NCBI GenBank assembly: GCA_947623935.1
Contig: CANQIE010000001.1
Span: 4,169-68,168, forward strand
Source of the DNA: an uncultured Bacilli bacterium
Lineage (GTDB): Bacteria > Bacillota_I > Bacilli_A > RF39 > UBA660
Direction: 5' to 3'
Length of the DNA stretch: 64,000 bases
This document shows, in pieces, positions 1 to 64,000 of this stretch. The notes under the pieces were generated by a model. That model saw only the letters and a list, made by a program, of their open reading frames with translations. It did not search any database and was not told the origin of the DNA. Both the position numbers and the translations under genes were made by a program. The number at the start of each line of letters is the position of its first letter. Position 1 is the first letter of the stretch.

Positions 1-239
1 GCTCCTCCTGTTTTTTCAGGTCCCAACATGAAAAGACTAACAATTAACAAAGCAAAACATAAAACAAAGATCGTCGTGGCAGGAGGAACATGGAATAAAT
101 GTTCCACAATCATAGCAACGCTTCCATTTCCTCCTGAAATAAGGTGAGTTGGAAGCTGTAAAAGATTAAACATAACCGCATTTACAAAAAGAGCGCAACA
201 AAGAATAAGCGAGCGAAGAATCAAGTGTCTAGATTTCAT
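1..239 (-). CDS. YitT-family (DUF161) membrane protein, N-terminal part only; gene runs off the window start
   Basis: ATG at 239-237 on minus strand; translation MKSRHLILRSLILCCALFVNAVMFNLLQLPTHLISGGNGSVAMIVEHLF... is paralogous to the adjacent 280..1167 product (FNLFLLP..GG..G motif of YitT/DUF161). Confidence 0.55.
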   Translation of the reverse strand, partial: MKSRHLILRSLILCCALFVNAVMFNLLQLPTHLISGGNGSVAMIVEHLFHVPPATTIFVLCFALLIVSLFMLGPEKTGG

Positions 240-279
240 TTTAGGCGGTTTTTCTTCTTTACCTTTAAAAAACGTCATT

Positions 280-1167
280 TTAGGCACCTCCAGAAACCTC
301 GTAAGCATCACTTGCTACAAAGAATGCAGAAGGATCAATCTGGAAAATACCTTCTTTTAATTTAAAATACTCACTAGTAGGAATAACACACATCAACACT
401 TTTTGTTTTTCTTTGGTGTATCCACCTCTTGCATCAAAGATCGTTACTCCATGATTTAGGTAAGTTAAAATATACTCTTTGATCTCTCTATCTTTTTCGG
501 TAATGATATAGAACGCTTTGGAACTTGAAATACCTAAAATAACTTTATCCGTTAAAATACTGATAATGTATAAAACAATAATACCATACATGAGTCTTGT
601 AACCCCAAAGAAGAAGACACTACTGAAAACGATTAAGCCATCGCTTAACAACATGGCATTACCTAAACTCATATGAGCATATTTAGAAACAATTTGGTTG
701 ATGATATCCGTTCCACCCGTCGTAAATCCGGCTTTAAATATAAGTCCTGCACCAAGTCCATAAAGAACTCCCCCAAAAAGGGCAAGAAGTAATACTTGAG
801 AAGTATCTACCGTAACATAGGTCCCAATCGTAGAAGTTAGTTGGATAGCAAGTGGAAAGAGTAAAGATCCTAAGATCGAGCCCTTGGTCTTTTCCAATCC
901 TAAGGTAAAGTAACTAACAACGAGTAAAATGATCGATCCTACTAAGATAAAGAGAGAAGGCTCAATATTCCATAAACCTTTAAAGATAATAGAAAGTCCA
1001 CTCAAACCTCCAAAAACAATGTTGTTCGGAAGTAAAAACAAGTTAAAGGCAATGGAAGCAAGGAAAATACCAACAACTAATTCAATATAACGACGAATTA
1101 TTTTCGTATGATTGACTTTCTTTATAATCTCATCGGTCTTAGGTCTCCTTCTTTCAAATAATTTCAT
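280..1167 (-). CDS. YitT-family integral membrane protein (DUF161 with C-terminal DUF2179-like domain)
   Basis: 295-aa ORF, multiple TM helices, GGTDIINQ and C-terminal YxxTxxxRExKEYIxxxxxG.TIFxxxGGY pattern typical of YitT family; start overlaps prfB stop (ATGA). Confidence 0.65.
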   Translation of the reverse strand: MKLFERRRPKTDEIIKKVNHTKIIRRYIELVVGIFLASIAFNLFLLPNNIVFGGLSGLSIIFKGLWNIEPSLFILVGSIILLVVSYFTLGLEKTKGSILGSLLFPLAIQLTSTIGTYVTVDTSQVLLLALFGGVLYGLGAGLIFKAGFTTGGTDIINQIVSKYAHMSLGNAMLLSDGLIVFSSVFFFGVTRLMYGIIVLYIISILTDKVILGISSSKAFYIITEKDREIKEYILTYLNHGVTIFDARGGYTKEKQKVLMCVIPTSEYFKLKEGIFQIDPSAFFVASDAYEVSGGA

Positions 1168-2262
1168 ACATTTACCTCCTTCAAATAACTTTCTATAAAT
1201 AAATCAAGATCTCCATCTAGGACTTTGGAAACATTACTGGTCTCGACTTTCGTTCTAGCATCTTTTACAAGAGAATAAGGATGAAGTACATAACTACGGA
1301 TCTGAGAACCAAAGTTGATAGAGGCTACCTCACCTTTTAATTCTTTCTTTTCTTGTTGCTGTTTTTCGAGTTCTAAAAGTTTAAGTTTTCCCTTTAAAAT
1401 GGCAAGGGCTCTTTCTCTATTCTGTAATTGACTTCGCTCATTTTGACAGGTAACGACAATTTTAGTCGGAAGATGGGTAATACGTACTGCTGAATCGGTC
1501 GTGTTGACGTGCTGTCCTCCGGCTCCCCCAGAACGATAAACATCGATCTTTAAATCTTTAGGATCAATCTCAATATCGATACTGTTATCAATTTCAGGGG
1601 TTACTTCAATGGAAGCAAAAGAAGTATGTCGTTTGTTATTGGCATCGAAAGGGGATAGTCGAACCAAACGATGAACTCCTCGTTCACATTTTAAATAACC
1701 ATAGGCATAACTTCCTTTGATTAAAAGAGAGGCCGATTTAATACCCACTTCTTCGCCTTCTTGATAGTCTAATACCTCAATCTTGTATCCTTTCTTCTCT
1801 GCATATCTGGTGTACATCCTATAAAGCATCATCGCCCAATCACAGGCTTCGGTTCCTCCCGCTCCTGAATGCACTTCTAAAATACAATTATTTTGGTCAT
1901 ACGGACCACTTAATAAAAGAAATAGTGATAACTCTTCAACTTTTTGCTCTAGAGATGGAAGTTCTCCCTCCAATGAAGAAAGAACCTCACTATCCTCTTC
2001 TTCCATTAAATTAAAGAGTTCTAAATTATCATTGATTTCCTTTTCTAATTTCGTTATTTTTTCCGTAATATTTCTTAAATTAGATAACTTGTCGATAATT
2101 TCTTTGGCTTCTTCTTGATGATCCCAAAAAGAAGGATCATTCATCTTTTTTTCTAATACTTTTTCTTCTTCTAATTTGGAATCGATGTCAAAGTGACCTC
2201 CATAAATCACTAATTTCTTCTTCTAATTTTTCGAGTTGTCTTTTTATTTCATTTTTATCCAT
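1164..2262 (-). CDS. prfB: peptide chain release factor 2, expressed via programmed +1 ribosomal frameshift
   Basis: SPF tripeptide motif (LSPFDANNKRHTS) and GGQ motif (GGQHVNTTDSA); upstream frame encodes MDKNEIKRQLEKLEEEISDLWRSL ending at in-frame TGA within CTT TGA C, +1 frame continues DIDSKLEEE... Confidence 0.9.
2187..2204 (-). promoter_or_regulatory. prfB autoregulatory +1 frameshift site: internal Shine-Dalgarno GGAGG, 3-nt spacer, slippery CTT TGA C
   Basis: minus-strand sequence TATGGAGGTCACTTTGAC read directly; canonical RF2 recoding signal. Confidence 0.85.
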
Positions 2263-2360
2263 CTTTCTATCACTTTCCTTTATTTATACTAATTTTATTA
2301 TATCATAGCCCCATCGAAAACCACAAATAACTTCGAAGAAAAAAGAGAAATCTCTTTCTC

Positions 2361-3656
2361 TTATGCTTCTTTAGGTTCTCTATAAGTTTGTTTTATATTG
2401 TATTTAACATCTGGTAAAGCGGCTACATCTTCAATCGTTTTAACATTGTATCCCCTACTCTGTAATAGAGCAATAAGTTCTTCTTCAGATAAGTATTCTT
2501 CACTTAAACGATCCCATTCAATTTCACCATTAAGATTAGTAAGCGGAACAATTTCTACTTTTATACGTGTTTCAATCTCTCTTGTTCCATCTTTAAATGG
2601 TTTAGTGTCTGGAACTACACGAGTGTATTCACTCCAAGCACTCCAAACCTCACTATCATCAATACGTTTGGCATTAGGAGACGGTTTGGATGGAAGAAGA
2701 TCACTTCGCTCCATTTTCTCAACGCGATAATATTTGCTGGCATACGTCTTGGTTTCTTCATCGCGTTTAGCTCCTTGTACTGGTGCTGTTAAATAATAGG
2801 TGATTTCTTCATCACGATTGGTAGTTCCTGATGGATAATAATACTTAGGTCCATCGTCGTTTTGAATATACCATTTGTAAGCAAAATTTTGGGATACTTC
2901 TTTAAAGGTATAAAGTTCACTTGGACTTTCTTTGTAGTATTCGGTTACTAATTCACTATTGGATTTATCTTGTGGATAATAGAAACGAACATCTCCCTGA
3001 TAAGCCCAATTCTTATCGCGATAACGATAATAAGTGGTCTGTTTTACAATTTTATAATTAGTATAAGGTACTTCATCTAACCACATGGTTTCTTTTTCAC
3101 CCACAGTGGTCTTGTCGGTATTAAGTTTTTCAGCTTGATAAGAGAAATTTACTTTAGCATTCATTTTGTCTAAAATGTCTTTTTCATCCACCAAAGGTTT
3201 TTCTTCTCCATAAGCTACCGTTGAAGTATTGTTTTCACATTGCATGCTTACTTCAAAGTGATAATTTCCACTTTCAAGTTTACATACTTTAACCATACTG
3301 ACATCTTTGTCACATTTTTTATAGTAGTTAATATCGGATATTAATTTTTGTTCTTGAATGGTCTGTAAAGCTACCGTTGCACAACTACCATTGGATGATG
3401 GTAACTTGGTGGGATCAAATTCGAAATAAGTTTTGGCACTCGCTAAAAAATAATCTTGAGCAAGGGTTGAACCTGGTTGTTCAAAAGGATCAATTTTACT
3501 TACCTCATAGGCATGCATCCCAAAAACAGCAATCAAAATAACAGCAATAACAGAAATGATAACAAGTGCTAAACGGTAACGTTTAATGGTCTTTTTACTA
3601 GAATATTGATTCGGATTTTCATAATCGGTAATATTTTTATATTCGTTATTATCCAT
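2361..3656 (-). CDS. hypothetical protein with single N-terminal TM anchor and large Tyr/Trp-rich extracytoplasmic domain
   Basis: 431-aa ORF; hydrophobic segment LALVIISVIAVILIAVFGM near N-terminus; no recognisable catalytic motif. Confidence 0.5.
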   Translation of the reverse strand: MDNNEYKNITDYENPNQYSSKKTIKRYRLALVIISVIAVILIAVFGMHAYEVSKIDPFEQPGSTLAQDYFLASAKTYFEFDPTKLPSSNGSCATVALQTIQEQKLISDINYYKKCDKDVSMVKVCKLESGNYHFEVSMQCENNTSTVAYGEEKPLVDEKDILDKMNAKVNFSYQAEKLNTDKTTVGEKETMWLDEVPYTNYKIVKQTTYYRYRDKNWAYQGDVRFYYPQDKSNSELVTEYYKESPSELYTFKEVSQNFAYKWYIQNDDGPKYYYPSGTTNRDEEITYYLTAPVQGAKRDEETKTYASKYYRVEKMERSDLLPSKPSPNAKRIDDSEVWSAWSEYTRVVPDTKPFKDGTREIETRIKVEIVPLTNLNGEIEWDRLSEEYLSEEELIALLQSRGYNVKTIEDVAALPDVKYNIKQTYREPKEA

Positions 3657-3812
3657 ACATTCCTCCTACTTTCCTACTCTAACTATATCATGCCAAAAGC
3701 CGTTATTTCAAGCAAAAGAAAAAGAAAATCGCTTATTTACGTCGATTCATTTTTTAAATAAGAACTTTTTGATTTCAAATCTTAAAAATATTTAAGAAAG
3801 ATTATAATTATT

Positions 3813-4409
3813 TTACCAACCACTTTTTATAAATATTTTATTCTCGAAATCACATCGTCTTTCTTTTTTACTATCAACAACAAAATAAGAATCCATGATA
3901 CGAGGAATAATTTTACAAGTAATTCCCTCTATTTTCATTTCATAAGAAGGAACTTTATCACATCTTAAAACAAAGTCATCTAATACATTGTAAAAAGAAG
4001 TCCCTTCTTTAAACTTTAAAAGAATAGGCTTATACGAAGGATTAGTTGAATCTAAAAAATAAGGATTCCCTTGATGAAAGAACAGTATAACATAAGTACA
4101 TTTTTCAAAAATTTCATCAAAGGAAATGAATCCAAAGTCTATAAGTACATTCCCATTGCTATCATACGTATTATCGCTTATTACATTGCGGACAACATTT
4201 CTTTTTTCTTTTTCTTGAAACCAATTTTTTAATCCATCAAGAATAGCACCAGGATCATAATACTCCTTTTCGATTCCAACTTCAAAAGGTATTAAGTATT
4301 CTAATAAAGAATCTATTGGAACCACAAATTTTGAAGAAGGCGCAATCGACTGCATGCTCTTAGGTTTCAAATAGGATCGTAATTGGTCGATTCCGTTAAT
4401 GCTTTCCAT
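3813..4409 (-). CDS. hypothetical protein
   Basis: 198-aa ORF 14 nt downstream of 4424..4816, likely co-transcribed; no recognisable motif. Confidence 0.4.
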   Translation of the reverse strand: MESINGIDQLRSYLKPKSMQSIAPSSKFVVPIDSLLEYLIPFEVGIEKEYYDPGAILDGLKNWFQEKEKRNVVRNVISDNTYDSNGNVLIDFGFISFDEIFEKCTYVILFFHQGNPYFLDSTNPSYKPILLKFKEGTSFYNVLDDFVLRCDKVPSYEMKIEGITCKIIPRIMDSYFVVDSKKERRCDFENKIFIKSGW

Positions 4410-4423
4410 ATATAAAACTCTTT

Positions 4424-4816
4424 CTAAAATTTCTTTTGTAATACTTTATCAATAAGTACAATATCTTTCTGGTCTTTTTCTCTATTTAAATATTGTTTTA
4501 GTTTTTTTACATCTTCTAATTTCTGAACTGGAATGCCTTCAATTAAATCAAAAGAAGGAGAATATAAATTGCAACCAAAATTAATAGTATTATCGATATA
4601 ATATAAACAATTGCCATCAGGAAGAACCCGCTCTAAAGTACAAGAATAATGCGTAAGTAAATACCTAAAATAAGATTTAGTAACTGAAATATCAACATCT
4701 CTTGTCTTCTCCTTAATCCCTAAAAGAACGAGTACTGCTCCCGAAATCACTAAATATTCATTTGGGTCAAAGGCATACTGACGTAAAATAGTTAAAATTT
4801 GATTTCGATCAAACAT
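4424..4816 (-). CDS. hypothetical small protein; possible minimal nucleotidyltransferase (Pol-beta-like) fold
   Basis: 130 aa; SGAVLVLLGIKEKTRDVDISV resembles hG[GS]-x9-13-DhDh of minimal NTases; weak, unverified. Confidence 0.35.
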   Translation of the reverse strand: MFDRNQILTILRQYAFDPNEYLVISGAVLVLLGIKEKTRDVDISVTKSYFRYLLTHYSCTLERVLPDGNCLYYIDNTINFGCNLYSPSFDLIEGIPVQKLEDVKKLKQYLNREKDQKDIVLIDKVLQKKF

Positions 4817-4921
4817 TTTATTCCTTCTTTCTCTAGTTATGTCTTTCTATAATACGCTTTTAAGTTAAATTAAGCAAGAAACAAAAAGATTTTAAACAAA
4901 AGTTAAGGTCTTTGAAAAATG

Positions 4922-5224
4922 CTATTGTTGATTTATTTTTTTACTAAGAATAGGTCCTAAAGAAGAAGTAGTTTTACTTTCCATTTTTTGATTTTGTAAT
5001 AAAGTAAACATCATTTTGGTAAGTCCCGTACTCTGATTCACTAAGACTTGTATTTCTTCTATACTCATCTTATCTAAAAGATCACTTTCCCCTGCTTTAT
5101 CTAATATCTCTCTTAAAGTTAAATGACTATCCCCAAATGCTCCATTATGATAACGATTCATAATACTATAATACTTTTCCAAATTTTCACTTAATTCCTT
5201 TTGTTCATGATTTTCTAATTTCAT
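4922..5224 (-). CDS. hypothetical protein
   Basis: 100-aa ORF with AT-rich SD-like upstream region; no motif recognised. Confidence 0.35.
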   Translation of the reverse strand: MKLENHEQKELSENLEKYYSIMNRYHNGAFGDSHLTLREILDKAGESDLLDKMSIEEIQVLVNQSTGLTKMMFTLLQNQKMESKTTSSLGPILSKKINQQ

Positions 5225-5242
5225 ATTTTTATATTTCCTTCC

Positions 5243-5905
5243 TTATTTTTTTATTAAAATTTTGTCTCTTTGAGATTGATAATCATCTTCACTAACCAAG
5301 TGATATTTTAAGCAATCTTCTAAAGAAGCCAATTCTTTTCTCTTGGCTGTTTCTACTTCATTTCTCCAAAAACGTTCTTCTTCTAACATCGCTTTTATAG
5401 CCTCATCTTGTCCTTTTTCGATACACAAATCAAAAAACTTGTATCTCGTATTATAATATCGATCTTGGAAATCATTAATAAATCTTTTTCCTCTTACAAC
5501 TCTGTTTTCTTGTTCAAAAGTAGGTTGTTCACTCAAAGGAATAGTTATTCTTCTTGTTGCATCTTCTAAGTCCATATAAACCGAAACCATACGTTCCTTA
5601 TCTTCATCATAATATGAACTTCCAAATATTTCTTCATATCTTTGAACAGATAAATCTATAGCCCAAAACCAGATATGATTCGTTTGTTCTAGAGCACCAC
5701 TTCCAAACTTTTTAATCAGTTTAGAAATAACATCTTTATAACAATTATCCACACCAATATAAGATCTCTGTAACTCTAATAAGTACTTATAACGTTTTAC
5801 AACGGGATGTTCTTCCAATTCTTTAATCTCTTCAAAATCACTTTGTATAAGTCTTTTTTCCTCGGTATATTCTTTTCTTATTTGTTCTAATTCTTCTTTA
5901 GTCAT
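5243..5905 (-). CDS. hypothetical charged, likely helical cytoplasmic protein
   Basis: 220-aa ORF rich in E/K/R/Y; no motif recognised. Confidence 0.4.
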   Translation of the reverse strand: MTKEELEQIRKEYTEEKRLIQSDFEEIKELEEHPVVKRYKYLLELQRSYIGVDNCYKDVISKLIKKFGSGALEQTNHIWFWAIDLSVQRYEEIFGSSYYDEDKERMVSVYMDLEDATRRITIPLSEQPTFEQENRVVRGKRFINDFQDRYYNTRYKFFDLCIEKGQDEAIKAMLEEERFWRNEVETAKRKELASLEDCLKYHLVSEDDYQSQRDKILIKK

Positions 5906-5963
5906 AATCCAAAACCTCCTATTTTCCCCTCTTATTTATAATAACTCAAAAATGAAATAATTT

Positions 5964-7013
5964 CTATTTTTTATATTTATTAAGGAACTCATAAATATAT
6001 TTATAATATTCTTCTTTATGCATGGTATATGTTTCTATAATTTTATTTGCTGTCTCATAAGCTTTTGTATAATCTTCCTTAGTAATAAGTCCTCTTTCAT
6101 AGACTTCTTTTAATTCATCCTCATCCATTAAGCTAGGCCCATATCCATTTGGAATACAAACATCTAATTTCATATCCACAAAATAAGGATTTTCTGAATC
6201 ACTAAAATCGTTGATCTTTGTTATATCAAAGTAACTTTCAATCAATCGGTTTTGATCATCAAACATAACCGTTAACCACCAATTTTGATTCTTTGGTGCA
6301 AATATTAATTGTTTAAAATGATTATCAACGATCTTAACTTTTCCAATAGGAGAATCGACTACTAAAGGAGAAGATACCTCTATAATATTTAAATAACATA
6401 CTTTACCTTCAAAGAATTTATTCTTTATACTTTCAACTTTGGTTCCTTTTTTTAGAATTCTTTTCCAAGTATCTCTTTTTAAATCTTTAAAGCCAAACTT
6501 AATAGGATTATTAAATCTGATTCTAGTTAGATATTGGCTATCCGTTTCTCCAACGATAAAAGCCCCACAGTTAAGTTGAACTTTTAAAGATGCTGGATTA
6601 TCCTTATTAAAAGATAAATAAATTTCATCTTCGGATATAAGTTCTTTACACTTATCAATAGCAAGTTCTAATCCCTTTGTTGCATATCCCTTTCCTCTCA
6701 TAGAAGGTAAAATGCCATACCCAATATGTCCGGGTCCTTTTTTTAAATAATCATTCAAAAAATGTCTTATTTTAAAAAGGCCTACAATTTTATTATCATT
6801 CCATAAAAAGAAATAAGTATCGGGAACATATCCCTCTTCCAACTCTAATCCTTCCGAATTTTTTAATAATTTAGGAATAACTTTTTCTTTTAGTTCTTCC
6901 ATAGTAACATCATGATATTTGTTTTCAAAACCATTTTCATTAAAAGGAATGGCTCTAAAAGCCTTATACTCTTCCTCAATGTCATCATAATTTATTTTCT
7001 TTAGATAAAGCAT
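5964..7013 (-). CDS. GNAT-family N-acetyltransferase fused to a C-terminal DUF402-like domain
   Basis: N-terminal half has GNAT motif A (GILPSMRGKGYATKGLELAI); C-terminal part YFDITKINDF...YFVDMKLDVCIPNGYGPSLMDEDELKEVYERGLITKEDY resembles DUF402/FomD-like domains. Confidence 0.55.
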   Translation of the reverse strand: MLYLKKINYDDIEEEYKAFRAIPFNENGFENKYHDVTMEELKEKVIPKLLKNSEGLELEEGYVPDTYFFLWNDNKIVGLFKIRHFLNDYLKKGPGHIGYGILPSMRGKGYATKGLELAIDKCKELISEDEIYLSFNKDNPASLKVQLNCGAFIVGETDSQYLTRIRFNNPIKFGFKDLKRDTWKRILKKGTKVESIKNKFFEGKVCYLNIIEVSSPLVVDSPIGKVKIVDNHFKQLIFAPKNQNWWLTVMFDDQNRLIESYFDITKINDFSDSENPYFVDMKLDVCIPNGYGPSLMDEDELKEVYERGLITKEDYTKAYETANKIIETYTMHKEEYYKYIYEFLNKYKK

Positions 7014-7037
7014 GTAATCAACTCCATTATTTAATCT

Positions 7038-7355
7038 TTATTTAGCAAGTTCTTCATCCATCCAATTTAGATAATCTTTATGAATACTTGTAATATCATA
7101 CACAGCAAATTCAAAACATTCATAACTATGTATAGACTTAATTACTTCATAAATTTTTTCTTGATATTCTTTTTTAGTCGTCATTTGAAGTAAATACTCC
7201 TTTGATACTTCTCTTTGTTGATGATAATTCCAACTACTTTCACTTTCGATCACATGACAACTGGTCACGATCTTCATATCTAATAATTTTTTAACAATGG
7301 CATCAATTTCATCTATATTGTTACTGGCCGTTTCAATCATACAATATTGAGTCAT
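7038..7355 (-). CDS. cutA: CutA-like divalent-cation tolerance protein
   Basis: 105 aa; pattern IVTSCHVI....W......E.LL..T......I.EV.KSIHSYECFEF.V.DI...KDYLNWMDEE matches CutA1 family (HPYEVPE, YL.W motifs). Confidence 0.5.
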   Translation of the reverse strand: MTQYCMIETASNNIDEIDAIVKKLLDMKIVTSCHVIESESSWNYHQQREVSKEYLLQMTTKKEYQEKIYEVIKSIHSYECFEFAVYDITSIHKDYLNWMDEELAK

Positions 7356-7412
7356 AATAATCTCACCTATAAAAATTATACTATAATATCAAAAAGATAA
7401 AAATAATAGAGG

Positions 7413-7850
7413 TTATATTTCAAGTTCCATAACTACATGAACAATTCCTTCTTCTAAGAAATCATTAGAAACCGCTTTAAATCCAAATTTTCCATAAAAA
7501 CCTACAGCATGTTTTTGAGCGTCCATACATATTTTTTTGCAATTCATTTTTTCTTTAATTGATTGCAAACTTTGTTCCATCAATTCTTTACCTACACCTT
7601 TTCCATGTTTTAGAGTTAAAACTCTACCAATTTTAACAATGTCTTTATGGACATCTTGATAAAATGCTCTAAGATAGGCTATGACCTTATTATCTTTCAT
7701 AAAAAAGCAATGTAAACTGTTATAATCAATATCATCTATATCTTGATAATGAATATTTTGTTCCATAACAAAAATTTCTGATCTTGCTTTTAATATTTCA
7801 TATATTTCTGTAGTGGATAATTCATTAAATTTTTTAGATATTAAATTCAT
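7413..7850 (-). CDS. GNAT-family acetyltransferase, ElaA-like
   Basis: 145 aa; ELSTTEIYEILKARSEIFVMEQNIHYQDIDDIDYNSLH and IGRVLTLKHGKGVGKELM match ElaA/GNAT motifs. Confidence 0.7.
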   Translation of the reverse strand: MNLISKKFNELSTTEIYEILKARSEIFVMEQNIHYQDIDDIDYNSLHCFFMKDNKVIAYLRAFYQDVHKDIVKIGRVLTLKHGKGVGKELMEQSLQSIKEKMNCKKICMDAQKHAVGFYGKFGFKAVSNDFLEEGIVHVVMELEI

Positions 7851-7909
7851 CTATTTTCTCCTTACCAATTACCATTTATTTCACTTGGGATTATAAAAAT
7901 AATATTAAT

Positions 7910-8416
7910 TTAAGATAATATAAAGGCGATCGTATTGCAAACAACAGCAATAAAGAACAATGTGCCAGTTAATAAATCTGTTTTATCTTTTCTTACTTTA
8001 TAACGACTCAAAAAAGTAACGCAGTTATAAGCACATAGCAAACTAACTAAAGAGGAAGAAGAAATGTTTTTACAAGTTGAAATAATTACTAAGATAATAA
8101 AGAATAAAGCCATACCTATAATTCCATATTTCATAGATTTTAAATTTACTAATTCTGTTAATTTGATGACATTTTCTTCACACTTTTTTTCCACATTCTT
8201 TTTTTCTATCGTTTCCCCAGCAAGTATATCATTTACGCTCACTTCTAATATTTCGCTAAGTGGTTTAAGTAGAGACATATCCATTAAACATAATCCTCTT
8301 TCCCACTTACTTACAGCGTTTTTAGTAATACCTAGTTTTTCTGCTAGTTCTTCTTGTGTCAATTCTTTTGCTTTTCTTTGTTTAGCAATAAATTTGCCAA
8401 TTTTTTCTTGATTCAT
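7910..8416 (-). CDS. XRE-family helix-turn-helix transcriptional regulator with C-terminal membrane segments
   Basis: N-terminus AKQRKAKELTQEELAEKLGITKNAVSKWERG is a canonical HTH_3; C-terminal half has two hydrophobic helices. Confidence 0.75.
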   Translation of the reverse strand: MNQEKIGKFIAKQRKAKELTQEELAEKLGITKNAVSKWERGLCLMDMSLLKPLSEILEVSVNDILAGETIEKKNVEKKCEENVIKLTELVNLKSMKYGIIGMALFFIILVIISTCKNISSSSLVSLLCAYNCVTFLSRYKVRKDKTDLLTGTLFFIAVVCNTIAFILS

Positions 8417-8494
8417 ATTTTTCTCCTTTCAAGAAGAACGGTAACATTTAAACATTATTTTTTAAACATACCAAGAGTTTACTTCCCAAAATGA

Positions 8495-9485
8495 CTATTT
8501 GTTTTCTATTTGTTTTGTTTCATTTAATAATCTATCAAAATCAGATACATAGTTTCTATCTTGTATAACTTTATATTTTTCATATTCAATTTCTGCTTTT
8601 TCTACTGCTTGTTTATGAGAAACTGTTCCTTTTCCTTCTAAGACATCATAATGAAAAGCTTTTATTGCGTTTTCAACTTCTTTTTTCCAATCATCCATAT
8701 ACATTGCAATATTTCTTTCAGCATTATTTTCAGCTATATCTAAAAATACATTTACTAAATTGTTTAAATTTTTAATTTCTTTTTCATCTAAATAATTTTT
8801 GGCAATAGTAATATCTGATTTTAATATCTTCCCATCAGGTGATTTATCCCAATTGGTAAGGCCTATATTTTCTTTTGCAGAATCAACTCTATTATAAACT
8901 ATTTCCGCAGCAGTCTGTCCAGTTATAGCGTAATGAAATTTATTTTGAATCGTTTTATAAAATTCCATTGCTATTTCACTACTTTTATCATAATCTATTG
9001 AACATTCTTTCACTTGTACGAATTAATTTAATTCTTTCAAGTAATCTTTGAAAATATTCTTGATCTTTTTTATTGGCTTTCATGAATCTTTCGTCATTTA
9101 AAGCAAACCCCTGAACCATATAATCCTTAATGATTTTATTTGCCCAAGTTCTAAATTTAATTGCTTTTTTAGAATTAACTCTAAATCCTATGGAAATAAT
9201 CATATCAAGATTATAATACGGATAAACTCTTTTAACTTTACGAGTCCCTTCATTTTGAACTTGTGCAATTTTTGCACAAGTTGAATTTTCATTTAATTCT
9301 TCCTCTTTATAAATATTATTAATATGTCTAACAATACCACTTCTATCAATGTCAAATAAAGCTGCTAAAGCCTCCGTATTTAACCAAACATCTTCATTTT
9401 GAAGTAATACTTCTACTTTAGTATTTCCTTCCTCATCATTATAAAATAAAATGTTTTTTTCATTTCCAATTAATTTATCTTTCAC
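8495..9485 (-). pseudogene. RhuM-family virulence-associated protein gene split by a frameshift into two overlapping ORFs (8988..9485 N-terminal, 8495..9013 C-terminal)
   Basis: N-part ...LNTEALAALFDIDRSGIVRHINNIYKEEELNENSTC...YNLDMIISIGFRVNSKKAIKFRTWANKI and C-part HYAITGQTAAEIVYNRVDSAKENIGLTNW...YEKYKVIQDRNYVSDFDRL together match a single RhuM protein; reading frames change near 9000-9013. Confidence 0.6.
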
Positions 9486-9826
9486 AATTACACCCTCTCT
9501 AAAATTTAAAAAATCATACTCAAATATTATGATTAAATATTTCTCTTATGCATTCGCAAATGATAAGCTTGACAAACTTTCATACTATCATCCCCTAATA
9601 TCAACATATCATACATACGTTTGCTAGTCAACTTATTTTTAATAAAATTTTTATCTTATAGAAATATGCTATAATTTTCCTATTATAAAATAAAAACCAG
9701 CGCGAATGCTGATTTTACAATGTTATCATTGGAATTTCATTGATCCTACAGGGTTTTTAGCATTTTTGGAAACAAATTGAATTTTTTGTGTACATTCTGA
9801 GTACATTTTTATAGTCTTAGAGGTTC

Positions 9827-10426
9827 TTATGTTTTATTATCTCTTGTTTTTTTAATATAATTATATATATCAGTCCAATTATCAAATATTGGTATTTTAT
9901 CTGCGAAAAAATTATTTGTATTTAAACAAACTGCTTTTATGCCATATCTTTTAACATCTAAACAATTATTTATATTATCATCTATAAACAAATCCACTTT
10001 TTCTTCTTTACAAATTTTACCTTTATTTCTAGCTTTTACTATTAATTTATCATAATATATATTATTCTTTTTTAACCATTCTTCACTTTGTTTATACGGA
10101 TCATCGTGGAACTCTAAATCTCTAGCTGTAATTATGTAAATTTCATATCCATCTAAATGAAGTTTATTAACAAATTCCAAAACACCTTCTCTTGGAATAG
10201 CATTGTTAGTAATATTTTCTTGGATATTTTTTAAAAAATATTTAAGTTCTTCATATGTAAAGCCAAATGCTTTTTGATATATATTTCCATCATTCTTTTT
10301 ATCTATTAATTCTAAATTTTTCAAATTGATGTTCTTATTTAGGCTAGTTGCATATATGTAAGCAGCATTATTTAATTCTTTTTGAATATCAGTAAGAGTA
10401 TTATCGATATCTATGCCAATTCTCAT
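9827..10426 (-). CDS. HAD-superfamily hydrolase (nucleotidase-like)
   Basis: start chosen at MRIGIDIDNTL (HAD motif I DxDxT) preceded by AGGAGGAG SD; LFIDDN-type motif later; ORF-track start at 10495 is probably too far upstream. Confidence 0.55.
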   Translation of the reverse strand: MRIGIDIDNTLTDIQKELNNAAYIYATSLNKNINLKNLELIDKKNDGNIYQKAFGFTYEELKYFLKNIQENITNNAIPREGVLEFVNKLHLDGYEIYIITARDLEFHDDPYKQSEEWLKKNNIYYDKLIVKARNKGKICKEEKVDLFIDDNINNCLDVKRYGIKAVCLNTNNFFADKIPIFDNWTDIYNYIKKTRDNKT

Positions 10427-10558
10427 TAATAGTCTCCTCCTATTTACAAAAAATGTTCCCATTGAAAATTCCTTTGTTTTATTTGGATTTTTCAAATTTT
10501 TGGGAACATTTCTATTATAGATTATTACAAAACCTTCACGTATTTATTTATAATTATT

Positions 10559-11170
10559 TTATTTTGTATCAATACTTTTCATCGTATAAGTATTATAACC
10601 TTCATATTGATAACTAGCATCAATACCTTTCATATAAACTTCTCTATCGCCTATTTTATCAGTCAACGCTTTTTCAATCAATAATTTTATTTCTGTATCT
10701 TTAATAGGGCTTCTTTCCATTGCTAACAAATATTCTTCTTTTGAAACTTTGGACCAATCAACTACTTTGTTTAATTCTTTCTTTAAAATCAAATCTAACC
10801 ATATTCTGGTACTTCTTCCATTTCCTTCACGAAAAGGATGAGCAATGTTCATTTCTATGTATTTTTTTATAATGTCTTCAAAAGTATTTTGAGGCATTTT
10901 ATCTATTTTCAATAATATGTCTTCTAAATACATAGCAGAGGCGAATCTAAAATTTCCTTTAGCTAAGTTTTCGCCTCTTACTTTACCGGCAAATTCATAA
11001 ATATCCTCGAATAAATATTTATGAATTTGAGATAAACCATTAAAAGTTCCAACTTCAAATTCGTTAATTTTATTACTGTCAAATAATTCTAAAGCTTTAA
11101 TTTTGGTAATTCTTTCTTCTTCTTTAGATAGCTCTATTTCATTGGTAATACCTAGTTTATTCTGTAGCAT
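10559..11170 (-). CDS. fic: Fic-family protein (AMPylation/adenylyltransferase-type Fido domain)
   Basis: canonical Fic motif [12 protein letters not shown] in a 203-aa protein. Confidence 0.8.
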
Positions 11171-11175
11171 TAGAC

Positions 11176-13674
11176 CTATCTCCCATGACAGTTTTTATAC
11201 TTCTTACCTGAGCCACAAGGACAAGGATCATTTCTTCCAACTTTCTTAACACGTTTAGGAGTAGCCTTTTTGTCACTTTTATCTTCGTTCGTAAGTTTTT
11301 CCTTAACTACTTCTTTACGTTCGATATTCTGTCTTACTTCAGCACGTACTAAGAAAGTAGTAATATCTTTATCAATTCTTTGTTGCATTTGATCAAAGAG
11401 TTCAAATCCTTCCATCGTATAAGCACGCAATGGATCATCCTGTCCATAACCACGAAGTCCAATACCTTCTCTTAAATGAGAAAGCGTATTGATATGCTCC
11501 ATCCAATGGTTATCGATAATGTTAAGTGAAATCGCTTTTTCGAATTCATCTCTTAACTCTTCTGGAAGTTCTTTTAATTTAGCTTCGTACTCTTCTACTA
11601 CTTTCGTATATAAGTACTCAATCATTTCATCTTCTGGTTTATTATCGATTTCTTCTTTATCAATATCTTTCTTTAATAAGTTTTCATTGACATACTCACA
11701 AATTTCTTTAACATCATCATTCGTTAAGCGACCTTCTGGATAAACATGAGACTTAACTAAATCAGTAATATGGTTATGGAAAGAATCTAAAACCGTTGAA
11801 TGAATCGATTCACTATCTAGAATTTCATTTCTTCTTCCATACATGATTTCTCTTTGTTGATTCATAACATCATCGTATTGGAGTAATTGTTTACGAATAT
11901 CGAAGTTATTTCCTTCAACTCTTTGTTGCGCAGAAGAAATGGCTTTAGTGAACGTCTTACTTTGAATAGGCTGATCCCCAAATCCAAATGATTGCATCAT
12001 GGCTTTAATTCGATCCGATCCGAACCGTACCATTAAGTCATCTTCCATAGAGATATAGAACTGAGTAAATCCAGGATCTCCTTGACGACCAGAACGACCA
12101 CGTAACTGGTTGTCGATACGACGAGATTCATGACGCTCTGTACCTATAACACAAAGTCCACCTAATGCTCTAATCTCATCAGATAATTTGATATCGGTTC
12201 CACGACCAGCCATGTTAGTGGCAATCGTTACTGATTTATTCATACCGATTTTTTCGATGATTTCTGCTTCTCTTGCATGGTTCTTTGCATTTAACACTTC
12301 ATGTGGAATATGTTTTTGTTTTAATAAACTACTGATTAACTCACTCGTTTCAATGGCAATAGTACCTACTAAAACGGGTTGACCATTTTTATAACGCCGT
12401 TCAATTTCATTGATAATGGCTTTATATTTGGCTTGTTTCGTAGCATACACTAAATCCGGTGCATCTTCACGAATAACAGGCATGTTGGTAGGAATTTGAA
12501 TAACGTACATATTGTAAATGTTACGGAACTCTTCTTCTTCGGTCTTAGCAGTTCCCGTCATTCCAGCTAATTTCTTATACATACGGAATAAGTTCTGGAA
12601 CGTAATCGTAGCAAGCGTCTTCGTCTCTTGATTGATGGTAACGCCTTCTTTAGCTTCTAGTGCTTGATGAAGTCCATCACTAAAAGCACGCCCTGGCATC
12701 AAACGACCCGTAAATTGGTCAACGATTACAATCTTATCTTCTTGAACAACATAATCCACATCTCTTCTCATCGAGAAGTTGGCACGAAGGGCTTGGTTGA
12801 TATAGTGCACTAAAGAAGAAGCTTTTAAATCGTATAAGTTATCAATCTTAAAATGTTTCTCCGCTTTTGACACACCTTCATCAGTAAGCGATACACTTTT
12901 GGTTTTTTCATCGTAAATAAAGTCTGCTTCTTTCTTTAAAGTTTTAGCAAAGCGATCAGCATCAATATAGAGATTGGCACTTTGCATTTGTCCACCCGAA
13001 ATAATCAACGGTGTTCTTGCTTCATCGATTAAAACCGAATCGACCTCATCAACAATTGCAAAATTCAAAGGACGTTGAACACGATCTTCCTTACGAACAA
13101 CCATGTTATCACGCAAGTAGTCAAATCCAACTTCGTTATTGGTCGTATATAAAATATCTTTAGCATATTCAGCTTGTTTTTCACTAGGAGTTAAATCTCT
13201 TCTATTAACACCAACGGTCAAACCTAAGAATTGGTGAATGACACCCATCCAGTTGGCATCACGGTCAGCAAGGTATTCGTTAACGGTAATAACATGCACG
13301 CCTTGTCCTGTTAAAGCATTTAAGTAAGCAGGCATAACACTGGTTAACGTTTTTCCTTCACCAGTTTTCATTTCGGCAATATTACCGTAGTGAATAGCAA
13401 TTGCTCCTAATAACTGTACATAGAAAGGTTTTTGTCCTAATACACGAAAACTTGCTTCACGTACAACAGCATACGCTTCGACTAACAAATCATCAAGCGT
13501 CTCTCCATTTTCTAAACGTTTCTTAAATTCATCGGTCTTTGCTTTTAGTGCATCATCTGATAATTTTTGCATTTCTTCATCTAAATCATCGATTTTATGT
13601 GCCAAATCATTAAACCTTTTTAATTCTTTATACTCATGATCAAATAACTTCTTTAATAAACTCATGTTTATCAC
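11176..13674 (-). CDS. secA: preprotein translocase ATPase SecA
   Basis: 832 aa with DEAD-like motor motifs and C-terminal zinc finger [14 protein letters not shown]. Confidence 0.95.
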
Positions 13675-13798
13675 TCCTTTTGATACTTATTATTTTAACA
13701 AAAAACCGTTCAAAATAAAAGGTTTTTACACACTTTTACACGAGTTTAAACCCAAAAGAAAGAATAAGTTTATCTTATTCCTTCTTACGATACAAAAA

Positions 13799-14329
13799 TT
13801 ATTCTGCCTCGATTATGCCATAATCGCCATCTTTACGTTTGTAGATAACGGTTGGCTGATTCGTTTCGGCATCTTTAAATAAATAAAATTGATGTCCAAG
13901 TAATTCCATTTGAAGAATCGCTTCTTCTTCACTCATTGGTTTTACTTCGACTTTTTTTCGTTTGACAATAACGTCTTTTCCCTCCTCTTCCTCTTCCACA
14001 AGCGTATCGAGTACGAAATCACGTTTATCTTTTAACATTTGTGATTGAAGGCGTGTCTTGTTCTTACGAATTTGACGTTCTAGTTTTTCTACCACCACAT
14101 CGATAGCTGCATAGAAATCGTCTTGGGACTCCTCCGCTCTTAGAATAAATGTCTTTAGGGGAATCGTTACTTCTACTTTGTCTTGATGATTACGTAATTT
14201 AACAAGTACAGTAGCATTAACATCGCTGCTATTATCCATGTACTTATCGAGTTTAGCAAGCTTTTCGTTAGCATAATCACTCATTGCTTCGGTAATTTTG
14301 GTCTTTTCCCCACGAATTGTAACTTTCAT
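13799..14329 (-). CDS. hpf: ribosome hibernation promoting factor, long form
   Basis: MKVTIRGEKTKITEAMSDYANEKLAKLDKY N-terminal RaiA domain plus C-terminal dimerisation domain. Confidence 0.9.
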   Translation of the reverse strand: MKVTIRGEKTKITEAMSDYANEKLAKLDKYMDNSSDVNATVLVKLRNHQDKVEVTIPLKTFILRAEESQDDFYAAIDVVVEKLERQIRKNKTRLQSQMLKDKRDFVLDTLVEEEEEGKDVIVKRKKVEVKPMSEEEAILQMELLGHQFYLFKDAETNQPTVIYKRKDGDYGIIEAE

Positions 14330-14422
14330 TTAAAGTTCCTCCTTTCTTCTATCATATCATAATTTAAAGATTATTTTAGCGAAATTTCTTAAAAAATTAA
14401 AAAAAGAAGATTTTTCCTTTAA

Positions 14423-14644
14423 CTAATCTTCTTTAATTTCTAAGTGAAGCGTTAAGACATCGCTATAACTAAAGGATTTGACAATTTTATTTTCGTCCTC
14501 AGGCTTTACTAAAAAGACACCAGGATACGTCTCTATAATTTTTCCTTGAAACTCTTCGGTTTGATTCCTGGCTCCATAAAATTTAAATCGTAAAACTTTC
14601 CCCTTTTGGGATTCCAACTGCTCTTTTATTTTTTCAATGGTCAT
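14423..14644 (-). CDS. veg: Veg (DUF1021) protein
   Basis: 73 aa; ETYPGVFLV and SYSDVLT match B. subtilis Veg (ETYPSVFV, SYSYADILT); synteny with yabG-rsmA. Confidence 0.7.
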   Translation of the reverse strand: MTIEKIKEQLESQKGKVLRFKFYGARNQTEEFQGKIIETYPGVFLVKPEDENKIVKSFSYSDVLTLHLEIKED

Positions 14645-15426
14645 CTAGGATACCCCACGAACATCATACCATTAGTGATGATACCACCCATGCCGGCTTT
14701 TCCATATTTGGTCTTTTCGATCATGGCAATTAAATCGATCGGTTTGTTTTTATCGGACAAACTAATGCTACTTGCAATAATAGCAGGATCTAAAGCATGA
14801 ATATTGACTCTTTTAGGACTACTTGCAAAATTAGCTCCTGCCTTAATCAATTCTTCATAATCACTTTGACAAGCACCTGCGATAATGACTAATTTTTCTT
14901 GGCTCTTTTCATATTTCCGTGCCGCTCTTACCGCTTCTACGAACTCTTTGGTATTTTTATAATTGTCGATGTTATGAATATCCCCATTTCGTTTATAATA
15001 GGCATCATGTCCTGTAATCACCACGATATCAGGATTTAATTCTTCTAAGTAAGAACCAATCTCCTCTTTCATCTCATCTTCTTTTAAATTAACTCCATAA
15101 CACATGATATTTAATTTCTTATAAAAGTTCATACACCGATCCAAATACTCTTGATCGCCATCAATATGTAATATTTTCCCGGGAAGATAGAAATATTCAT
15201 TCCGATCTAATTTTAAAAAATCATCCATTTTTCCTAACATACGATCATCATCCTGTAAACCTTTAACCTCTTCGACTTTCTTCAAATCATCGATAGGACT
15301 ATCAGCCAAAAGACGAATATTGACACCTTTCAGTGAAACCATATCCCCATCGATGGCAAGGATGCGAAACACTGTATCGTTATGATAAGAATTTCTAGTT
15401 ACATAATCCCCAATACGAAAAAGCAT
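14641..15426 (-). CDS. yabG: sporulation-specific protease YabG
   Basis: MLFRIGDYVTRNSYHNDTVFRILAI N-terminus as in B. subtilis YabG; conserved position between rsmA and veg. Confidence 0.7.
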   Translation of the reverse strand: MLFRIGDYVTRNSYHNDTVFRILAIDGDMVSLKGVNIRLLADSPIDDLKKVEEVKGLQDDDRMLGKMDDFLKLDRNEYFYLPGKILHIDGDQEYLDRCMNFYKKLNIMCYGVNLKEDEMKEEIGSYLEELNPDIVVITGHDAYYKRNGDIHNIDNYKNTKEFVEAVRAARKYEKSQEKLVIIAGACQSDYEELIKAGANFASSPKRVNIHALDPAIIASSISLSDKNKPIDLIAMIEKTKYGKAGMGGIITNGMMFVGYPR

Positions 15427-15458
15427 AAAATCACCTCAAGTAATTCTATGCTTTTTTA

Positions 15459-16283
15459 TTACTTTTTATGTACCGTTACCCAGTTACTTAAATAAGCAAA
15501 ATCTTCTAGTGTTAGTTGTTCTGCCCGATACGTCAAATCTTTAGAAATATTCTTTAAACCTTCTTCTAAAAGAGAAAGATCTAATTCTTTAAAATTATTT
15601 TTCAAGTTCTTTCGTTTAAAGTGAAAAGCACATTTTATTAAGTTAAAGAAGTAATCTAAGTCCTCTACTTTAGGCATTTGTTCTTCACTCTTACGGGTTA
15701 AAGAAACAACTACACTATCGACGTTTGGTTTTGGAACAAAGGAATTCTTACTTACAACGAATTCTTTCTTAATATCAAAATAATAGTTTAAGAAAACAGT
15801 AAGAGATCCATAATCTTTGGTGTTAGCCTTAGCACAAAGTCTATCCCCTACTTCTTTTTGGACCATAATTACAATTTTATCAATTGAAATTTTACTCTCA
15901 ATCAATTTCATAATAATAGGTGTTGTAATATAGTAAGGAAGATTAGCCACTACATAGATTTGTTCATAAGAATACGAAGCAATATCCTCTTTTAAATCAC
16001 GTTTTAGAAAATCATCAAATAAAATCTTAACATTGGAATAGCCCAACAAATTTTTATCAAGAATATCTTCTAGACTAGAATCGATTTCATAACACAATAC
16101 ATTATTTCCTGTCTTTGCTAACTCTTTAGTCAAAGTTCCACTTCCAGGACCTATTTCAATAAGCAACGTATGCTCTTTAATATCAGCCACCTTAACAATG
16201 TTTTCAACAATGGACGCTTCTTTGATAAAATTTTGTCCATATTTCTTTTTAAATTGAAATTCTAAGTTTTCCATAAGTTCCAC
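15459..16283 (-). CDS. rsmA: 16S rRNA (adenine1518/1519-N6)-dimethyltransferase
   Basis: QNFI...IEIGPGSGTLT SAM-binding motif; 274 aa. Confidence 0.9.
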   Translation of the reverse strand: MELMENLEFQFKKKYGQNFIKEASIVENIVKVADIKEHTLLIEIGPGSGTLTKELAKTGNNVLCYEIDSSLEDILDKNLLGYSNVKILFDDFLKRDLKEDIASYSYEQIYVVANLPYYITTPIIMKLIESKISIDKIVIMVQKEVGDRLCAKANTKDYGSLTVFLNYYFDIKKEFVVSKNSFVPKPNVDSVVVSLTRKSEEQMPKVEDLDYFFNLIKCAFHFKRKNLKNNFKELDLSLLEEGLKNISKDLTYRAEQLTLEDFAYLSNWVTVHKK

Positions 16284-16333
16284 CTACTTAAGTATACCAT
16301 TAATAAGAAAAGAAAAAAAGGAGATTAAACTCC

Positions 16334-16819
16334 TTAATTCTTTTGACTACCAACATCAATTTTTTGTGCTACACCTTCCGAAAGTTTTGAATTTTCTTTT
16401 TTCTTACTTAATAGCAAGAAGATATTAGCAGCACTTAAACCATATAACATAATTTGAAGTGGTGCAATCATATCGGAATAGTAATCAAAGTTAATATTAA
16501 ATCCCTGCTTAATTCCTGAAATCATAAATGGATCGGCAATAGCACGAATACCACAATAAATAAATAAACTAAATACTAAACAACATACAATGTTATAAAA
16601 AAAATTATCGTTTACAATCTTTTGCCTATAAATAAAATTTACCATAAATAAAATCAAAATGACTAAATAGGGTAAAAATACAGAAACAGATTCAACTAAA
16701 CTTTTATCTAAGCGTTTATACATGAATAAAATAACATAAAGTGTTAAACCTAAACTAACTAAAAGAAGTAACGTTTTTAATACGTTTAATACTTTATTTA
16801 AAAGATAATCAATCGTCAT
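16334..16819 (-). CDS. hypothetical polytopic membrane protein, last gene of SipW cluster
   Basis: 161 aa, 4 predicted TM helices; start overlaps upstream gene stop (ATGA at 16819). Confidence 0.4.
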   Translation of the reverse strand: MTIDYLLNKVLNVLKTLLLLVSLGLTLYVILFMYKRLDKSLVESVSVFLPYLVILILFMVNFIYRQKIVNDNFFYNIVCCLVFSLFIYCGIRAIADPFMISGIKQGFNINFDYYSDMIAPLQIMLYGLSAANIFLLLSKKKENSKLSEGVAQKIDVGSQKN

Positions 16820-17511
16820 TATTTAGCCCCCTCCATTTCTTGTTTAAGAAAGTTTGATAGTTCTTCTGTGAGTGTTGCAACATCACTATAAGCGTCCACA
16901 ACTTCTGTAAAGGAACCGGATACTTCATCATATGTAATGGCTGAAATATAGGTTGTAAAATGGAAACTACTATTATTTAAAAGACGACTTTTTAAACTAT
17001 TGGTTTTTCCTGCCAACTCATTGATATAAAGTCCTAACACTTTTTCATTTTGTAACAAGAATGTATTTTTGATCTCTTTTTCACTAGCATCTGCAAACCA
17101 AGAAAGACTACCAAGACAATTCTTTACAGCTTCATTTTCATAAGATTCTCTTAAATAATATACGTCGACAATATTTACTTGTTGTTTATCGAATGTACTA
17201 CTTATAGTATCATTACTTAAAGCTGTAACACAGGTATTAAGTTTTTGATAGGCAGTTTGAGCTTGAGAACTAGTCAGTGTTCCTTCATAATCGCTTGGAT
17301 TAATGCTAGCAAGATTATCCTTAATATTTTGAACCGATGTTAAATAATCATCAATAACAGAAGTTCGATAACTAGAGGAAATCGTATAAACTTTACTAAT
17401 TTCTGCTTGATGATACATATTGATAAGTAAAAAGAATGAAGCAAAAGCAAAAACTAATCCCATTAGAGAATAAGCAATAATACGACAATATTGTTTTAAA
17501 AAATCAATCAT
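16819..17511 (-). CDS. hypothetical N-terminally membrane-anchored protein in SipW cluster
   Basis: 230 aa; TM helix YSLMGLVFAFASFFLLINMY then soluble S/T-rich domain. Confidence 0.4.
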   Translation of the reverse strand: MIDFLKQYCRIIAYSLMGLVFAFASFFLLINMYHQAEISKVYTISSSYRTSVIDDYLTSVQNIKDNLASINPSDYEGTLTSSQAQTAYQKLNTCVTALSNDTISSTFDKQQVNIVDVYYLRESYENEAVKNCLGSLSWFADASEKEIKNTFLLQNEKVLGLYINELAGKTNSLKSRLLNNSSFHFTTYISAITYDEVSGSFTEVVDAYSDVATLTEELSNFLKQEMEGAK

Positions 17512-17538
17512 AAATGTCTCCTTTTTATTTTTTCATTT

Positions 17539-18114
17539 TTATGAAGCTAAAGTAACTTTGTAATGATAATGCTTATTCGTCCATGAAGTATCATAAGCAT
17601 CCATCTTTACCCAAACACGAAGAGCAAATTCATAGGTTTCATTTCCTTCAATAACACCTTCTGATAAAATATTCATTTGAAGATCGGATAAATTACCAGT
17701 AGCTACTATGTCAGTTCCTCTTTTTAATTGGTAACGAAGTTGGCTACGATCTAACAAAGTAGAAGCAGTACAACCATCTTTAATTTCACCCAAAGGCAAA
17801 TCTTCAATTAATAATCTATATTTTGCCTCATTTTCACTTTTGTTAGTTACTGTGAAAAGATATGGGTTAATAGCACTTCCATCATCGTCAGATAAAGGAT
17901 TTGCTTCCACTAAAGTGATTCCTTCACCATTATCTTTTATTGAAACTTCTAGTAGAGAAACTCCACCACTTAGATTTTCTGGTGTCATGAAGGCATAAGA
18001 GAAACTAAAGATTAAGCATAAACCTATTAATAATACAAACATGATAATAACAGGATAGGAAAAGAAGTTCTTTCCTTTTTTTTCTTCATTTTTCATTTCC
18101 ATTTTTTCTTCCAT
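17539..18114 (-). CDS. secreted protein with SipW-cognate (TasA/CalY-like) signal peptide, paralog D
   Basis: N-terminus ...LIFSFSYAFMTPENLSGG resembles SipW-cognate signal/cleavage region; C-terminal YEFALRVWVKMDAY...KHYHYKVTL motif shared with 19146..21795 paralogs. Confidence 0.5.
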   Translation of the reverse strand: MEEKMEMKNEEKKGKNFFSYPVIIMFVLLIGLCLIFSFSYAFMTPENLSGGVSLLEVSIKDNGEGITLVEANPLSDDDGSAINPYLFTVTNKSENEAKYRLLIEDLPLGEIKDGCTASTLLDRSQLRYQLKRGTDIVATGNLSDLQMNILSEGVIEGNETYEFALRVWVKMDAYDTSWTNKHYHYKVTLAS

Positions 18115-18115
18115 T

Positions 18116-19045
18116 TTAACCTCCTATGGATACTTTATCTTTTTTATTTTTCGGATAAATTCGTATCACATCTTTATATACTTCATCGTTTATTTTAACT
18201 ATTTCCTTCTTTTTCGAAGGTTCAATTAAAATTACATCTTTATATACTTCATTTACTTGCATAACTTCAATGTTGAATAATAAAGCCTTTTCTTGCTCTT
18301 CTATAACATCCTTGTCGGACACAACAGACAAGTTGTCTAACAAATTATAATCCTCTTCTTCAACTGGTTCCACCATAGGAACAACCTTAAATGGATCTTC
18401 ATCTTTTTTAGGTTTACCACCAGCAGCTTTAGTTTTATTATCTTTTTCATCTAGTACTAATTTCTTTCTTGTAGAACGAATAAACACAGCCACTAATCTA
18501 ACAAGATCATAAACGATGATAACTAAACAAGGTAGAACAATGGCAATGATCCAACCGTAGGAAGTAGATAAAAAATCTTGTAAATAACCTAATTTAGGAA
18601 TCTTGAATATGACTTTTCCTAAAATATTTTCTTGGGGTACGATCCAAGAATCTTCAATGTTGTTGTTATCTCCTTTGGTACGATATCGATAATTACCATT
18701 CGCATCTTGGTCACGTCCAACAACACGGTGAGTAACGGTTGCGCCATAATGAATAGGATCATGCGTTACAAAAGTGATGACATCTCCTACTTGTATAGAA
18801 GAAGGTAAAGCTTTAACATCAACTACAGCATCTTTAACTAGAATCGTTGGTTCCATACTATTGGTTAAAATAACATAAGCACTTAGAAGTGGCGAAACAT
18901 AATGATCTTTATTAATATTTTGTTTTTCCTCGACGAAATAGACCACCACTGTAATAGCAATTAAAACCAATATAAGTAAAATAGAATACATGAAAACAGA
19001 TGCAATAAAGTGCAACGCTCTTTTAACATAATCAAATGCTTTCAT
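18116..19045 (-). CDS. sipW: SipW-type (archaeal/ER-type) signal peptidase I with C-terminal extension containing short repeats
   Basis: LTNSMEPTI (catalytic Ser), GDVITF, TKGDNN motifs typical of SipW-type peptidases; C-terminus has repeated EVYKDVI(L/R)I segments encoded by a 20-nt direct repeat. Confidence 0.65.
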   Translation of the reverse strand: MKAFDYVKRALHFIASVFMYSILLILVLIAITVVVYFVEEKQNINKDHYVSPLLSAYVILTNSMEPTILVKDAVVDVKALPSSIQVGDVITFVTHDPIHYGATVTHRVVGRDQDANGNYRYRTKGDNNNIEDSWIVPQENILGKVIFKIPKLGYLQDFLSTSYGWIIAIVLPCLVIIVYDLVRLVAVFIRSTRKKLVLDEKDNKTKAAGGKPKKDEDPFKVVPMVEPVEEEDYNLLDNLSVVSDKDVIEEQEKALLFNIEVMQVNEVYKDVILIEPSKKKEIVKINDEVYKDVIRIYPKNKKDKVSIGG

Positions 19046-19145
19046 TTATGCACCCCGATTCTATTCACTCTACTATACATGATAACAAAAAAAAAGATTT
19101 TTTACAATAGAAAAGAAACATATAGATTATGTTTCTTGACTTATT

Positions 19146-19856
19146 TTACTTAGCAGAGGTAGCTACTAAATTGACTTTAGCAGAGAAAGTTTTTTGACTA
19201 TAGTCTTCTGCATATTGTCTAACCCACAAACGTAGGCGATATTTTTCATTATAGCCACGTTCTTCAATTCTTCTAGTAAATAACAATTTACCATCATATA
19301 CATTACTTTTAAAATCATCATATTGACTGTATACTTTGACACTTCCTATTAAAAGCGTTTCTGGAACGGCTATTTCTCTATTTCCTTTTAGATTGGTTAC
19401 ATATACTTTAACATCCGAATCTGAAAGTGTAGACTCTGCCATTTTTTCTAATATCACTTTATATTCTAATGGATTTCCTTCTCTAGGGTTACCTGTAACT
19501 TGGAAATCAAAGTAAGTATGATTCCCTACCATTACTTTTCCTTCTTCATCAAGCATAGGAAAAGCATTGGTAATATAAATTCCATTGGCAGGAAAATTAC
19601 TTCCGTTTCCACCTGGACCTGAACCATAATATCCACTATTATCGGAATAAGAGAATAAAATATCTCCTGTTTGAATAGTATTATTAGAAGTACTACTTCC
19701 TCCATCCATTCCTAAATAGTCTCGTTGAAAAGCAAATGAAAAAGTCATTATACCTGTAATCAATAAAATAAATAGGAATATAAACATATAAATATTTTTC
19801 TTAGAGGTCTTTGTTTCTTCTTGTTCCATATCCATATTCATGTCTTTTTTATCCAT
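19146..19856 (-). CDS. secreted TasA/CalY-like SipW-cognate protein, paralog C
   Basis: signal-anchor then FSFAFQRDYLGMDGG...NNTIQTGDILF (AFxD...TGTL-like TasA N-terminal motif); C-terminal YRLRLWVRQYAEDY...KTFSAKVNL. Confidence 0.5.
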   Translation of the reverse strand: MDKKDMNMDMEQEETKTSKKNIYMFIFLFILLITGIMTFSFAFQRDYLGMDGGSSTSNNTIQTGDILFSYSDNSGYYGSGPGGNGSNFPANGIYITNAFPMLDEEGKVMVGNHTYFDFQVTGNPREGNPLEYKVILEKMAESTLSDSDVKVYVTNLKGNREIAVPETLLIGSVKVYSQYDDFKSNVYDGKLLFTRRIEERGYNEKYRLRLWVRQYAEDYSQKTFSAKVNLVATSAK

Positions 19857-19947
19857 ACCTCTTCACCTCTATTATAAATGTAACATATTTTTTTTGTTTT
19901 AACAAGTTCTAATCAAAGAAAAAGTATCCTATTAGGATACTTAATTA

Positions 19948-20799
19948 TTATTTATATGATGGGGTATCTACCGCATATACGTCTAATTTAACTGAGAAAG
20001 TTTTACCATTAGTTCCACGAGTTTTTAACTTACATGTATCATCATCTAAATTCGGATGTTCTTCATTACATGTAGAACAATCAACTGTATCTTCCGAATC
20101 ACTACTAGTAGTACAAAAATCATTTGTCATATAAGTTTTATTAGTATCGATTTCATCACTTAGTTCTTTGTATCCATCAGCTGAAAGATTAGTAGTATAA
20201 TAGTGATCAGATAACCACATTTGAAAGCGATAATAATGAGTCTTTTCTCCACTAGTTTGGTCAAAAGTATTCGTATATAACAATTTATCACTATTAGATG
20301 AACCATTTCTAGTATAATTTTCTAACTTATCAAAATAACTATTTTGGTGCGTAGATTCAATATTAATTGGCGTATAATCGCCTTCTGCATCAGAAGTTTT
20401 GGTTAGTAATCTTAAACGAACATATTTAGATTCAAGCGCACTAACACTAGCATGGTCTGTTGTGTCATCTACCACGATATCATACTTAATACTCATATTA
20501 CCATTGATAGTGGAAGTTACCGTAAAATCAAATTGCCCCTTATCACCTAAAGCATTAGCTTTTGTTGCTTCTTCATCTGACATAGGCATTGCATTTGTTA
20601 ATTTAATACCATTCTCGTTTTCTTCATACTTAAATACTAAAGTACCAGTATTAATCGTATTGGTAGTTGTTCCTTGTCTTGAATAAGTAAAGAATGCAAA
20701 TGACACTCCTACTACTGCTACCACCAAAATAGCTACGGCTAAAACTGATAATAAAACTTGACTTGTTTGATGACTGTTATTATTTTTTTCTTCGTACAT
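19948..20799 (-). CDS. secreted TasA/CalY-like SipW-cognate protein, paralog B (tandem duplicate)
   Basis: start taken at second ATG (MYEEKNNN) 8 nt after AGGAGG; VGVSFAFFTYSRQGTTTNTINTGTLVF resembles TasA AFNDIKSKDATFASGTLDL; HYYRFQMWLSDHYY and GTNGKTFSVKLDVYAVD shared with paralog A. Confidence 0.55.
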   Translation of the reverse strand: MYEEKNNNSHQTSQVLLSVLAVAILVVAVVGVSFAFFTYSRQGTTTNTINTGTLVFKYEENENGIKLTNAMPMSDEEATKANALGDKGQFDFTVTSTINGNMSIKYDIVVDDTTDHASVSALESKYVRLRLLTKTSDAEGDYTPINIESTHQNSYFDKLENYTRNGSSNSDKLLYTNTFDQTSGEKTHYYRFQMWLSDHYYTTNLSADGYKELSDEIDTNKTYMTNDFCTTSSDSEDTVDCSTCNEEHPNLDDDTCKLKTRGTNGKTFSVKLDVYAVDTPSYK

Positions 20800-20865
20800 C
20801 TTTCTTATCCTCCTTATCATAATTAGATTATAATAAAGTTAACCCCCCCCAGTCAAGTAATTTGA
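20626..20865. repeat. 240-bp direct repeat copy 1 (promoter + 5'UTR + first 58 codons of paralog B)
   Basis: identical to 21622..21861 at every position I compared, offset 996 bp. Confidence 0.85.
20827..20856 (-). promoter_or_regulatory. sigma-A-like promoter TTGACT-N18-TATAAT whose spacer contains a G8 homopolymer (C8 on plus strand 20843..20850)
   Basis: minus strand reads TTGACTGGGGGGGGTTAACTTTATTATAATCTAATTATGATAAGGAGGATAAGAAAGATG; -10 lies 7 nt before first ATG, SD AGGAGG serves second ATG. Confidence 0.55.
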
Positions 20866-20955
20866 CAAAAATTTTTATCATAAAAAAAGCAGACTATATT
20901 TTTTATCATTGTCTACTTTTATCATATTACATAATACAGAGTGATTTTTATTATT

Positions 20956-21795
20956 TTATGTACTTGGTGCATCTACTGCATAAACGTGTAATTTTACTGC
21001 AAATGTTTTACCGTTAGTTCCTTTGTCCTCAGATGAATATTTTGCTGTTCCTTTTTTTTGCCCTTCTTCAGCATTTTCTCCATATACAGGATCATCACAT
21101 GGAACTTTGTGATCTGCTTCTGGAACATCCTTGTCATACTCAAGATTTGTACACATATCAGGTTTCATCATAGTTTCTTTTTCTTCTTCGCCTTCCTTGT
21201 AATGGTCAGACATCCACATTAGAAAACGATAATAATGATGACCACTTACACTAAAACTATCAGTATGTAATGTCTTAAGTGTGCCAACAGTCTTACTAGG
21301 ATCTTTAGTCGAATTAACTAATTCATCAAAATAAGTTGCTGAATCTGTTGTATTTGTATAGTTGCTATTGGTTTCACTTTTCTTCAATAAAACCTTTACA
21401 TATTTAGAATCTAATGTTTTACGTTCACCCGCTCCTTCAACTGCAGATAAAGAAACATTTTCTACTGCAATTTCATAGTTAATTTTTACATTTCCGGTGA
21501 TTGTTGACTCAACATTAAAATCAAAAGCCTGTCCTGCACCTGTTCCATAAGTCTCTCCAGTAGCCACTGTATCTGCTATAGGTAAAGCATTCTCAAGTTT
21601 AATACCTGGATTTGGTTCGTTATACTTAAATACTAAAGTACCAGTATTAATCGTATTGGTAGTTGTTCCTTGTCTTGAATAAGTAAAGAATGCAAATGAC
21701 ACTCCTACTACTGCTACCACCAAAATAGCTACGGCTAAAACTGATAATAAAACTTGACTTGTTTGATGACTGTTATTATTTTTTTCTTCGTACAT
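20956..21795 (-). CDS. secreted TasA/CalY-like SipW-cognate protein, paralog A (tandem duplicate)
   Basis: first 58 aa and entire 5' UTR/promoter identical to paralog B; C-terminal domain diverged but keeps HHYYRFLMWMSDHY and GTNGKTFAVKLHVYAVD. Confidence 0.55.
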   Translation of the reverse strand: MYEEKNNNSHQTSQVLLSVLAVAILVVAVVGVSFAFFTYSRQGTTTNTINTGTLVFKYNEPNPGIKLENALPIADTVATGETYGTGAGQAFDFNVESTITGNVKINYEIAVENVSLSAVEGAGERKTLDSKYVKVLLKKSETNSNYTNTTDSATYFDELVNSTKDPSKTVGTLKTLHTDSFSVSGHHYYRFLMWMSDHYKEGEEEKETMMKPDMCTNLEYDKDVPEADHKVPCDDPVYGENAEEGQKKGTAKYSSEDKGTNGKTFAVKLHVYAVDAPST

Positions 21796-21861
21796 CTTTC
21801 TTATCCTCCTTATCATAATTAGATTATAATAAAGTTAACCCCCCCCAGTCAAGTAATTTGA
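21622..21861. repeat. 240-bp direct repeat copy 2 (promoter + 5'UTR + first 58 codons of paralog A)
   Basis: identical to 20626..20865. Confidence 0.85.
21823..21852 (-). promoter_or_regulatory. second copy of TTGACT-G8-N10-TATAAT promoter (C8 on plus strand 21839..21846)
   Basis: identical to copy at 20827..20856. Confidence 0.55.
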
Positions 21862-21880
21862 TACAAAATATTTGATTGAC

Positions 21881-21904
21881 AAAAAAAGAATGCTCCAAGC
21901 ATTC
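21881..21904 (-). terminator. rho-independent terminator downstream of yabE-like gene
   Basis: minus strand GAATGCTTGGAGCATTC hairpin followed by TTTTTTT. Confidence 0.55.
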
Positions 21905-21914
21905 CTAAATTCTT

Positions 21915-22502
21915 TTACCAACCCCAACGAAGTATTTCGTAGGAGATATTATATTGTCTACCAATAGGGGCTGTAACTTTTTCTGATTCAAACAATAAAT
22001 CCATAGTTAATCCTTTAATAGCACTTCCACGATCAAGCGCAATGGCTATAATAGGTTCACTACTAAAGCGGAAGTTTGATATTTTTACAATAGTTCCACA
22101 CGGAATCACTGGATCAGTGGCTACAATTCGTATAGTTCCATAAGTTGCATCGTTAAAATAGATATTCCCATCTCGTACATCTTGTCTTGGAGGACATCCT
22201 ACTCTTCCTCCACATCCTTCACAATCGGGACCATAGCCTGTGATAGTACCAGTAAAAGTAATAGGACCAATAGGACCTTGCTCCTCTATTTCAGCAAGAC
22301 TTGATACATATAGAGGTTTATTACTATCTAAAATAGCATTATATTTCGATACAATGTGAATAGCTTCTAAAGATTTAGTACGATTAATATTATCTGTTTT
22401 AATTACTTCACGTTGATTACCAGAAGCAATAATTAAAAGAATTACTGCTATAAAGGAAATGAGAAGAAAACGATTCTTCATGGCTACTAAAAATTGTCTC
22501 AT
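21915..22502 (-). CDS. 3D-domain (MltA-like) cell-wall-binding protein, YabE/YuiC-like
   Basis: N-terminal TM, C-terminal TGYGPDCEGCGG...VATDP...IALDRGSAIKG...D 3D-domain pattern; position after tatD as yabE in B. subtilis. Confidence 0.65.
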   Translation of the reverse strand: MRQFLVAMKNRFLLISFIAVILLIIASGNQREVIKTDNINRTKSLEAIHIVSKYNAILDSNKPLYVSSLAEIEEQGPIGPITFTGTITGYGPDCEGCGGRVGCPPRQDVRDGNIYFNDATYGTIRIVATDPVIPCGTIVKISNFRFSSEPIIAIALDRGSAIKGLTMDLLFESEKVTAPIGRQYNISYEILRWGW

Positions 22503-22531
22503 ATCACACCTCTATTGTTAAATAGAGCATA

Positions 22532-23293
22532 TCACATCTTTTTCGTTAAGTCAAATAAACGATGGGTATTTGTTAAAGTTATTTTAGATACTTCTTCTAG
22601 TGTTATTTGTTTAATATCCGCAATTCTTTGCGCAATAACAGGGATATTCCAAGGACCATTCTTTTTTCCACGATAAGGTTCAGGAGCCAAATAAGGACTA
22701 TCCGTTTCTAAGAGTATTTTTTCAAGAGGAAGTTCTTTGACCGTTTCATGTAGTTTGCTATTTTTAAAAGTAACAACGCCTCCAATTCCAAAATAAAAAC
22801 CTAATTTTAAAAAAACTTTAGCCATTTCTAAACTTTCATTAAAGCAGTGGAGAACACCTACTACGTTATATTCTTTAATAATATCATAAGTATCTTGAAT
22901 AGCATCTCTTGTATGAATAACAACAGGAAGATGATACTTTTCAGCGAGTGCTAATTGTTTTCTAAATAAGTCAATTTGCTTATTTCTATTTTCTTTTCCA
23001 TAATGATAATCAAGTCCTATTTCTCCTACGCCTACACAAGAAGAAGCTTTGATTTTTTCTTCTAAAAACTTTAAGTCCTCATCAATTACAGAGTCCGCAC
23101 AATCAGGATGGTATCCCAAAGTTAAAAATACATCTTCTTCTAGTGATGCAATTTTTAAAACTTCTTCCATTTCTTTTCTATTACAACCACTTACAATAAA
23201 AGGGGAAACTTGATTTTTTCTTGCTTCATTTAAAACTTCTTGATAATCATCATAACTATCGCTTCCTAAATGAAAATGAGTATCAATAAACAT
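22532..23293 (-). CDS. tatD: TatD-family metal-dependent DNase (YabD)
   Basis: MFIDTHFHL N-terminus, 253 aa TatD hydrolase fold motifs. Confidence 0.9.
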   Translation of the reverse strand: MFIDTHFHLGSDSYDDYQEVLNEARKNQVSPFIVSGCNRKEMEEVLKIASLEEDVFLTLGYHPDCADSVIDEDLKFLEEKIKASSCVGVGEIGLDYHYGKENRNKQIDLFRKQLALAEKYHLPVVIHTRDAIQDTYDIIKEYNVVGVLHCFNESLEMAKVFLKLGFYFGIGGVVTFKNSKLHETVKELPLEKILLETDSPYLAPEPYRGKKNGPWNIPVIAQRIADIKQITLEEVSKITLTNTHRLFDLTKKM

Positions 23294-23604
23294 ACAATTC
23301 CTTCTTTCAGCAATAGTATATCATAGAAAAAGAATGACTAAAAATCATTCTTTACTTAATACTACATAATACGTAAAACCAAAAAGCAGAATTACGCCAA
23401 AAGTGAAGTCTAGCAGGCATCCATCAATAAAAGGAAGTACTTTAATAATGATGGATATCAGCACACATCCTAACAAGGTGTTTCTAAGGCTTCGTTTCAT
23501 GTGTAATAGTTTCATCGTCTTGTTCCCTTTCTATTCTTTTTGAGCAACTACTTTCTCACTATAACATAATAGAAAAAGGAAATAGAAGTTTTTTCTTCTT
23601 TATT

Positions 23605-25170
23605 TTAGGAGTTTACACCTGTGTGCGACAAGAAAACATTAATTTCTTCCATTTTCTTGTTTTTATCAAGACGCATAAAGATAGGTTTTGCCTCTTGGAC
23701 TTCATAGGCATTATCTTCTTTATACGTTAAAGTATCATCCGTAGTTCCTAATTGACTTAAGATTTCTTTACTGGTATCCGGTAAGAAGGCTTCTAGTAAA
23801 TTAGCACATACACGAATAGATTCTAATAAATTGTATAATACCGTTGATAGAAGGGCTTGCTTACTTTCATCTTTGGCAAGAGCCCAAGGAGTAGTATCAT
23901 CAATATATTTATTACTGTTACGTAATTGGTTCATAATTTCTTCAAGAGCATTTCCAACTTCTAATTTATTCATCTTTTTATCCACTAAAGTTGGTAGATT
24001 CTTGATATGATCAATAAAGCTTTCATCAAATTCGGTTGTTTGACTCGTACGACTTACTTTTCCATCAAAATATTTATGAGCCATTGAAATCGTTCTATTG
24101 ACCAAATTTCCTAAAACATTCGCAAGATCGCTATTGTAACGTTCAATGATTAAATCATAAGTTATATTTCCATCGTTGGCAAAAGGCATCTCATGTAAAA
24201 CATAATAACGAATAGCATCGACTCCAAATAAATGCACTAAATCGTCGGCATACATAACGTTACCTTTACTTTTACTCATTTTATCGTCTTGAAAAAGCAT
24301 CCATGGATGACCAAAGACTTGTTTTGGTAAAGGTTCACCTAGCGCCATTAAAATAATAGGCCAATAAATAGTATGAAATCGAATAATATCTTTACCAATT
24401 AAGTGTAAATCGCAAGGCCACCACTTGTTGTACTCTGAACTACTACCATCGACATCGTAACCAATGTTCGTAATATAATTGGTTAGTGCATCAATCCAAA
24501 CATAGACTACATGTTTTGGATCAAAATCTACTGGAATTCCCCAAGAGAAACTAGAACGCGAAACACATAAATCTTGTAGACCTGGTTTGATAAAATTATT
24601 AATCATTTCATTCTTTCTAGATTCAGGTTGAATAAACTCTGGATGAGATTCAATGTAATCAATTAATTGATCTTGGTATTTTGATAATTTAAAGAAATAC
24701 GCTTCTTCTTCCGCTTTATGAACTTCTCTTCCACAATCGGGACATTTGCCATCCACTAATTGACTCTCCGTAAAGAAAGATTCGCAAGGAGTACAGTATA
24801 ATCCTTTATAAGTTCCTTTATAGATATCCCCTTGTTCATAAAGTTTTTTAAAGATTTTTTGTACTTTTTTAACATGTTCTGGATCGGTAGTTCTTACAAA
24901 ACGATCATAGCTTGTGTTCATAATATCCCAAATCGCTTTAATTTCACCTGCTACTTCGTCGACATAAGCTTGAGGAGTAATACCTTTTTCTTTAGCTTTT
25001 AACTCAATTTTCTCCCCATGTTCATCGGTTCCCGTTTGAAAATAAACTTCGTATCCTTTTTTTCTTTTGTACCTAGCAATGGCATCTGCTAAAACAATCT
25101 CATAGGTATTTCCAATATGTGGTTTCGATGAAGTATATGCAATTGCCGTACTAATGTAAAATTTTTCCAT
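23605..25170 (-). CDS. metG: methionyl-tRNA synthetase (short form without C-terminal tRNA-binding domain)
   Basis: HIGH-type (SKPHIGN) and KMSKS (KMSKSKGN) motifs, zinc knuckle CTPCE...CPDCG. Confidence 0.95.
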   Translation of the reverse strand: MEKFYISTAIAYTSSKPHIGNTYEIVLADAIARYKRKKGYEVYFQTGTDEHGEKIELKAKEKGITPQAYVDEVAGEIKAIWDIMNTSYDRFVRTTDPEHVKKVQKIFKKLYEQGDIYKGTYKGLYCTPCESFFTESQLVDGKCPDCGREVHKAEEEAYFFKLSKYQDQLIDYIESHPEFIQPESRKNEMINNFIKPGLQDLCVSRSSFSWGIPVDFDPKHVVYVWIDALTNYITNIGYDVDGSSSEYNKWWPCDLHLIGKDIIRFHTIYWPIILMALGEPLPKQVFGHPWMLFQDDKMSKSKGNVMYADDLVHLFGVDAIRYYVLHEMPFANDGNITYDLIIERYNSDLANVLGNLVNRTISMAHKYFDGKVSRTSQTTEFDESFIDHIKNLPTLVDKKMNKLEVGNALEEIMNQLRNSNKYIDDTTPWALAKDESKQALLSTVLYNLLESIRVCANLLEAFLPDTSKEILSQLGTTDDTLTYKEDNAYEVQEAKPIFMRLDKNKKMEEINVFLSHTGVNS

Positions 25171-25184
25171 TTCTTTTTCCTCCT

Positions 25185-25435
25185 AAAAAAAGATGACTTA
25201 TTATGTTAAGGACGGATCTTTTCCGCGGTACCACCTTAATTTATAATAAATCATCTTATTATACACTTTCTAAAGTTAACGCCTATCTTACGTTTTCGCC
25301 TACCTATCGACGAAAAAGTTCCGAAGCCATATCCATTTGAGTCATCTTTCCTTGCTTTCACCTAACCAAGGTCTCTTTTTTAAAGAATCAATCAAAGGAC
25401 TCTTCATCAAAACTTTTGAATATGGCTAGATTATA
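25185..25435 (-). promoter_or_regulatory. T-box riboswitch leader upstream of metG
   Basis: minus strand contains T-box sequence AATTAAGGTGGTACCGCGG (plus 25223..25240); terminator halves AAGATGATTTATTAT / ATAATAAGTCATCTT flank it, followed by U-run and metG RBS; ATG-containing candidate specifier region GAAAGATGACTC further 5'. Confidence 0.65.
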
Positions 25436-25447
25436 ACATAATTCAAA

Positions 25448-25978
25448 TTATTGTTCAAGGTGTTTCGATAAAAATTGTGTAATAATCGTAACCATGTGCT
25501 TTTCGGTATCGGTAATATTTTTTTCCGGTTCATAAAGAATAACTTTTCCTACGGCATCCCCATTTACAAGAATAGTTGATCCATAGAAGTAACCTTCTTC
25601 AAATAGTCCATCTGATATCTCAAACTTCGTCTTGAGATGAGAATTTAGTTCTTTCTTATCGACAATGTTCTCTTCTAAAGTTCTAGATAAACTTCTGCCT
25701 AAATATTTTTTTCTTAATGGAAGAGAGCATCCTAATACCTCATCTCGATCCGTTATAATAACGGAGGCATTTAGTGATTGATACACGGCATCGGCTAAAG
25801 CCTGTGAAATATCTTCCATATCGTTCATTGGTGAATATTTCTTTAAAGCAATCATATCTTTATCCACAAATATTTCCAATGACTCACCATCCCTAATCCG
25901 TAAACTTCTGCGTATTTCTTTAGGAACGACGATTCTTCCTAAATCGTCTATTCTTCTAACAACTCCGGTTGTTTTCAT
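25448..25978 (-). CDS. spoVT: stage V sporulation protein T (AbrB-type N-domain + GAF-like C-domain)
   Basis: MKTTGVVRRIDDLGRIVVPKEIRRSLRIRDGESLEIFVDKDMIALKKYSP is near-identical in pattern to B. subtilis SpoVT; located after mfd as in Bacillus; ORF-track N-terminal extension to 26116 rejected. Confidence 0.8.
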   Translation of the reverse strand: MKTTGVVRRIDDLGRIVVPKEIRRSLRIRDGESLEIFVDKDMIALKKYSPMNDMEDISQALADAVYQSLNASVIITDRDEVLGCSLPLRKKYLGRSLSRTLEENIVDKKELNSHLKTKFEISDGLFEEGYFYGSTILVNGDAVGKVILYEPEKNITDTEKHMVTIITQFLSKHLEQ

Positions 25979-26160
25979 AAAATCCCCACTTTCCTTACAA
26001 TATCTAGTTTTCCAACAAAAAGAATGTTTATACCTAGAATATATTTTTTTACTTTTTACTGCTTCATAAATATTATAAGCATTTTTTGGGCAATTTTCTT
26101 TGGAAATATTTACCAATAGTTTACAATCGTTTAAAAATAAGGCTTTTATGGCCTTATTTT

Positions 26161-26775
26161 TTAATTACTGTTTGGTAGATTGTGGAAATGTTTATAGTTA
26201 TCGAGGGCATTATTGATAAGTGTTTGATTTCGAATATGCATTTGTTCTGTGGTACGATTAACTAATCTTCTTACTAAATTATCTTTTAAGTAATTCATAG
26301 TACGTTCTAAAACAAAAGTGCTTTTTTCTATAGGTATCTCTTTTTGACAAAGTGCTTCAAGTAAAGGAAAAACATCATTATCAATATAAGTAATCAAAAT
26401 GTTCTTTAAAAAAGTTTCAAAATCACTTTTCGTTGAAACGACATACGAACAGTAGTCATCAAAAGTAGCAATGGTAAGAGAATTAGCCATTGCAAGAAGT
26501 TCTTTTCGTTTGTCTTTAATGTATTGTTTCGTCTCTTTGATATAAATTTTACCTAAAGAGAGCAAAAATTCATTTTGTTCATTACTCTTAAAATCGGGAT
26601 TGATATCACAAAAAATGGAAAGCATTTTTGACTTTGCTCCAACCATTTCAAAATCTAAAATATTTTGTAAGCTTAACGTAAGACTATCTAGATTGTTACT
26701 GATATCGAGTTGTAATTTACGTTTCAATATTTCAAGATTTTTTTCCTGAAATTTTTGTTTTAACTCTTCGTCCAT
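26161..26775 (-). CDS. hypothetical protein
   Basis: 204-aa ORF, no motif recognised. Confidence 0.4.
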   Translation of the reverse strand: MDEELKQKFQEKNLEILKRKLQLDISNNLDSLTLSLQNILDFEMVGAKSKMLSIFCDINPDFKSNEQNEFLLSLGKIYIKETKQYIKDKRKELLAMANSLTIATFDDYCSYVVSTKSDFETFLKNILITYIDNDVFPLLEALCQKEIPIEKSTFVLERTMNYLKDNLVRRLVNRTTEQMHIRNQTLINNALDNYKHFHNLPNSN

Positions 26776-26845
26776 TATTTCCCTCTATTCTTTTTGATTA
26801 GAATAATCATATCAATTTATGCGTACATCGTCAATTATCGAAAAA

Positions 26846-27712
26846 TTAAAGTGGATTGACATGGACAATCGCTTTTTGCACACATTCCATCTCATTTTGA
26901 ATCTTTTTTTCAAGTTCATCCGCAATATCATGACTCTTCTTAGTCGATAGTTTCCCACTTACAAAAATAGTAAGTACAACAATATAATCGTAACCCACTG
27001 GGACGGAATAGATTTCATCTACTTTTTTAACTTCTTTCATCGATAAAACTATTTCCTTTAATTTTTCTTTATCCTCTTCTTTTAAAGAGGCATCCATTAA
27101 TACACGATAACTTTGAATAAAAATTTGCGTTCCTGTATAAAAAATCCAAATAGAAATACCGATTCCCACAACACCATCTACAAAATGGATATGAAAATAA
27201 CTAAATATAATCGACATCATAGTAAATAAAGAAATGATGAAATCATTTCGATGATCATACATCGTAGATGAAATTAAGACATTGGGATATTTTTGATAAA
27301 GTTTACGCGTATAAAGAAATAAAGAAATTTTAACGACAATGGTAATAAAAGAAGCAAGAAGTAAAGGAATTGAGAAAATGACACCTTGTTTTCCTAGAAT
27401 AGATGAAACGGAATCTAACAATATTTTAAGGGATAAGCCCATCATGGATAGACTAATAAACATCGAGAAGATATATTCGGCCTTGCCATGACCAAAATTA
27501 TGGTCTTCATCCGATGGAGCTCTAGCAATCTTGTTACCAATGGTGGTCATGATCGATGCAAAAATATCACTTGCACTATTGAGCGCATCGGCAATCATAG
27601 CTTGACTATGACTAAAATAACCAACAATCGCCTTGATAATTAGAAGAAAAGCATTCCCAATAATACCCGTAATTCCTACTTTTTTCGTAGCTTCATAACG
27701 CATTTTGTTCAC
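26846..27712 (-). CDS. cation diffusion facilitator (CDF) family metal efflux transporter
   Basis: six TM helices, HGHGKAEYIFSMFISLSM and C-terminal cytoplasmic domain typical of CzcD/FieF. Confidence 0.8.
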   Translation of the reverse strand: MNKMRYEATKKVGITGIIGNAFLLIIKAIVGYFSHSQAMIADALNSASDIFASIMTTIGNKIARAPSDEDHNFGHGKAEYIFSMFISLSMMGLSLKILLDSVSSILGKQGVIFSIPLLLASFITIVVKISLFLYTRKLYQKYPNVLISSTMYDHRNDFIISLFTMMSIIFSYFHIHFVDGVVGIGISIWIFYTGTQIFIQSYRVLMDASLKEEDKEKLKEIVLSMKEVKKVDEIYSVPVGYDYIVVLTIFVSGKLSTKKSHDIADELEKKIQNEMECVQKAIVHVNPL

Positions 27713-27757
27713 CTTCGTTTTTCATATTTATAGTATATAAACTTTTTAAAAGAAAAG

Positions 27758-30700
27758 TTACTCTTCATCGATGACTTTCAAAATATCGATAAGGTAATAG
27801 ATATAATGCTTTTCTAAGTGAATCGTATCTAAAATGATAGCAAAACAAGGTCCTCTTACCCCAAAGCGGAACATATTGCTTATTTTCATCGCTTCCATAA
27901 AGACTTTTTCGCCATCAATTTTCTTCGTTTGTTCTTCACTAAAAATCATCTCAATCGAATTACGATTTTGTCTTACTTCGATAATATTTAGTTTCTTAGC
28001 TAGTTTCTCAAACCATTCTTCATACATGTAAATGAGCATAGCCTCATCAATTTTACCAAAGCGGTCTTCTAATTCTTCCTTGATAGCTAATAATTTTGAA
28101 TAAGAATCAATTTCATTAATTTTCTTATGAATTTCAATTTTCAAATCAGTATCTTCGACGTACTCATCGGCAATATGAGTTTCAATATCCAAATAAGGTT
28201 TGGTATCTTGGACTTCATCGGTAACCGTTTTTTCACCTTTTAAGTGGGCTACTTCTTCATCGAGCATTTTTAAATAAAGATCTATTCCAACTGTATCAAT
28301 GAAACCAGCTTGTTCAACACCTAGAATATCTCCTGCTCCACGGATAGATAAATCTCTAGTAGCAATGGAAAAACCGCTTCCAAGTTCGGTAAACTCTTTA
28401 ATGGCATTGAGTCGTTTAATTGCACTTTCGGTTAACATACGATTTCCTTGGTACATGAGATAAGCATAGGCAATCTTGTTACTTCTTCCAACACGTCCTC
28501 TAATTTGATAAAGTTGAGCAAGACCAAAACGATCGGCATCAATAATAATTAACGTGTTTACATTGGGCATATCTATTCCCGTTTCAATAATCGTGGTACA
28601 AATCAATACATCAAATTCATGATTTTGAAAAGCCATCATTTGGTTTTCTAGTTCATTCTTACTCATTTGTCCATGTGCATAATTAATCCTAGCTTCTGGA
28701 ACTAATGCTTGAATTTCACTCACCTTTTGTTCAATGTTCATAACTCGATTATAGAGTAAAAAGACTTGTCCATTACGCGCTAACTCTTTATAGATCGCAT
28801 CTTTGATAATTTGATTATTCTCTTCTAACACATACGTTTGCACAGGATATCGATCCATTGGAGGCGTCGTAATAAGCGAAAGACTTCGAATTCCTACCAT
28901 CGACATCTGTAACGTTCTTGGAATAGGTGTTGCTGTAAGAGTCAAAACATCTACATTGGATTTGTATTTCTTAATTTTCTCTTTATGAGTAACACCAAAA
29001 CGTTGTTCTTCATCAATGACTAAGAGACCTAAATCTTTAGGTCTAATATCATCGCTTAATAAACGATGCGTTCCAAAAACCAAATCTATAGAACCATCTT
29101 TTAAACCTTCAATAATTCTTTTTACCTCTTTTGGAGTCGTAAAGCGATTTAATAAAGCCATATTAACCGGAAAATGTTGAAATCTTACTTTAGCATTTTC
29201 ATATTGTTGATTGGAAAGAATTGTTGTAGGACAAAGATAAAGCACTTGCTTTGAATCTAAGATCGCTTTAAAAATGGCACGAAAAGCCACTTCTGTTTTA
29301 CCATAACCAACATCCCCACAAAGCAAACGATCCATCGGATGAACCGATTCCATATCTTCTTTAATTTGACTGGTGGACAACAATTGATCTTTTGTCTCTT
29401 CGTATGGAAATTCTTTTTCAAAATCGATTTGTAACTTGTTATCCGGACTAAAAGCAAAACCTTTTTTAAGTTCACGTTCAGCATAAAGACGTAATAATTG
29501 ATCTGCAATATCTTTAATTCTTCCCCGAACACGATTTTTAACTTTCTTCCATTCTGTTCCCCCTAATTTATTAATTTTAGGAACTCTTCCTTCGTTACCT
29601 GAATATTTACTAATTAAATCTATTTTTTCTACTGGAATATACAATTTATCATTACCTTGGTATAAAAGTTCCAAATAATCTTTCTTTAAATTCCCTTTCG
29701 ATAAGGTCTTAATTCCATTATAAATACCGATTCCATGGACATAGTGAACAATATAATCACCAATTTCCAACTTATTAATATCTTTAATTTTAGAGGCATA
29801 TTTAAAGTTCGTTTTATAGATCTTTTTAGAAACCACATTTTTAAAGAGTTCTTTGGCGGTTAAAAAGATATAGTTTTTGTAAGTAAAACCTTGATTCATA
29901 TCGAAAGAAACAATGTTGATAGCACCTTCAATAATATGATCCATACTAGCTTCTACATAAGGAACCGTTAAATATTTAACAAAATTAGAAATCATGTAGC
30001 CTTTAAGACAAATAACAATCGTCTTTTTTAAATCGTGTTGTTCTTTTAAATAACGATTAATCGCTTCCACATTTTCATTAAAAGGTAAAATTCCTTTGGC
30101 TTCAAAGTTTAGTAATTTAATATTTTTATCATGCCCAATATTATCAATCGAATAATAGTAACTCACTTCTTTAGGATTAAGTTTTAGAAAATCAAAAAAG
30201 TATTCTCCTTTAAAATCTGTATCTTTATCGTTTTGATATTCCATAACTTCTTGTAAAGTAGAAGTATAACTTACTTTCATTTGATTGTAATCTTTATAGA
30301 TAACTTGTGGTTCATCTAAATAATCCATAAGAGATGCAATCTTGTTAGAATACGTAGGTAAGTATTTTTGTTTCGTTTCATCGATGGTATCATCATCCAC
30401 TAAAAATTCAGAATAAGGATAAATGGAAATAGCATCGATCTTTTCAATCGATTTTTGTGTATCTTCATCAAATAGACGAATCGACTCAATGGTATCCCCA
30501 AAGAATTCAAAACGAACAGGATGACTATAATCAATCGGAAAAATATCAATAACAAAACCACGAATACCCATTTCTCCTGTTTTGGTAACCAATGTTTGAG
30601 GAACATAACCGATATGATAAAGTTTTTCTTCTAACGTTTTAGGATCAATTTCGTCGTTCACATGTAACTCAATAATACTTTCTTGGTATTTTGCTGGCGT

Positions 30701-31048
30701 AGGTAAAAATCTTAAATAACCCATTAAATGGGTAACTACAATTTTAGGCTTTTTTGATATGAGGGCATTGAGCGTTTCTAATCTCGTTACCATTAAATCA
30801 GGACTAATAGCAATTGCTTCACTGGTTAAAAAGTCATCCATGGGAAAAAGTAGTACATCCGAAGTATAATTAGACAAACTTTCATAAAGTTTATTGGCTT
30901 CAAACAAAGTGGAAGTAACAATTAAAAAAGATTTCTTTTTCTTGCAAAAATCACTATAGACACCCACGCAAAAAAGCTCATCGGTTAATCCCGTGAACCC
31001 TGTCTTATTCTCAAATAAATCTGGTAATAAGTTTTGCAGTAAATTCAT
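27758..31048 (-). CDS. mfd: transcription-repair coupling factor
   Basis: 1096 aa; Walker A GDVGYGKTEVA, DEEQRFGV helicase motifs, RNAP-interaction and TRG domains. Confidence 0.95.
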   Translation of the reverse strand: MNLLQNLLPDLFENKTGFTGLTDELFCVGVYSDFCKKKKSFLIVTSTLFEANKLYESLSNYTSDVLLFPMDDFLTSEAIAISPDLMVTRLETLNALISKKPKIVVTHLMGYLRFLPTPAKYQESIIELHVNDEIDPKTLEEKLYHIGYVPQTLVTKTGEMGIRGFVIDIFPIDYSHPVRFEFFGDTIESIRLFDEDTQKSIEKIDAISIYPYSEFLVDDDTIDETKQKYLPTYSNKIASLMDYLDEPQVIYKDYNQMKVSYTSTLQEVMEYQNDKDTDFKGEYFFDFLKLNPKEVSYYYSIDNIGHDKNIKLLNFEAKGILPFNENVEAINRYLKEQHDLKKTIVICLKGYMISNFVKYLTVPYVEASMDHIIEGAINIVSFDMNQGFTYKNYIFLTAKELFKNVVSKKIYKTNFKYASKIKDINKLEIGDYIVHYVHGIGIYNGIKTLSKGNLKKDYLELLYQGNDKLYIPVEKIDLISKYSGNEGRVPKINKLGGTEWKKVKNRVRGRIKDIADQLLRLYAERELKKGFAFSPDNKLQIDFEKEFPYEETKDQLLSTSQIKEDMESVHPMDRLLCGDVGYGKTEVAFRAIFKAILDSKQVLYLCPTTILSNQQYENAKVRFQHFPVNMALLNRFTTPKEVKRIIEGLKDGSIDLVFGTHRLLSDDIRPKDLGLLVIDEEQRFGVTHKEKIKKYKSNVDVLTLTATPIPRTLQMSMVGIRSLSLITTPPMDRYPVQTYVLEENNQIIKDAIYKELARNGQVFLLYNRVMNIEQKVSEIQALVPEARINYAHGQMSKNELENQMMAFQNHEFDVLICTTIIETGIDMPNVNTLIIIDADRFGLAQLYQIRGRVGRSNKIAYAYLMYQGNRMLTESAIKRLNAIKEFTELGSGFSIATRDLSIRGAGDILGVEQAGFIDTVGIDLYLKMLDEEVAHLKGEKTVTDEVQDTKPYLDIETHIADEYVEDTDLKIEIHKKINEIDSYSKLLAIKEELEDRFGKIDEAMLIYMYEEWFEKLAKKLNIIEVRQNRNSIEMIFSEEQTKKIDGEKVFMEAMKISNMFRFGVRGPCFAIILDTIHLEKHYIYYLIDILKVIDEE

Positions 31049-31057
31049 GACCTTCTC

Positions 31058-31618
31058 CTATTTATGATTGTATTTACTCATTAACGTTTCAAAGTCTTCT
31101 TTTAGAAAATCAGTAAGAACTTGTGTTATGGTCTTTTCTAGTTGAATAATTTCTTGTTGTTCTTCTTTCGAAAAAGTAGAAAGCACATAGTCTTTCGTAT
31201 CGATAGCCTTATTATTGGAAATACCTAGTTTTAATCTTTTATAAGCCTCTGTATTTAAAAGTCTTGCAATATCTTTTAGTCCATTATGGCCTCCAGAAGA
31301 ACCTTGTTTTCGTAATCGAAAAGTACCTAATGGTAAATCTAAATCATCATGGATAATTAAAAGATGATCTAAGTCAATTTCAAAATAGTCTACAAACTTC
31401 TTAACCGCTTCTCCGGATAAATTCATATATTGTTGAGGTTTTAAAAGAATGACTTTTTCATTATCAATTCTTCCTTCGCCATAGAGACCATGAAATTTTT
31501 CTTTATTGATTTCGATATTGTTTTCTTTAGCAAAACAATCTAAAAAATGAAATCCCATATTGTGTCTTGTATTTTCATATTCCTTACCTGGATTTCCTAA
31601 ACCTACGATTAGATACAT
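31058..31618 (-). CDS. pth: peptidyl-tRNA hydrolase
   Basis: MYLIVGLGNPGKEYENTRHNMGF canonical Pth N-terminus. Confidence 0.95.
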   Translation of the reverse strand: MYLIVGLGNPGKEYENTRHNMGFHFLDCFAKENNIEINKEKFHGLYGEGRIDNEKVILLKPQQYMNLSGEAVKKFVDYFEIDLDHLLIIHDDLDLPLGTFRLRKQGSSGGHNGLKDIARLLNTEAYKRLKLGISNNKAIDTKDYVLSTFSKEEQQEIIQLEKTITQVLTDFLKEDFETLMSKYNHK

Positions 31619-31622
31619 ATTA

Positions 31623-32465
31623 TCACTTCCCTAAATGGTATTCTTTATAAATGATACTTTTTGGAACTTGTCTTTGTTTTGCAACTTCTTTGATGGCATC
31701 TTTTTCACTCATACCATCTTCGATATAGAGTTTAACATGTTCAACAATAGATAAATCACTATAATCCTCTTCCATTGTATTTCCAGCAACAACAAGAACA
31801 TATTCTCCTTTTAACATCTCTTCTACATCTTTTTTAATTGACGAAACAGTTCCTCGATAAATCTCTTCATGAATCTTTGATATCTCACGGCAAATAGCAA
31901 TTTCCCGATCACCTAATATTTCTTGAATACTTTCTAGTGTTTCCATTAAGCGATGAGGTGCCTCATAAAAGATCATGGTATATGGAAACGGGCTTAACTT
32001 TTTTAACTCTTTTTCACGTTTCGTTTTCTTTGCATTTAAAAAACCATAGAAAAGAAAGGGTGATGGGGCAAGTCCAGACATCGTTAAAGCAGGTACAAAA
32101 GCAGTAGGTCCTGGAAGCGAAATAACAGGATAACCATGATCTAAAATGAAAGATACGACCTTGTATCCGGGATCACTTATAATAGGAGTTCCTCTGTCAG
32201 TAACAAGACCTATCGTTTTTCCTTCTTGTAAATAAGACAAAGCTAACTCTTTCATCTTATCTTCATTGTGATCATCGGAATGAATAAGTTTTTTGGTAAT
32301 ATCTAAATATTTTAAAAGTTGAGCGGTTACACGCGTATCTTCACAAAACAAAACATCAACTTCTTTTAAAACATTTATAGCACGCATAGTAATATCTTCT
32401 CTATTTCCAATAGGTGTAGGAATTAAATAGAGTTTTGCTCCTTCTTGATAACTTTTTTGATTCAT
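31623..32465 (-). CDS. rsmI: 16S rRNA (cytidine1402-2'-O)-methyltransferase
   Basis: LYLIPTPIGNREDITMRAINVLKEVDVLFCEDTR tetrapyrrole-methylase fold; start taken at MNQKSYQ. Confidence 0.85.
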   Translation of the reverse strand: MNQKSYQEGAKLYLIPTPIGNREDITMRAINVLKEVDVLFCEDTRVTAQLLKYLDITKKLIHSDDHNEDKMKELALSYLQEGKTIGLVTDRGTPIISDPGYKVVSFILDHGYPVISLPGPTAFVPALTMSGLAPSPFLFYGFLNAKKTKREKELKKLSPFPYTMIFYEAPHRLMETLESIQEILGDREIAICREISKIHEEIYRGTVSSIKKDVEEMLKGEYVLVVAGNTMEEDYSDLSIVEHVKLYIEDGMSEKDAIKEVAKQRQVPKSIIYKEYHLGK

Positions 32466-32469
32466 AAAA

Positions 32470-33195
32470 TCAACTCTTTCCAAATAGAGATAAAATCTCT
32501 TTTCGATAACTGCCATCTTGGTTATGAATATAAAGTGGCGGTAATAATTTTACACCTATTTTTCCATTTTTACTAGCCTCAATTAAAAATAAATTAGATT
32601 CTTTATTTACTTTGGGATAAATAAATTGAATACGTTTAGGTTCTAGATGGTATTTTTGAAGTAGAGCAAGAATCTCTACCACTCTCTCTGTTCGATGCAC
32701 CATTGCAAAACGACCATCATTTTTCAAGAGTTTTCGTACAATATCAAGACTTTCTTCTAACGTAATAGCTACTTCATGTCGTGCAATCGTTTTGTGACTA
32801 TCTTGATTCACAACACTTTTTTGAGAAGTCTTAAAATAAGGCGGATTCATAGTAATAACATCAAAAGAATCCGATTCAAAATCTTCTTTTAAGTCTAAAA
32901 CATTTTTATTAATTAAAGTAATAGCTTGTTCTTTATGATTAATTTCAACTGATTTTTTAGCTAACTCAAAAACTTCTTTTTGAATTTCAACTCCTGTGAT
33001 ATGAGCTTTGGTTTTCGTTGATAAGATTAATGGAATTGGTGCATTTCCACAACAAAGATCTAGAATTTCTTTATCTTTTAGATGAATTTCTACAAAATTC
33101 GCTAACAAAAAAGAATCGAGCGAAAATGAAAACCAATCCGTATTTTGCATAATTTTTAAGTTAGAAAAAGAAAGTAAATCATGTAATACTTCCAT
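32470..33195 (-). CDS. tRNA (adenine37-N6)-methyltransferase-like SAM-dependent methyltransferase (YabB/TrmN6 family)
   Basis: DLCCGNAPIPLIL SAM motif and NPPY (ITMNPPYF) N6-adenine MTase motif. Confidence 0.7.
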   Translation of the reverse strand: MEVLHDLLSFSNLKIMQNTDWFSFSLDSFLLANFVEIHLKDKEILDLCCGNAPIPLILSTKTKAHITGVEIQKEVFELAKKSVEINHKEQAITLINKNVLDLKEDFESDSFDVITMNPPYFKTSQKSVVNQDSHKTIARHEVAITLEESLDIVRKLLKNDGRFAMVHRTERVVEILALLQKYHLEPKRIQFIYPKVNKESNLFLIEASKNGKIGVKLLPPLYIHNQDGSYRKEILSLFGKS

Positions 33196-33983
33196 TATTT
33201 AACCTCTTCTAAAGCAACTACTAAGGTATGATGATCTTTAAATTCAACGGTCGCTTTTTTAGCAAACACATCGAGTGAAATAATTTTTCCTTTGCCATCA
33301 ACGGTATCGATATAGGTACCTACACTAGGTAAATCTTTCTTTAATTCGGTATAAACTTCATCTTCATAATTCAAACAACATAGTAATCTTCCACAAGAAC
33401 CATTGATTTTATTTGGGTTTAGAGCAATAAATTGGTTTTTAGCCATATTGATAGAAACACTATTAAAGTCTGTTAAGAAACTACTGCAACATAAGAATCT
33501 ACCACAAGGCCCTAAGCCTCCCACTTCTTTGGCTTTATCACGAACACCTATTTGACGAAGTTCAATACGAGTATGATAATTTTGTGCTATTTTTTTTACT
33601 AGTTCACGAAAATCTACTCTTCCATCGGCAATAAAATTAAAAAGTAATTGATTTCGATCAAAAGTAAATGAGGCATCAAGCAGGCGCATATCGAGATCTA
33701 ATTCTGTAACATATTCTCTTGCTGACTCCAAGGCACGCTCTGCTTCTTTTAAATTTTTCTTATGTTGTTTACGATCGGCTTCAGTAGCAATGCGAAGAAT
33801 TGGTTTTAAAGGAATACCAATACTATTTTCTTCGATTTCTTTATTTGGATTTACAACGGTTGCATATTGCATTCCTTTTTCCGTCTCCACAATAACATCC
33901 ATGTCCATTTCTATGTTACAACCCCCTGGTGTAAAATAATAGACGCGTCCACTAGAATTAAATTTAACACCTACAACTTTCAT
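33195..33983 (-). CDS. ricT: PSP1-domain regulatory protein RicT (YaaT)
   Basis: MKVVGVKFNSSGRVYYF...CGRLLCC PSP1 C-terminal cysteine cluster; conserved position after holB. Confidence 0.8.
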   Translation of the reverse strand: MKVVGVKFNSSGRVYYFTPGGCNIEMDMDVIVETEKGMQYATVVNPNKEIEENSIGIPLKPILRIATEADRKQHKKNLKEAERALESAREYVTELDLDMRLLDASFTFDRNQLLFNFIADGRVDFRELVKKIAQNYHTRIELRQIGVRDKAKEVGGLGPCGRFLCCSSFLTDFNSVSINMAKNQFIALNPNKINGSCGRLLCCLNYEDEVYTELKKDLPSVGTYIDTVDGKGKIISLDVFAKKATVEFKDHHTLVVALEEVK

Positions 33984-34879
33984 TTGGCTACACCTCCACT
34001 TAATTCAATGATGATTTTATCTAACATTAGATTTTGATTTACATTAGAATTGATTTTCATAGGTAAATGAGATACTAGTTCAATTTTTCTTAGTAAATTT
34101 TCTTTCGTATTTTGACTAGAAACTTTTTTAATTTCTTTTTCATAATCTTGAAAAATGGAATCATTGATAGGGTGATTTAGTTGAAAATAAAGCGTACTTT
34201 CATAAAATTGTTGTACTAACTGAAAAGCTTCTAGTAAGCCCTCTTTTGAATTTAGTATATTATCCCAAATTTGATTTAAGAAAGCAATAGTTTTAGGTCC
34301 TTTTTCTTCAATCATGGTACAAAAATTAACTATTTGATTAAGACGATTTTGATCGATTGAATTTTTTTCTTCACTAGGTTTTAACTGAAATAATTGACAT
34401 CTTGAAAGAATAGTCGGTAAAACTTGATTTCGATTAGGAGCAAGCAGAATAGCAACAATATTTTCCTCTGGTTCTTCTAAAAATTTTAATATCGAATTAG
34501 CAGATGATTTATTGAGCTTGTCCGCTCCATTTATAATGTATACACGTTTTCGATTATCTAAGGATTTTGTTTTAAATTCAGTTTGCAAATCAAGAAGTTG
34601 TTCTTTTTTGATCCAGAGTCCATCGGGTTCAATCAGTTTAAAATCTGGATAAATTCCAAGATCAATATGGTGACAAATAGTACAATTATCACACGTATTT
34701 TTTTCTGTTTTATGGCTTGTACAAATCAAAAATTTAGCAAAAGCAATAGCAAAGGCACGACTATCTGAAAAATGGTTTGTCTCAATAAAATAAGCATGAC
34801 TAACTTTTCCATTTTCAAGAACGGATTTAATCATCGCATCATAAAAATTAGATTGTATTTCTCGATAGTCACTAAACAC
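33980..34879 (-). CDS. holB: DNA polymerase III delta-prime subunit
   Basis: clamp-loader AAA+ like fold, zinc module CDNCTICHH, SRC motif (ILSRCQ). Confidence 0.85.
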   Translation of the reverse strand: MFSDYREIQSNFYDAMIKSVLENGKVSHAYFIETNHFSDSRAFAIAFAKFLICTSHKTEKNTCDNCTICHHIDLGIYPDFKLIEPDGLWIKKEQLLDLQTEFKTKSLDNRKRVYIINGADKLNKSSANSILKFLEEPEENIVAILLAPNRNQVLPTILSRCQLFQLKPSEEKNSIDQNRLNQIVNFCTMIEEKGPKTIAFLNQIWDNILNSKEGLLEAFQLVQQFYESTLYFQLNHPINDSIFQDYEKEIKKVSSQNTKENLLRKIELVSHLPMKINSNVNQNLMLDKIIIELSGGVAK

Positions 34880-34893
34880 TTTACCACCTCAAA

Positions 34894-35115
34894 TTAAAAT
34901 AAAAGTACTAACAGTAAAACTAGGGAAAATAATGCCGGTAAACCTAAAAAGCCTACGAGACAAATAGTAATTAAATTGATAGGAATCATCATGTTAAATG
35001 AAACCGCTAATAGGTTATATCCATATAAAATAAATGCTCCTAAAACAAATTTTTTTAGTAGAAGAAAGATGCCTTTTAACATTTTTTCACCTCTACTAAT
35101 ACTTATGATGGACAA
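34894..35115 (-). CDS. bofA: pro-sigma-K processing inhibitor BofA-like small membrane protein
   Basis: 73 aa, two TM helices, IPINLITICLVGFLGLPAL matches BofA VPINLVTTAISGILGIPGI; position downstream of recR as in B. subtilis (recR-yaaL-bofA). Confidence 0.55.
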   Translation of the reverse strand: MSIISISRGEKMLKGIFLLLKKFVLGAFILYGYNLLAVSFNMMIPINLITICLVGFLGLPALFSLVLLLVLLF

Positions 35116-35121
35116 CTTCTT

Positions 35122-35718
35122 TTATTCAATATTTTTACGATCTAGAAGGGCTCTTTCTAACGTCATAGAATCGATATATTCCATATCAGCTCCAATAGGT
35201 ATTCCACTTGCAATTTTAGATACTCTTAAAGGAAGACCATCTAAAATTTTCTTAATATATAAAGCCGTCGTTTCTCCTTCAATACTAGGTTTAACTGCTA
35301 AAATTATTTCTTTAAAATTATTTTCTTTAATTCTTGAAAGTAATTTATCGATGCCAATATCTTCGGGATTGATTCCTTCCATGGGCGATATTAGTCCATT
35401 TAATACATGGTACATTCCATTGTAAGAACCCAATCGTTCAAAAAGAATAACACTTCTTGGATCTTCTACTACACAAAGTGTGGATTGATCACGAAGTTTA
35501 TTACTACATATTTCACATATTTCGTTTTCAGTTAGATGATTACAAATCTTACACGGATGAATTTTTTCTTTGACATCTTTCATAGAATCAATGAAAGCTC
35601 CAACCTTTTCGGTATCGGCATCTAAAACAGAAAAAGCAAGCCTTTCAGCTGTCTTTTCACCTATACCAGGAAAACTTTTAAATCCTTCAATTAAATTTCG
35701 CAAACTCTCTGGGTACAT
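35122..35718 (-). CDS. recR: recombination protein RecR
   Basis: HhH, C4 zinc finger CKICNHLTENEICEIC, Toprim domain. Confidence 0.95.
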   Translation of the reverse strand: MYPESLRNLIEGFKSFPGIGEKTAERLAFSVLDADTEKVGAFIDSMKDVKEKIHPCKICNHLTENEICEICSNKLRDQSTLCVVEDPRSVILFERLGSYNGMYHVLNGLISPMEGINPEDIGIDKLLSRIKENNFKEIILAVKPSIEGETTALYIKKILDGLPLRVSKIASGIPIGADMEYIDSMTLERALLDRKNIE

Positions 35719-35726
35719 AAAGACTC

Positions 35727-36023
35727 CTAAAACATTCCTGGAAGATTGGCAAATTTACCCATTTTTGCTTCCGTCGTCTTATCGACTTGTTGAAAAGCAT
35801 TATTAATGGCTACCACTAAAACATCTTGAAGCATCTCAATATCGTCTTTTGATAACTCCATTCCTGGATCAATCATTATTTTAAGAACTTCTTTTTTACC
35901 ATTAACTACAACTTTTACAAAGGAGTTTTCTCCTGTAAACTCCATCTTGTCAATTTCTTCTTTGGCACTCATCATTTCTTTTTGCATAGCTTGCGCTTGT
36001 TTCATAATTGCTTGAATATTCAT
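35727..36023 (-). CDS. ybaB: nucleoid-associated protein YbaB/EbfC
   Basis: 98 aa, conserved between dnaX and recR. Confidence 0.9.
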   Translation of the reverse strand: MNIQAIMKQAQAMQKEMMSAKEEIDKMEFTGENSFVKVVVNGKKEVLKIMIDPGMELSKDDIEMLQDVLVVAINNAFQQVDKTTEAKMGKFANLPGMF

Positions 36024-36041
36024 TTTTATTCCTTCTTTCTT

Positions 36042-37751
36042 TTATTCATCCATCTGTACAATATTTTTACCAAAAAGTTGGATAGCTTCTTTCATTAAAT
36101 CGGAAGTTTTTTCTTCTTTTTCTTCTTTAAAAGCAGAAATAGGAGTTTCTTTTGTTTCTTCTTGGTATTTATATTCTACATGATCTTTTATATTTTTGAT
36201 ATAATTTTCTTTTTCTTTTTTCCATTGCTCTATTGATAAAAGTACAACGCTATAATCTTTATCAAAAATTTCTTTAAAAGCATTTTCAATTTTCTCGATC
36301 ATATCGTCTCCTCGTTCTACTAGAGAGTCGTATTGAAAAGCCAGAATAATATTTTTTGAACTTGCTGCTACAGGAACAGCATCAGCTAAAAAGCAAGCTA
36401 CTGCTCCAATTTTTCGATCGAGAGTATATTCCATTATTTTTTTCCAATTATTTTTTAATTCAGTTAATTCTTTTTTATCAGCTAAAGCAAAGGTATTGTT
36501 GATTCTTAAATTTTTTTGTGATTCTAAATTTATTTTTCCTTCTTTTTCTTTCGTAGAGATTAAGGATTTCTTTTCTTCCGCTTTAACTTCTATTTGCTCT
36601 TTGTTTTCAATATTTTTATTTTCTACTTTATTTTCACTTACTTTTTCTTTTTTAGTAAACATTTGTTTATACTCTTTTTTTACTCCTTTTTCAGAATATT
36701 CTTGTGAATCAACATTTTCTTTTAAATTCATAAATTGAAGTAACTTTATTTCTAATAAAAGTTTAATATTTAAACTTTCCTTTAACTCATTCAAGATTTG
36801 ATTAAGTGATAAAATAAAGCAATTAATAAATTCGTCATCAATATCATCTTGATGAGCTATATATTTTTTTACTAATTGATTTCTTAATTGGAGCATCAAA
36901 TCTTCAACAAAACGCAGTAAATCTTTTCCATTTTGATACATGATATCCAATTGTTCTAAGATGTATTCATTATCTTGTTCTTTTACTTTTTGAATGAAAG
37001 TATTAATTTCTTCAAAACTCATTAAACCATTGACTTCTCGCATATCATCCATGGTAATTTTATTATTAGAATAGGATGTTAATTTATCAAGTAACCCTAA
37101 AGCATCACGCATACCACCATCTGAATAATGTGCAATTTCTACTAAAACTTCTTCATCAATCTTAATTTTTTCTAAAGAAGTAATTTCTTTTAATCGATCA
37201 ACAATAGCTTTTTCATCTATTCTTTTAAAATTAAAGCATTGGCAACGCGAAACAATGGTAATAGGAACTTTATGCAAATCAGTTGTAGCTAAAATAAATA
37301 TAACGTGACTAGGTGGTTCTTCTAAAGTTTTTAACAAAGCATTGAAAGCACCGATAGAAAGCATATGTACTTCATCAATAATATAAACTTTATAATTCAA
37401 TTCGGTAGGAACTAAAGATACTTTATTTCGAAGTTCACGTATTTCATCCACTCCATTGTTAGAAGCTGCATCAATTTCTATAATATCAGGGCATTCCTTT
37501 TTACTAGCAACTAGACAATGAGAACATTCAAGACAAGGATTACCCTCTTTCAAATTAGTACAGTTAACTGCTTTAGCAAAAAGTTTAGCCATCGTTGTTT
37601 TTCCTGTACCTCGGGGTCCTGAAAATAAATATGCATGTGATATTTTTCCGATTTTTAACGCATTTAATAAAGTTTTTTTAACAACATTTTGGCCTACTAC
37701 TTCACTAAAAGTAACAGGGCGATACTTTCGATATAATGCCTGATATGCCAT
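36042..37751 (-). CDS. dnaX: DNA polymerase III subunits gamma/tau
   Basis: MAYQALYRKYRP...GPRGTGKTT Walker A, zinc module CxxC; start at MAYQ. Confidence 0.95.
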   Translation of the reverse strand: MAYQALYRKYRPVTFSEVVGQNVVKKTLLNALKIGKISHAYLFSGPRGTGKTTMAKLFAKAVNCTNLKEGNPCLECSHCLVASKKECPDIIEIDAASNNGVDEIRELRNKVSLVPTELNYKVYIIDEVHMLSIGAFNALLKTLEEPPSHVIFILATTDLHKVPITIVSRCQCFNFKRIDEKAIVDRLKEITSLEKIKIDEEVLVEIAHYSDGGMRDALGLLDKLTSYSNNKITMDDMREVNGLMSFEEINTFIQKVKEQDNEYILEQLDIMYQNGKDLLRFVEDLMLQLRNQLVKKYIAHQDDIDDEFINCFILSLNQILNELKESLNIKLLLEIKLLQFMNLKENVDSQEYSEKGVKKEYKQMFTKKEKVSENKVENKNIENKEQIEVKAEEKKSLISTKEKEGKINLESQKNLRINNTFALADKKELTELKNNWKKIMEYTLDRKIGAVACFLADAVPVAASSKNIILAFQYDSLVERGDDMIEKIENAFKEIFDKDYSVVLLSIEQWKKEKENYIKNIKDHVEYKYQEETKETPISAFKEEKEEKTSDLMKEAIQLFGKNIVQMDE

Positions 37752-37811
37752 ATTATTCACCCCCATGAGTCAACATATTTATTATATCATAGGTTCTAAT
37801 GAAAAAGATTC

Positions 37812-38264
37812 TTAATTTCGCTTTTTTTTAAAAAAATTAGATAAAAGAGATGCACACTCATTTTCAAGAATTCCACAAGTTATTTCTACTGCAGAATTAG
37901 CATCAACTTCAGTTAATAGTTTATGAACTATTTCTTTATTTTTATTATTTTTACTTTGGGTACCATAAACAATTCTTTTAAAACGTGCTTGTTGAATAGC
38001 ACTAGCACACATAGGGCAAGGTTCTAATGTAATATACATTACACATTCATTGAGACGCCAATTTTTTAATTTTCGAGAAACTTTTTCAATACACATCAAT
38101 TCTGCATGTTTTAAAACTGATTTTTTAGTATTTTTTTTATTATAAGCAGACGCAATAATTTTATTTTTATAAACAACAACAGCCCCTACTGGTACTTCTT
38201 CTTTTTTTAAACCTTTTTTAGCACAATTTAAGGCTTTATTCATATAATATTCATCTTTATTCAT
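37812..38264 (-). CDS. tadA: tRNA-specific adenosine-34 deaminase
   Basis: HAELMCIE and PCPMCASAI CDA zinc motifs. Confidence 0.9.
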   Translation of the reverse strand: MNKDEYYMNKALNCAKKGLKKEEVPVGAVVVYKNKIIASAYNKKNTKKSVLKHAELMCIEKVSRKLKNWRLNECVMYITLEPCPMCASAIQQARFKRIVYGTQSKNNKNKEIVHKLLTEVDANSAVEITCGILENECASLLSNFFKKKRN

Positions 38265-38282
38265 AAATTATCACCTCAAAAT

Positions 38283-38366
38283 AAAAGATGCACATGAGAT
38301 TAAACTATTAAAGCTGCTATCTTCCGATCCTGACTTGGTTCTAGTCATCTCATTGCATCGTTATTA
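38283..38366 (-). ncRNA. ffs: small SRP RNA (4.5S/scr), domain IV
   Basis: minus strand GATGCAATGAGAT...GTCAGGATCGGAAGATAGCAGC...ATCTCATGTGCATC: closing helix plus conserved GUCAGG-NNN-GGAA-NNN-AGCAGC with GGAA tetraloop; U-run follows. Confidence 0.6.
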
Positions 38367-38404
38367 TTGTAATCTATTTTTATTTTTTTTGCAACTATAT
38401 ATTA

Positions 38405-38420
38405 TGTTTCACGTGAAACT
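38405..38420. promoter_or_regulatory. parS site (TGTTTCACGTGAAACT)
   Basis: 15/16 match to Firmicutes parS consensus TGTTNCACGTGAAACA; palindromic. Confidence 0.7.
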
Positions 38421-38432
38421 CACATAAATTTT

Positions 38433-38446
38433 ATTTCCCGGGAAAT
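38433..38446. promoter_or_regulatory. Noc-binding site (NBS) palindrome ATTTCCCGGGAAAT
   Basis: exact match to published B. subtilis NBS 14-mer. Confidence 0.65.
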
Positions 38447-38512
38447 AATCTAAATAAAAATAGTATTTTTTTATTTACTTGGAAATATTTTTATAAAAAG
38501 AAAATCAAATTT

Positions 38513-38526
38513 ATTTCCTGGGAAAT
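38513..38526. promoter_or_regulatory. NBS variant ATTTCCTGGGAAAT
   Basis: 13/14 match to NBS consensus. Confidence 0.5.
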
Positions 38527-38538
38527 ATTTTTTAACAA

Positions 38539-38554
38539 TGTTTCACGTGAAACT
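38539..38554. promoter_or_regulatory. parS site (TGTTTCACGTGAAACT), second copy
   Basis: identical to 38405..38420; 12 bp downstream of gyrA stop. Confidence 0.7.
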
Positions 38555-38565
38555 TCTCAATTATT

Positions 38566-41211
38566 TTATTCATCTTCAGTTGGTACTTCAATTGCTTCAA
38601 CTACAGATTCATCATCTTCTTCTAAATCATCATTGTTTTCTTCATGTGCAACCGATGCAACGGAAGCCACTTTTTGATCATTCTTCAAATGAATTAAACG
38701 AACACCTTGTGTTGAACGACGTAAAGTAGATACTTGATCGATTGGTAATCGAATGACGATTCCACTATCAGTAATAATAACTAAATCTTCTTCATCAGTA
38801 ACAGCTTTTAAAGTAACAAGCATTCCATTCTTTTCAGTAACATTTAAGGCTTTAACACCTTTGCTACCTCTATGTGTTAAACGATAATCATCAATTGGTG
38901 TTTGTTTTCCATATCCATTTTCAGTAACAACTAAAACATTTTCGTTGGCATAAACGATTTCGCCACCCACTACTTTAGCAGAACCTAAATCGATTCCTCG
39001 AACACCAGAAGCAGATCTTCCCATGATCCGAACTTCAGATTCTTTAAAGCGAACCATTCGTCCATTAGAAGCACCAATAATAATTTCATTATCTCCCGTA
39101 GTCTTACCTACAGAAATCAATTCATCATCTTCTTTTAAAGTGATAGCTATTTTTCCACTTCGACGAATATTATCAAATTCAACTAAGTTTGTTCTCTTAA
39201 CTACACCATTTCTAGTAATAAAGAATAAATATTTATAATCTTCTTCATTCGCTTTGATAGATAAAATTGAATTAATTTTTTCTTCTTTTTCCACAGGTAA
39301 TAAATTGATAATTGGCAATCCCTTACTTTGTCTGCTAAATTCTGGAACCTCGTAACCTTTCATACGATAGACTTTACCTTTATTACTAAAGAATAAGATA
39401 TAGTCATGCGTTTCCATGTTGATCATTTTTTCAACGAAATCTTCTTCGCTAGTAGCCATTCCTTTAACACCTACACCACCTCTATTTTGAGTACGGTATT
39501 CATCTACAGATAGACGTTTAATGTATCCTTTATTAGTAAGTGTTATCAATGTATTTTCAACTGGAATAAGGGATTCATCTTCGATATAATCAACGGCAGT
39601 CATATCAATCTTGGTACGTCGATCATCACCATATTTCTTTTTAATTTCAAGCATTTCTTCTTTAATAATTTCAAGAACACGTTCAGGTTTAGCTAGAATA
39701 TCTTTGTAATCAGCAATTTTGATTTGTAAATCTTCTAGTTCACTTTCAACTTTTCCACGTTCCAAACCAGTTAAACGACGAATACGCATTTCAAGAATAC
39801 TATTTGCTTGAATTTCATCCAAGCCAAAACGTTCTTGTAATTTAGCACGTGCTTCTTCATCCGTATCAGCAGAACGCACAATATGAACCACTTCATCGAT
39901 ATTATCTAAAGCAATTCGTAATCCTTCTAAAATGTGAACACGTTCTTCTGCTTTTCCTAAATCAAAACGAGTTCTTCTAACAATAACTTCTTTTTGATGT
40001 TCAATATATTTAGAAATAATATCTTTTAATCCTAAAGTCTTTGGTGTTTGTCCATCCAAAACAAGGAAAATAATTCCATAATTAACTTGGAAATTCGTAT
40101 GTTTATATAAATTATTTAAAACAACTTGTGGATTAGCATCCTTCTTTAAAGTAATTGTTATTTTGACCCCATCTTTTAGATCCGTATGGTAGTCTGAAAT
40201 ACCTTCAATAACTTTATTGTGTACTAATTCAGCTACTTTATTTTTAAGTTCCATTGTATTAACACCATAAGGAACTTCATCGATAATAATATTGCTGTGG
40301 CTTCCTGCATCTTCAATGGTAGCTTTACTACGAATGGTGATGCTTCCACGACCTGTTTCATAAGCCTTCTTAATACCAGAATTACCTAAAATAATTCCTC
40401 CTGTTGGAAAATCAGGTCCTTTAATATATTCCATTAAACCTAGAGTATCAATGTCTGGATTATCAATATACGCAACACATCCATCGATAACCTCAGATAA
40501 GTTATGTGGCGGAATATTCGTAGCCATACCAACCGCAATTCCCATAGAACCATTAACTAAAATGTTAGGAAATCTAGAAGGTAAAACCGTAGGTTCTTTC
40601 ATAGTAACATCGAAGTTATCGTCCATATCAACGGTATCTTTATTGATATCTCTCAATAATTCCAAAGAAATCTTAGCAAGGCGAGATTCGGTATAACGCA
40701 TTGCTGCAGCACCGTCTCCTTCGATATTACCAAAGTTTCCATGTCCATCAATCAACACATATCGTTGATTAAAATCTTGCGCTAAACGAACCATCGCTTC
40801 ATAAATAGAACTATCGCCATGTGGGTGATAATGACCCATTACATAACCTACGGTCGTAGCACTTTTACGATGAGGTTTATCTGGTGTATAACCTGATTCA
40901 TACATACTCCATAAAATACGACGATGAACTGGTTTTAATCCATCTCGTAAATCCGGTAAAGCACGCGATTTAATAACACTCATGGAATATTCCATAAAAG
41001 ATGTTTTTACTTCATCGACAATATTATTGTGATCAAGTCGGTCTCTTTCATGAAAGTAACCACTGAAGTTAGAACTATTAGAAGACGCTAATGTATTATT
41101 ATCATTGGTCGCCTCTTCGTTTGTACTATCTAAAACAATATCTTCTTCAACCGGTCCATCATTTTCATTAGCACGATCTAATAATTCATCTAAATTATCT
41201 TTATTATCCAT
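38566..41211 (-). CDS. gyrA: DNA gyrase subunit A (with about 45-aa low-complexity N-terminal extension and acidic C-tail)
   Basis: SRALPDLRDGLKPVHRR, active-site region, six GyrA-box-containing C-terminal blades; 881 aa. Confidence 0.95.
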   Translation of the reverse strand: MDNKDNLDELLDRANENDGPVEEDIVLDSTNEEATNDNNTLASSNSSNFSGYFHERDRLDHNNIVDEVKTSFMEYSMSVIKSRALPDLRDGLKPVHRRILWSMYESGYTPDKPHRKSATTVGYVMGHYHPHGDSSIYEAMVRLAQDFNQRYVLIDGHGNFGNIEGDGAAAMRYTESRLAKISLELLRDINKDTVDMDDNFDVTMKEPTVLPSRFPNILVNGSMGIAVGMATNIPPHNLSEVIDGCVAYIDNPDIDTLGLMEYIKGPDFPTGGIILGNSGIKKAYETGRGSITIRSKATIEDAGSHSNIIIDEVPYGVNTMELKNKVAELVHNKVIEGISDYHTDLKDGVKITITLKKDANPQVVLNNLYKHTNFQVNYGIIFLVLDGQTPKTLGLKDIISKYIEHQKEVIVRRTRFDLGKAEERVHILEGLRIALDNIDEVVHIVRSADTDEEARAKLQERFGLDEIQANSILEMRIRRLTGLERGKVESELEDLQIKIADYKDILAKPERVLEIIKEEMLEIKKKYGDDRRTKIDMTAVDYIEDESLIPVENTLITLTNKGYIKRLSVDEYRTQNRGGVGVKGMATSEEDFVEKMINMETHDYILFFSNKGKVYRMKGYEVPEFSRQSKGLPIINLLPVEKEEKINSILSIKANEEDYKYLFFITRNGVVKRTNLVEFDNIRRSGKIAITLKEDDELISVGKTTGDNEIIIGASNGRMVRFKESEVRIMGRSASGVRGIDLGSAKVVGGEIVYANENVLVVTENGYGKQTPIDDYRLTHRGSKGVKALNVTEKNGMLVTLKAVTDEEDLVIITDSGIVIRLPIDQVSTLRRSTQGVRLIHLKNDQKVASVASVAHEENNDDLEEDDESVVEAIEVPTEDE

Positions 41212-41223
41212 ATTTTCACCCCC

Positions 41224-43155
41224 CTAAATATCAAGATTTTGTACATTCCATGCATTTTCTTCGATAAACTTACGACGAGGATCTACTTCATCACCCATTA
41301 ATTTTTCAAAAATAGCATCGGCTGCAACACAATCTTCTACTGTTATTTTTCTTAAAACACGTTTTTCAATGTCCATCGTTGTTTCATTTAATTCATCTGC
41401 ATCCATTTCTCCTAAACCTTTCATACGAGCAATCTCAGCACGAGATCGTACGTTTTCTGGTAAAGAATTCATATAAGCATTTAATTCATCTTCATTTAAC
41501 ACATATTTTCTTGTTTTACCATGCATGATACGGAATAATGGTGGTTGAGCAGCATAGACATGTCCTGCTTGAACAATTGGACGGAAGAAACGATAAAATA
41601 AAGTTAATAACAATACACGAATATGACTTCCATCAACATCGGCATCGGTCATGATAATAATCTTATCGTACCTTAATTTTGATAAATCAAAGTACTCCCC
41701 TATTCCAGTTCCAAAAGCCGTAATAATGGTTTTAATCTCTTCATTTCCAAGAGCTCTATCAAGTCTTGCTTTTTCTACATTTAAAATCTTACCACGTAAT
41801 GGAAGAATTGCTTGAGTCATCGAGTCTCTTCCTTTTTTAGCAGAACCACCTGCCGAATCTCCCTCGACGATAAAGATTTCAGAAATCGTTGGATCTTTAC
41901 TCTTACAATCCGATAATTTACCAAAGAAATTAGTAGTGGCTAAATCACTTTTTCTGGTTGCTTCTCTTGCTTTTTTAGCAGCCATTCTGGCATTTCGTGC
42001 AAGGATTGCTTTATTGATAATAACTCTTGCTTCTTCTGGGTTTTCAAGTAAGAAACGTTCAAATCCATCCGAGAATACACTATCGGCTAGATTCTTCACT
42101 TCAGAGTTTCCAAGACGACCTTTCGTTTGTCCTTCAAATTGAGGATTTGGATGTTTACAAGAAATGATCATAGTCAATCCTTCTTTAACATCGTCATCTT
42201 TTAAATTCTCATCTTTTTCTTTTAAGATGTTGTTCTTTCGTGCATAATTATTGATAACTCTAGTAAGTGCACGTTTAACTCCATCCTCGTGCGTTCCTCC
42301 ATCATGAGTATTGATATTATTAACAAAGGAATAAATATTGGTATTATAAGAAGTGTTATATTGCATCGCAACTTCGAAAATAACATCGTTCTTTTCTCCT
42401 GATAAATGGATAATATCTTCATGAATAGGTGTTTTTTCTTGATTGATGAAACGAACATATTCACTAATACCACCTTCATACATAAAGGTTTCTCCTGTTG
42501 TATCTTCCATATCACGATCATCGCGAATATTTAAAGATAGTCCTTTATTTAAGAAAGCAAGTTCACGAATTCTAGTCTTTAGTGTTTCATAATCATAAAT
42601 ATCGGTATCAAAAATATCAGGATCTGGTTTAAATGAAACAGTTGTACCCGTTCTATCTGGTTCACAATCCCCTATAACATGTAAAGGTTCAGTAGTATGT
42701 CCACCATTTTCAAAACGCATCTTGTAGATTTTACCCTCTTTATAAACTGTAACTTCTACCCATTTTGATAAAGCATTTACTACACTCGCACCAACACCGT
42801 GGAGACCTCCTGATACTTTATATCCGCCTCCACCAAATTTTCCACCTGCATGAAGTACGGTATAAACCGTCTCTACCGTAGAAACACCTGTCTTAGGGTG
42901 AATATCTACTGGGATTCCACGTCCATTATCTTTTACGGTAATCGAATTATCTTTATTGATAACGACTTCAATATGTGTACAAAATCCAGCAAGAGCTTCA
43001 TCTATAGAGTTATCCACAATTTCCCAAACTAAATGATGGAGTCCTTTAACATCTGTTGTACCAATATACATACCCGGTCTTTTTCGAACTGCCTCTAGTC
43101 CTTCTAAAACTTGAATCGATGACGAATCATATTCTTCATTTACTTTTTCTTCCAT
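41224..43155 (-). CDS. gyrB: DNA gyrase subunit B
   Basis: GHKL ATPase, Toprim EGDSAGG motifs; 643 aa. Confidence 0.95.
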
Positions 43156-43156
43156 C

Positions 43157-44272
43157 TTATTTCATCCTTTCTTCGATTGTTCCATCTTGTACTGTAAATA
43201 TTTTAGCATCTTGTAATATATCCCTTTTTATATCTTTTAAATCCGTAGTTGTAATGATGGTTTGAATATCTTTTTCAATATATTTCAATAATTTATTTTT
43301 CTTTTTTCGATCAATTTCACTAAAAATATCATCTAATAAAAGAACGGGTGTTGTAGAGGTATCTTCTTTAAAGAGTTCAATCTCTGCTAATTTAAAACAA
43401 ATAACAGCTAATCGTTGTTGTCCTTGGGAAGCAAAAAAACGCATATTATCGTTGTTCAAATAAAAAGAAAAATCATCTCGATGCGGTCCAAATAAAGTAG
43501 TGCCTTGAGCTAGTTCTCGTTCCCTATTCTTCCGTAATTTATTCACTAATTCTTTATTTAGACTTGCTTCTTCAAAGCTAGCAACTTCAATATTAGGTTC
43601 ATATTTTATAACAAGACCACTGGTTCCTGTTATATTTTCATAAATAGTGCCAATCACTTTATTGATTCGATTTAAAAATTCATTCCGATATTTATAAATT
43701 TTAACTGCTCGCTCCACTAGTTTTTCATCTAATACTGATAAATAGTTCTCATCCCTTAAATGATTCACATACATAAGTCGTAAATATTCATTTCGATTTT
43801 TTAAAATCTTATCGTACTCATTTAGTAATTGCAGATAAGTTCTCGATAATTGACTCATATCAATATTTAAAAGATTTCTTCTAATGGATGGCGAACCTTT
43901 GATAATCTCTAAATCATCGGGTGTAAAAATAATCACATTTAAATGGGTAATATAATCAGCAATTTTTCTTACTTCTTTACCATTTAATAAAACTTTTTTT
44001 TGTAATTTAGTGAGTTGAATTTCTAAATCACGAAAGATTTTTCCATCTTTCACAGTACCCTTAATTTTAGATTGTTCCTCCCCTATTTTGATTAATGTGT
44101 TTTCGATTCCTTGTCGATGTGATTTTGTAAGAGCTAAAAGATAGATACTTTCTAGAATATTGGTTTTTCCCTGAGCATTATTTCCAACAAATATATTGAT
44201 ACCGGGATGTAATTTAATATTTTGCTTTTTATAATTTCGAAAATGAATTAAGCTAATTTTCGTTAATATCAT
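43157..44272 (-). CDS. recF: DNA replication and repair protein RecF
   Basis: Walker [13 protein letters not shown] signature, 371 aa. Confidence 0.95.
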
Positions 44273-44384
44273 AATTTGATAAAAAAACGCTCATAAAATC
44301 ACCTTTTCTTGAAGTCCAATACTCCTATACACACATATCTATTATAACATAGATTTTATCTTTAAACCATAAAAAAAGGCTTTT

Positions 44385-44861
44385 TTAGCCATTTTTTACT
44401 GTTTTTCGATGATTTAAAATAGATTCTAATAAAGTCGCTCTTAAAAATTGATTATTTAGAGAATAACTGGAGACATTGGTTTTAATAATTTTTCCATTAT
44501 TGAAATAGATTAAAGCTTTTCTTTGATTTTTTCCAATCTTTTTAAAATGCTTAAGGGATATCCAAATACAATCATCTAATAAAGGTGAATTGGTTGGAAA
44601 GAAAATGAGCCTTCGATCTTCTTCTACCACAATAGGTAATTTGTACTCTGCATTTAGTATTGCTTTAGACCCTATTACTCTCCCCTCATAACTACTTCCA
44701 TAATACTTACAACTGTCATCCATAATCTCGTAAGCAGACTTATCTACGATATACTCATCGTTGGTTTCAATGATACGTGACTTATTTTCAGATATACTAA
44801 TAATAGCTAGTGTATCATCATTGATTTCATAATCAAACATTTCTTTTCCCCCTAACTGCAA
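44385..44861 (-). CDS. comK: ComK-family competence transcription factor-like protein
   Basis: CKYYGSSYEGR, PIVVEEDRRLIFFPTNSP...CIWISLKHF, YFNNGKI blocks align with B. subtilis ComK (CRFFGSSYAGR, PIMVDPSNQIFLFPTLSS..CGWISHVHV, TFSNGKT). Confidence 0.7.
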   Translation of the reverse strand: MQLGGKEMFDYEINDDTLAIISISENKSRIIETNDEYIVDKSAYEIMDDSCKYYGSSYEGRVIGSKAILNAEYKLPIVVEEDRRLIFFPTNSPLLDDCIWISLKHFKKIGKNQRKALIYFNNGKIIKTNVSSYSLNNQFLRATLLESILNHRKTVKNG

Positions 44862-44970
44862 ATTTTAAATTTGCGCCACCATTTTATCAAATTTACCTGT
44901 CGAAATTCCTCTAATTTTGTCGAAGGGAAAAAATTTTGTCAAAAAAAGAAGAAAGCCATTTTTCTTCCTT

Positions 44971-46092
44971 TTAATAAGTACGAATTGGTAAAACTAGTTG
45001 AACGAGTGTTGGATCCTCTTTAGATTTTAAAATAATAGGTTTAATTTCTCCTACAAAAGAGATATCTACATTATCTGAAGGAAAACTTCTTAAAGCTTCC
45101 ATCATATATTTTGCTACAAATGAAATATGGATATTTTCATCATTATCTTTTTCCACAACCATCTTTTCTTCAACACGTCCTAATTCAAGTGAACTAGACC
45201 TAACAAATAACTTATTATCATCGGTCTCAAGGGTTACTACATTTTTCTCTTTATCACTGGTTAAAATACTAGCTCTATCAATAACACTATATAAACTACT
45301 TACAGTTGTTGAAACAGTTAACAACGAATCCTCAGGTAATAAATTAGAAGTATTTGGATAAGTTCCACTAATAAGACGAGATTGGAATAAGAGATTTTCA
45401 AACTTAAATAGAATCTTATTATTAAATACATGTAATTCCATTAAATCTTCGGTATCAGGCATAATCTTACTTAATTCAATTAAATTTTTACTTGGAACAA
45501 TAATATTGTAACTCTCTTCCACAACTTGATCTAATTGAATTGTTTTTCGAGCAAGACGATAAGAATCGGTTGCATTACATTCTAGAATATTTCCATTAAT
45601 CTTAAAGTTAAGTCCTGTTAAAACTGGTCTAGATTCATCATTAGAAGAAGCAAAAGCAGTTTGATCAATAATACTTTTAAAAATATTATTTGGAATTTTG
45701 ATAGGTTTTTTACTTTCTTCTAAATTAACATTAGGATATTCTGTTTGACTAATACCATTTAAATTAAATTCACTATTTTCTGTATAAATAAGAATTTTTA
45801 AATCATCAATGACTTCTATATTAATATATTCATCAGGTAATTTACGAACGATATCTAAAACATATTTTCCTTGAATGATAATACTTCCTTCTGTTTCAAT
45901 ATCCATTACATCTTTAGCTTCAATAAAATTTTGAATCGTTATATCATTATCCGATGCTGTTAAAGTTAAACCTTTCTTTGATAAATCAAATTTAATACCG
46001 GATAATACCGGAATTAAAGTTTTACTAGAAAGTGCTTTTGAGACTTTATTTAATCCGTCTTGAAGAATCTCCTTTTTAATTTTTAATTTCAT
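44971..46092 (-). CDS. dnaN: DNA polymerase III beta sliding clamp
   Basis: 373 aa three-domain clamp, conserved MKLKI...start. Confidence 0.95.
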   Translation of the reverse strand: MKLKIKKEILQDGLNKVSKALSSKTLIPVLSGIKFDLSKKGLTLTASDNDITIQNFIEAKDVMDIETEGSIIIQGKYVLDIVRKLPDEYINIEVIDDLKILIYTENSEFNLNGISQTEYPNVNLEESKKPIKIPNNIFKSIIDQTAFASSNDESRPVLTGLNFKINGNILECNATDSYRLARKTIQLDQVVEESYNIIVPSKNLIELSKIMPDTEDLMELHVFNNKILFKFENLLFQSRLISGTYPNTSNLLPEDSLLTVSTTVSSLYSVIDRASILTSDKEKNVVTLETDDNKLFVRSSSLELGRVEEKMVVEKDNDENIHISFVAKYMMEALRSFPSDNVDISFVGEIKPIILKSKEDPTLVQLVLPIRTY

Positions 46093-46231
46093 ATTATTTT
46101 CCTTCTTTCTTATATTTTTTTATTATTTTTAAAGTGGAAACTGTTCATAACTTCATTTTCACTTTATTTTACTATTCTTTCTTCTTTATTTTCTTGTGGA
46201 AAAAAGCGTTTATAATTTTTATTTATCCCCT
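46093..46231. promoter_or_regulatory. dnaA-dnaN intergenic oriC half (AT-rich region with DnaA boxes, likely DUE side)
   Basis: TGTGGAAAA (46194..46202) and weaker boxes in a >80% AT spacer. Confidence 0.5.
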
Positions 46232-47599
46232 TCACTTAATATCTTTCATTAATTTTTCAATGGTTCCTGCCAATTCTTTATTTGTTTTCATTTCTCGTTC
46301 GATTTTTTCACAGGAGTGCATAACGGTAGAATGATCTTTTCCACCAAACTCCATTCCTATTTTAGGAAAAGATTCATTAGTGAGTTTTCTACACAGGTAC
46401 ATGGCAACTTGTCTTGGAAAAGCAAGATTTGCACTTCGCTTCTTACTTTTCATATCTTCACTTGATATTTGATAAAATTCTGCTACTCGCTTTTGAATTT
46501 TTTGAATATCGTTTTTCTCAGTTACTCCCTTGTTGATAAAATCTTTTAAGGCTTCTATTGCTAAATCTAAGTTGATTTCTTGTCCACCCATGATGGTGGA
46601 ATATGCAAGTAGCCTATTGACTGATCCTTCGAGCTGTCTAACATCATTTCCCATATTAGAGGCAATATATTCAATGACATCTTCGGGAATTTCTCGTTCA
46701 ATGGCTCCTCCTAAAATCTTCTTTTTTAGAATGGATACGCGTAAATCGAAGTCTGGTGGAAAAATGTCTACTGTTAATCCCCAACAGAACCTTGTTCGTA
46801 ACCTGTCCTCTAAGACTTTTAAATCATCTGGTGATCGGTCTGAGGAAATAATAATTTGTTTATTATCACTATATAAAGTATTAAAGGTATGGAAAAATTC
46901 TTGTTGAGTTTTAGTAGCTCCTCCTAAAAACTGAATGTCATCGATGATTAGTACATCTACATTTCGATATTTATTTTTAAAATATTCTATATAATTAAAG
47001 TTATTACCGTTATCATCTTTGGTATTGATGCCCAAGAAATCTTCTATAAATTGTTCACTAGTAACATATAACACCCGTCGATTAGAATTTTGTACGATGA
47101 AGTTACCAATCGCATGCATCAAATGGGTTTTTCCTAATCCACTATTACCATATATAAATAAAGGGTTATACATTTTTCCAGGATTCTCTGCTACGGATAA
47201 AGCCGCGGCATGAGCAAATTTATTACTGTTTCCAACAACAAAGTTTTCAAAAGTATAATTTGGATTTAAATTTGATTGCACATTATTATTGGAAGGAATA
47301 ATAACTTCTTTCTCTTCTTCTTTCCGTCGTTCAATTTCTTTTTTCTCATCAATCTCTTCTTGTAGTAAAAATTCTATTTCAAAATTAGATCCTGCTAAAT
47401 TATTAAAAGTTTGAATAATTAAATCTTTATAATTATCTTCTAAATGTCTTTTGTGTATTTCCATCGGAACTATAATTGTCGCTTTTCCATTCTCTAATGC
47501 GTAAAGATGCGTATCTTGAAACCAAGTTTCGTAAGATAAGGAGGTAATTTCTTTTTTTATTTCTTCTAAGAAATTATCCCATAAGATGGTAACATTCAT
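46232..47599 (-). CDS. dnaA: chromosomal replication initiator DnaA
   Basis: AAA+ Walker A GNSGLGKTHL, DnaA signature, C-terminal HTH DNA-binding domain; start at MNVTILW. Confidence 0.95.
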   Translation of the reverse strand: MNVTILWDNFLEEIKKEITSLSYETWFQDTHLYALENGKATIIVPMEIHKRHLEDNYKDLIIQTFNNLAGSNFEIEFLLQEEIDEKKEIERRKEEEKEVIIPSNNNVQSNLNPNYTFENFVVGNSNKFAHAAALSVAENPGKMYNPLFIYGNSGLGKTHLMHAIGNFIVQNSNRRVLYVTSEQFIEDFLGINTKDDNGNNFNYIEYFKNKYRNVDVLIIDDIQFLGGATKTQQEFFHTFNTLYSDNKQIIISSDRSPDDLKVLEDRLRTRFCWGLTVDIFPPDFDLRVSILKKKILGGAIEREIPEDVIEYIASNMGNDVRQLEGSVNRLLAYSTIMGGQEINLDLAIEALKDFINKGVTEKNDIQKIQKRVAEFYQISSEDMKSKKRSANLAFPRQVAMYLCRKLTNESFPKIGMEFGGKDHSTVMHSCEKIEREMKTNKELAGTIEKLMKDIK

Positions 47600-47608
47600 A
47601 AATATCAC

Positions 47609-47932
47609 ATCCTTATCAGCGTATTGTTTAAAAGTAAATTCATTGTTTTTTATTGTAACTGAAATTGTGGAAAAAGAAAAGAAAAAAAATTAAAAAATTG
47701 AAATTCACAGGTTATTCACCTGTTTTGCACAAAGTTATCCACTAATCTTATCCTTATTATATAAGGAAATGGTTGATTTTTCCACAAAATATGTAAATTT
47801 TATAATCAACAAGGTGCATTTTGTTTTCCACAAAGCTGTGCAAAATGTGGAAAAAATAAAAATCTAAAAAGCGGTTGACAAATTTCCTTTTTTCCTATTA
47901 TAATAATGGAGACTTTATGTTTGGAGGTGGAA
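47609..47932. promoter_or_regulatory. oriC DnaA-box cluster upstream of dnaA
   Basis: at least six 8/9 or 9/9 matches to TTATCCACA in both orientations (47666, 47735, 47778, 47824, 47846 etc.) plus A-tracts. Confidence 0.8.
47875..47904 (+). promoter_or_regulatory. rpmH promoter TTGACA-N18-TATAAT
   Basis: perfect -35 and -10 hexamers read directly, about 30 nt upstream of rpmH ATG. Confidence 0.5.
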
Positions 47933-47935
47933 ATG

Positions 47936-48058
47936 ATGAAAAGAACGTATCAACCAAATAATCGTAAAAAAGCAAAAAAACATGGTTTCTTTGCAAGAGT
48001 AAAAACAAATGTACTTAAGAAACGTAGAGCGAAAGGACGTAAGCAATTAGCAAAATAA
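47936..48058 (+). CDS. rpmH: 50S ribosomal protein L34
   Basis: [40 protein letters not shown]; GGAGGTGG SD. Confidence 0.9.
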
Positions 48059-48060
48059 TA

Positions 48061-48085
48061 CCACTGAGACTTTCAGTGGTTTTTT
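48061..48085 (+). terminator. rho-independent terminator/attenuator after rpmH
   Basis: CCACTGAGACTTTCAGTGG hairpin followed by TTTTTT. Confidence 0.6.
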
Positions 48086-48135
48086 CCTATTATAAATAGT
48101 CTTGGATCAAAAATAAAAATAAAGGGAGTGATCCA

Positions 48136-48486
48136 GTGAAAAAAGTAAATATAGTAAAAGAAAATATTCTTTTTAATGATATTATAAACACAGGTAAATG
48201 TGTGAAAGATAAAAATCTAGTCATCTATTATAATATAAATAAGGAAAAGAGATATCGCTTTGGTATTTCCATTGGAAAAAAGATTGGAAATGCGGTTACT
48301 AGGAATTATCAAAAGCGAAGAATAAGGAATATTGTGGATAATCATAAAAATCTCTATTCAAATGATTTAGATTATATTATAATAATAAGAAGAAATGTTT
48401 TAAATGAGGACTTCATACAATTAGATGAAAGCTTCGTTCAACTTATGAATAATATTAATAAGATGAGAGAAAGGAGCACCGAATGA
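48136..48486 (+). CDS. rnpA: RNase P protein component
   Basis: 116 aa basic protein, RNR-like motif region VTRNYQKRRIRN; GTG start. Confidence 0.85.
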   Translation: MKKVNIVKENILFNDIINTGKCVKDKNLVIYYNINKEKRYRFGISIGKKIGNAVTRNYQKRRIRNIVDNHKNLYSNDLDYIIIIRRNVLNEDFIQLDESFVQLMNNINKMRERSTE

Positions 48487-49412
48487 AAAAAACGACGAAA
48501 AAGAAATTTATTGTTTTACTACTATTAGTATTCTTATTTACCGGTTGTACACAGACCTTAAAGAATCAAGAAAATAAAGATGTGATCAATCCTGAAACAG
48601 GTCAAAGTCTTACAGGAAATATCTTATGCCAACCAACCGATGAAAAAACAAGAGAATTATATACGGAAGCAGGAGTTAATTTAGACGATTATGTTGAATG
48701 TAAAAACTTTACTCCACTTACGGGAAAAGATGACGGACTTTGGGAAACAATTTTCGTAAAACCATTAGCATTTGTTATTTTGTGGATAAGTGAATTTGTA
48801 AAAAGTTCTGCATTATCGATTATAATTGTTACTTTATTAATAAGATTAGTTGTGTATCCACTTACGAATAAAGCAGCGCTTCAATCTGAACTCATTAAGA
48901 AAGCTCAACCAGAATTAGATAAATTAGAAAAGAAATATGCCAATAAGAATGACCAAGAATCGTTAATGCGAAAAAGTCAAGAAATGACCTTAATCTATAA
49001 AAAATATAATATTAATCCTTTATCCGGTTGTCTCTTTGCTTTTATTCAGTTACCTTTATTCTTTGCTTTCTTAGAAGCTATTAACCGTCTACCTATCATC
49101 TTTGAAGAAAATTTTTTAGGAATGCAAATGGGAACTACTCCTTGGAATGGACTATTAAATCAACATAATTTTATTTATTTACTTTTAGTAGTATTAATTG
49201 GTTTAACGACTTATGTATCAATGCAAATGAATCGTACTAGTGCAGTATCTAGTGATGATCCAATGAAGAATATGACAACCATTATGACCGTTATGATTAT
49301 TATTATGTCTTTCTTTATGCCTAGTGCTTTAGGTATTTACTGGAGTGCATCCAATGTATTTACAATGATTCAGAATTTAATTGTAAAAAGGAGTAAGAAG
49401 TTAAATGGATAA
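48483..49412 (+). CDS. yidC: membrane protein insertase YidC/Oxa1 family lipoprotein
   Basis: lipobox LFTGC, five TM helices, conserved after rnpA. Confidence 0.9.
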   Translation: MKKTTKKKFIVLLLLVFLFTGCTQTLKNQENKDVINPETGQSLTGNILCQPTDEKTRELYTEAGVNLDDYVECKNFTPLTGKDDGLWETIFVKPLAFVILWISEFVKSSALSIIIVTLLIRLVVYPLTNKAALQSELIKKAQPELDKLEKKYANKNDQESLMRKSQEMTLIYKKYNINPLSGCLFAFIQLPLFFAFLEAINRLPIIFEENFLGMQMGTTPWNGLLNQHNFIYLLLVVLIGLTTYVSMQMNRTSAVSSDDPMKNMTTIMTVMIIIMSFFMPSALGIYWSASNVFTMIQNLIVKRSKKLNG

Positions 49413-50028
49413 GAAAATATTTACAGGAAAAACCAAAGAAGAAGCAATTAATCAAGCTTTAATTGAATTACAAGAGGAAGAAGAAAATATCTATGTCAAA
49501 GAATTAGAATCGACTAAAGGCGGATTATTCAAATCACCTAAAGTTGAAATCGAAGTTTTTACTAAAGACGATGTTATCGAATTTATCAAAGAATATTTAC
49601 AAAAATTAGTTCATGATATGGGAATTGGTATCAATATCGAAATTAAGAAAAGAGAAAGAAATATTAATATTACGATTCTATCAGATAACAATGCTCTATT
49701 AATTGGTAAAAATGGACGAACCATGGATGCTTTAAATGTTATTTTGAGACAAGCTATCAATGCGAAATTTGGAATCTATTTTAACTTTGTCCTAGATGTA
49801 GGAGAATATAAAGAAAAACAACATCAAAATCTAGAACGCATGGCAAAACAAATAGCAAGAGAAGTAGCAAGAACCAAAGTTCCTGCAAAACTCGATCCAA
49901 TGAATTCTTATGAGAGAAGAATTGTACATAGTGCTTTAACAGAGAACAAAAGAGTTTATACCGAAAGTGAAGGAACGGAACCTAATCGTTATGTTGTTAT
50001 TAAACCAAAAGAGGAAGAAGAAAAATAA
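49405..50028 (+). CDS. jag: Jag/KhpB RNA-binding protein (Jag_N, KH, R3H)
   Basis: YERRIVHSAL R3H motif, synteny yidC-jag. Confidence 0.85.
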   Translation: MDKKIFTGKTKEEAINQALIELQEEEENIYVKELESTKGGLFKSPKVEIEVFTKDDVIEFIKEYLQKLVHDMGIGINIEIKKRERNINITILSDNNALLIGKNGRTMDALNVILRQAINAKFGIYFNFVLDVGEYKEKQHQNLERMAKQIAREVARTKVPAKLDPMNSYERRIVHSALTENKRVYTESEGTEPNRYVVIKPKEEEEK

Positions 50029-50097
50029 TCTTCTTTTTTTATTTTCTGTTTTGTGCTATAATCAAAGTCATTACGAAGTATATTAGGAAGTGATTTT

Positions 50098-51453
50098 ATG
50101 AATGATACCATTGTAGCTATTTCTACCGCTTTAGGCGTAGGTGCTATTTCCATTGTAAGAGTAAGTGGAAAAGATGCTATTAAAATAGTAAATAAACAAT
50201 TTAAAGGAAAAAATTTAGAAAAAGTTTCTTCTCATACGATTCACTATGGATATATTGTGGATAAAGAAGAGGTCATTGATGAAGTTTTAGTTTCCATTAT
50301 GAAATCACCCAAGACCTTTACCAAAGAAGATGTCGTTGAAATCAATTGTCATGGTGGAATTACCACTACTAATAAAATATTAGAATTAATGCTTACTAAA
50401 GGATGTCGTCTTGCCGAACCTGGAGAGTTCACAAAAAGAGCTTTTTTAAATGGAAGAATCGATTTAGTGAATGCCGAAGCAGTCATGGATTTAATCAATG
50501 TAAAAACGGAGACAGCTCGAAAAGGTGCCATTCATGCACTGGAAGGACATATTAGTAAATATATCCGTGATTTAAGACAAGAAATATTAGAAATTCTAGC
50601 TTCGATTGAAGTAAATATTGATTATCCTGAATACGAAGATATTGAGATTATGACCAATCAAAAATTAGTGCCAAAAATCAAAAAAGTTAAAGAGTCTTTA
50701 AAGCAAATTATTGAAAAGAGTGAACATAGTCAAATCTTAAAAGAAGGTATTAAAACCGTTATAGTAGGTAGGCCCAATGTTGGAAAAAGTAGTTTGCTTA
50801 ATCATTTAATTAATGAAGATAAAGCTATTGTTACGGATATAGAAGGAACCACAAGAGATATTGTCGAGGGTGAAATAAATCTAGATGGTATTCCTTTATC
50901 ATTAATCGACACGGCAGGAATAAGAACAACCGATAATATTATTGAAAAAATAGGTGTTGATAAAAGTATTCGTTTAATTGAAGAAGCAGATTTAGTTATT
51001 GTTGTTTTAAATAATAATGAACCTTTAACCAAAGAAGATCAAGAAATTTTAGATAAAGTCAAAAACAAAACTGTTATTGTGGCTGTTAATAAAATTGATT
51101 TAGAAAATAAAGTAGATATGAAAAAATTAGAAGACTACCAATTAATTCAAATGAGTGTATCCGAAAACAACGGAATTGAAGAATTAAAAAATAAAATAAA
51201 AGAGCTATTTCATCTATCAAAAATTACGCAAGGAGATTATAATTATTTATCGAATGTACGACAAATTGCTCTTGCAAAAGAATCTTTGTCTATATTAGAT
51301 GAAGTAGAACAGGGAATTGCTGATGAAATGCCTATTGATATGGTTGAAATTGATTTAAAAAGAGCCTGGGATAAATTAGGAGAAATTATAGGGGAAACCT
51401 ATACTGAAGAATTACTAGATCAACTCTTTAGTCAGTTCTGTTTAGGTAAGTAA
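50098..51453 (+). CDS. mnmE: tRNA modification GTPase MnmE
   Basis: G-domain GRPNVGKSSLLN, DTAG, NKID; C-terminal CLGK. Confidence 0.95.
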   Translation: MNDTIVAISTALGVGAISIVRVSGKDAIKIVNKQFKGKNLEKVSSHTIHYGYIVDKEEVIDEVLVSIMKSPKTFTKEDVVEINCHGGITTTNKILELMLTKGCRLAEPGEFTKRAFLNGRIDLVNAEAVMDLINVKTETARKGAIHALEGHISKYIRDLRQEILEILASIEVNIDYPEYEDIEIMTNQKLVPKIKKVKESLKQIIEKSEHSQILKEGIKTVIVGRPNVGKSSLLNHLINEDKAIVTDIEGTTRDIVEGEINLDGIPLSLIDTAGIRTTDNIIEKIGVDKSIRLIEEADLVIVVLNNNEPLTKEDQEILDKVKNKTVIVAVNKIDLENKVDMKKLEDYQLIQMSVSENNGIEELKNKIKELFHLSKITQGDYNYLSNVRQIALAKESLSILDEVEQGIADEMPIDMVEIDLKRAWDKLGEIIGETYTEELLDQLFSQFCLGK

Positions 51454-51456
51454 ATT

Positions 51457-51470
51457 ATTTCCCGGGAAAT
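51457..51470. promoter_or_regulatory. Noc-binding site palindrome ATTTCCCGGGAAAT between mnmE and mnmG
   Basis: exact NBS 14-mer embedded in a 24-nt perfect palindrome AAATTATTTCCCGGGAAATAATTT. Confidence 0.6.
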
Positions 51471-51502
51471 AATTTTAGTGCAAAAAAAAGGAAGTGAAAA
51501 CG

Positions 51503-53356
51503 ATGCAATACGATATTATAGTAGTAGGTGGAGGACATGCTGGATGTGAAGCTTCTTTAGCTTCTGCTAGATTAGGTAATAAAACTTTATTAGTTACTGG
51601 AAATATTAAAAATATAGCCGATATGCCTTGTAATCCTTCAATTGGAGGACCTGCTAAAGGAATTATTGTTCGTGAAATTGATGCTTTAGGGGGAGAAATG
51701 GCGAATAACATCGACCATAGTTCACTTCAAATGAAAATGCTCAACACGAAAAAAGGTCCTGCTGTTCAAGCATTGCGTGCTCAAGGAGATAAAATCACGT
51801 ATCCGAAAGCTATGTTAGAAACTTTAAAAAGTACTAAAAATTTAGAAATAGAGGAATCCCTCGTAGAACATCTAAAAGTAGAAAATCAAAAAATAAAGGG
51901 TGTTATTCTAGAAGATGGAGAATTTATTGAAAGTAAAGCCGTTATTCTAACAACTGGTACTTATTTAAAAGGTATGATTTTAGTTGGAAGTAAAAAGACG
52001 CCAAGTGGTCCTCATGGAGAACGTGATGTTAAATTTTTAAGTGATGATTTAAGAAATTTAGGATTTACTATTCAACGTTTAAAAACGGGAACTCCACCAA
52101 GATTAGAGAAAGATAGTATTGATTTTTCGAAAACACAATTAGAGCCTGGAGACGATACAACATATGCTTTTTCTTTTGATAATGAACCTATGTATCAAAA
52201 AGAAGATCAGGTGCCTTGTCATTTAGTTTATTCGAATCAAAAGACTCATGAAATTATTCGTGCTCATTTAAAAGAGTCGAGTATGTATGGTGGTTATGTG
52301 GAAGGAATAGGTCCAAGATATTGTCCTTCGATTGAAGATAAAGTTGTTCGCTTTGCAGATAAGGAACGTCATCAATTATTTTTGGAGCCAGAAAGCCTAT
52401 ATTACGACGATATCTACCTACAAGGATTTTCCACCAGTATGCCTCATGAAGTACAAGAAGAAATGGTTCATAGTATTGTAGGTTTAGAGCATGCAAAAAT
52501 TAAAAAATATGCCTATGCCATCGAATACGATGCGATTGATCCAACGCAATTAAAACAATCGCTTGAAACTAAAATTGTAGAAAACTTATTCACAGCAGGT
52601 CAAATCAACGGAACAAGTGGGTATGAAGAAGCAGCAGGTCAAGGTTTAATAGCAGGAATCAATGCTTCCCTAAAACTTCAAGGAAAAGATCCTCTTATTT
52701 TAAAAAGAAATGAAGCTTATATTGGCGTGCTTATTGATGACTTAGTAACGAAAGGAACCAAAGAACCTTATCGAATGCTCACATCAAGAGCAGAATATAG
52801 ACTTTTGTTAAGACATGATAATGCCGATTTAAGATTACGTGAATATGGACATAAAATAGGCCTTATTAATGAAGAAAAATATCAACGTTTCCAAAAGAAA
52901 AAACAACAGATTGAAGAAGTTATTAACTTGTTAAAAGAATATAAGATAACTCCTAAAAAAGAAGTAAATGAGTACTTAGTAAAAGTAGGTTCTACTCCGT
53001 TATTAGATGGAATGTATCTCTATGATTTATTAAAGCGACCTGAGATTACTTGTAAAGAAATAGAACATTTTATTTCTTTAGATTATCCTAAAGAAGTACT
53101 TGATCAAGTAGAGATTCAAATTCGTTATGCAGGCTATATTGAGAAAGCCAATAAAGAAGCAGAAAAAATGCTATCACTTGAGAATATTAAAATACCAGTG
53201 GATATTGATTATAAAAAAATCAAAAACTTAGCTCATGAAGCCTTACAAAAATTAATGGATATTAGACCCACATCCATTGGACAGGCTTCTCGTATTAGTG
53301 GAGTTAATCCAGCTGATATTGCAATTTTAAGTGTTTATTTAAAAAAACAGGGGTGA
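51503..53356 (+). CDS. mnmG: tRNA uridine 5-carboxymethylaminomethyl modification enzyme MnmG
   Basis: FAD-binding VVGGGHAGCEA; start at MQYDIIV after GGAAGTG SD. Confidence 0.95.
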   Translation: MQYDIIVVGGGHAGCEASLASARLGNKTLLVTGNIKNIADMPCNPSIGGPAKGIIVREIDALGGEMANNIDHSSLQMKMLNTKKGPAVQALRAQGDKITYPKAMLETLKSTKNLEIEESLVEHLKVENQKIKGVILEDGEFIESKAVILTTGTYLKGMILVGSKKTPSGPHGERDVKFLSDDLRNLGFTIQRLKTGTPPRLEKDSIDFSKTQLEPGDDTTYAFSFDNEPMYQKEDQVPCHLVYSNQKTHEIIRAHLKESSMYGGYVEGIGPRYCPSIEDKVVRFADKERHQLFLEPESLYYDDIYLQGFSTSMPHEVQEEMVHSIVGLEHAKIKKYAYAIEYDAIDPTQLKQSLETKIVENLFTAGQINGTSGYEEAAGQGLIAGINASLKLQGKDPLILKRNEAYIGVLIDDLVTKGTKEPYRMLTSRAEYRLLLRHDNADLRLREYGHKIGLINEEKYQRFQKKKQQIEEVINLLKEYKITPKKEVNEYLVKVGSTPLLDGMYLYDLLKRPEITCKEIEHFISLDYPKEVLDQVEIQIRYAGYIEKANKEAEKMLSLENIKIPVDIDYKKIKNLAHEALQKLMDIRPTSIGQASRISGVNPADIAILSVYLKKQG

Positions 53357-53360
53357 TACT

Positions 53361-54065
53361 TTGAACTTACAAGAATTTATAGAAGAAGTACATCTACTTG
53401 GAGTTGAATTAAACGAAAAACAATTACAACAATTAGAAGAGTACTATGAACTTTTAATTATCTGGAATGAAAAAATAAATCTAACTCGAATTACAAAAAA
53501 AGAGGACGTCTATTTAAAACACTTTTACGATAGTCTAACTTTAGTTAAAGCCATTAATTTAACTAAAATACATAATCTATGTGATATTGGTACAGGAGCA
53601 GGCTTTCCAGGAATTGTTTTAAAAATTGTTTTTCCAAATTTAAAAGTGACTTTAATTGATGCTTTAAATAAACGAATTATATTTTTAAATGAAGTGATTC
53701 AAAAATTAGGACTTAAAGAAATTGAAGCTATTCATAAAAGAGGAGAAGATTTTGCAAGAAACACCCGTGAATCTTACGACATTGTAACAGCAAGAGCTGT
53801 CAAAGAACTACGTATTATTATGGAAATAGGTGTTCCTTTAGTTAAAGAACAAGGTTACTTTATTCCTATGAAAGCTAATGTCGAAGAAGAAATAACATTA
53901 GCAAAGGGTGCTTTTGAAAAATTAGATTGTACCTTAGAAGAAAAAATAACGTTTACTTTACCAAAAGAAGAAAGTATTCGAACGTTATTAAAAATAAAGA
54001 AAGAAAAAAAGACTTCTATGAAATATCCTAGAAGCATAGATAAAATCGAAAAAATAGCATTGTAA
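53361..54065 (+). CDS. rsmG: 16S rRNA (guanine527-N7)-methyltransferase
   Basis: DIGTGAGFPGI SAM motif; TTG start. Confidence 0.9.
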   Translation: MNLQEFIEEVHLLGVELNEKQLQQLEEYYELLIIWNEKINLTRITKKEDVYLKHFYDSLTLVKAINLTKIHNLCDIGTGAGFPGIVLKIVFPNLKVTLIDALNKRIIFLNEVIQKLGLKEIEAIHKRGEDFARNTRESYDIVTARAVKELRIIMEIGVPLVKEQGYFIPMKANVEEEITLAKGAFEKLDCTLEEKITFTLPKEESIRTLLKIKKEKKTSMKYPRSIDKIEKIAL

Positions 54066-54133
54066 AAAACAAAAAAATCAAGTATAATGATACCATAGGA
54101 AAAATAAAAAGAATAAAAAGTGAGGTAATAATT

Positions 54134-55378
54134 ATGGATATGGAGAAAGAAATTGTCGATTTATTAGTGGATGATATTATCCCAAACCGCTTTCAACCTC
54201 GTGAAGTTTTTGATGAAAAAGCTTTACAAGAATTAGCCGCATCCATAAAAGAACATGGCGTTATTCAACCGATTATTGTTCGTAAAATCAACGATAAGTA
54301 CGAGATTATTGCAGGGGAGCGAAGATATAAAGCTTCCATCATGGCAGGTCTTAATAAGATTCCCGCAATCATACGTAATTTAGATGATAAAGAAAGTTCT
54401 AAAGTAGCTTTACTTGAAAACTTACAGAGAAAAGATTTAAGTGCGATTGAAGAAGCAAGAACCTATCAAAAAATTCTAGACTTAGATAACATGACGCAAG
54501 AAGAATTAGGTAAAACAATGGGTAAGAGTCAAGCGGCCGTTGCTAATAAATTACGTTTACTTGCTTTACCGGATGAAGTTCAAGAAGCTTTATTAAATAA
54601 TAAAATTTCTGAACGCCATGCAAGAAGTTTATTAAATGTAAGTGATAAAGAAAAGCAAATTGAATTATTAAATAAAATTATTGAGAATAAAATGACCGTT
54701 CGTGATTTAGAAAACGAAATTAAAGCACTTAATGGAGATCATCATGAACCAACGCTCATTATTGAAGAACCTCCTCAGGCCAAAGAATCAAATATTTTCT
54801 CTTCTCTTTCAAATATGAATCCTGAACCAATTAAAGAAAATAATTCGGATCTGTTAGTAACATCAAATGTACAAAATGATACATCTTCCAACTTCCGATT
54901 TATTCCTACCTTTGATGAAGAAGAAACTAAAGCTGACCCAGAAAAAGAAAATTCATCCGCTAATTTTGATTTCTTGGCTAATACAACTATTCAATCAAGT
55001 GAAAATGATTCTACTGAAGGAGAAACTACTTCTAGTGTTACTCCGCCACTACCAAAAAAGGATGATATCGAAAGTCTAGAAGAAGAACCTAAAAATCCTG
55101 AACCTTATCAACCGTTTACCAATACAGCAAACTTAATTAACGAATTTCACATGAAAAATGAAAGTAAAGATACGGAACCACTTTCATCATCTATTCAAAC
55201 ACCTATCTCATTTGAAGTAGAAACACCAGTAAATGAAATTCCAAATTTAAGAACTGCTATCAATACGATTCGTGATTTAGCTAAAAAGTTAGAAGATAAC
55301 GGATTTGTGGTTAATCTAGATGAAATGGATTTTGAAAACAAATATCAAATTAATATCAGTATTGATAAAAATAAATAA
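54134..55378 (+). CDS. noc: Noc-like ParB-family protein with long low-complexity C-terminal extension
   Basis: ParB N-domain IPNRFQPR, HTH with Q/K/R at specificity positions (GKSQAAVANKLRLL...ERHAR) versus R/M/S in the adjacent Spo0J; 414 aa versus about 283 for Noc. Confidence 0.7.
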   Translation: MDMEKEIVDLLVDDIIPNRFQPREVFDEKALQELAASIKEHGVIQPIIVRKINDKYEIIAGERRYKASIMAGLNKIPAIIRNLDDKESSKVALLENLQRKDLSAIEEARTYQKILDLDNMTQEELGKTMGKSQAAVANKLRLLALPDEVQEALLNNKISERHARSLLNVSDKEKQIELLNKIIENKMTVRDLENEIKALNGDHHEPTLIIEEPPQAKESNIFSSLSNMNPEPIKENNSDLLVTSNVQNDTSSNFRFIPTFDEEETKADPEKENSSANFDFLANTTIQSSENDSTEGETTSSVTPPLPKKDDIESLEEEPKNPEPYQPFTNTANLINEFHMKNESKDTEPLSSSIQTPISFEVETPVNEIPNLRTAINTIRDLAKKLEDNGFVVNLDEMDFENKYQINISIDKNK

Positions 55379-55494
55379 GAGATTCTTGCGAATCTTTTTT
55401 TTTAAAATAAAATCAAAAAAAGGAGGGAAAAGCATTTCCTAAAATGACAAATTTTGATACAATAGAGATACGTAAAAAGAAAAGGTGATCATAG

Positions 55495-56283
55495 ATGGGA
55501 AAGATAATAGCATTAGTTAATCAAAAAGGTGGAGTAGGAAAAACGACAACAAGTATTAATCTTTCTGCATCGCTTGCCTTATTAGGTAAAAAAGTTTTAA
55601 TGATCGATTTAGATCCCCAAGGAAATGCTACTACAGGAGTAGGAATAAACAAAGGAGAGATTACTAAAAGTGTTTACGATGTTCTTACGCAAAAATGTCC
55701 CATTCAAGAAGCTATTAAGAAAACCAAATATAAAAATTTATCAATTTTGCCTGCTACTATAAATTTAGCGGGAGTCGATATTGAATTATTAGAAAAAAGC
55801 AAAGAAGAACCTGGTTTTGCTAAAGGAATGCCTTTGAAAAATGCACTTCAACCGGTTATCGATGAATATAATTATATTATTATTGATTGTCCCCCTTCGT
55901 TAGGACTCATTACAACGAATGCTTTGACTGCTGCGAATTCTGTTATTATTCCGGTACAATGTGAATTCTTTGCCCTAGAAGGAATTACTCAATTATTAAA
56001 AACCATTATGTTAGCACAAAAAAACTTAAATCCTAACTTAAATATCGAGGGAGTTCTATTAACGATGTTAGATTCTAGAACAAATCTAGGAATCGAAGTA
56101 GTGGAAGAAATAAGAAAATACTTTAAAGAACGTGTTTACAATACCATTATTCCAAGATTGGTTCGCTTAACGGAAGCTCCATCGCATGGAAAACCTATTA
56201 TTGCTTATGATCCAAAGAGTAGAGGATCAGAAGCTTATCTCAATTTAGCAAAGGAAGTGATTGAACGAAATGGAAACATCTAA
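55495..56283 (+). CDS. soj: chromosome partitioning ATPase ParA/Soj
   Basis: deviant Walker A NQKGGVGKTT. Confidence 0.95.
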   Translation: MGKIIALVNQKGGVGKTTTSINLSASLALLGKKVLMIDLDPQGNATTGVGINKGEITKSVYDVLTQKCPIQEAIKKTKYKNLSILPATINLAGVDIELLEKSKEEPGFAKGMPLKNALQPVIDEYNYIIIDCPPSLGLITTNALTAANSVIIPVQCEFFALEGITQLLKTIMLAQKNLNPNLNIEGVLLTMLDSRTNLGIEVVEEIRKYFKERVYNTIIPRLVRLTEAPSHGKPIIAYDPKSRGSEAYLNLAKEVIERNGNI

Positions 56284-57157
56284 AAGACGCGCCTTAGGAA
56301 GAGGCCTTGAAGAATTATTTAATAATGAACCGATTGATTATAATCAAATCGAAGAGCGTATTATTACTTCAACTCCTAAAGATGAAATTGTCGAAATCAA
56401 ATTAAGTGAATTAAGAAGTAATCCTTATCAGCCAAGAAAAGTTTTTGATGAAAAGGCACTTCAAGAGTTAGCCGCATCCATAAAAGAACATGGCGTATTT
56501 CAACCGATTATTGCTAAGAAAAGTATTAAAGGATATGAAATCATTGCAGGAGAGCGAAGAGTAAAAGCGTCTCGCCTTGCGGGAAAAGAAACCATTCCCG
56601 CCATTATTCGTGATTTTACCGATGAAGAAATGATGGAGATTGCCCTTCTTGAAAACCTTCAAAGAGAAAACTTAAATGCCATGGAAGAAGCAACGGCTTA
56701 TCGTAAACTATTACAAGAGTTAAATATTACTCAAGACGAACTAGCTTCCCGTATTGGAAAAAGTAGAAGTCATATTACCAATATGCTAGGTTTATTAACT
56801 CTTCCAGAAGAAGTTAAAAACATGCTTTTAGAAGATAAAATTTCGATGAGTCACGCCAGAGTATTAAGTAAAATCGAAGATAGTGAAAAAGTAATTAGTC
56901 TTGCAAATCGTGTTTATAACGAAGGATTAAATGTTCGTATCTTAGAAGATTTAGCTTCTTCCAATGAATTAAAAAAGAAAAATAAAATCGTAAGACATCA
57001 TGTTCGTGAAAACGAATACCATTATTTAGAAGAACAATTAACCGAAAAATTAGGAACCAAAGTAAAAATCAAAAACAATCATATGATGATTAGTTTTGCT
57101 AATACCAACGATTTAAATCGTATTTTAGAAATTATGGGTATGACGTACGACGAATAA
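56270..57157 (+). CDS. spo0J: chromosome partitioning protein ParB/Spo0J
   Basis: LGRGL, GERR arginine patch (IIAGERRVKA), HTH GKSRSHITNMLGLL; start ATG overlapping soj by 14 nt. Confidence 0.9.
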   Translation: METSKRRALGRGLEELFNNEPIDYNQIEERIITSTPKDEIVEIKLSELRSNPYQPRKVFDEKALQELAASIKEHGVFQPIIAKKSIKGYEIIAGERRVKASRLAGKETIPAIIRDFTDEEMMEIALLENLQRENLNAMEEATAYRKLLQELNITQDELASRIGKSRSHITNMLGLLTLPEEVKNMLLEDKISMSHARVLSKIEDSEKVISLANRVYNEGLNVRILEDLASSNELKKKNKIVRHHVRENEYHYLEEQLTEKLGTKVKIKNNHMMISFANTNDLNRILEIMGMTYDE

Positions 57158-57173
57158 TTAGAAGGAGGTTCTA

Positions 57174-57362
57174 ATGGAGAACAATAATTATCAATTAGGA
57201 ACCAAAGTAACCATGAAAAAAGTACATCCTTGTGGTAGTAGTGACTGGGAAATTGTCCGTGTCGGGGTCGATATCAAAATCAAATGTCTAGGCTGTGGAA
57301 GAATTGTCTCTATCCCAAGAATTGAATTTAATAAAAAGATAAAGAAGATAATTACTTTATAA
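57174..57362 (+). CDS. DUF951-family small protein
   Basis: 62 aa, HPCGSSDW...CLGCGR pattern conserved downstream of parB in Firmicutes. Confidence 0.55.
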   Translation: MENNNYQLGTKVTMKKVHPCGSSDWEIVRVGVDIKIKCLGCGRIVSIPRIEFNKKIKKIITL

Positions 57363-57376
57363 AGAAGGGGACAAAG

Positions 57377-58990
57377 ATGAAAGAAAAAAAGAAATTAAAA
57401 TTAAAGAAATTTCACTTACATCCAATTACATCCATGATTTTAATGATTTTGTTTGTAGTTGTTTTAAGTGGAATCTTCTCTTTATTAGAAGTACAGGCTA
57501 CATATAGTCGTATTAACACTTCGACTAAACAATTAGAAAGTGTTTTAATAACCGTTAATAACCTATTTAATTATGATGGTTTAAAATATATCATTAGTAA
57601 TGCCGCTAAAAACTTTATTAGTTTTACTCCATTAAGTACTTTATTAATCGCTTTAATTGGTTTAAGTGTTGCGGAATCTTCCGGATTACTTGAAACTTTT
57701 ATTAAAAGACATCTTGTAAAATTAGACAATCGTATTATTACTTTTACGCTTATTTTTCTTGCTACCATTTCAAGTATTATCAATGATGTCGGATACGTTA
57801 TTCTAATTCCATTAGGTGCGATTCTCTTTTTAGCGAACAATCGAAATCCTTTAGCAGGTATTATTGCTGCATTTTCAGGTGCTTCTTTTGGTTATGGCGT
57901 TACCGTTTTTGTAGGATCGAGTGAAGTAAACTTAATTCCTATTACCAGTCAAGCAGCAAGTCTTATCGATTCTTCTTTAATGGAAGGAATCAGTCATATT
58001 AGCCTAACTTCTAACTTATTTATTATTATAGCAACTTCCATTATTTTATCTTTAGTAGGAACCTTAGTTATTGAAAAAATAGTAGTTCCTAAACTAGGTC
58101 GTTATAAAGAGCGTCCAGAAACGGTGGAATCTACAACGGATATTCAAATTGTCGATATCGAAGAAGAAGAACAAAAGAAACTTGAAATCGAATTAAATGA
58201 AAAAAAAGGATTACGTTATGCTGGTATTGCTGCCCTTGTTATATTCTTCATCTTTGTTTATTCTTTGATTCCAGGCCTTCCTTTTTCAGGAATTTTACTA
58301 GATACAGAACAAAGCGCTTATGTAGATCAATTATTTGGAACAAATTCCTACTTCCAAGAAGGTTTTACTTTCTTAGTTTCCCTTTTCTTTTTAGTGGTCG
58401 GTTATGCTTATGGAAAAGGTGCTAAAACATTTAAGAATCAACGTGAAATGTTTGAAAAATCAAAAGAATCTTTAAAAGATGTCGGCAGCATTGTTGTTAT
58501 GATTTTCTTTGCATCTCAATTAATTTCTATTTTCCGTCAAACGAATATAGGAAATATTATTACTGCATGGGGAGCTAATATTATTAGTAATTTATCTTTT
58601 ACAGGAATTCCATTAATTCTATTAACAATTTTAGTAATCGCGGTTGCCAACTTATTTGTAACAACACCCGTGTTAAAGTGGAATATTTTAGCTCCTGTAG
58701 TAGTACCTAGTTTAATGCAATCCAATATTACGCCTCAATTTGCACAATTTATTTTACGTGCCGGAGATTCAATGACCAAAGGATTTACTCCTTTACTAGC
58801 GTACTTTGTCATCTACATTGCTTACTTAAATATCTATAATAAAAAGAAAGATACACCAATTACTATCAAACAATCGATTTCATGGCTTCTTCCTTATGGA
58901 GGAATCATGTGTATTACTTGGATTTTAATTATTCTAGGATGGTATTTAATTGGATTACCACTTGGACCGGGTGTATTCCCAACCGCCTAA
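57377..58990 (+). CDS. AbgT-family transporter (p-aminobenzoyl-glutamate / antimetabolite efflux family)
   Basis: about 12 TM helices; C-terminus LGWYLIGLPLGPGVFP matches AbgT LLAWYLVGLPIGPGIYP. Confidence 0.7.
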   Translation: MKEKKKLKLKKFHLHPITSMILMILFVVVLSGIFSLLEVQATYSRINTSTKQLESVLITVNNLFNYDGLKYIISNAAKNFISFTPLSTLLIALIGLSVAESSGLLETFIKRHLVKLDNRIITFTLIFLATISSIINDVGYVILIPLGAILFLANNRNPLAGIIAAFSGASFGYGVTVFVGSSEVNLIPITSQAASLIDSSLMEGISHISLTSNLFIIIATSIILSLVGTLVIEKIVVPKLGRYKERPETVESTTDIQIVDIEEEEQKKLEIELNEKKGLRYAGIAALVIFFIFVYSLIPGLPFSGILLDTEQSAYVDQLFGTNSYFQEGFTFLVSLFFLVVGYAYGKGAKTFKNQREMFEKSKESLKDVGSIVVMIFFASQLISIFRQTNIGNIITAWGANIISNLSFTGIPLILLTILVIAVANLFVTTPVLKWNILAPVVVPSLMQSNITPQFAQFILRAGDSMTKGFTPLLAYFVIYIAYLNIYNKKKDTPITIKQSISWLLPYGGIMCITWILIILGWYLIGLPLGPGVFPTA

Positions 58991-59004
58991 AAGAGGTTTC
59001 ATAT

Positions 59005-59211
59005 ATGAAAAATTTAAGAATTGCAGCTAATCATGTTGTTACTACCTTAGATTGTTTGGATGATATTGTTTTAGGTTCTTTTACTGCAACGCCTAAAACA
59101 AAAATAGATTTAACAACTCCAGTTACAAATTATTCAAAAAAAATTTTGAAAAGTGTATATCCCACTGAAAAGATTCAAAAAGAATGCGAAAAATATTTAT
59201 TTAAAAGATAA
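59005..59211 (+). CDS. hypothetical small protein
   Basis: 68 aa, AAGAGG SD 8 nt upstream of ATG; ORF-track start at 58882 overlaps abgT and is rejected. Confidence 0.4.
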   Translation: MKNLRIAANHVVTTLDCLDDIVLGSFTATPKTKIDLTTPVTNYSKKILKSVYPTEKIQKECEKYLFKR

Positions 59212-59231
59212 GAGGAAAAACCTCTTTTTTC
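59211..59231 (+). terminator. rho-independent terminator
   Basis: AGAGGAAAAACCTCT hairpin followed by TTTTTT. Confidence 0.55.
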
Positions 59232-59288
59232 TTTCTAAAAGAAAAGGGTTATGCTATAATAACTATTGAAAAAGAAAGAGGTATGTAT

Positions 59289-60389
59289 ATGAGTTTAACT
59301 GCAGGAATTGTAGGATTACCTAATGTAGGGAAATCCACCTTATTTAATGCCATTACCAAAAAGAATATTTTAGCGGCGAACTATCCTTTCGCAACAATTG
59401 ATCCCAATGTGGGAGTAGTAACCGTTCCAGATCAACGTTTAGCTGAATTAGAAAAAATGTATCAACCTGAACGAACGATTCCAACTTCCTTTGAATTTAC
59501 GGATATTGCAGGACTCGTTAAAGGAGCTAGCCAAGGTGAAGGATTAGGGAACCAATTCTTATCTTATATTCGTGAAACCGATGCCATTTGTGAAGTAGTG
59601 CGTTGTTTTGAAGATAGTAATATCATTCACGTTGAAGGTGGAATCGATCCTATTCGTGATATTGAGATTATCAATCTAGAACTTACCATAGCTGACCTCG
59701 ATATTGTAGGTAATCGTATTGATAAAATGAAAAAGAAAGCAGAATCTAGTAAAGATAAAGAAGCTCTTTTAGAAATGGAAGCTTTAAAGAAAGCAAAAGA
59801 AGCGCTTGAAAAGAACATACCATTACGCCTTGTTTCCTTTACGGATGAAGAGAAGAAATTACTACGTTCTTACAGTTTTCTAACGATTAAACCAATGATT
59901 TATCTTGCGAATATTAGTGAAGAAGAAATTGCGAGCGAAGATAATGCTTATGTTCAAAAAGTAAGAGAATATGCTAAAAAAGAAAATGCGAAATGCGTTA
60001 AAATTTGCGCCAAAGTCGAAAGTGAATTAAGTGAATTAAATGATGATGATAAACAAGAAATGTTATCGATGCTAGGTCTTAAAGAAAGTGGTTTAGACGA
60101 ATTAATTAGAGAAACCTACGATTTGTTAGGATTAAGTACTTACTTTACCGTAGGACCGGATGAATGTCGTGCTTGGACTTTTAAAAAAGGCATGAATGCT
60201 AAAGAATGTGCAGGAATTATCCATACCGATTTCGAAAAAGGTTTCATTCGTGCAGAAGTAATGTCGTATGATGACTTAATTGCTTGTGGAAGTGAATTAA
60301 AAGTTAAAGAAGCAGGAAAAGCAAGATTAGAAGGGAAAGACTATCTTATGCAAGATGGCGATATTTGCCATTTCCGTTTCAACGTATAA
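59289..60389 (+). CDS. ychF: ribosome-binding ATPase YchF/Ola1
   Basis: MSLTAGIVGLPNVGKST G1 motif, TGS domain at C-terminus. Confidence 0.95.
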   Translation: MSLTAGIVGLPNVGKSTLFNAITKKNILAANYPFATIDPNVGVVTVPDQRLAELEKMYQPERTIPTSFEFTDIAGLVKGASQGEGLGNQFLSYIRETDAICEVVRCFEDSNIIHVEGGIDPIRDIEIINLELTIADLDIVGNRIDKMKKKAESSKDKEALLEMEALKKAKEALEKNIPLRLVSFTDEEKKLLRSYSFLTIKPMIYLANISEEEIASEDNAYVQKVREYAKKENAKCVKICAKVESELSELNDDDKQEMLSMLGLKESGLDELIRETYDLLGLSTYFTVGPDECRAWTFKKGMNAKECAGIIHTDFEKGFIRAEVMSYDDLIACGSELKVKEAGKARLEGKDYLMQDGDICHFRFNV

Positions 60390-60515
60390 AATAACAAAAA
60401 AAGTTAAAATAACATTTACAAAAGAGGTAAGTTTTGTTATACTACTAGCGAGTATTTTAATACTCCTTGCTGAACTTCAATGTTCGGCCATATGTCCAAA
60501 AGGAGGTGTAAGAAC

Positions 60516-60806
60516 ATGAAACAATATGAGGTAATGTTCGTAGTTAGACCTGATTTAGAAGCAGAAGCCAATCAAAAAGTTGCTTCAGATATGAAAAAGG
60601 TACTAACAGATAAGGGAGCTAAGATCCTAGAAGAAAAAGAGATGGGTCAAAGAGAATTAGCTTACGAAATGAACAAGTACAAGACTGGATATTACTATTT
60701 CTATAAAGTAGAAGTAGAAGATTCCCGTGCAACTGAAGAATTTACGCGTGTTGCTAGCTTAAATGAAGACGTTATTCGGCACCTAGTTGTTAAAGTAGAA
60801 GATTAA
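60516..60806 (+). CDS. rpsF: 30S ribosomal protein S6
   Basis: MKQYEVMFVVRPDLE; AGGAGGTG SD. Confidence 0.95.
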   Translation: MKQYEVMFVVRPDLEAEANQKVASDMKKVLTDKGAKILEEKEMGQRELAYEMNKYKTGYYYFYKVEVEDSRATEEFTRVASLNEDVIRHLVVKVED

Positions 60807-60820
60807 TAGAGAGGTAAAAA

Positions 60821-61300
60821 ATGAATAAAGTATTTTTAATTGGTCGCTTAACAAAAGATCCAGAATTAAGATATACGGGAACGAATACACCAGTAGCTAG
60901 TTTCACTTTAGCAGTCAATCGTAATTTTACGAATCAATCTGGTGAAAGAGAAGCCGATTTCATTCCTATCGTTATATGGCGTAAACAGGCTGAAAATGTA
61001 AAAAACTATTTAACACAAGGAAGCCAAGTTGCAGTCGATGGAAGAATTCAGACGCGTTCTTATGATGATAACCAAGGACAACGTCGCTATGTAACTGAAG
61101 TCATTGCTGACAATGTTCAATTCTTAGATACCAAAGGAAGTAGAGAAAATGCACCAGCAGGAACCACAACACCTGCTAACAATCCTACTCCGTATGATTT
61201 TGATTCCGGAAACGAATCTCAAACGAGTGATGTAAAAAGCGATCCATTTGCTGATTTCGGTGCCAATATCGAAATAAGCGATGACGATTTACCATTCTAA
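60821..61300 (+). CDS. ssb: single-stranded DNA-binding protein
   Basis: OB fold, acidic C-terminal tip DDDLPF. Confidence 0.95.
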
Positions 61301-61318
61301 TAGAAAGGAGATTTATCT

Positions 61319-61534
61319 ATGGCAGAATTTTTTAGAAAAAAGAAAAAAGTTTGCTACATGTGTACTGGTAAAAATATCGACTATAAAGATGTAGAAACTT
61401 TAAAGAAATACATTAATGATAAAGGTAAAATTTTACCAAGACGTGTTACAGGAGCTTGTGCAAGACATCAAAGATACATTGCTGGACAAATTAAACGTGC
61501 ACGTTCTATTGGATTATTACCATATACAAAGTAA
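61319..61534 (+). CDS. rpsR: 30S ribosomal protein S18
   Basis: 71 aa, conserved CYFCT-type N-terminus (CYMCTG here) and RRV...AR.QRY.A..IKRAR. Confidence 0.95.
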
Positions 61535-61537
61535 TTA

Positions 61538-61562
61538 AACCGGATTTTTTCGGTTTTTTTCT
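61538..61562 (+). terminator. weak rho-independent terminator after rpsF-ssb-rpsR
   Basis: AACCG-GATTTTTT-CGGTT followed by T7. Confidence 0.4.
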
Positions 61563-61628
61563 TTACTTGGAAAATGTCCTGAAGTAGTGTATAATATAAA
61601 TTGTCATAAAGTGTTTAGGGAGGGGCCT

Positions 61629-62579
61629 ATGAAAATAGAAAAAAGGAAGTTTTTAGCTACCATTAAAAAAGCCAATCAAATCTATATCATGGGTCATAGA
61701 GGACTCGATTTAGATGCCTTAGGAAGTGCTGTTGCGCTTGCTGAAATAGGTAAGAAATATCGAAAGAAAACTTCCATTGTTGTAAATGATACCCACTTTG
61801 AATTAGCGGTACATCAAGCTTTAACCGATATGCAAAAAAACGTATCCTTTATTAAAGGAAAAGATGTGAATATTTCAGATAAAGATTTAATTATCATTGT
61901 AGATACCAATAAGAAAGAAATTCTTCAAGAAGCAAAGCTTTTAGAAAAAACACCGCATATTATGGTCATTGATCACCATGCACCAACAACCGATAGTATC
62001 AACAATGGAATTCTTTTCATTAACGAAAAAGCATCGAGTACTTGTGAAATGATTGCTTTCCTATTAGAAGATTTAAAAATCACTTTGAAAGAAGAAATCA
62101 ATACCCTGCTTTTAGCAGGAATCGTATTAGATACCAACAACTTTGTTGTAAAGACCGATGAAGAAACTTACTATAGTGCTTATCTTTTAACTAAAAAAGG
62201 TGCCGATCCTACCAAAGTTCAATACTTATTAAAACAGGACTTAAGAGAATATGCCTTAAGGCAAAAAGTAATTACCAATGCCAAAGTATATCATTCCCTT
62301 GCCATAACCGTAGGCGATGAAAATATTCATTATCGAAAAGAAGATTTAGCAAAAATTGCCGATACTTTATTACAATTTAAAGGAGTTGAAGCTTCTTTCG
62401 TTATTGGCAAACTTGAAAAAGAATCGATTGGCGTTAGTGCACGTTCAATGGGAACTTACCAAGTAGGAAAGATTATGGAGCAAATGAATGGGGGAGGAGA
62501 TGTTTCCTCTGCGGCAACAAAGATAGAAGATAGAACCCTCGAAGAAGTAGAAAAAAAATTATGGGAACTTATCCAATAG
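61629..62579 (+). CDS. DHH-family phosphoesterase (NrnA-like oligoribonuclease/pAp phosphatase)
   Basis: DHH motif VIDHHAP, DHHA1-like C-terminus with GGGH-like GGGDVSSAA; start at MKIEKRK after AGGGAGGGG SD. Confidence 0.7.
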   Translation: MKIEKRKFLATIKKANQIYIMGHRGLDLDALGSAVALAEIGKKYRKKTSIVVNDTHFELAVHQALTDMQKNVSFIKGKDVNISDKDLIIIVDTNKKEILQEAKLLEKTPHIMVIDHHAPTTDSINNGILFINEKASSTCEMIAFLLEDLKITLKEEINTLLLAGIVLDTNNFVVKTDEETYYSAYLLTKKGADPTKVQYLLKQDLREYALRQKVITNAKVYHSLAITVGDENIHYRKEDLAKIADTLLQFKGVEASFVIGKLEKESIGVSARSMGTYQVGKIMEQMNGGGDVSSAATKIEDRTLEEVEKKLWELIQ

Positions 62580-62594
62580 AGAAAGGAGAAAGTT

Positions 62595-63035
62595 ATGCAA
62601 GTAATTTTTATTAAAGACCTCAAAGGTCAAGGAAAAAAAGAAGAAATTAAGACCGTAAAAGATGGATATGCTGAAAACTTTTTAATTAAGAAAGGCTATG
62701 CCGTTCCCTTAAACGAAGAAAACTTAGCCAAATTGAAAAGAGATCAAGCTAGTGCTAAGAAGCAAGATGAAGCAAATTATGAACAAGCAAAAGTAAATAA
62801 AGAAAAATTAGAGAAAGATACCTTCACTTTTCAAGTTAAAACAGGAAAGGAAGATCGTGTTTTTGGAAGTGTAAGTCCCAAACAAATCAAAGAAGCCTTA
62901 GATAAGAAAGGCTATAAAATTGATAAAAGACAAATTAAATTAGAAAACAATTTAACATCACTTGGTTTTCATACCGTCGAAATTGAATTATATAAAAATG
63001 TATCCGCAAAAATAAAAGTGCAATTAGTAAAATAG
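62595..63035 (+). CDS. rplI: 50S ribosomal protein L9
   Basis: MQVIFIKDLKGQGKKEEIKTVKDGYAENFL canonical L9 N-domain. Confidence 0.95.
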   Translation: MQVIFIKDLKGQGKKEEIKTVKDGYAENFLIKKGYAVPLNEENLAKLKRDQASAKKQDEANYEQAKVNKEKLEKDTFTFQVKTGKEDRVFGSVSPKQIKEALDKKGYKIDKRQIKLENNLTSLGFHTVEIELYKNVSAKIKVQLVK

Positions 63036-63047
63036 GAGGTCTTAATA

Positions 63048-64000
63048 TGGCAGCGAAAAATATTCCATACAATCCCGAGGCCGAACAATCGGTTTTAGGA
63101 GCCATGTTTATTTCTAAATATGCCTTACAAAAAGCTTGTGAAAGCTTGACCAAAGAAGCATTTTATTTAGAAAAGAACGCTGTTATTTTCGATGCCATGA
63201 AAAATTTGGCTGAAAATAAAACACCCGTAGATGTTACCACTGTTACTTCAGAATTGAAACAAAAAAACAAATTGAATGAAGCTGGAGGAGTAGAATATTT
63301 AACCGAAGTATTAGAGTTTGTTCCTACCGCTTCGAATATCGATTACTATCTAAAATTAGTAGAAGATTGTGCTGTTCGAAGAAGCTTAATTGAAGCAGGA
63401 ACTGAAGTAGCATCACTTGGATACGATCAAGAAGGTAGTGTCGAAGAAACCCTCGATGCTGCTGAAAGAAAAATGTTTAGTGTCGTTAAAAATCGACGCT
63501 CGAGTGAATTTCAAAATATTAAAGATGTTTTATATAAAGCGCAAAGTGATTTGGAAAAATTATCCGAAACCAAAGGTGAAGTAACAGGACTTCCATCGGG
63601 TTGGTACGATATCGACCGGATCACAGCAGGTTTTCATGAGAATGAATTAGTTATTATTGCCGCACGTCCTGCCATGGGAAAAACGGCCTTTGCCTTAAAT
63701 ATTGCAACTTATATTGCCATGAATACCGATAAAACAGTAGCTTTATTTAATATGGAAATGAGTGCTGAACAATTAGCAATGCGTATGCTCTCAAGTCTAG
63801 GTCAAATCGAAGGCTATAAATTAAGAACCGGTAATTTAAATAATAATGACTGGAAGCGAGTAAATGAAGCGATTAGCCAATTGCAAGATGCTAAACTCTA
63901 TATCGACGATACCCCTGGAATTACGATTGGTGAAATACGTTCTAAATGTAGACGCCTTGCGAGTTCAGATGAAGGCCTTGGTATTGTTGTTATCGACTAC
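63048..64000 (+). CDS. dnaB: replicative DNA helicase DnaB family (DnaC of Bacillus), 3'-truncated by window end
   Basis: IPYNPEAEQSVLGAMF N-terminal domain, Walker A-containing RecA fold begins (GLPSGWYDIDRIT...ARPAMGKTAFALN). Confidence 0.9.

Follow-up and report, generated by a model that had tools for sequence, protein, structure and literature searches.

Some genomic islands and prophages insert by means of a tyrosine recombinase at the 3' end of a conserved gene, which is regenerated in the process. The classic targets are tRNA and tmRNA genes, and in Firmicutes protein-coding targets occur as well, such as the 3' end of fda, used by ICESt1 and ICESt3. Variable and defence hotspots flanked by core genes have also been described in the pangenomes of Pseudomonas, Vibrio and E. 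coli.

In the 64,000-nucleotide stretch of DNA from an uncultured Bacilli bacterium analysed here (the window), the core genes secA (11176..13674) and prfB (1164..2262), both on the minus strand, are kept apart by 8,913 nt (2263..11175). As stated in the original prediction, this interval carries 13 co-oriented ORFs, all on the minus strand; they represent 12 genes, as the gene for RhuM is split. The ORF called for prfB (1164..2210) is shorter than the gene, the true start of which is the ATG at 2262..2260; a canonical +1 programmed frameshift site (CTT TGA C), preceded by GGAGG, is located at 2193..2187, and prfB has its own extended -10 element, TGATATAAT, at about 2306..2298. A Pfam search confirmed most of the labels first given to the genes (Fic, RhuM, XRE regulator with a membrane domain, both GNATs, one of them fused to DUF402, and CutA1), the HAD assignment being weaker, with Pfam scores below the gathering thresholds. 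No Pfam family was found for five ORFs (5243..5905, 4922..5224, 4424..4816, 3813..4409 and 2361..3656). Rather than forming a single functional system, the interval is probably a mosaic of cargo genes that has decayed and lost its mobility, located at an integration hotspot common to the lineage; as an island it is real but unremarkable.

The junction was compared with 80 related gut Bacilli loci from metagenome-assembled genomes containing a secA homologue (63–93% identity). The hpf-secA pair is conserved in all of them, while the DNA 3' of secA differs in nearly every species, so that the predicted accessory character of the interval is confirmed. The 309 ORFs found downstream of secA in relatives form 236 clusters, including 205 singletons, and the backbone of the interval recurs in only one relative, the sister lineage L083. 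In 10 loci prfB was found, and its distance from secA varies there between 0.6 and 8.3 kb; in many relatives prfB does not occur within 10 kb of secA, and housekeeping genes are located there instead. The adjacency of secA and prfB, originally taken as normal, applies to just a part of the relatives, and from a few loci (L066, L034) we infer that it was ancestral in the clade. Contigs break at most 1.5 kb after secA in 36 of the 80 loci, as compared to 10 of 80 before secA (p = 8e-6).

A tyrosine integrase is encoded after secA in 16 relatives, in several cases ~200 nt past its end; the domains present are Arm-DNA-bind_4, SAM_3 and Phage_integrase. The secA tail, i.e. the last ~45 nt with the conserved C-terminal zinc-finger codons, is present in additional, displaced copies in 19 relatives, with 2 to 4 same-strand copies per locus (0 expected in shuffled sequence). 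Among eight aligned loci, seven have displaced tails starting between -43 and -46, and the tail of L014 starts at -32; the second tail of L034 is located 237 nt before prfB. Integrases with 49% identity to that of L054 are encoded on four IMG/VR contigs, where a secA tail is in each case found ~165–250 nt from the 3' end of the integrase gene. In L092, L093 and L095 (the last from a 41-kb contig) the sequence upstream of the tail is non-coding and not derived from secA, as expected for attP, and in L094 the tail is in frame with the true secA reading frame, corresponding to an integrated junction. The presence of the same core in attP and at integrated junctions is sequence evidence that points to the secA 3' end as a tyrosine-recombinase attachment core for elements and phages in the relatives. 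No description of such a site was found in a full-text literature search, and this is a modestly new point of the analysis. For the mechanism of acquisition, initially considered unclear, a proposal can be made at the level of the lineage: the integrases, the displaced copies of the tail and the attP sites of phages point to site-specific integration. The window keeps just an arm relic.

The window contains one copy of the secA tail, at 11179, and neither the window nor L083 has a displaced tail. No tRNA genes were found by a scan of the whole 64 kb, no integrase remnant was detected by tblastn (E <= 10) in the island or in L083, and the search for direct repeats flanking the island gave nothing more convincing than a weak 19/21 repeat (2279–2299 and 10543–10563), upholding the observation that integrase, tRNA and flanking repeats are missing. 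Among the features used to recognize genomic islands, the interval exhibits variable content and deviating composition and lacks a mobility gene and flanking att repeats. Its GC content is 0.278 vs. 0.316 in the rest of the window, a moderate deviation, and among the 62 segments of 3 kb those at 7001–11000 have the highest tetranucleotide distances (2.74–2.86 vs. typical values of 1.2–2.0). The deviation is strongest towards secA, at 7–11 kb, and the prfB-proximal third is near-native. The same gene content throughout the lineage combined with native composition, the pattern of an ancestral block, was looked for in the 80 relatives and in GC and tetranucleotide data and was not observed.

The gene fic (10559..11170), which begins 5 nt past the secA stop codon, encodes a predicted class III Fic AMP-transferase of the EfFIC/NmFic type, assigned by Pfam (Fic), PDB and NCBIfam searches. 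The protein matches EfFIC of Enterococcus faecalis (PDB 5NV5, E = 2.9e-88; ~70% identity over 197 aligned residues) and passes the cut-off of the NmFic equivalog family NF046029 (301.6 bits vs. 230), defined for the enzyme of Neisseria meningitidis (PDB 2G03, 3S6A). Like EfFIC, it consists of a single FIC domain of ~200 aa, with the catalytic motif HxFx(D/E)GNGRxxR at residues 111–122 (conserved His111, Glu115 and Arg122) and a C-terminal inhibitory motif, S186-YQY-E190-G, which aligns with SYYYEG of EfFIC; the role of Glu190, shared by the two proteins, is given for EfFIC in PMC6408439. The search for an (S/T)xxxE(G/N) motif proposed in the original prediction thus located it at the C terminus of the same polypeptide, as is characteristic of class III enzymes. 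Because of its own SYQYEG motif this Fic would need no antitoxin, and it was incorrectly considered to lack a cognate inhibitory helix: judged by its sequence, this class III AMP-transferase would inhibit itself and is no orphan toxin. The dN/dS of fic vs. the sister lineage is 0.057. Its closest DNA matches are located on enterococcal plasmids: 783 plasmids of Enterococcus carry fic genes with ~71% nucleotide identity to it. Unlike EfFIC and NmFic, the window copy is a chromosomal gene adjoining secA and probably co-transcribed with it.

The HAD-superfamily phosphatase-like gene (9827..10495) carries a DIDNT motif I and matches PHROG 420 (5e-16) and PHROG 415, "polynucleotide kinase" (6e-11). 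Located between fic and a non-coding stretch of ~130 nt (9688..9838, minus strand), it is absent from L083. The non-coding stretch contains short iterons (AATGTAC..) and a hairpin (9716..9693) followed by a T-run, which was picked up by a terminator scan; folding gave -9.3 kcal/mol (z = -2.3). By blastn the stretch is 74–79% identical to what comes directly after the tail of secA in L015 and to copies repeated in L015 and in L002, and the same hairpin is present ~45 nt upstream of the integrase start in L043. This region appears to be a relic, the remnant of the integrase-proximal arm of an element that targeted secA. Its iterons could be regulatory sites instead of integrase arm sites. The hairpin probably now terminates the secA-fic-HAD transcript.

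The RhuM pseudogene (8495..9485) comprises ORFs 8988..9485 and 8495..9013, both halves matching Pfam Virulence_RhuM. This gene is indeed disrupted, as originally noted, although not by a 1-nt frameshift: alignment with the intact copies of L011 and L032 revealed a 35-nt deletion between AGAATGTT repeats. Its 84% nucleotide identity to these two copies, in spite of only 75% and 69% identity of the respective secA proteins, indicates horizontal transfer. With no integrase remnant and a single secA tail in the window and in L083, the connection of this island with integration depends on the ~130-nt relic (74–79% identity) and on the homology of RhuM.

Next are genes for an XRE-type HTH regulator with membrane domain DUF6442 (7910..8416; Pfam HTH_3 7e-12, DUF6442 1e-12; dN/dS 0.18), a small ElaA-like GNAT acetyltransferase (7413..7850; Pfam Acetyltransf_10/1/7; NCBIfam PRK10314 4e-26, below the cut-off of that family), a CutA1-family protein (7038..7355; Pfam 1.7e-15) and a GNAT fused to DUF402 (5964..7013; Pfam). 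A 71% identical homologue of the latter is located directly after secA in L077, although the secA of L077 is only 63% identical.

The prfB-proximal genes, from hyp220 to surfY, show nothing that ties them to any mobile element. The lineage-restricted orphan hyp220 (5243..5905; predicted helical, dN/dS 0.13) is represented by two proteins only among 5.8 billion searched, and its AF2 model is unusable (pLDDT 49). The small hypothetical ORF hyp100 (4922..5224) has no significant family match in Pfam, PADLOC, NCBIfam or PHROG. The product of hyp130 (4424..4816) is a DUF6036-type minimal nucleotidyltransferase-like protein with an invariant SG...DxD motif (PHROG 12854, 3.5e-14; PF19502 matched by 10 of 13 family members). 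For hyp198 (3813..4409), an orphan, the search of 5.8 billion proteins returned only itself; this is the fastest-evolving island gene (dN/dS 0.25, 75% amino acid identity to the L083 orthologue; AF2 pLDDT 36). An MNT-HEPN toxin-antitoxin pair formed by hyp130 and hyp198 was considered and rejected, as hyp198 lacks the Rx4-6H motif and hyp130 homologues lack such a partner. The last gene, surfY (2361..3656), encodes a 431-aa Tyr-rich protein with an N-terminal membrane anchor and no Pfam family. Its family comprises 91 representative sequence clusters, none of them near secA in other loci. Its dN/dS is 0.027 and its dS 0.66, values close to those of prfB and yitT, and this neighbour of prfB evolves as a resident core gene would.

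The sister lineage L083 carries the same backbone at about 90% nucleotide identity, with gene gains and losses, and the island genes compared with it, the four hypotheticals reported among them, are under purifying selection according to dN/dS. The dS values, which are noisy for short genes, amount to 0.05–0.29 for hyp130, GNAT145, XRE, Fic and CutA and to 0.6–0.76 for surfY, hyp198, prfB and yitT. Such indels and uneven divergence replace the single insertion of ~9 kb originally proposed with a mosaic common to both lineages. The shared backbone, the purifying selection on all genes, the core-like dS and GC of surfY, the lack of integrase, tRNA and flanking repeats, and the common context of all seven contigs with identical hyp220 would also be consistent with an ancestral native part of the chromosome, consisting of lineage-specific resident genes and not of acquired DNA. 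We consider this unlikely: no relative besides L083 shares the block, RhuM and GNAT-DUF402 are closer to the copies of distant species than secA is, the interval includes an element-arm relic, and Fic is a member of a plasmid-borne enterococcal family. Within the 64-kb window, composition deviates most in the half of the interval nearer to secA, and for this half an ancestral origin is largely refuted. The frequent breaks of related contigs right after secA could be taken as a sign of an assembly or binning chimera; the probability of this is negligible, given that the seven hyp220 contigs have the same gene context, that the two compared as DNA match the window at 100% identity, L081 along 15.9 kb from secA to beyond prfB and L082 along 7.7 kb from mid-island past prfB, and that collinearity with the sister genome extends through the two junctions.

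The gene mix was originally regarded as typical of defence and stress islands, and the four hypotheticals (3813..5905) as a possible uncharacterised module. At the level of single HMMs, matches to PADLOC-DB v2 assign the families next to secA to phage-defence candidates: Fic to PDC-S04 (1e-100), intact RhuM to PDC-S05 and KilA-N of the relatives to PDC-S22. AriA-like ATPases, AbiLi, DrmD and a type I S subunit, also from PADLOC candidate families, occur at the hotspot in relatives. The resemblance to defence islands therefore stands for the recurrence of these families beside secA, but in the window the PADLOC HMMs detected no recognised defence system, only generic HTH matches and the single-gene candidate Fic. 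The enrichment in candidate families, the purifying selection on orphan genes and the tight, co-oriented packing of the hypotheticals might suggest an active island with a new anti-phage module. This is quite improbable, as RhuM is a pseudogene, hyp100 is missing from L083, hyp130 homologues sit alone, without partner genes, in housekeeping operons, and hyp198 has no HEPN motif to pair with hyp130; for hyp220 and hyp198, the lack of homologues in other places leaves no co-occurrence to compare. The proposed module thus gained no supporting evidence. Fic itself has some similarity to VbhT (NCBIfam 5.8e-20; PDB 3ZC7, 3.7e-16), weaker than that to EfFIC, and could be imagined as the toxin of a class I FicT-like pair, the antitoxin being missing or unrecognised. 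This is highly improbable in view of the EfFIC-like inhibitory motif, the three retained catalytic residues and the NmFic cut-off passed, and the 5 nt between secA and fic leave no room for an antitoxin gene. A FicT/FicA pair was rejected, there being no separate upstream antitoxin gene and the inhibitory motif being inside Fic.

The mosaic of cargo genes at an integration hotspot, which we prefer, could have arisen as follows. Temperate phages and small integrase-bearing elements would use the last ~45 nt of secA as their site of recombination. Each newcomer would provide secA with a new tail; the previous tail and the cargo already present would be moved towards prfB, and repeated events and deletions would stack genes between the core genes. 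These recombination and accretion steps are seen in the relatives, and for the window we infer a corresponding history. An int-RhuM-type element may once have been located beside secA; its integrase and the displaced tail would later have been deleted, leaving the arm relic, and RhuM would have been inactivated thereafter. Fic, and in this species HAD, are now located between secA and the relic, probably co-transcribed with secA. A single simple integration does not explain this placement. The remaining genes would be independent cargo held by purifying selection.

RhuM (PF13310) directly follows the integrase gene in small elements of L011, L032 and L008, and RhuM-like genes are also present in satellite prophages of Streptococcus, small integrase-carrying elements of about 10 kb ("Javan" records); the window copy differs in being a pseudogene. 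Like other islands targeting 3' ends, the elements of the relatives encode integrases with arm-binding domains and carry the 3' end of the target, so that the gene stays intact, while displaced 3'-end copies mark the old junctions of a tandem accretion followed by decay. The differences are that the target is the last ~45 nt of secA and that integrase and att repeats are gone from the copy in the window. As in the hotspots of Pseudomonas, Vibrio and E. coli, a fixed core pair brackets highly variable cargo including candidate defence genes. Unlike those hotspots, the cargo in the window has no recognised defence system, and the hotspot described here is accounted for by an explicit site-specific att site.

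The secA gene (11176..13674, minus strand) and prfB (start ATG at 2262, minus strand) are separated by 8,913 nt comprising 13 ORFs, all co-oriented, which confirms the original prediction that a gene-bearing interval of about 9 kb (2263..11175) holds the two genes apart. The prfB gene carries the +1 frameshift site CTT TGA C (2193..2187), with GGAGG located 5′ of it, and has an extended -10 box of its own. The gene labels within the interval were largely confirmed by Pfam, with matches to Fic (10559..11170), RhuM (one gene in two pieces, 8495..9485), XRE with DUF6442, CutA1 and two GNATs, one of them with a DUF402 domain. The Pfam match of the putative HAD hydrolase (9827..10495) is weak; a DIDNT motif and matches to PHROG 420/415 speak for the assignment. 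For five of the 13 ORFs no Pfam family was found. The island contains neither an integrase remnant nor a convincing flanking repeat, and no tRNA was found within the window. Its GC content is 0.278 vs 0.316 in the remaining window, and tetranucleotide distance, measured in 3-kb segments over the 64 kb, peaks at 7-11 kb, while the composition of the prfB-proximal third is near-native. A 21-nt direct repeat (19/21 identical) occurs at 2279-2299, just 5′ of prfB, and at 10543-10563, over the Fic stop codon, flanking the block from HAD to surfY, the membrane-anchored surface protein gene. Both copies are kept in the sister lineage L083, and such a repeat is rare in random AT-rich 100-nt window samples; it may have arisen by chance or mark an earlier junction of Fic and prfB.

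A genome scan with SecA yielded 80 loci (L001-L080) from MAGs of uncultured gut Bacilli, "Tenericutes" and Erysipelotrichaceae, including the named Ca. Faecenecus and Ca. Scybalousia, with SecA identities of 63-93%. The hpf-secA pair is kept across these relatives, and the sequence 3′ of secA is not conserved. The prfB gene was found downstream of secA in only 10 loci, at 0.6, 1.6, 2.8, 3.8, 4.1, 5.1, 5.1, 6.3, 8.2 and 8.3 kb; in the others a variable stretch is followed by unrelated housekeeping genes. The ORFs 3′ of secA (n = 309, the window's 13 included) fell into 236 clusters, of which 205 were singletons. The content after secA thus varies instead of being the same, with native composition, throughout the lineage. 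The proposed acquired island stands as an accessory interval, and a lineage-wide hotspot takes the place of a single insertion. Of the 80 contigs, 36 break off within 1.5 kb downstream of secA and 10 within the same distance upstream (Fisher p = 8e-6), as expected of a strain-variable or repeated region; across L001-L080 this assembly break in the first 1.5 kb downstream of secA is systematic. Elsewhere in the window, a probable replication origin is located at ~46200-48200, with dnaA (46232..47608, minus strand), dnaN, recF, gyrB and gyrA on one side and opposite-strand genes starting at 48136, so that the coding strand flips there; this places the secA hotspot ~35 kb from the origin. The window also encodes a T-box leader (25205-25419, minus strand, 118 bits) 5′ of a 521-aa ORF (23605..25170) and a bacterial small SRP RNA (38271-38369, minus strand, 64 bits).

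The biggest ORF cluster 3′ of secA, with 23 members in 16 loci, encodes a tyrosine integrase that combines Arm-DNA-bind_4, SAM_3 and Phage_integrase domains. Intact copies of 420-449 aa occur in L054, L064, L018 and L021, and the gene starts ~200 nt past the secA stop in several loci. In relatives the gap between secA and the integrase comprises a short hairpin motif, species-specific iterons and a terminator-like hairpin. Displaced copies of the secA 3′ end are located 0.9-6.7 kb downstream in eight loci; their first base lies at -43 to -46 relative to the stop in seven of these, and at -32 in L014. A search with a degenerate 39-nt codon pattern found two to four same-strand copies of this tail in 19 loci (four in L043) and none in shuffled sequence. 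In L034 the second tail is located 237 nt before prfB and brackets the whole interval. Generic repeat searches found no att sites in L054, L064 and L021; the core was detected only by tail-directed searches.

The integrases of four IMG/VR viral contigs, L092-L095 (UViG_3300018475_001428, 7000000333_000034, 3300008077_000226 and 3300007793_000023, respectively, the last from a 41-kb contig), are 49% identical to that of L054. In L092, L093 and L095 a stretch of ~165-250 nt separates the tail from the integrase 3′ end, and the sequence upstream of the tail is not secA and is full of stop codons, as would be expected of attP. In L094 the tail belongs to the reading frame of a true secA C-terminus and represents an integrated junction. 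The integrases, the arm region, the displaced tails and the phage attP together identify the final ~45 nt of secA, its zinc-finger codons, as the probable attachment core of phages and small elements in this group. Each incoming element would bring a replacement secA tail, and serial insertion would shift older material towards prfB. If the tail is the attachment site, the SecA C-terminal codons would be exchanged time and again as a side effect. The last residues of SecA differ among relatives (...CCGK*, ...CHGK* or ...CHGR*), and genuine and displaced tails can differ inside one locus (CCGK vs CHGK in L028); this variation fits tail replacement by incoming elements, as judged from the sequences.

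Two further features were observed at these loci. A hairpin, AAAGGTGTGAACA...TGTTGACACCTTT or AAAGGATGTC...GACATCTTT, is conserved ~30-120 nt past the secA stop in L014, L063, L072, L032, L027, L007, L044 and L053, directly 5′ of the KilA-N or RhuM ribosome-binding site, and may act in termination or regulation. At 20350-20690 of L054 and 10990-11215 of L064, the second integrase gene of the locus follows a small excisionase-like HTH ORF (MNDRLIYTVKEVA...), which suggests tandem integration of a different element type.

The sole non-coding match of the island to all loci, detected by blastn, is the segment 9688..9838 between the HAD stop and RhuM. It is 74-79% identical to the ~170-nt region directly after the secA tail in L015, and this region together with the tail is repeated further downstream in L015 and L002. 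The hairpin of this relic (9716..9693), TCAGCATTCG[C/T]GCTGG, is found also in L043, ~45 nt 5′ of the integrase start; the post-secA motif has no copy within the island. In L011, L032 and L008 an integrase is followed by RhuM. The window RhuM is 84% identical at the nucleotide level to the L011 and L032 copies, vs only 75% and 69% for SecA, and the deletion of 35 nt between AGAATGTT repeats has made it inactive. An integrase-RhuM element was probably once located next to secA in the window, and its integrase and displaced tail would subsequently have been deleted. At present Fic, with HAD, lies between secA and the relic, a position that one simple integration event does not account for. Apart from the relic hairpin (-9.3 kcal/mol, z = -2.3), which leads into a T-run, no good terminator-like site follows secA, and co-transcription of secA, fic and HAD is therefore likely.

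The arrangement is not an assembly chimera, as L081, a contig 100% identical to the window, and six further contigs with an identical hyp220 protein (5243..5905) show the same gene context. Exact-protein look-up of the window SecA and Fic returned no record. The sister lineage L083 (GCA_947630415.1) is collinear with the window at ~90% nucleotide identity. It lacks HAD and hyp100 (4922..5224), carries a LysR and a DUF2099 gene inserted after the relic, and has a second, intact RhuM copy. The dN/dS values of 0.03-0.39 for all 11 genes compared indicate that the unannotated ORFs are real genes. The dS values are uneven: 0.76 for prfB, 0.66 for surfY, 0.62 for yitT, 0.60 for hyp198 (3813..4409), 0.46 for GNAT-DUF402, 0.43 for hyp220, 0.29 for CutA, 0.25 for Fic, 0.18 for XRE, 0.17 for the small GNAT and 0.05 for hyp130 (4424..4816), which suggests that patches were exchanged after the split of the two lineages, dS being noisy for short genes. 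The Tyr-rich, membrane-anchored surfY (2361-3656) is very strongly conserved (dN/dS 0.027) and behaves like a resident core gene; its uncharacterised family falls into ~91 clusters at the 50% identity level, with lengths of 450-680 aa in many, and none of them was found near secA in other loci. Overall, the island is real and was correctly delimited. It belongs to an ordinary class of accessory DNA, as a decayed and no longer mobile mosaic located at a hotspot of integration.

The Fic protein had been thought to lack an inhibitory antitoxin, and a class I Fic toxin was considered. It is ~70% identical over 197 aligned residues (E = 2.9e-88) to EfFIC of Enterococcus faecalis (PDB 5NV5), a class III enzyme with the autoinhibitory glutamate E190 in its C-terminal helix (PMC6408439). 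NmFic was matched too, and the NCBIfam NmFic equivalog cut-off is exceeded (301.6 vs 230 bits). H111, E115, R122 and the inhibitory E190, within the C-terminal motif SYQYEG, are all conserved. With the inhibitory motif in the same protein no separate antitoxin is expected, and secA ends 5 nt 5′ of fic, leaving no room for an antitoxin gene; both the missing antitoxin and the class I assignment were rejected. At the DNA level fic is closest (~71%) to genes labelled "protein adenylyltransferase Fic" that are carried by 783 Enterococcus plasmids, so that it is a mobile gene. By analogy with NmFic, GyrB is a candidate target of the enzyme.

Fic also matches the PADLOC candidate family PDC-S04, and apart from it only a generic HTH domain was matched by PADLOC HMMs in the window. 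The suggested defence or stress island thus finds no recognised system here. For the hotspot as a whole a defence flavour is plausible, with Fic, RhuM (PDC-S05), a 294-aa KilA-N protein (PDC-S22), AriA-like ATPases, AbiLi, DrmD and a type I S subunit as candidate families in relatives, accompanied by GNATs, IS200 and IstB genes and ordinary genes. Whether the co-oriented hyp220, hyp100, hyp130 and hyp198 (3813..5905) together make up an anti-phage or stress module of a kind not seen before was also considered. This reading draws on two orphans, a DUF6036 nucleotidyltransferase-like member, the candidate-defence hotspot and purifying selection on the three genes with an L083 orthologue. Among 5.8 billion proteins hyp220 has one homologue, its L083 orthologue, and hyp198 has none beyond itself; neither matched the viral contigs scanned. 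Pfam, NCBIfam, PHROGs and PADLOC gave nothing significant for hyp220, hyp198, hyp100 and surfY. With AlphaFold2, neither hyp198 (pLDDT 36 from a single sequence) nor hyp220 (pLDDT 49 from two) gave a usable model. The DUF6036 member, hyp130, has the family's invariant SG...DxD, and its family profile gave only chance matches to PDB sequences (E ~0.1 or above). A MNT-HEPN pair of hyp130 and hyp198 was rejected, as hyp198 has no Rx4-6H motif and hyp130 homologues have no such partner. In other gut Bacilli these homologues occur singly within housekeeping operons, and hyp100 is dispensable in L083. The module found no support and is very improbable; an undescribed attachment site for phages and small elements in the secA zinc-finger tail across uncultured gut Bacilli is more likely. 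The orphans hyp220 and hyp198 may have new functions. For the window itself the puzzle is removed, leaving a decayed remnant, a self-inhibited Fic and no hidden defence system recognisable by current models.

The wider value of the secA-tail attachment site lies at the clade level: little is known of the mobile elements of these uncultured gut Bacilli. With the final ~45 nt of secA as a precisely defined attB, their prophages and small elements would become easier to find and the recurrent MAG contig breaks after secA would be accounted for, while attP on phage contigs such as L092-L095 could link phages to their hosts. A further implication of the site is that incoming elements repeatedly replace the C-terminal zinc-finger codons of an essential gene with the copies they carry. 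A full-text literature search returned no account of a secA-linked att site or hotspot, and likewise no match for "secA-prfB". Set against that literature, the proposed hotspot mechanism, integration of phages and other elements into the secA zinc-finger tail in an uncultured gut clade, would be modestly new.

Follow-up and report, generated by a model that had tools for sequence, protein, structure and literature searches.

We propose, with a probability of about 60 %, that the gene cluster described here encodes a TasA-superfamily fibre of the cell surface that depends on Sec and SipW and is built by donor-strand complementation, for which we infer cleavage, strand exchange and polymerisation. 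Since a TasA-type fibre with highly variable subunits is the most likely reading, the cluster would be a branch, so far unannotated, of a type of system already known. It lies in a 64 kb stretch of DNA from an uncultured Bacilli bacterium, called the window below, and comprises seven minus-strand ORFs, i.e. three genes for secreted paralogs (A1, A2 and A3), a SipW-type signal peptidase gene, a gene for a fourth paralog (a4) and two membrane protein genes (M1 and M2), all at the coordinates and on the strand expected from an earlier note on this DNA (Table 1). That note had counted eight co-oriented genes; extra ORFs were sought in every intergenic gap of the cluster and none was found. The shorter starts it had chosen for A1 and A2 agree with the AAGGAGG ribosome-binding site preceding them.

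Table 1. Features of the cluster, with positions counted from the first nucleotide of the window.
Feature	Position	Strand	Remarks
A1 5′ module	21623..21861	(-)	100 % identical to the A2 copy at 20627-20865
A1 promoter-like site	21823..21852	(-)	TTGACT, 18 nt spacer, TATAAT; 11/12 consensus matches
A1, putative major fibre subunit, 279 aa	20956..21795	(-)	A-family HMM E = 1e-68
A2 promoter-like site	20827..20856	(-)	Same sequence as that of A1
A2, putative major fibre subunit, 283 aa	19948..20799	(-)	4-Cys insert
Terminator-like hairpin	19922..19942	(-)	After A2
A3, third subunit paralog, 236 aa	19146..19856	(-)	Gly-rich insert
A3-SipW-a4-M1-M2, probable operon		(-)	A3 is the first gene
SipW-type (archaeal/ER-type) signal peptidase I, 309 aa	18116..19045	(-)	TIGR02228 95.8 bits
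a4, divergent paralog, candidate minor or anchor subunit, 191 aa	17539..18114	(-)	1 nt gap after SipW
M1, 230 aa	16819..17511	(-)	
M2, small membrane protein, 161 aa	16334..16819	(-)	
Terminator-like hairpin	16318..16335	(-)	After M2, before rsmA

As described previously, a 3D-domain gene and tatD lie upstream of the cluster and rsmA-yabG-veg downstream. Its description as inserted into, and interrupting, this gene order is true only in comparison with Bacillus. When the exact position was checked in relatives, the cluster was conserved there, and the order metG-tatD-(3D)-A×1–7-SipW-a4-M1-M2-rsmA-yabG-veg, fixed and syntenic within the lineage, is common to around 55 related metagenome-assembled genomes (MAGs). 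The cluster is therefore not a genome-specific insertion, the same chromosomal spot being kept in many uncultured gut Bacilli. The order A×n-SipW-a4 at these ~55 loci, i.e. subunits beside a dedicated SPase I, a paralog and an anchored jellyroll, is an organisation like that of the TasA superfamily, and by analogy the composition of the locus matches published TasA-superfamily loci with their paralogous subunits, membrane-anchored jellyroll paralog, SPase I and membrane accessory proteins.

The peptidase had been taken for a dedicated enzyme of the SipW type, and its TIGR02228 score indeed exceeds the cutoff of 51.85 bits. It carries S63 in SMEPT, H106 in THRV and D126 in GDNN, as well as two TM helices (residues ~9-42 and 158-192). 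Against the Bacillus SipW equivalog model NF046067 it reached 79 bits, below the 190-bit cutoff, and judged by these profile scores it is a member of the enzyme class of Bacillus SipW, not an ortholog-level SipW. The repeat-bearing C-terminal extension noticed earlier is real: the tail of ~115 aa, with a 22 aa tandem repeat (window positions 18132-18252), is lineage-specific, and of the orthologs, most of them ~200-230 aa long, none but that of the nearest relative (L004) has it.

That A1, A2, A3 and a4 are paralogous likewise held up. A1 and A2 share 51 % identity, A2 and A3 match by BLASTP at E = 7e-13 (in a database of seven proteins), and the a4 family aligns with the A family in hhalign with a probability of 98.4 % (E = 6e-15), a4 itself matching the A-family HMM at 1.8e-12. 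All four proteins have a signal anchor and the C-terminal motif Y.F/L.hW ... KTF/HY..K; the N-terminal motif NTI.TG.L.F, also attributed to all four, is found in A1-A3 but not in a4, where the position reads ENLSGGVSLLEV and NTI.TGT is absent. A1 consists of the signal anchor, a predicted S-F-A|F cleavage site, the motif NTINTGTLVF, a beta-sandwich body and an insert with two Cys. Among 142 unbiased representatives of the A family, conservation along the protein is highest at the N-terminus (G31 96 %, A35 98 %, N47 98 %, Y58 94 %, E60 92 %, A70 and P72 99 %), a pattern that would fit a −3/−1 signal peptidase site with a functional N-terminal segment behind it; the Ala at −1 (98 % conserved) and the Ser at −3 suggest that SipW cleaves the A proteins. 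The unusual conservation of the hydrophobic N-terminal segment might also be read as that of a helix kept as the core of a type IV-pilin-like filament, and N-termini of archaeal pilins are matched very weakly (Pilin_N by 2 of 80 members, E = 0.23; PDB 6NAV, E = 1.6). We regard such a filament as highly improbable: the cluster has no prepilin peptidase, assembly ATPase or platform protein, a G|F...E5 class III signal is missing, the conserved Ala occupies a signal peptidase I-type −1 position and a gene for such a peptidase is part of the operon, and the globular part is all-beta and apparently TasA-like, not of the alpha-beta pilin fold.

The N-termini had further been called TasA/camelysin-like, which the suggested profile searches did not bear out: PF12389 (Peptidase_M73) matched 3 of 80 A-family members (best E = 0.029, below threshold), TIGR04088 (SipW-cognate signal) 6 of 80 (best E = 1.2) and NF046066 (TasA/camelysin) 14 of 80 (best E = 0.0033, far below cutoff), and A1, A2, A3 and a4 gave no match to PF12389 or NF046066. 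In structure comparison, the best PDB match for the A substrate is the TasA fibre subunit, the Foldseek search against PDB returning nothing significant (no match with E <7.6e-3, TasA outside the top 50). By hhalign with the signal peptide included, the A family aligned with TasA at probabilities of 20, 6.7 and 39 % and E = 1e-3 to 3e-4, i.e. E = 1e-3 against a single TasA sequence and 39 % with E = 3e-4 for broader profiles; comparison of the mature parts only (signal peptides removed) with the TasA profile gave P = 0.063, above 30 of 30 column shuffles. In the hhalign register, SFA|xF falls on TWA|AF of TasA, and the segments that follow pair up as mature N-terminus with donor strand (28-38), TGTL with linker, and GI.LTNA.P with self-complementing strand plus LKPGD (TasA segments as defined in PMC9674648). 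The AlphaFold2 model of A2 is a beta-sandwich except for residues 31-56, which are disordered and coincide with the segment aligned to the TasA donor strand.

Clustering at 50 % identity divides the A-domain family into at least 5,495 clusters; the domain has no Pfam match and is apparently restricted to uncultured, host-associated Bacilli with small genomes. Of 141 family representatives, 55 exceed 300 aa and begin with the A domain, some of them with Big_2 or Flg_new repeats, and none of the 55 has an LPXTG motif or a C-terminal TM helix; LPXTG is also missing from the C-terminal 75 residues of A1-A3 and a4. These many members with an N-terminal A domain, a passenger and no LPXTG would suit surface display without polymerisation, in which the A domain would be an envelope or membrane stalk or anchor that SipW only processes or leaves anchored, A1-A3 would be monomeric variable antigens or adhesins and the long fusions adhesins of a lineage that may be without sortases. 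The same reading could draw on a fusion (P0172) that is a solo gene off-locus in a MAG (L026) also holding an A-A-A-SipW cluster, on short solo A and a4 genes off-locus in another MAG, on the hypervariability and poly-G promoters of A1 and A2 (see below), which are typical of variable surface antigens, and on the reported lack of srtA/B in RFN20-type Bacilli (PMC10868615), the placement of our host among RFN20 being an assumption. We nevertheless consider it unlikely, as the near-invariant segment after the cleavage site (N47, T51, G52, Y58, E60) lacks an evident function in a monomer, comes out disordered in the model of the monomer and aligns with the TasA donor strand, and the best structural match is a fibre subunit.

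Directly downstream of SipW, a4 is conserved and single-copy. In 41 of 49 orthologs its −1 position holds a large hydrophobic residue unsuitable for cleavage, but the a4 of the window has a plausible S-Y-A|F site, which makes an anchor role uncertain in this genome. M1 has an N-terminal TM helix and an all-alpha ectodomain, with the fold of a generic helical bundle and invariant N31, Y33, H34, C94, D116 and C132, while M2 has ~4 TM helices and invariant N8, R36, P50, N61, N76, R92 and D96, its start overlapping the M1 stop (ATGA). Neither matched a family in Pfam or NCBIfam or has a counterpart in the characterised TasA, BsaA, Abp and Tafi loci, and no DUF5305-type SPase accessory protein or TapA-like protein was recognised in the cluster. 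The earlier note had listed M1 and M2 merely as two membrane proteins; membrane proteins they are, but as conserved core components across relatives they are no bystanders.

The claim of an expanded, diversifying substrate set is supported by the relatives, which carry one to seven A genes. A1 and A2 are hypervariable, being ~51 % identical to their positional counterparts in the closest relative as against 91-99 % for the flanking genes, whereas A3 is 83 % identical to its counterpart. A1 and A2 agree at every position from −66 to +173, counted from the ATG, and beyond this 5′ module, which spans the promoter, ribosome-binding site, signal peptide and putative donor strand to Y58, identity falls sharply to ~50 %. 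Both promoters appear to be near-consensus and sigma-70-type, and their spacers contain a G8 homopolymer (21839-21846 for A1, 20843-20850 for A2), the only two G/C runs of ≥7 nt in the window; homologous promoters of relatives have G7, G8, G9 or G10 in MAG consensus sequences, which are blind to within-population heterogeneity. Homopolymeric-tract phase variation of surface antigens occurs through poly-G promoter spacers in Neisseria and poly-A spacers of the Mycoplasma vlp genes. Likewise, G8 lies between −35 and −10 in both promoters of the putative major subunits, which would make them candidates for switching. If the fibre reading is true, this gut commensal lineage, a relative of the mollicutes, would exemplify antigenic and phase variation, with hypervariable subunit bodies placed after a promoter/signal/donor-strand module that is identical between them and has poly-G spacers. 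Taken together, promoters and terminators would agree with a layout of strongly expressed major-subunit genes and, after them, an operon for the machinery.

The promoters also bear on the timing of expression. Because the locus sits among yabG, veg, spoVG, spoVT and yabP, it might encode a spore-associated structure, i.e. a coat component or appendage expressed in sporulation: the sporulation-linked yabG and a SpoVT-like regulator are nearby, TasA/CotN was first described as spore coat-associated (PMC9674648), and the Cys-containing inserts of A1 and A2 recall cross-linked spore appendages. However, this neighbourhood is the conserved yab region of Bacillota, synteny with metG, tatD and rsmA is uninformative on timing, and 11 of the 12 positions in the promoters of A1 and A2 agree with the consensus of vegetative sigma-70. 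With nothing specific to it found, we judge the spore-surface role raised in the earlier note to be very unlikely.

In the fibre that we favour, A1-A3, which are made with the highly conserved signal anchor, would be cut by SipW after S-F-A35, and the freed N-terminus, (F/A)FTYS..G...NTI.TGT, would act as the donor strand entering the beta-sandwich of the next subunit, strand insertion leading to a hetero- or homopolymeric fibre. A1 and A2 would be highly expressed, interchangeable and possibly phase-variable major subunits, each with its own near-consensus G8 promoter, and A3-SipW-a4-M1-M2 would be translationally coupled. With no donor motif and, in most species, an uncleavable signal anchor, a4 may be a membrane-proximal anchor or terminal subunit, comparable to TafF of haloarchaeal Tafi pili, and M1 and M2 may serve as a platform in the membrane, aiding SipW or holding the fibre base. 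One may speculate that dispersed long A-domain proteins with Big_2 or other repeats are fed into, or displayed by, the same machinery. A bolder and rather doubtful extension would make the A domain a general N-terminal 'polymerise-and-display' module of the whole uncultured gut lineage, one fixed SipW/a4/M1/M2 machine assembling a phase-variable, cassette-swapping heteropolymeric fibre and attaching dozens of dispersed A-domain adhesin-like fusions; if so, surface display would be sortase-independent, and M1 and M2 would be a new membrane assembly platform or signal-peptidase accessory complex. TasA-superfamily fibres are an emerging cross-domain route to biofilm matrices and pili, and the A-domain branch is undetected by current models (Pfam PF12389, TIGR04088). 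If our reading is true, it would reveal which system provides these gut bacteria with their main surface fibre and displays their adhesins, and M1 and M2 would be two new, conserved membrane accessories to study; there is a case for new family models of A, a4, M1 and M2, now annotated as 'hypothetical'.

As in Bacillus subtilis tapA-sipW-tasA (PDB 8AUR; PMC9674648), a dedicated SipW-type peptidase gene stands beside its substrates, and a minor component or divergent paralog is part of the operon; the substrate appears to be a beta-sandwich, and hhalign tentatively puts its putative cleavage site, N-terminal segment and first strands in register with TasA. In contrast to B. subtilis, there is no significant sequence or HMM match to TasA/Peptidase_M73, three variable major-subunit genes are present instead of one, a4 is a true paralog, probably membrane-anchored in most species and not TapA-like, M1 and M2 are extra and the locus has a fixed housekeeping position. 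In Clostridium perfringens sipW-bsaA-bsaB-bsaC (PMC11580942), several remote paralogs of TasA likewise adjoin sipW; BsaA, whose oligomers are anchored in the membrane, has no LPXTG, and operons with several BsaA/TasA paralogs suggest heteropolymers (PMC11580942). The VWA protein of that operon (BsaC) is missing here, and M1 and M2 are absent there. For the isopeptide triad N35-E56-K74 of BsaA, the conserved N47 (98 %), E60 (92 %) and K79 (77 %) of the A family are candidate equivalents, A1 being without the Lys. With chaperone-usher and sortase-assembled pili there is analogy only, i.e. head-to-tail beta-sandwiches and major, minor and adhesin-carrying subunits, whereas our cluster has no chaperone, usher, sortase or LPXTG, and the gene content of the organism is of Bacillota type.

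Haloarchaeal Tafi pili and archaeal AbpA/AbpX/CanA (PMC12337348, PMC9245690, 10.64898/2026.01.04.697558) share the locus logic of major and minor jellyroll subunits, SPase I and a membrane accessory, and the single-TM jellyroll 'anchor' TafF is comparable to a4. Unlike these Tat systems, the cluster is bacterial and Sec-type, no DUF5305 accessory or tip-protein gene was recognised in it, and M1 and M2 are unrelated to the described accessories. Members of the A family show recurrent weak matches to DUF7472 and DUF7502.

Between rsmA and a short 3D-domain gene next to tatD, the window carries seven co-oriented genes, i.e. those of three related secreted proteins with a signal anchor (A1, A2 and A3), the signal peptidase SipW, a divergent fourth paralog (a4) and two conserved membrane proteins (M1 and M2). 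We consider it fairly probable (around 60 %) that together they encode a SipW-processed donor-strand fibre, in which an N-terminal segment of one subunit inserts into the next. Recent work describes a TasA superfamily of such filaments (TasA, BsaA, AbpA, AbpX, CanA, threads and Tafi), in whose loci genes of major and minor subunits are found with those of a tip protein, of an anchor with a jellyroll fold and a single TM helix (TafF), of a signal peptidase I and of accessory proteins in the membrane. The present locus fits this template in composition, but its sequence families escape current models and it adds two new accessory proteins, M1 and M2.

Features of the locus and of its surroundings (window positions)
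Feature	Position	Strand	Length or detail
rsmA	15459-16283
M2	16334-16819	minus	161 aa
M1	16819-17511	minus	230 aa
a4	17539-18114	minus	191 aa
SipW	18116-19045	minus	309 aa
SipW C-terminal tail	18116-18460		~115 aa
A3	19146-19856	minus	236 aa
A2	19948-20799	minus	283 aa
5' block of A2	20627-20865		-66 to +173
G8 tract of A2	20843-20850	minus	within promoter spacer
A1	20956-21795	minus	279 aa
5' block of A1	21623-21861		-66 to +173
G8 tract of A1	21839-21846	minus	within promoter spacer
3D gene	21915-22502		195 aa
tatD	22532-23293
Small ORF between metG and tatD	23345-23515	minus	56 aa, hydrophobic
T-box leader upstream of metG	25205-25419	minus	118 bits; ordinary for Bacillota
Small bacterial SRP RNA	38271-38369	minus	64 bits

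The order and common orientation of the genes described in the earlier note were recovered, but not its count of eight, as the intergenic gaps hold no extra ORF. The shorter starts that it preferred for A1 and A2 are sound, each being preceded by an AAGGAGG ribosome-binding site. SipW and a4 are 1 nt apart, a4 and M1 27 nt, and M1 and M2 overlap (ATGA); near-consensus promoters (TTGACT-18-TATAAT) lie upstream of A1 and A2, and a terminator-like hairpin lies downstream of each of the 3D gene, A2 and M2.

The earlier note regarded the cluster as inserted into a conserved gene order, a view that did not hold, since other MAGs show the same position and seven-gene order, one of them with a 42 %-identical homolog in the same place, and base composition across the region is flat, with no sign of foreign DNA. 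Recent mobile insertion was therefore ruled out by flat composition and conserved synteny. PHROGs and PADLOC scans gave no phage or defence signal (a TGT match with E=0.004 over 28 residues was disregarded). Species-representative genomes yielded 78 loci in total, from MAGs of uncultured gut 'Bacilli' or 'Tenericutes', among them Candidatus Onthousia. The order metG-tatD-(3D)-A×1-7-SipW-a4-M1-M2-rsmA-yabG-veg is found in about 55 of them, most of the others being short or truncated contigs. A spore-specific role is unlikely (the earlier note had allowed for a spore-surface system). The SipW-a4-M1-M2 core is single-copy with conserved gene lengths (e.g. 229-231 aa for M1 in most orthologs), and the number of A genes is the only varying part. 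By exact look-up, the A2 protein of the window matched no contig, and M1 only a 5-kb Logan contig.

The claim of four paralogs is borne out. A1 and A2 share 51 % identity, A2 matches A3 with E=7e-13, and a4 matches both A3 and A2 at ~1e-5 (seven-protein database); a4 also matches the A-family HMM (E=1.8e-12), which found no genes beyond the four in the window, and profile-profile comparison of the A family with 21 a4 orthologs reached a probability of 98.4 % (E=6e-15, 172 columns). The NTI.TGT motif is missing from a4. Because 41 of 49 a4 orthologs carry a large hydrophobic residue (Leu, Val, Met, Ile, Phe or Trp) at the equivalent of the A-family -1 Ala, their sequences suggest that the signal anchor is left uncleaved in most species. 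The a4 of the window reads S-Y-A|F at the candidate site and, judging from these residues, could be cleaved there.

The SipW-type assignment proved correct, i.e. the protein scores 95.8 bits against TIGR02228 (archaeal/ER-type signal peptidase I; cutoff 51.85), and has two TM helices as well as S63 (SMEPT), H106 and D126 (GDNN). With the Bacillus SipW equivalog model it reaches 79 bits, short of the cutoff of 190. The tail after the second TM helix is charged, Lys/Glu-rich and presumably cytoplasmic, and a 22-aa unit (EVYKDVI.I.P.KKK) is repeated in tandem within it. Only the nearest relative shares it (ortholog of 311 aa), most orthologs having ~200-230 aa and no tail; one of 412 aa (locus L065) has a long tail of a different kind. 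M1 and M2 are orphan families. The M1 model, a confident one (pLDDT 86.6), shows a TM helix followed by an all-alpha ectodomain; two Cys are invariant, as is an N-x-Y-H where the chain leaves the membrane. M2 has about four TM helices with the polar invariants N61, N76, R92 and D96. It is tempting to speculate that they serve as an assembly platform, fibre base or signal peptidase accessory.

How far the A proteins are related to TasA is less easily settled by profile searches. Except for SipW, none of the seven proteins had a match in Pfam or NCBIfam, and member-by-member scans of the A (Pfam and NCBIfam), M1 and M2 (Pfam only) alignments added nothing. Membership in the curated TasA/M73 family, which the earlier note proposed to check, was not recovered by HMM, as the recurrent matches to NF046066 (TasA; 14 of 80 A-family members, best E=0.0033), PF12389 (3 of 80, best E=0.029) and TIGR04088 (6 of 80, best E=1.2) all stayed below threshold. 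Nor did any model match indicate the metalloprotease function implied by 'camelysin', a name considered misassigned (PMC11580942). At the structural level, the AlphaFold2 model of A2 (80 sequences; pLDDT 74, pTM 0.70) places a TM helix before an all-beta sandwich, with residues 31-56 disordered; Foldseek found no significant match for it in the PDB. A profile search of PDB sequences returned noise only (E of at least 0.5), including two archaeal pilus chains aligned via their hydrophobic N-termini; that the A proteins are type-IV-pilin-like is unlikely.

The A family was also aligned to TasA directly. Using the B. subtilis sequence (identical to 8AUR) as single query, hhalign aligned 58 columns of the A family (E=1e-3, probability 20 %). 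Adding eight TasA paralogs from B. cereus-group plasmids, a profile of low diversity (Neff ~2) that did not raise significance, gave 6.7 %, and a broader A profile (221 sequences) against the same set gave 39 % (E=3e-4, 88 columns). With signal peptides removed, the score was 18.0 (P=0.063), above all 30 column shuffles (maximum 15.1). The register was unchanged across these comparisons: with TasA segments defined according to PMC9674648, SFA|xF falls on TWA|AF, the mature A N-terminus on the donor strand (28-38), TGTL on the linker, and GI.LTNA.P on the self-complementing strand and LKPGD. The most conserved A positions among unbiased representatives lie in this N-terminal segment (G31, A35, N47, T51, G52, Y58, E60, A70 and P72), with F90/F92 and a C-terminal YRLRMW strand conserved as well. 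The register appears to be biologically meaningful, and the predicted resemblance to TasA in fold and register is the best lead so far, short of proof.

Compared with the closest relative (locus L004), identity is 91-99.5 % for metG, tatD and the 3D gene, 85-88 % for SipW, a4, M1 and M2, and 83 % for A3, falling to ~51 % between A1 and A2 and their positional counterparts (19948-21795 vs 7055-8846 in L004). The bodies of A1 and A2, the putative major subunits, are hypervariable. A variable surface-display module that does not polymerize would be the main alternative to a fibre, and we hold it to be considerably less probable. A1 and A2 share a block of 240 nt with zero mismatches, spanning promoter, ribosome-binding site, signal peptide and motif up to Y58. 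Since this block ends abruptly into ~50 % identity, it suggests either gene conversion or the swapping of bodies (cassettes) behind a fixed 5' module. The 18-nt promoter spacers of both genes contain a G8 tract, the only two G/C runs of at least 7 nt in the 64-kb window. These tracts are candidate slipped-strand phase-variation switches, because their length differs among homologous promoters of relatives (G7, G8, G9 and G10 in L004, L005, L019 and L064). Both bodies also carry Cys-bearing acidic inserts before the last strand (A1 residues 215 and 233; A2 residues 229, 241, 244 and 256), confined to the closest relatives (259-283 aa members), which may be involved in disulfides or in metal binding. 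The A2 model is only partly confident there, blocks of 10 residues averaging 59 and 53 over residues 201-220 and 70-92 over 221-260.

Beyond these loci, an exhaustive HMM search of representatives clustered at 50 % identity retrieved 5495 clusters with E≤1e-3, of which 2448 reach E≤1e-10. Among 141 newly retrieved top representatives, 55 exceed 300 aa (longest 1743 aa); their A domain occupies residues ~2-200, and some have Big_2 or Listeria-Bacteroides repeats; none of the 55 has an LPXTG motif or C-terminal TM helix. The 'no sortase' argument would hold only if Candidatus Onthousia and the organism of the window belong to the GTDB order RFN20. The gene of one such long protein stands alone, away from the SipW locus that its MAG carries too. 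Many long fusions with otherwise different passengers end in a shared motif, ~GVRPV(V/I)YLKS...I.GG.GT...PY.L, which marks a common C-terminal domain (proteins P0142, P0165, P0168, P0170, P0213, P0220, P0259 and others). The A family can expand and scatter. In the MAG Lapin-012__bin84, numerous A and a4-type genes stand alone and scattered, some of them encoding fusions of 380-606 aa (L011, L037, L041, L048, L052, L064, L071, L073, L074, L078 and L081), and its tatD position has just a single A gene and no SipW core.

Upstream of A1, the product of the gene previously called yabE-like combines a signal anchor with a 3D domain but lacks the DUF348/G5 regions known from Bacillus YabE, and no more than roughly half of the related loci carry this short gene. 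The small ORF between metG and tatD may encode a conserved small membrane protein; locus L001 has a 61-aa gene called at the matching position.

Follow-up and report, generated by a model that had tools for sequence, protein, structure and literature searches.

Gene organization of the locus

Two adjacent genes, termed B and A, lie on the minus strand of the window (the whole 64-kb stretch of DNA that was analysed), at the coordinates originally given for them (stop included), and the locus around them comprises the following features.

21886–21906, minus strand: intrinsic terminator of the upstream 3D-domain gene, called by a terminator scan
21622–21861, minus strand: conserved 240-nt module, copy B (promoter with G tract, ~21-nt leader with RBS AAGGAGG, codons 1–58)
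21823–21852, minus strand: promoter of gene B, with -35 TTGACT at 21852–21847, G8 at 21846–21839, TTAACTTTAT at 21838–21829 and -10 TATAAT at 21828–21823
20956–21795, minus strand: gene B (P0005, 279 aa), coding for a secreted all-beta protein from an unannotated family, with a variable body after residue 58
20872–20926, minus strand: weak stem-loop with a trailing U7 in the B–A intergenic region (-13.1 kcal/mol, z = -2.0), uncalled by the terminator scan
20626–20865, minus strand: conserved 240-nt module, copy A, 100% identical to copy B
20827–20856, minus strand: promoter of gene A, with -35 at 20856–20851, G8 at 20850–20843 and -10 at 20832–20827, identical in sequence to promoter B
19948–20799, minus strand: gene A (P0001, 283 aa), paralogous to gene B, with identical residues 1–58 and a remainder 48% identical in protein sequence
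19922–19942, minus strand: intrinsic terminator 3' of gene A, called by the terminator scan
19146–19856, minus strand: 236-aa divergent paralogue of the family (hhalign against the family profile: 99.3% probability, E = 1.5e-20)
18116–19045, minus strand: SipW-type (archaeal/ER-type) signal peptidase I, 309 aa (TIGR02228, 95.8 bits with a cut-off of 51.85, E = 2.2e-27)
17539–18114, minus strand: 191-aa distant paralogue of the family (hhalign 94.6% probability, E = 7e-8)
16334–17511, minus strand: two conserved membrane proteins (230 aa and 161 aa) completing the operon, syntenic in L001 and L016

The terminator at 21886–21906 isolates promoter B from read-through, and the stem-loop with U7 between the two genes is a possible leaky terminator. 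The RBS AAGGAGG is located 9 nt 5' of the MYEEK start, which is taken as the start codon because an in-frame ATG 21 nt further upstream is replaced by AAG in L003 and is thus unconserved in relatives. Initiation at this upstream ATG (MIRRIRK...), leaderless initiation included, was rejected for that reason.

The 236-aa paralogue is a candidate minor subunit. The signal peptidase possesses a C-terminal extension of ~110 aa and scores 79 bits with the SipW-Bacillus model, under the cut-off of 190 for that model, while the arrangement of the peptidase next to genes of the family is syntenic in L001 and L016. The 230-aa and 161-aa membrane proteins gave no family match in the Pfam and NCBIfam searches. 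The host appears to be walled, judging from the 3D-domain protein. The rate of slippage switching depends on mismatch repair, and neither mutS nor mutL is present within the 64-kb window.

An unannotated family adjoining a SipW-type peptidase

The products of the two genes had been described as TasA/CalY-like, a description that holds for the neighbouring SipW-type peptidase but not for membership of the TasA/CalY sequence family, with which no profile match was obtained. Searches of these two products against Pfam and NCBIfam returned no match at E ≤ 0.1, PF12389 (Peptidase_M73) included, and a PDB profile search with the family returned none at E ≤ 10. Alignment by hhalign against a 40-sequence TasA profile gave a probability of 8.5%, confined to the N-terminal 58 columns. 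Foldseek of the predicted structure against PDB found nothing significant; the best fold match of the window protein is the TasA fibre, but it is weak. As judged by these searches, the window proteins are undetectable as TasA/CalY at the sequence level and represent a large unannotated family adjoining a SipW-type peptidase, 4,549 representatives of 50%-identity clusters matching at E ≤ 0.001. Exact-protein look-ups retrieved no record for either window gene product (two starts for gene A), for a partial gene B product, or for P0004 and P0006.

The N-terminus of the family is near-invariant, and residues 25–63 come out as disordered when the monomer is modelled (pLDDT < 50), two indirect signs of possible fibre assembly by donor-strand exchange. 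Some long members of the family bear Big_2, BspA-type LRR or cadherin-like domains, which are of the kind found in adhesins. In view of the weak fold match to the TasA fibre, the locus may encode a fibre or matrix structure secreted to the cell surface, the subunits of which would be processed by the SipW-type peptidase.

Poly-G promoters within a perfect repeat

Genes A and B are each preceded by the promoter TTGACT-G8-TTAACTTTAT-TATAAT, whose spacer is 18 nt. Both sites match the consensus at 11 of 12 positions and are the top promoter-like sites in the region 16500–22600, in line with the sigma-A promoter predicted for each copy with G8 in an 18-nt spacer. A homopolymer of at least about 7 nt between the -35 and -10 hexamers, a mark of SSR promoter-spacer phase variation, is present twice. 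On the plus strand the tracts are C8 at 20843–20850 and 21839–21846, the sole G/C runs of at least 7 within 64 kb, the original prediction having stated that no other run of 8 occurs; the next longest run is C6 at 41219, and at 31.1% GC the expected number of runs of at least 8 per 64 kb (i.i.d.) is 0.008 for G and 0.039 for C.

The identity of 240 bp claimed for the 5' parts of the two genes was borne out by direct comparison of 20626–20865 with 21622–21861, in which 240 of 240 nt are identical with zero mismatches. This repeat spans 66 nt of promoter and leader and then codons 1–58, which encode the signal peptide and the first ~23 mature residues, ending ...GTLVFKY. Past the repeat, nucleotide identity between the copies falls immediately to ~50–60% (~55% within 40 nt). 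If the 240-nt repeat was resolved by a graph assembler, both copies may come from one shared edge, and the G8 reading of one copy would then not be independent of the other. In a k=31 assembly of run ERR10663781, a contig stops precisely on the final G of tract B, after 23 nt of the repeat and 7 nt short of a repeat-only break, while the other repeat edge is as expected, at 30 nt. As weak evidence, this contig end fits tract-length branching among the reads.

Within the module the paralogues of the window (240/240) are closer to each other than to either gene of the syntenic relative L001 (223/240 for gene 1 and 211/240 for gene 2), and the 92%-identity alignment with L001 stops exactly at 21622. 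Whichever two of the four genes in these two genomes are compared, the protein bodies are 38–48% identical, and the flanks of the two genomes are 86–92% identical. As the edge is abrupt (from 100% to ~55%) and the paralogues are closer than the orthologues in the module, the shared 5' module, comprising the putative switch, the signal peptide and the first mature residues, looks to have been homogenised by gene conversion, which fits the ongoing conversion suggested earlier. Homogenisation at the 5' end is common among tandem paralogues of the family, the upstream regions being 94–99% identical in the tract-less tandem pairs L017, L020, L013 and L018.

Tract length in related genomes

The relatives are MAGs of uncultured gut Bacilli, some of them labelled Tenericutes. 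Between identical flanks (TTGACT-Gn-TTAACTTTAT-TATAAT), rabbit-gut Bacilli provide an allelic series with G7 in gene 1 of L001 (spacer 17 nt), G8 twice in the window (18 nt) and G9 in L160 (19 nt), where homopolymer lengths in low-coverage MAG contigs can err by one and the coverage of L160 is 11x. The tract-length polymorphism that had been expected among related genomes is thus found on one promoter. In gene 2 of L001 (G9) and in L002 (G8), the run is located straight after TTGAC, and in L016, from a different genus (~39% protein identity), the same spacer contains G9 between unrelated flanks. The 11 homologous promoters compared, from 6 genomes, share TTGAC and TATAAT without variation. The syntenic locus of L003 has interrupted G-rich spacers, two of 17 nt and one of 18 nt; spacers of 16–18 nt are seen in tract-less homologous promoters, and the tract-less paralogue promoter L003_g3 has 18 nt.

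The longest G run in 142 upstream regions of family genes is bimodally distributed (≤5 in 135, 7–9 in 7 and none at 6). As only 7 of the 142 family promoters carry one, the tract is, on this comparison, a lineage-specific feature and not a property of the whole family. Across the 951,533 bases of family loci taken from genome assemblies there are 18 runs of at least 7; all are G on the sense strand of the gene, and 17 of them sit in tract promoters or early coding sequence. A G7 in L029, which lies inside unrelated coding sequence and encodes Gly-Gly, was set aside as unconnected. A scan of the metagenome collection for the tract-promoter pattern gave 0 matches, and the family loci found by protein in other metagenomes (79 loci, 375 kb) contain no G/C runs of at least 7. 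The contig of P0121 begins 18 nt before the ATG, so that the promoter is missing from it.

Intragenic G runs

The related genome Lapin-012__bin84 contains nine copies of a gene encoding a ~540-aa secreted protein, for which no Pfam family was found, each with a G8–G10 run. Eight copies have their start on the contig, and in these the run starts 59 nt past the ATG; one of these eight scorable copies is in frame (G8), while seven are frameshifted (G9/G10) with intact frames of 505–540 codons. The ninth copy (L049 37, G10), the start of which is off the contig, keeps a frame of 533 codons. In the same genome, the family member L061 has a G10 run 26 nt after the ATG that breaks the frame, and G9 would restore it. 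Frameshifting runs followed by intact frames argue, from sequence comparison, that poly-G contingency loci are operating in this group of Bacilli.

Proposed switch and alternative explanations

It is rather probable, on the comparative evidence, that the poly-G run serves as a mutational dial raising or lowering the expression of each putative fibre-subunit variant. The locus would combine two interchangeable major variants (B and A) with a pair of divergent paralogues, the peptidase and the two membrane proteins. Slipped-strand mispairing at replication would add or remove one G and thereby move the spacer between the optimal 17 nt, the present and probably intermediate 18 nt, and 19 nt, at which the promoter would be weak or off; the transcription of each variant would shift heritably, reversibly and independently of the other. 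Gene conversion would keep the module identical, from the switch and leader through the signal peptide to the first mature residues, while the exposed bodies diversify, and the first mature residues may act as a donor strand, by analogy with TasA. The layout of the locus, the conserved promoters, the series of tract lengths among genomes, the hypervariable bodies and the adjoining peptidase are seen directly, whereas we infer that switching takes place within a population, that it affects transcription and that the products form a fibre.

Of the ON/OFF promoter switch originally proposed, the tract-length polymorphism is retained but the strict ON/OFF character is not; an 18-nt spacer is probably not OFF, as the tract-less paralogue promoter L003_g3 has the same length. 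A putative dial (17 > 18 > 19) describes the tract better than an all-or-none switch does. Since all assembled states give spacers of 17–19 nt and this tract-less paralogue is at 18 nt, promoters with the present G8 may already work at full activity, and tract length may have a modest effect on expression.

A static G-rich spacer, tolerated or bound by a regulator, would turn G7, G8 and G9 into slow fixed indels or assembly errors of one base, with no switching of biological consequence. One-base changes may be tolerable given the 16–18 nt of tract-less homologous promoters, both copies in the window are G8, and the tract occurs in a minority of the family promoters. However, an uninterrupted run has been retained by two genera whose flanks differ, the distribution of run lengths is bimodal with none at 6, and all tracts share a common strand and position, while the frameshifting G8–G10 runs with intact frames in the related genome are hard to explain without reversible switching. 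To our knowledge, G runs of at least 8 are intrinsically unstable in all bacteria studied (e.g. Campylobacter and Neisseria), which also counts against a static spacer, and this explanation is considered unlikely.

It is very improbable that the run is mainly concerned with recombination, with conversion of the 5' module between cassettes starting at it or being favoured by it and promoter spacing being incidental. The converted 240-nt block does begin only 15 nt upstream of the tract, and homogenised 5' ends of tandem paralogues are common in the family, but the tract-less tandem pairs are homogenised equally well, a single G8 can not form an intramolecular quadruplex, and L160 is a solitary gene that still carries a tract. 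An artefact of sequencing or assembly, either two-colour poly-G noise or a collapsed repeat, is hardly credible, as the tract is short and internal, the flanking sequence is continuous and conserved, and the same promoter position is occupied in independent assemblies, samples and species (window, L001, L002, L016, L079 and L160), even though short-read assemblies break at this repeat and graph-based repeat resolution could force identical copies.

The comparative record points to poly-G contingency loci that would control a large unannotated secreted family in uncultured rabbit-gut Bacilli, and no report of repeat-driven contingency loci or poly-G switching in gut commensal Bacillota or in TasA-type proteins was found in the literature searched. 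A wider proposal, which is tentative and on balance doubtful, is a clade-wide poly-G contingency system acting on a SipW-processed, donor-strand-assembled fibre, with promoter dials that would tune antigenically distinct major subunits singly and in combination, intragenic on/off tracts in accessory genes, and gene conversion placing a portable module (switch, signal peptide and donor strand) on new variable bodies. If true, such a system would give a Gram-positive commensal its own equivalent of the phase and antigenic variation of the pilin/Opa type, with an unannotated family as its basis. Confirmation of the promoter dial would provide a simple sequence signature for phase-variable surface structures in MAGs, a reason for assembly breaks at these loci, and a candidate means of immune or phage evasion for commensals.

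Comparison with known systems

Repeat-driven contingency loci are textbook knowledge in Neisseria, Haemophilus, Campylobacter and mycoplasmas. The tapA-sipW-tasA operon of Bacillus and the sipW-tasA-calY genes of B. cereus differ from the window locus, as TasA is under SinR/SlrR and not a repeat tract, and tandem hypervariable major subunits are not known as a feature of TasA. In Campylobacter jejuni, a gut organism of ~30% GC, G/C runs of at least 8 are scarce and hypermutable and cluster at genes for surface structures, in intragenic as well as intergenic positions (PMC8355987). The window locus resembles it in combining a low-GC gut organism with rare poly-G runs at putative surface-structure genes, but C. 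jejuni belongs to Campylobacterota, is without mismatch repair and has mostly intragenic tracts, while the window is from Bacillota.

The pilE/pilS system of Neisseria likewise joins a conserved N-terminus for export and assembly to a hypervariable exposed part, with gene conversion between cassettes. It differs in fold and secretion route, and the cassettes of the window are both complete, promoter-bearing genes; neither silent copies nor a G4 element was seen at the locus.

By analogy, the design would closely parallel those of Neisseria porA and Mycoplasma vlp. In porA and opc of N. meningitidis, promoter strength is graded stepwise by the length of a G/C homopolymer placed between the -35 and -10 elements. 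These genes differ in belonging to a Gram-negative pathogen, encoding outer-membrane proteins, having tracts of 9–14 and being single genes, not tandem variants with a shared module (for SSR phase variation in Neisseria in general, see PMC5084427).

The products of the window locus are SipW-type signal proteins, whereas those of vlp and vmm are lipoproteins, its tract is poly-G instead of poly-A, and its host appears walled. The vlp genes have a conserved 5' region (promoter, leader and signal peptide) before divergent bodies. According to PMC10502178, which summarises Citti and Wise (1995), the vlp genes of M. hyorhinis are clustered variable surface protein genes with their own transcripts, whose expression is switched by indels in a promoter poly-A tract. 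The repeat of vmm in M. mycoides is located in the promoter spacer. The window locus shares with vlp and vmm the clustered genes for variable surface proteins and the promoter homopolymer, and the hosts are relatives within Bacilli.

Promoter tracts of the duplicated genes

Genes A (19948-20799, minus strand, 283 aa) and B (20956-21795, minus strand, 279 aa), tandem paralogues of an unannotated secreted-protein family, share at their 5' ends minus-strand blocks (20626-20865 and 21622-21861; the module) identical at 240/240 positions, in which a leader (some 21 nt, AAGGAGG 9 bases ahead of the ATG) and then 58 codons come after TTGACT-GGGGGGGG-TTAACTTTAT-TATAAT. Past the block, nucleotide identity falls to about 50-60% within 40 nt and protein identity is 48%, the identical 5' stretches and downstream divergence being as originally noted. 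The homopolymers in the two promoters are:

20843-20850, plus strand: C8 run (G8 on the minus strand), promoter of gene A
21839-21846, plus strand: C8 run (G8 on the minus strand), promoter of gene B

They are the only G/C runs of at least 7 nt in the 64 kb, which bears out the claim that such tracts occur nowhere else there, and about 0.05 runs of at least 8 nt would be expected per 64 kb at 31% GC. The window's sole other G/C run of at least 6 nt is a C6 (41219-41224) in the gyrB-gyrA intergenic gap.

Each copy was also said to have a recognisable promoter, and both indeed match 11/12 consensus positions and are the top promoter-like sites within 16.5-22.6 kb. Upstream regions from six genomes, 11 in all, align with no variation in TTGAC or TATAAT and with conservation around the RBS; the spacers of tract-less promoters are 16-18 nt long (e.g. 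TTGACA-17-TATAAT in L022 and TTGACG-17-TATAAT in L003, two retrieved loci). Judged from this conservation, the promoter is genuine and the tract is located in its spacer. Upstream of promoter B is a terminator; between genes B and A lies a weak stem-loop followed by U7.

Tract length among relatives

The anticipated tract-length polymorphism is present in related genomes, as G7, G8 and G9 on one promoter with identical flanks.

Tract-length series of TTGACT-Gn-TTAACTTTAT-TATAAT
n=7, spacer 17 nt: syntenic relative L001, gene 1
n=8, spacer 18 nt: the window, twice
n=9, spacer 19 nt: locus L160 (1554-1562), upstream of the solitary family gene P0003

As the L160 promoter is that of the window with G9, tract promoters also exist outside the main operon; P0003 adjoins ygjP/spoU/rimM/trmD/rplS. 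Further tracts are G9 in L001 gene 2 and G8 in locus L002, each immediately 3' of TTGAC, and G9, between unrelated flanks, in the spacer of one of the six tandem family genes of L016, a locus from a different genus with proteins about 39% identical. In the syntenic locus L003 the G-rich spacers are interrupted (e.g. GGTTGGGG) and have the look of a tract in locked or ancestral form. The longest G run in 142 upstream regions of family genes is at most 5 in 135, 7-9 in 7 and 6 in none. The family loci of genome assemblies (951,533 bases) contain 18 runs of at least 7 nt, every one of them G on the sense strand; 17 are placed in tract promoters or near the start of coding sequences, and the exception is a Gly-Gly codon run within an unrelated gene.

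In the most likely reading, Gs are gained or lost by slipped-strand mispairing; the spacer would then vary among 17, 18 and 19 nt, and its length would determine, separately for each promoter, how strong that promoter is. The tract is regarded, with moderate confidence, as a mutable promoter switch. With G8 in both copies the promoters are probably active at present, given that 18 nt is also the spacer of a tract-less paralogue, and "dial" is a better description of the tract than strict ON/OFF switch. From the predicted ON/OFF toggle, the mutable tract is retained on the G7/G8/G9 series, and strict ON/OFF control is given up in view of the tract-less paralogue at 18 nt. A k=31 Logan contig of run ERR10663781 (L079; 7224-7246, equivalent to window 21861-21839) reaches 23 nt into the repeat and stops exactly with the last G of tract B, 7 nt short of the break that the repeat by itself would impose; at the opposite repeat edge this assembly extends the expected 30 nt inwards. 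The early end may reflect a tract-length branch among reads, and is a weak hint.

Intragenic poly-G runs in a related genome

The related rabbit-gut genome Lapin-012__bin84 has nine copies of a gene for a secreted protein of about 540 aa without a match in a Pfam search, each with a G8-G10 run (L034 8794; L038 69 and 2485; L045 6347; L049 37 and 1934; L070 4440; L071 5088; L075 8812), and the copies with upstream flank on the contig come after a family gene. The run starts 59 nt past the ATG in the eight copies having an ATG on the contig, one of which is in frame (G8) and seven frameshifted (G9 or G10). As uninterrupted frames of 505-540 codons follow the run in all seven, the "off" copies speak in favour of reversible switching and against gene decay. 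In the ninth copy (L049 37, G10) the run is at the start of the contig, which lacks the ATG, and 533 codons remain open after it. In a family member of the same genome (L061 69), a G10 starting 26 nt past the ATG breaks the frame, and G9 would give back the frame and a normal signal peptide (GISYAAFTYSG).

Variable bodies and homogenised module

Alignment of L001 with the window at 92% identity covers 28848 to 21622, stopping exactly at the module end, and resumes at 19877, with 86-92% identity from there on downstream; between the two, blastn gives no similarity for the variable part of either gene. Identity in all six pairings of window genes A and B and L001 genes 1 and 2 is 90-100% before residue 58 and 38-48% after it. 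The window modules, identical to each other, match L001 gene 1 at 223/240 and gene 2 at 211/240 positions. Since the window paralogues are closer to each other than to either L001 gene, the module was homogenised after the lineages split, in line with the predicted gene conversion of the shared 5' part, and a gene-B-type module was probably copied onto gene A. Tandem arrangement is the rule in the family (39 adjacent pairs), and adjacent genes are on average 0.86 alike over the first 170 coding nt compared with 0.73 over the next 430 nt.

Operon and genomic setting

Downstream of the major genes, the operon continues with:

19146-19856, minus strand: 236-aa paralogue (hhalign 99.3%)
18116-19045, minus strand: SipW-type signal peptidase (TIGR02228, 95.8 bits)
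17539-18114, minus strand: 191-aa paralogue (hhalign 94.6%)
16334-17511, minus strand: two membrane proteins

The SipW gene product is extended at its C-terminus by about 110 aa (within 18116-18450), a stretch that has an internal repeat (EVYKDVILIEP/EVYKDVIRIYP) and is outside the region matching peptidase models. The L001 orthologue of the 236-aa paralogue (8945-9691) has a (GS)n insertion (GSGSGSGSGSGSGG), absent from window 19146-19856, so that the operon has length-variable repeats of two kinds.

The operon lies between a yabE-like 3D-domain gene and ksgA, inside a conserved metS-tatD-yabE-ksgA block (15459-25170), and has the same arrangement in L001 and L016. The insertion site is common to L001, L003 and L016, with two, three and six tandem major-subunit genes, respectively. 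A T-box leader upstream of metS (25205-25419) and a small SRP RNA (38271-38369) both exceed Rfam gathering scores, and a SpoVT-like AbrB-family regulator (25448-26116) scores 154 bits against the SpoVT model cut-off of 236. The window contains the chromosomal replication origin: in the region 38566-49412, gyrA, gyrB, dnaN and dnaA occupy the minus strand as far as 47608, yidC/spoIIIJ is on the plus strand from 48483 and gene orientation reverses at about 47.7-48.4 kb. The operon is about 26 kb from the origin.

Protein family and relation to TasA

Neither protein A nor B has a match in Pfam or NCBIfam. A word-indexed search gives 779 family matches, with no Pfam domains among those listed, and 4,549 representatives of clusters at 50% identity match at E <= 0.001. 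The family is present in uncultured gut Bacilli MAGs of rabbit, chicken ("Candidatus Onthousia"), human and mouse, some labelled Tenericutes. The N-terminus is near-invariant family-wide (QVLLSVLAVAILVVAVVGVSFA(F/A)F, then N-T-I-x-TGT). In long members (P0209, P0207 and P0272; 620-841 aa) the family domain is followed by domains of Big_2, BspA-type LRR or cadherin-like type. This is consistent with an adhesive or surface role and suggests that the family domain is able to present adhesin-type domains.

The proteins had been called TasA/CalY-like, a description supported by the SipW neighbour and not by sequence. The family profile has zero matches in PDB, and hhalign gives a probability of 15% against Bacillus subtilis TasA (query sequence checked against 8aur) and 8.5% against a 40-sequence TasA profile, both alignments covering the signal peptide and first strand only (TWA|AFND cleavage region of TasA over SFA|FFTY, and GTL over GTL). 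Membership of PF12389 (TasA) by sequence is rejected; because these tests are negative, the proteins are described as SipW-associated secreted proteins of putative beta-sandwich fold, which may be TasA-like in working. With the module conserved, both variants would remain fit for secretion and SipW cleavage and, if they are TasA-like, also compatible with donor-strand assembly.

Comparison with known systems

In the literature searched, tracts of this kind are reported neither for TasA-type proteins nor for gut Firmicutes; the proposed type of switch is already known, the lineage is new and the protein family is undescribed. Neisseria porA and opc have tracts in the promoter spacer, as in the window. 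Each vlp gene of Mycoplasma hyorhinis has its own transcript, switched by indels in a promoter poly-A tract (PMC10502178), and the window parallels this design with a homopolymer in the promoter of each gene. Poly-G contingency loci are found in Campylobacter, a low-GC gut organism (PMC8355987), which the window resembles in its poly-G tracts and in coming from a similarly low-GC, gut-derived genome.

What the first reader, a model, noticed from the sequence alone, without database searches (positions are those of the whole stretch)
38400..38560. Compact array of two parS sites bracketing two Noc-binding-site palindromes in the gyrA-ffs spacer
Two identical 16-mers, TGTTTCACGTGAAACT (38405..38420 and 38539..38554), match the Spo0J/ParB parS consensus at 15 of 16 positions. 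Between them lie a perfect Noc-binding site ATTTCCCGGGAAAT (38433..38446), a one-mismatch variant ATTTCCTGGGAAAT (38513..38526) and a degenerate third copy (38473..38486). A third perfect NBS sits between mnmE and mnmG (51457..51470). Having loading sites for both paralogous CTPase clamps (Spo0J and Noc) interleaved within 150 bp, about 9 kb from oriC, is unusual. The NBS sites had looked like unexplained palindromes until recognised as such. This arrangement may create competition or cooperation between ParB and Noc spreading at the same locus.
Basis: partly seen in the sequence, partly recalled or inferred. Interest (0 to 1): 0.6.

Follow-up and report, generated by a model that had tools for sequence, protein, structure and literature searches.

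The report
Paired ParB and Noc loading sites
The short gap between gyrA and the SRP-RNA gene holds docking sites for two related chromosome-organising proteins (ParB and a Noc-like paralogue) side by side, and over a hundred related uncultured gut Bacilli show the same pairing at the same spot, which I did not find described in the papers I could search.

Summary
Two identical parS 16-mers (38405-20, 38539-54) bracket a perfect NBS (38432-47), a one-mismatch NBS (38512-27) and a decayed copy (38472-87). Spacing is mirror-symmetric: 27-40-40-27 bp centre to centre. The array fills the gyrA-ffs spacer about 9 kb from dnaA. No other parS lies in the 64 kb; one more perfect NBS follows mnmE.

The window encodes both cognate proteins. 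ParB has specificity residues R-M-T-S. The Noc orthologue, in the rsmG-noc-soj-parB slot, has NBS-type residues Q-K-A-R.

The arrangement is lineage-wide. A parS-gap-NBS pattern expected about 0.01 times by chance hit at least 119 species genomes, all but three in the gyrA-downstream spacer. In loci chosen by gyrA homology alone, 28 of 55 in-clade spacers carry both site types. Close neighbours are preferentially one parS plus one NBS, and their spacing follows the DNA helical repeat. Hybrid sites are almost absent. Three Bacillaceae controls show nothing similar.

The Noc orthologue lacks the membrane-targeting helix that defines canonical Noc, so classical nucleoid occlusion is unlikely.

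Best reading: a composite centromere that loads two paralogous CTP clamps. No binding was tested.

Novelty: new variant of a known kind. Interest about 0.66.

The parts
38405..38420 (.). parS-1 (TGTTTCACGTGAAACT), 10 bp upstream of the ffs -35 hexamer
   Evidence: 15/16 to the parS sequence, identical to parS-2 (family D2). The clade tolerates a mismatch at the outermost position.
38432..38447 (.). NBS-1, perfect 16-bp Noc-binding site TATTTCCCGGGAAATA; its centre is 27 bp from the parS-1 centre
38472..38487 (.). NBS-2, decayed copy TATTTACTTGGAAATA (3 mismatches), probably weak or non-functional
   Evidence: It lies in exact 40-bp register with NBS-1 and NBS-3. Decayed NBS copies inside such modules also occur in relatives.
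38512..38527 (.). NBS-3, TATTTCCTGGGAAATA (1 mismatch, at the central position)
   Evidence: Central-position variants are the commonest one-mismatch NBS class in the clade (58 of 76).
38539..38554 (.). parS-2 (TGTTTCACGTGAAACT), 11 bp past the gyrA stop codon; its centre is 27 bp from the NBS-3 centre
   Evidence: The same variant sits just past the gyrA stop in relative L124.
51456..51471 (.). Isolated perfect NBS between mnmE and mnmG
   Evidence: A perfect NBS lies just past the mnmE stop in L201-L203 and at the corresponding mnmE-mnmG position in L001. It is absent in the Bacillaceae controls.
54134..55378 (+). noc orthologue (414 aa): NBS-type specificity residues Q-K-A-R, no N-terminal membrane-targeting helix, about 165-aa disordered linker
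55495..56283 (+). soj/parA
   Evidence: ParA-family models; Pfam ParA/CbiA domains on the orthologue.
56270..57157 (+). parB/spo0J (295 aa from the ATG): specificity residues R-M-T-S, N-terminal RALGRGLEEL ParA-interaction-type motif
38566..41031 (-). gyrA; its stop codon bounds the array
   Evidence: NF004043, 1138.7 bits; the match starts at residue 61 of the maximal ORF 38566-41211.
38271..38394 (-). ffs (small SRP RNA, 38271-38369) with its sigma-70-like promoter (38366-38394)

Best explanation
The 150-bp gyrA-ffs spacer is this chromosome's origin-proximal centromere, in a composite form typical of its lineage. It combines two loading sites for ParB/Spo0J (parS) with two good and one decayed loading site for the Noc paralogue (NBS).

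Each 16-bp palindrome should nucleate a dimer of its own protein. Both proteins keep the CTP-binding motifs of ParB-family clamps, so after CTP binding they should close around the DNA and slide onto flanking DNA. Both would then coat the same region, about 9 kb from oriC.

In this lineage the two site types are selected to lie next to each other and in a preferred rotational relation. This suggests that neighbouring ParB and Noc-like nucleation complexes coexist and act together rather than independently.

The Noc orthologue here lacks the N-terminal amphipathic helix that canonical Noc needs to bind the membrane. It therefore probably does not do classical nucleoid occlusion. It more likely acts as a second centromere-bound clamp, whose long disordered linker, with one conserved short helix, recruits an unknown partner.

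Shown: the site sequences, the cognate genes and their specificity residues, conservation of position and of pairing, and the absence of the membrane helix. Inferred: binding, clamp loading, coupling between the two proteins, and the biological role.
For: Sites and proteins
- The sites and their statistics.
- Both proteins are encoded in the window. Their best solved relatives are Noc (213 bits, against 174 for Spo0J) for the Noc-like protein, and Spo0J (211, against 155 for Noc) for ParB.
- The specificity residues fit the rules of PMC7383237.
- GERR and ENLQR are invariant columns in alignment A1.

Lineage-wide recurrence
- The pattern GTTTCACGTGAAAC-N3-33-ATTTCCNNGGAAAT is expected about 0.01 times by my own estimate for 6e11 bases at 30% GC. 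It gave at least 119 genome stretches.
- All but three of these lie between gyrA and ffs/tadA/dnaX, at gyrA identities of 55-84%. There were 0 hits in viral contigs.

Unbiased sample (loci chosen by gyrA homology only)
- Of 55 in-clade loci, 28 have both site types, 12 parS only, 11 NBS only and 4 neither. No site lies anywhere in these loci upstream of the gyrA 3' end. Ten outgroup loci have none.

Selection on the sites
- 427 perfect parS, 368 perfect NBS and only 3 hybrid sites in 1.68 Mb. Spacers are not conserved even among close relatives.

Pairing and phasing
- Neighbours within 60 bp are heterotypic 36 times and homotypic 11 times. Shuffling the labels within each locus gives a mean of 21.9 heterotypic, and 0 of 5000 shuffles reach 36.
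- parS-NBS centre distances peak near 25, 36, 46 and 55 bp. Rayleigh power is 26.7 at a period of 10.75 bp over distinct spacers (0 of 5000 null draws reach it). It is 11.3 with one pair per locus, 7.4-8.0 after harsh clustering of similar spacers, and p is about 0.006-0.02 in the unbiased subset alone. parS-parS and NBS-NBS distances are not phased.

The Noc orthologue
- It starts 26 residues into the Geobacillus Noc structure, and the same holds for all 120 closest homologues. Canonical Noc proteins all start MKHxFSRFFGLG and are Q-K-K-R.
- Removing the helix abolishes Noc function in B. subtilis (PMC4331003; PMC8429893).
Against: - No binding, spreading or localisation data exist for this uncultured lineage.
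- In the unbiased sample, 23 of 55 spacers hold only one site type. Co-location is therefore frequent but not obligatory.
- Layouts vary widely between relatives, from single pairs to tandem arrays with more than a dozen repeats of each site. A rigid architecture is therefore not conserved.
- The phasing statistics suffer from phylogenetic non-independence and weaken when similar spacers are merged.
- No direct ParB-Noc contact is known.
- Only 64 kb of this genome was seen. Other parS sites, or a wide scatter of NBS sites compatible with a canonical-like role, cannot be excluded.
Confidence: 0.62

Rival explanations
1. Independent co-location. The gyrA-downstream spacer is simply the one tolerant non-coding 'landing pad' near oriC. 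parS and NBS sites accumulate there separately, each serving its own protein (ParB for segregation and SMC loading, Noc-like for its own role), with no functional coupling.
For: - Many relatives have parS-only (12) or NBS-only (11) spacers out of 55.
- Site numbers and order vary greatly between relatives.
- Isolated NBS sites exist elsewhere, for example after mnmE.
Against: - Within spacers, close neighbours are heterotypic far more often than label shuffling predicts (36 against 21.9; 0 of 5000 shuffles reach 36).
- Only heterotypic distances follow the helical repeat.
- N-11 bp-P modules recur in several relatives.
Confidence: 0.2
2. Antagonism or insulation. NBS-bound Noc-like dimers act as roadblocks next to parS (or the reverse). 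They shape or confine the sliding of the other clamp, so the array sets the boundaries or direction of ParB spreading rather than building a joint complex.
For: - In the window the NBS sites lie between the two parS sites. ParB clamps can therefore leave outward, while the inner DNA is occupied.
- That DNA-bound proteins block sliding ParB-CTP clamps is from my recollection of the literature (for example PMC7053999, whose abstract only was seen, in the listing).
Against: - The inside/outside layout is not conserved. Relatives have strictly alternating arrays or single pairs.
- Nucleating dimers of CTP clamps leave their sites after CTP binding, which makes them poor static roadblocks (PMC8429893).
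Confidence: 0.12
3. One protein binds both site types. The lineage's ParB carries Ser at position 201 and is dual-specific, so parS and NBS are both ParB sites and the Noc-like protein is irrelevant to the array.
For: - ParB here and in about 87% of its 120 closest homologues has S201 instead of the Gly described as absolutely conserved.
- In the deep mutational scan, dual-specificity variants mostly had T or S at position 201 (PMC7383237).
Against: - Hybrid sites are virtually absent (3, against 427 perfect parS and 368 perfect NBS). A dual-specific reader should tolerate them.
- A dedicated Q-K-x-R paralogue is conserved in all 120 homologues.
- S201 also occurs among parS-specific variants in the scan, and this ParB has no permissive Lys or Arg at positions 179 or 184.
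Confidence: 0.04
4. The palindromes are not clamp-loading sites at all. They would be terminators or operators for gyrA or ffs, or chance palindromes in AT-rich DNA.
For: The array lies between the gyrA stop codon and the ffs promoter, where a terminator or operator could be expected.
Against: - No terminator-like hairpin followed by a T-run was found.
- Shuffles exclude chance.
- The sites match two known 16-bp consensus sequences exactly, and both cognate proteins are encoded in the window.
- Relatives carry more than a dozen copies of each site, and in some the array lies beyond ffs.
Confidence: 0.02

Closest known systems
Chromosomal ParB(Spo0J)-parS centromere of Bacillus subtilis and other bacteria
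   Same: The same 16-bp palindrome (15/16), an origin-proximal location, a ParA-ParB operon, and ParB with the N-terminal ParA-interaction-type motif and CTP-binding motifs.
   Different: - All parS sites seen here sit in one intergenic cluster downstream of gyrA. None lies inside parB, where the three Bacillaceae controls have theirs.
- The parS sites are interleaved with sites for a second paralogue.
- ParB has Ser instead of Gly at specificity position 201.
Noc-NBS nucleoid occlusion system of B. subtilis and S. aureus
   Same: An identical 16-bp NBS; the gene in the rsmG-noc-soj-spo0J slot; Q173, K179 and R201 specificity residues; ParB-type NTD and HTH domains; CTP motifs.
   Different: - No N-terminal amphipathic membrane helix: the protein corresponds to the engineered Noc lacking its first 26 residues.
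- Position 184 is never Lys.
- A variable disordered linker of roughly 50-250 aa.
- It scores below the NCBIfam Noc cut-off (298.8 against 315).
- NBS sites are concentrated next to parS. In the model species they are scattered over the origin-proximal half to two-thirds of the chromosome (PMC5540599; PMC8429893).
Clusters of several parS sites near oriC (for example the four-site cluster in Pseudomonas aeruginosa, PMC4368675; Caulobacter, PMC5815017)
   Same: Several closely spaced loading sites form one centromere region within about 10 kb of oriC.
   Different: Those clusters contain one site type for one protein. Here two site types for two paralogues alternate. (Both papers are known to me only from the titles and abstracts listed.)
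Iterated plasmid centromeres (F sopC tandem 43-bp repeats; P1 parS with two box types), from general knowledge
   Same: Relatives of this genome carry true tandem arrays, for example more than a dozen repeats of an 82-bp unit holding one parS and one NBS (L097). These resemble sopC-like iterons.
   Different: This is a chromosomal locus, and the two motifs are read by two different paralogous proteins. In P1 a single protein reads two box types.

Membership tests
parS (ParB/Spo0J loading site) | 16-bp palindrome matching TGTTNCACGTGAAACA | tested here: met
   15/16 at both sites; the mismatch is at the outermost base, a position tolerated in the clade.
parS (ParB/Spo0J loading site) | Origin-proximal position, and a cognate ParB with Arg at position 173 encoded together with ParA | tested here: met
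   About 9 kb from dnaA. ParB has residues R-M-T-S and lies next to soj. Position 201 is Ser rather than the usual Gly.
parS (ParB/Spo0J loading site) | Specific binding and CTP-dependent loading of ParB | not testable with these tools
   Needs purified protein (EMSA or bio-layer interferometry) or ChIP.
NBS (Noc-binding site) | 16-bp palindrome TATTTCCCGGGAAATA, with A at position 1 and C at position 6 of each half-site | tested here: met
   16/16 at 38432 and 51456; 15/16 at 38512; 13/16 at 38472.
NBS (Noc-binding site) | Cognate protein with Q173, R201 and at least one Lys at position 179 or 184 | tested here: met
   The window protein is Q-K-A-R, aligned to Noc structures. The rule comes from PMC7383237. 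All 120 homologues are Q-K-x-R.
NBS (Noc-binding site) | Many sites scattered over the origin-proximal part of the chromosome and absent near the terminus | tested here: inconclusive
   Only 64 kb of this genome is available. It holds one isolated NBS besides the array. Relatives show further isolated NBS sites within a few kb.
Noc (nucleoid occlusion protein, TIGR04285) | Score at or above the curated NCBIfam cut-off | tested here: not met
   298.8 bits against a cut-off of 315. NCBI names the homologues that carry a source name generic ParB/RepB/Spo0J family partition proteins.
Noc (nucleoid occlusion protein, TIGR04285) | Highly conserved N-terminal amphipathic membrane-targeting helix, required for function | tested here: not met
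   The protein starts MDMEKEIVD, aligned to residue 26 of Geobacillus Noc, with no upstream in-frame start. The helix is missing in all 120 homologues. It is present as MKHxFSRFFGLG in all 120 canonical Noc proteins. The functional requirement is from PMC4331003.
Noc (nucleoid occlusion protein, TIGR04285) | Gene located between rsmG(gidB) and soj-spo0J; closer to Noc than to Spo0J in sequence | tested here: met
   Gene order rsmG-noc-soj-parB. Best solved relatives are Noc (213 bits), ahead of Spo0J (174 bits).
ParB-family CTP clamp | ParB N-terminal domain with the GERR and ENLQR CTP-binding motifs, plus the HTH domain | tested here: met
   Pfam ParB_N and HTH_ParB hit both proteins. G61, E62, R63, R64 and E95, N96, L97, Q98, R99 are invariant in A1. 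The AF2 model has pLDDT 85-95 over most of residues 10-200. CTPase activity itself was not tested.

The most novel reading that the evidence does not exclude
In this lineage of uncultured Bacilli the Noc paralogue is not a nucleoid-occlusion factor. It is an integral second subunit of the centromere. ParB and the membrane-helix-less Noc load from rotationally phased, heterotypic parS-NBS modules and build a two-clamp partition or organising complex. The state seen here (specificity already switched to NBS, sites still next to parS, no membrane anchor) could be the ancestral stage of Noc evolution after the ParB duplication, or a reversion to it.
Probability: 0.3. Interest if true: 0.85.

Novelty: new variant of a known kind. 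Interest (0 to 1): 0.66.

Why it matters
ParB and Noc are the textbook pair of paralogues that diverged in DNA specificity and in function: segregation versus division-site control. In the model species their sites are treated as separate systems.

In this lineage the NBS-specific paralogue has lost, or never gained, its membrane anchor, and its sites are selected to lie beside parS at one conserved locus. That offers three things:

1. A natural experiment on what an anchor-less Noc does.
2. A testable case of two CTP clamps loading from adjacent sites, which may cooperate, insulate each other or share a complex.
3. A possible intermediate in the evolution of Noc from ParB.

It also marks the centromere of a large, uncultured, gut-associated group, which may help to orient draft genome assemblies of this group and locate their origins.

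Tried and rejected
- Exact-protein look-up with the maximal 881-aa gyrA ORF found nothing, because that ORF carries a spurious 60-aa N-terminal extension. The Noc-like protein worked instead, but only traced the window to an unnamed Logan assembly.
- I searched the supplements of PMC7383237 for the measured specificity of the exact residue combinations RMTS, QKAR and QKSR. The scan table is not held, and the main text does not name QKAR. The specificity calls therefore rest on the paper's general rules.
- Literature searches for mixed parS/NBS clusters or for Noc in RF39-type lineages returned nothing relevant. This is absence within the searchable library only.
- NCBI taxonomy for 'Candidatus Scybalousia' is a homonym trap: a Bacteroidales genus, and the renamed Bacilli genus Ca. 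Alloscybalousia. I did not assign an order. Record titles say only Bacilli, Erysipelotrichaceae, Mycoplasma or Tenericutes MAGs.
- Terminator scan of the spacer: none found.
- Scan of viral contigs with the pair pattern: 0 hits.
- The idea that the mirror symmetry of the window array comes from a recent inverted duplication was rejected. The arms match mainly through the palindromes themselves, and the 11-bp spacers differ.
- The dual-specific-ParB idea was considered and down-weighted because hybrid sites are absent.
Full report
**1. What is in the window**

Two identical 16-mers, TGTTTCACGTGAAACT, lie at 38405-38420 and 38539-38554. Between them are TATTTCCCGGGAAATA (38432-38447), TATTTACTTGGAAATA (38472-38487) and TATTTCCTGGGAAATA (38512-38527).

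Dinucleotide-preserving shuffles of the window never reach the observed counts:
- parS with up to 3 mismatches: 5 strand-hits against 0.91 expected.
- NBS 14-mer with up to 2 mismatches: 3 against 0.39 expected.
- NBS 16-mer with up to 3 mismatches: 5 against 0.55 expected.

The repeat finder shows the three NBS-like units at exactly 40-bp intervals and the two parS sites 134 bp apart. The whole array is mirror-symmetric, with gaps of 11-24-24-11 bp between 16-mers and centres 27-40-40-27 bp apart. The 11-bp spacers on the two sides are unrelated in sequence, so this is not a recent inverted duplication.

The array fills the spacer between the gyrA stop (38566, minus strand) and the promoter of ffs (TTGCAA-17-TACAAT at 38394-38366; ffs itself at 38271-38369, Rfam RF00169). 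GC skew changes sign just beyond dnaA (46232-47608), which puts the array about 9 kb from the origin. No other parS-like site of any quality exists in the 64 kb. One more perfect NBS lies between mnmE and mnmG at 51456-51471.

**2. The cognate proteins**

The window carries rsmG, a ParB-family gene, soj and parB, in the canonical Bacillus order.

The 414-aa ParB-family protein is closer to solved Noc structures (213 bits) than to Spo0J (174 bits). The 295-aa ParB shows the reverse preference (211 against 155 bits).

Jalal et al. 2020 (PMC7383237) showed that four residues set specificity. R173, x179, x184 and G201 give parS binding. Q173 and R201, with at least one Lys at 179 or 184, give NBS binding. 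Aligned to the structures, the window's Noc orthologue is Q-K-A-R and its ParB is R-M-T-S.

So an NBS reader and a parS reader are both encoded about 16 kb from the array. Both keep the GERR and ENLQR motifs of ParB-type CTP clamps.

**3. The arrangement is lineage-wide**

I scanned 185,579 species genomes for GTTTCACGTGAAAC, a gap of 3-33 bases, then ATTTCCNNGGAAAT. By my own estimate this pattern is expected about 0.01 times by chance in 6e11 bases at 30% GC. Nearly all come from metagenome-assembled genomes titled Bacilli, Erysipelotrichaceae, Mycoplasma or Tenericutes; they include Clostridium sp. CAG:710 and Ca. (Allo)scybalousia. The same pattern gave 0 hits in 2.9 million viral contigs.

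Comparing these loci with the window's proteins by blastx shows that all but three (L050, L100, L114) lie in the same syntenic slot, downstream of gyrA and before ffs/tadA/dnaX. GyrA identity to the window ranges from 55 to 84%.

Most loci hold clusters of both site types. Some hold long tandem arrays: more than a dozen repeats of an NBS-36-parS-46 unit in L097, similar arrays in L064 and L063, and repeated 26-bp pairs in L048.

Among the closest relatives the 16-mers stay perfect, while spacer sequence, site number and site order change freely. That is the signature of selection on the sites themselves. ffs usually follows the array; in L097 it precedes it.

**4. Removing the ascertainment bias**

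I fetched 80 metagenome loci chosen only by GyrA homology. Of these, 55 are in-clade (65-86% identity) and have at least 600 bp downstream of gyrA. Within 3 kb downstream:
- 28 carry both site types,
- 12 carry parS only,
- 11 carry NBS only,
- 4 carry neither.

Ten outgroup loci (55-56% identity) carry none. No site lies anywhere in these loci upstream of the gyrA 3' end. Some of these loci are near-duplicates of each other.

Within 54 distinct spacers, neighbours no more than 60 bp apart are heterotypic 36 times and homotypic 11 times. Shuffling the labels within each locus gives a mean of 21.9 heterotypic, and 0 of 5000 shuffles reach 36.

**5. Two separate specificities, and helical phasing**

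In 1.68 Mb of fetched loci there are 427 perfect parS sites, 368 perfect NBS sites and only 3 of the possible hybrid palindromes. A single relaxed reader would tolerate hybrids, so two readers are indicated.

One-mismatch variants concentrate at half-site positions 1 and 5 for parS and at the centre for NBS. These are the kinds of variant seen in the window.

Centre-to-centre parS-NBS distances peak at about 25-26, 35-36, 45-47 and 55 bp. The strength of the periodicity depends on how non-independence is handled:
- Distinct spacers: Rayleigh power 26.7 at a 10.75-bp period, and 0 of 5000 draws from a smoothed null reach it.
- One randomly chosen pair per locus: power 11.3.
- After merging spacers at least 60% identical: power 7.4-8.0.
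- Unbiased subset alone (n = 24): p about 0.006-0.02.

parS-parS and NBS-NBS distances show no such signal. The window's two parS-NBS distances (27 bp) fall in the first peak.

I read this as evidence that the two kinds of dimer occupy neighbouring sites at the same time in a preferred rotational relation. The statistics are still affected by shared ancestry among the loci.

**6. The Noc orthologue is not a canonical Noc**

It begins MDMEKEIVD, aligned to residue 26 of the Geobacillus Noc structure. The in-frame upstream stretch has no start codon. All 120 closest homologues share this short N-terminus and are Q-K-x-R, with x never Lys. Their lengths range from 297 to 496 aa because of a variable linker.

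In contrast, 120 canonical Noc proteins from Bacillaceae are all Q-K-K-R and start MKHxFSRFFGLG.

Adams et al. 2015 (PMC4331003) found that N-terminal amphipathic helix extremely conserved and necessary for function. Jalal et al. 2021 (PMC8429893) showed that it is the CTP-regulated membrane anchor.

The window protein also scores below the curated NCBIfam Noc cut-off (298.8 against 315).

An AlphaFold2 model built on alignment A1 gives:
- a confident N-terminal domain and DNA-binding domain (pLDDT 85-95 over most of residues 10-200),
- a disordered linker (about 205-370),
- one helix within the linker at 331-343, coinciding with a conserved PYQPFTNTxxLLNEF-type motif,
- a confident C-terminal domain.

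It is therefore an orthologue of Noc by position, sequence and DNA specificity, but it fails the feature that defines the nucleoid-occlusion mechanism.

**7. Controls in canonical-Noc genomes**

I fetched 21-kb loci from B. subtilis, Metabacillus litoralis and Bacillus altitudinis, running from dnaN to about ychF or rpsR. They contain only the known parS inside spo0J (plus one weak parS-like site in Metabacillus) and no NBS at all, neither after mnmE nor next to parS.

By contrast, three further genomes of the window's lineage (Noc identity 50-81%), and L001, an assembly with 100%-identical proteins, all keep a perfect NBS in the mnmE-mnmG spacer. They have no parS across these loci (dnaA/dnaN through noc-parB and beyond), which include parB.

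**8. Interpretation**

The gyrA-ffs spacer is best read as the centromere of this chromosome in a composite form, with loading sites for ParB and for an anchor-less Noc paralogue placed side by side.

Shown:
- the identity and statistics of the sites,
- the cognate genes and their specificity residues,
- conservation of position,
- selection on the sites,
- heterotypic pairing,
- absence of the membrane helix.

Inferred:
- binding,
- CTP-dependent loading and spreading,
- coupling between the two proteins,
- the role of the Noc-like protein.

Cooperation between Spo0J and Noc in preventing premature Z rings is known genetically in B. subtilis (PMC6852036). S. aureus Noc additionally restrains replication initiation (PMC5540599). 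So an origin-linked role for a Noc paralogue has precedent, but neither system has paired sites.

The rivals are independent co-location in a permissive spacer, antagonistic roadblocking, a dual-specific S201 ParB, and non-clamp functions. They are listed with their evidence in the structured fields.

**9. Novelty and limits**

My searches of the open-access library found no description of interleaved parS/NBS clusters or of Noc orthologues lacking the helix. The components are well known, so I class this as a new variant of a known kind.

Limits:
- The lineage is uncultured and nothing here was tested experimentally.
- Only 64 kb of the genome is visible.
- The MAG loci are phylogenetically related.

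Noticed in passing
window 54134-55378 (+): The Noc orthologue lacks the roughly 26-aa N-terminal region with the membrane-targeting helix. It carries a disordered linker of about 165 aa containing one conserved short helix (residues 331-343, PYQPFTNTxxLLNEF-type motif). All 120 closest homologues share the short N-terminus.
   Followed up: yes
window 56270-57157 (+): ParB has Ser at the position of Gly201, which Jalal et al. 2020 describe as absolutely conserved in ParB orthologues. About 87% of its 120 closest homologues also have Ser. In the published mutational scan, T or S at position 201 was typical of dual-specificity variants but was also allowed in parS-specific ones.
   Followed up: partly
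window 51456-51471: An isolated perfect NBS lies between mnmE and mnmG. Three other genomes of the lineage keep a perfect NBS just past the mnmE stop, and so does L001, an assembly with 100%-identical proteins. It is absent at this spot in three Bacillaceae genomes.
   Followed up: yes
window 44385-44861 (-): A ComK-family ORF (PF06338, 138 bits) sits between dnaN and recF. The same gene occupies this slot in relatives L201-L203.
   Followed up: partly
window 25205-25419 (-) and 23605-25170 (-): A T-box leader (RF00230, 118 bits) precedes a 521-aa methionyl-tRNA synthetase gene.
   Followed up: no
L097 4512-5500; L064 1139-2147; L063 7098-8000; L048 4139-8000: Some relatives carry long, regular tandem arrays (up to more than a dozen units) in which each unit holds one parS and one NBS. 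Unit lengths are about 75-84 bp, or 26-bp pairs repeat every 147 or 308 bp. They resemble plasmid iteron centromeres.
   Followed up: partly
fetched loci (flanks of about 800 perfect sites): Site flanks are themselves conserved in the clade. parS is preceded by A in 98% of half-sites, giving an 18-bp palindrome A-parS-T, often inside cAA...TTg. NBS sites sit inside AAAT...ATTT.
   Followed up: partly
L178, L180, L140, L174 (NBS only); L137, L155, L181 (parS only): A minority of related genomes have gyrA-downstream spacers with arrays of only one site type. Whether the partner site type lies elsewhere in those genomes is unknown.
   Followed up: no
window 38566-41211 (-): The maximal gyrA ORF has a 60-aa N-terminal extension that family models do not cover. 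The real start is probably near 41031, which is why an exact-protein look-up with the long form failed.
   Followed up: partly
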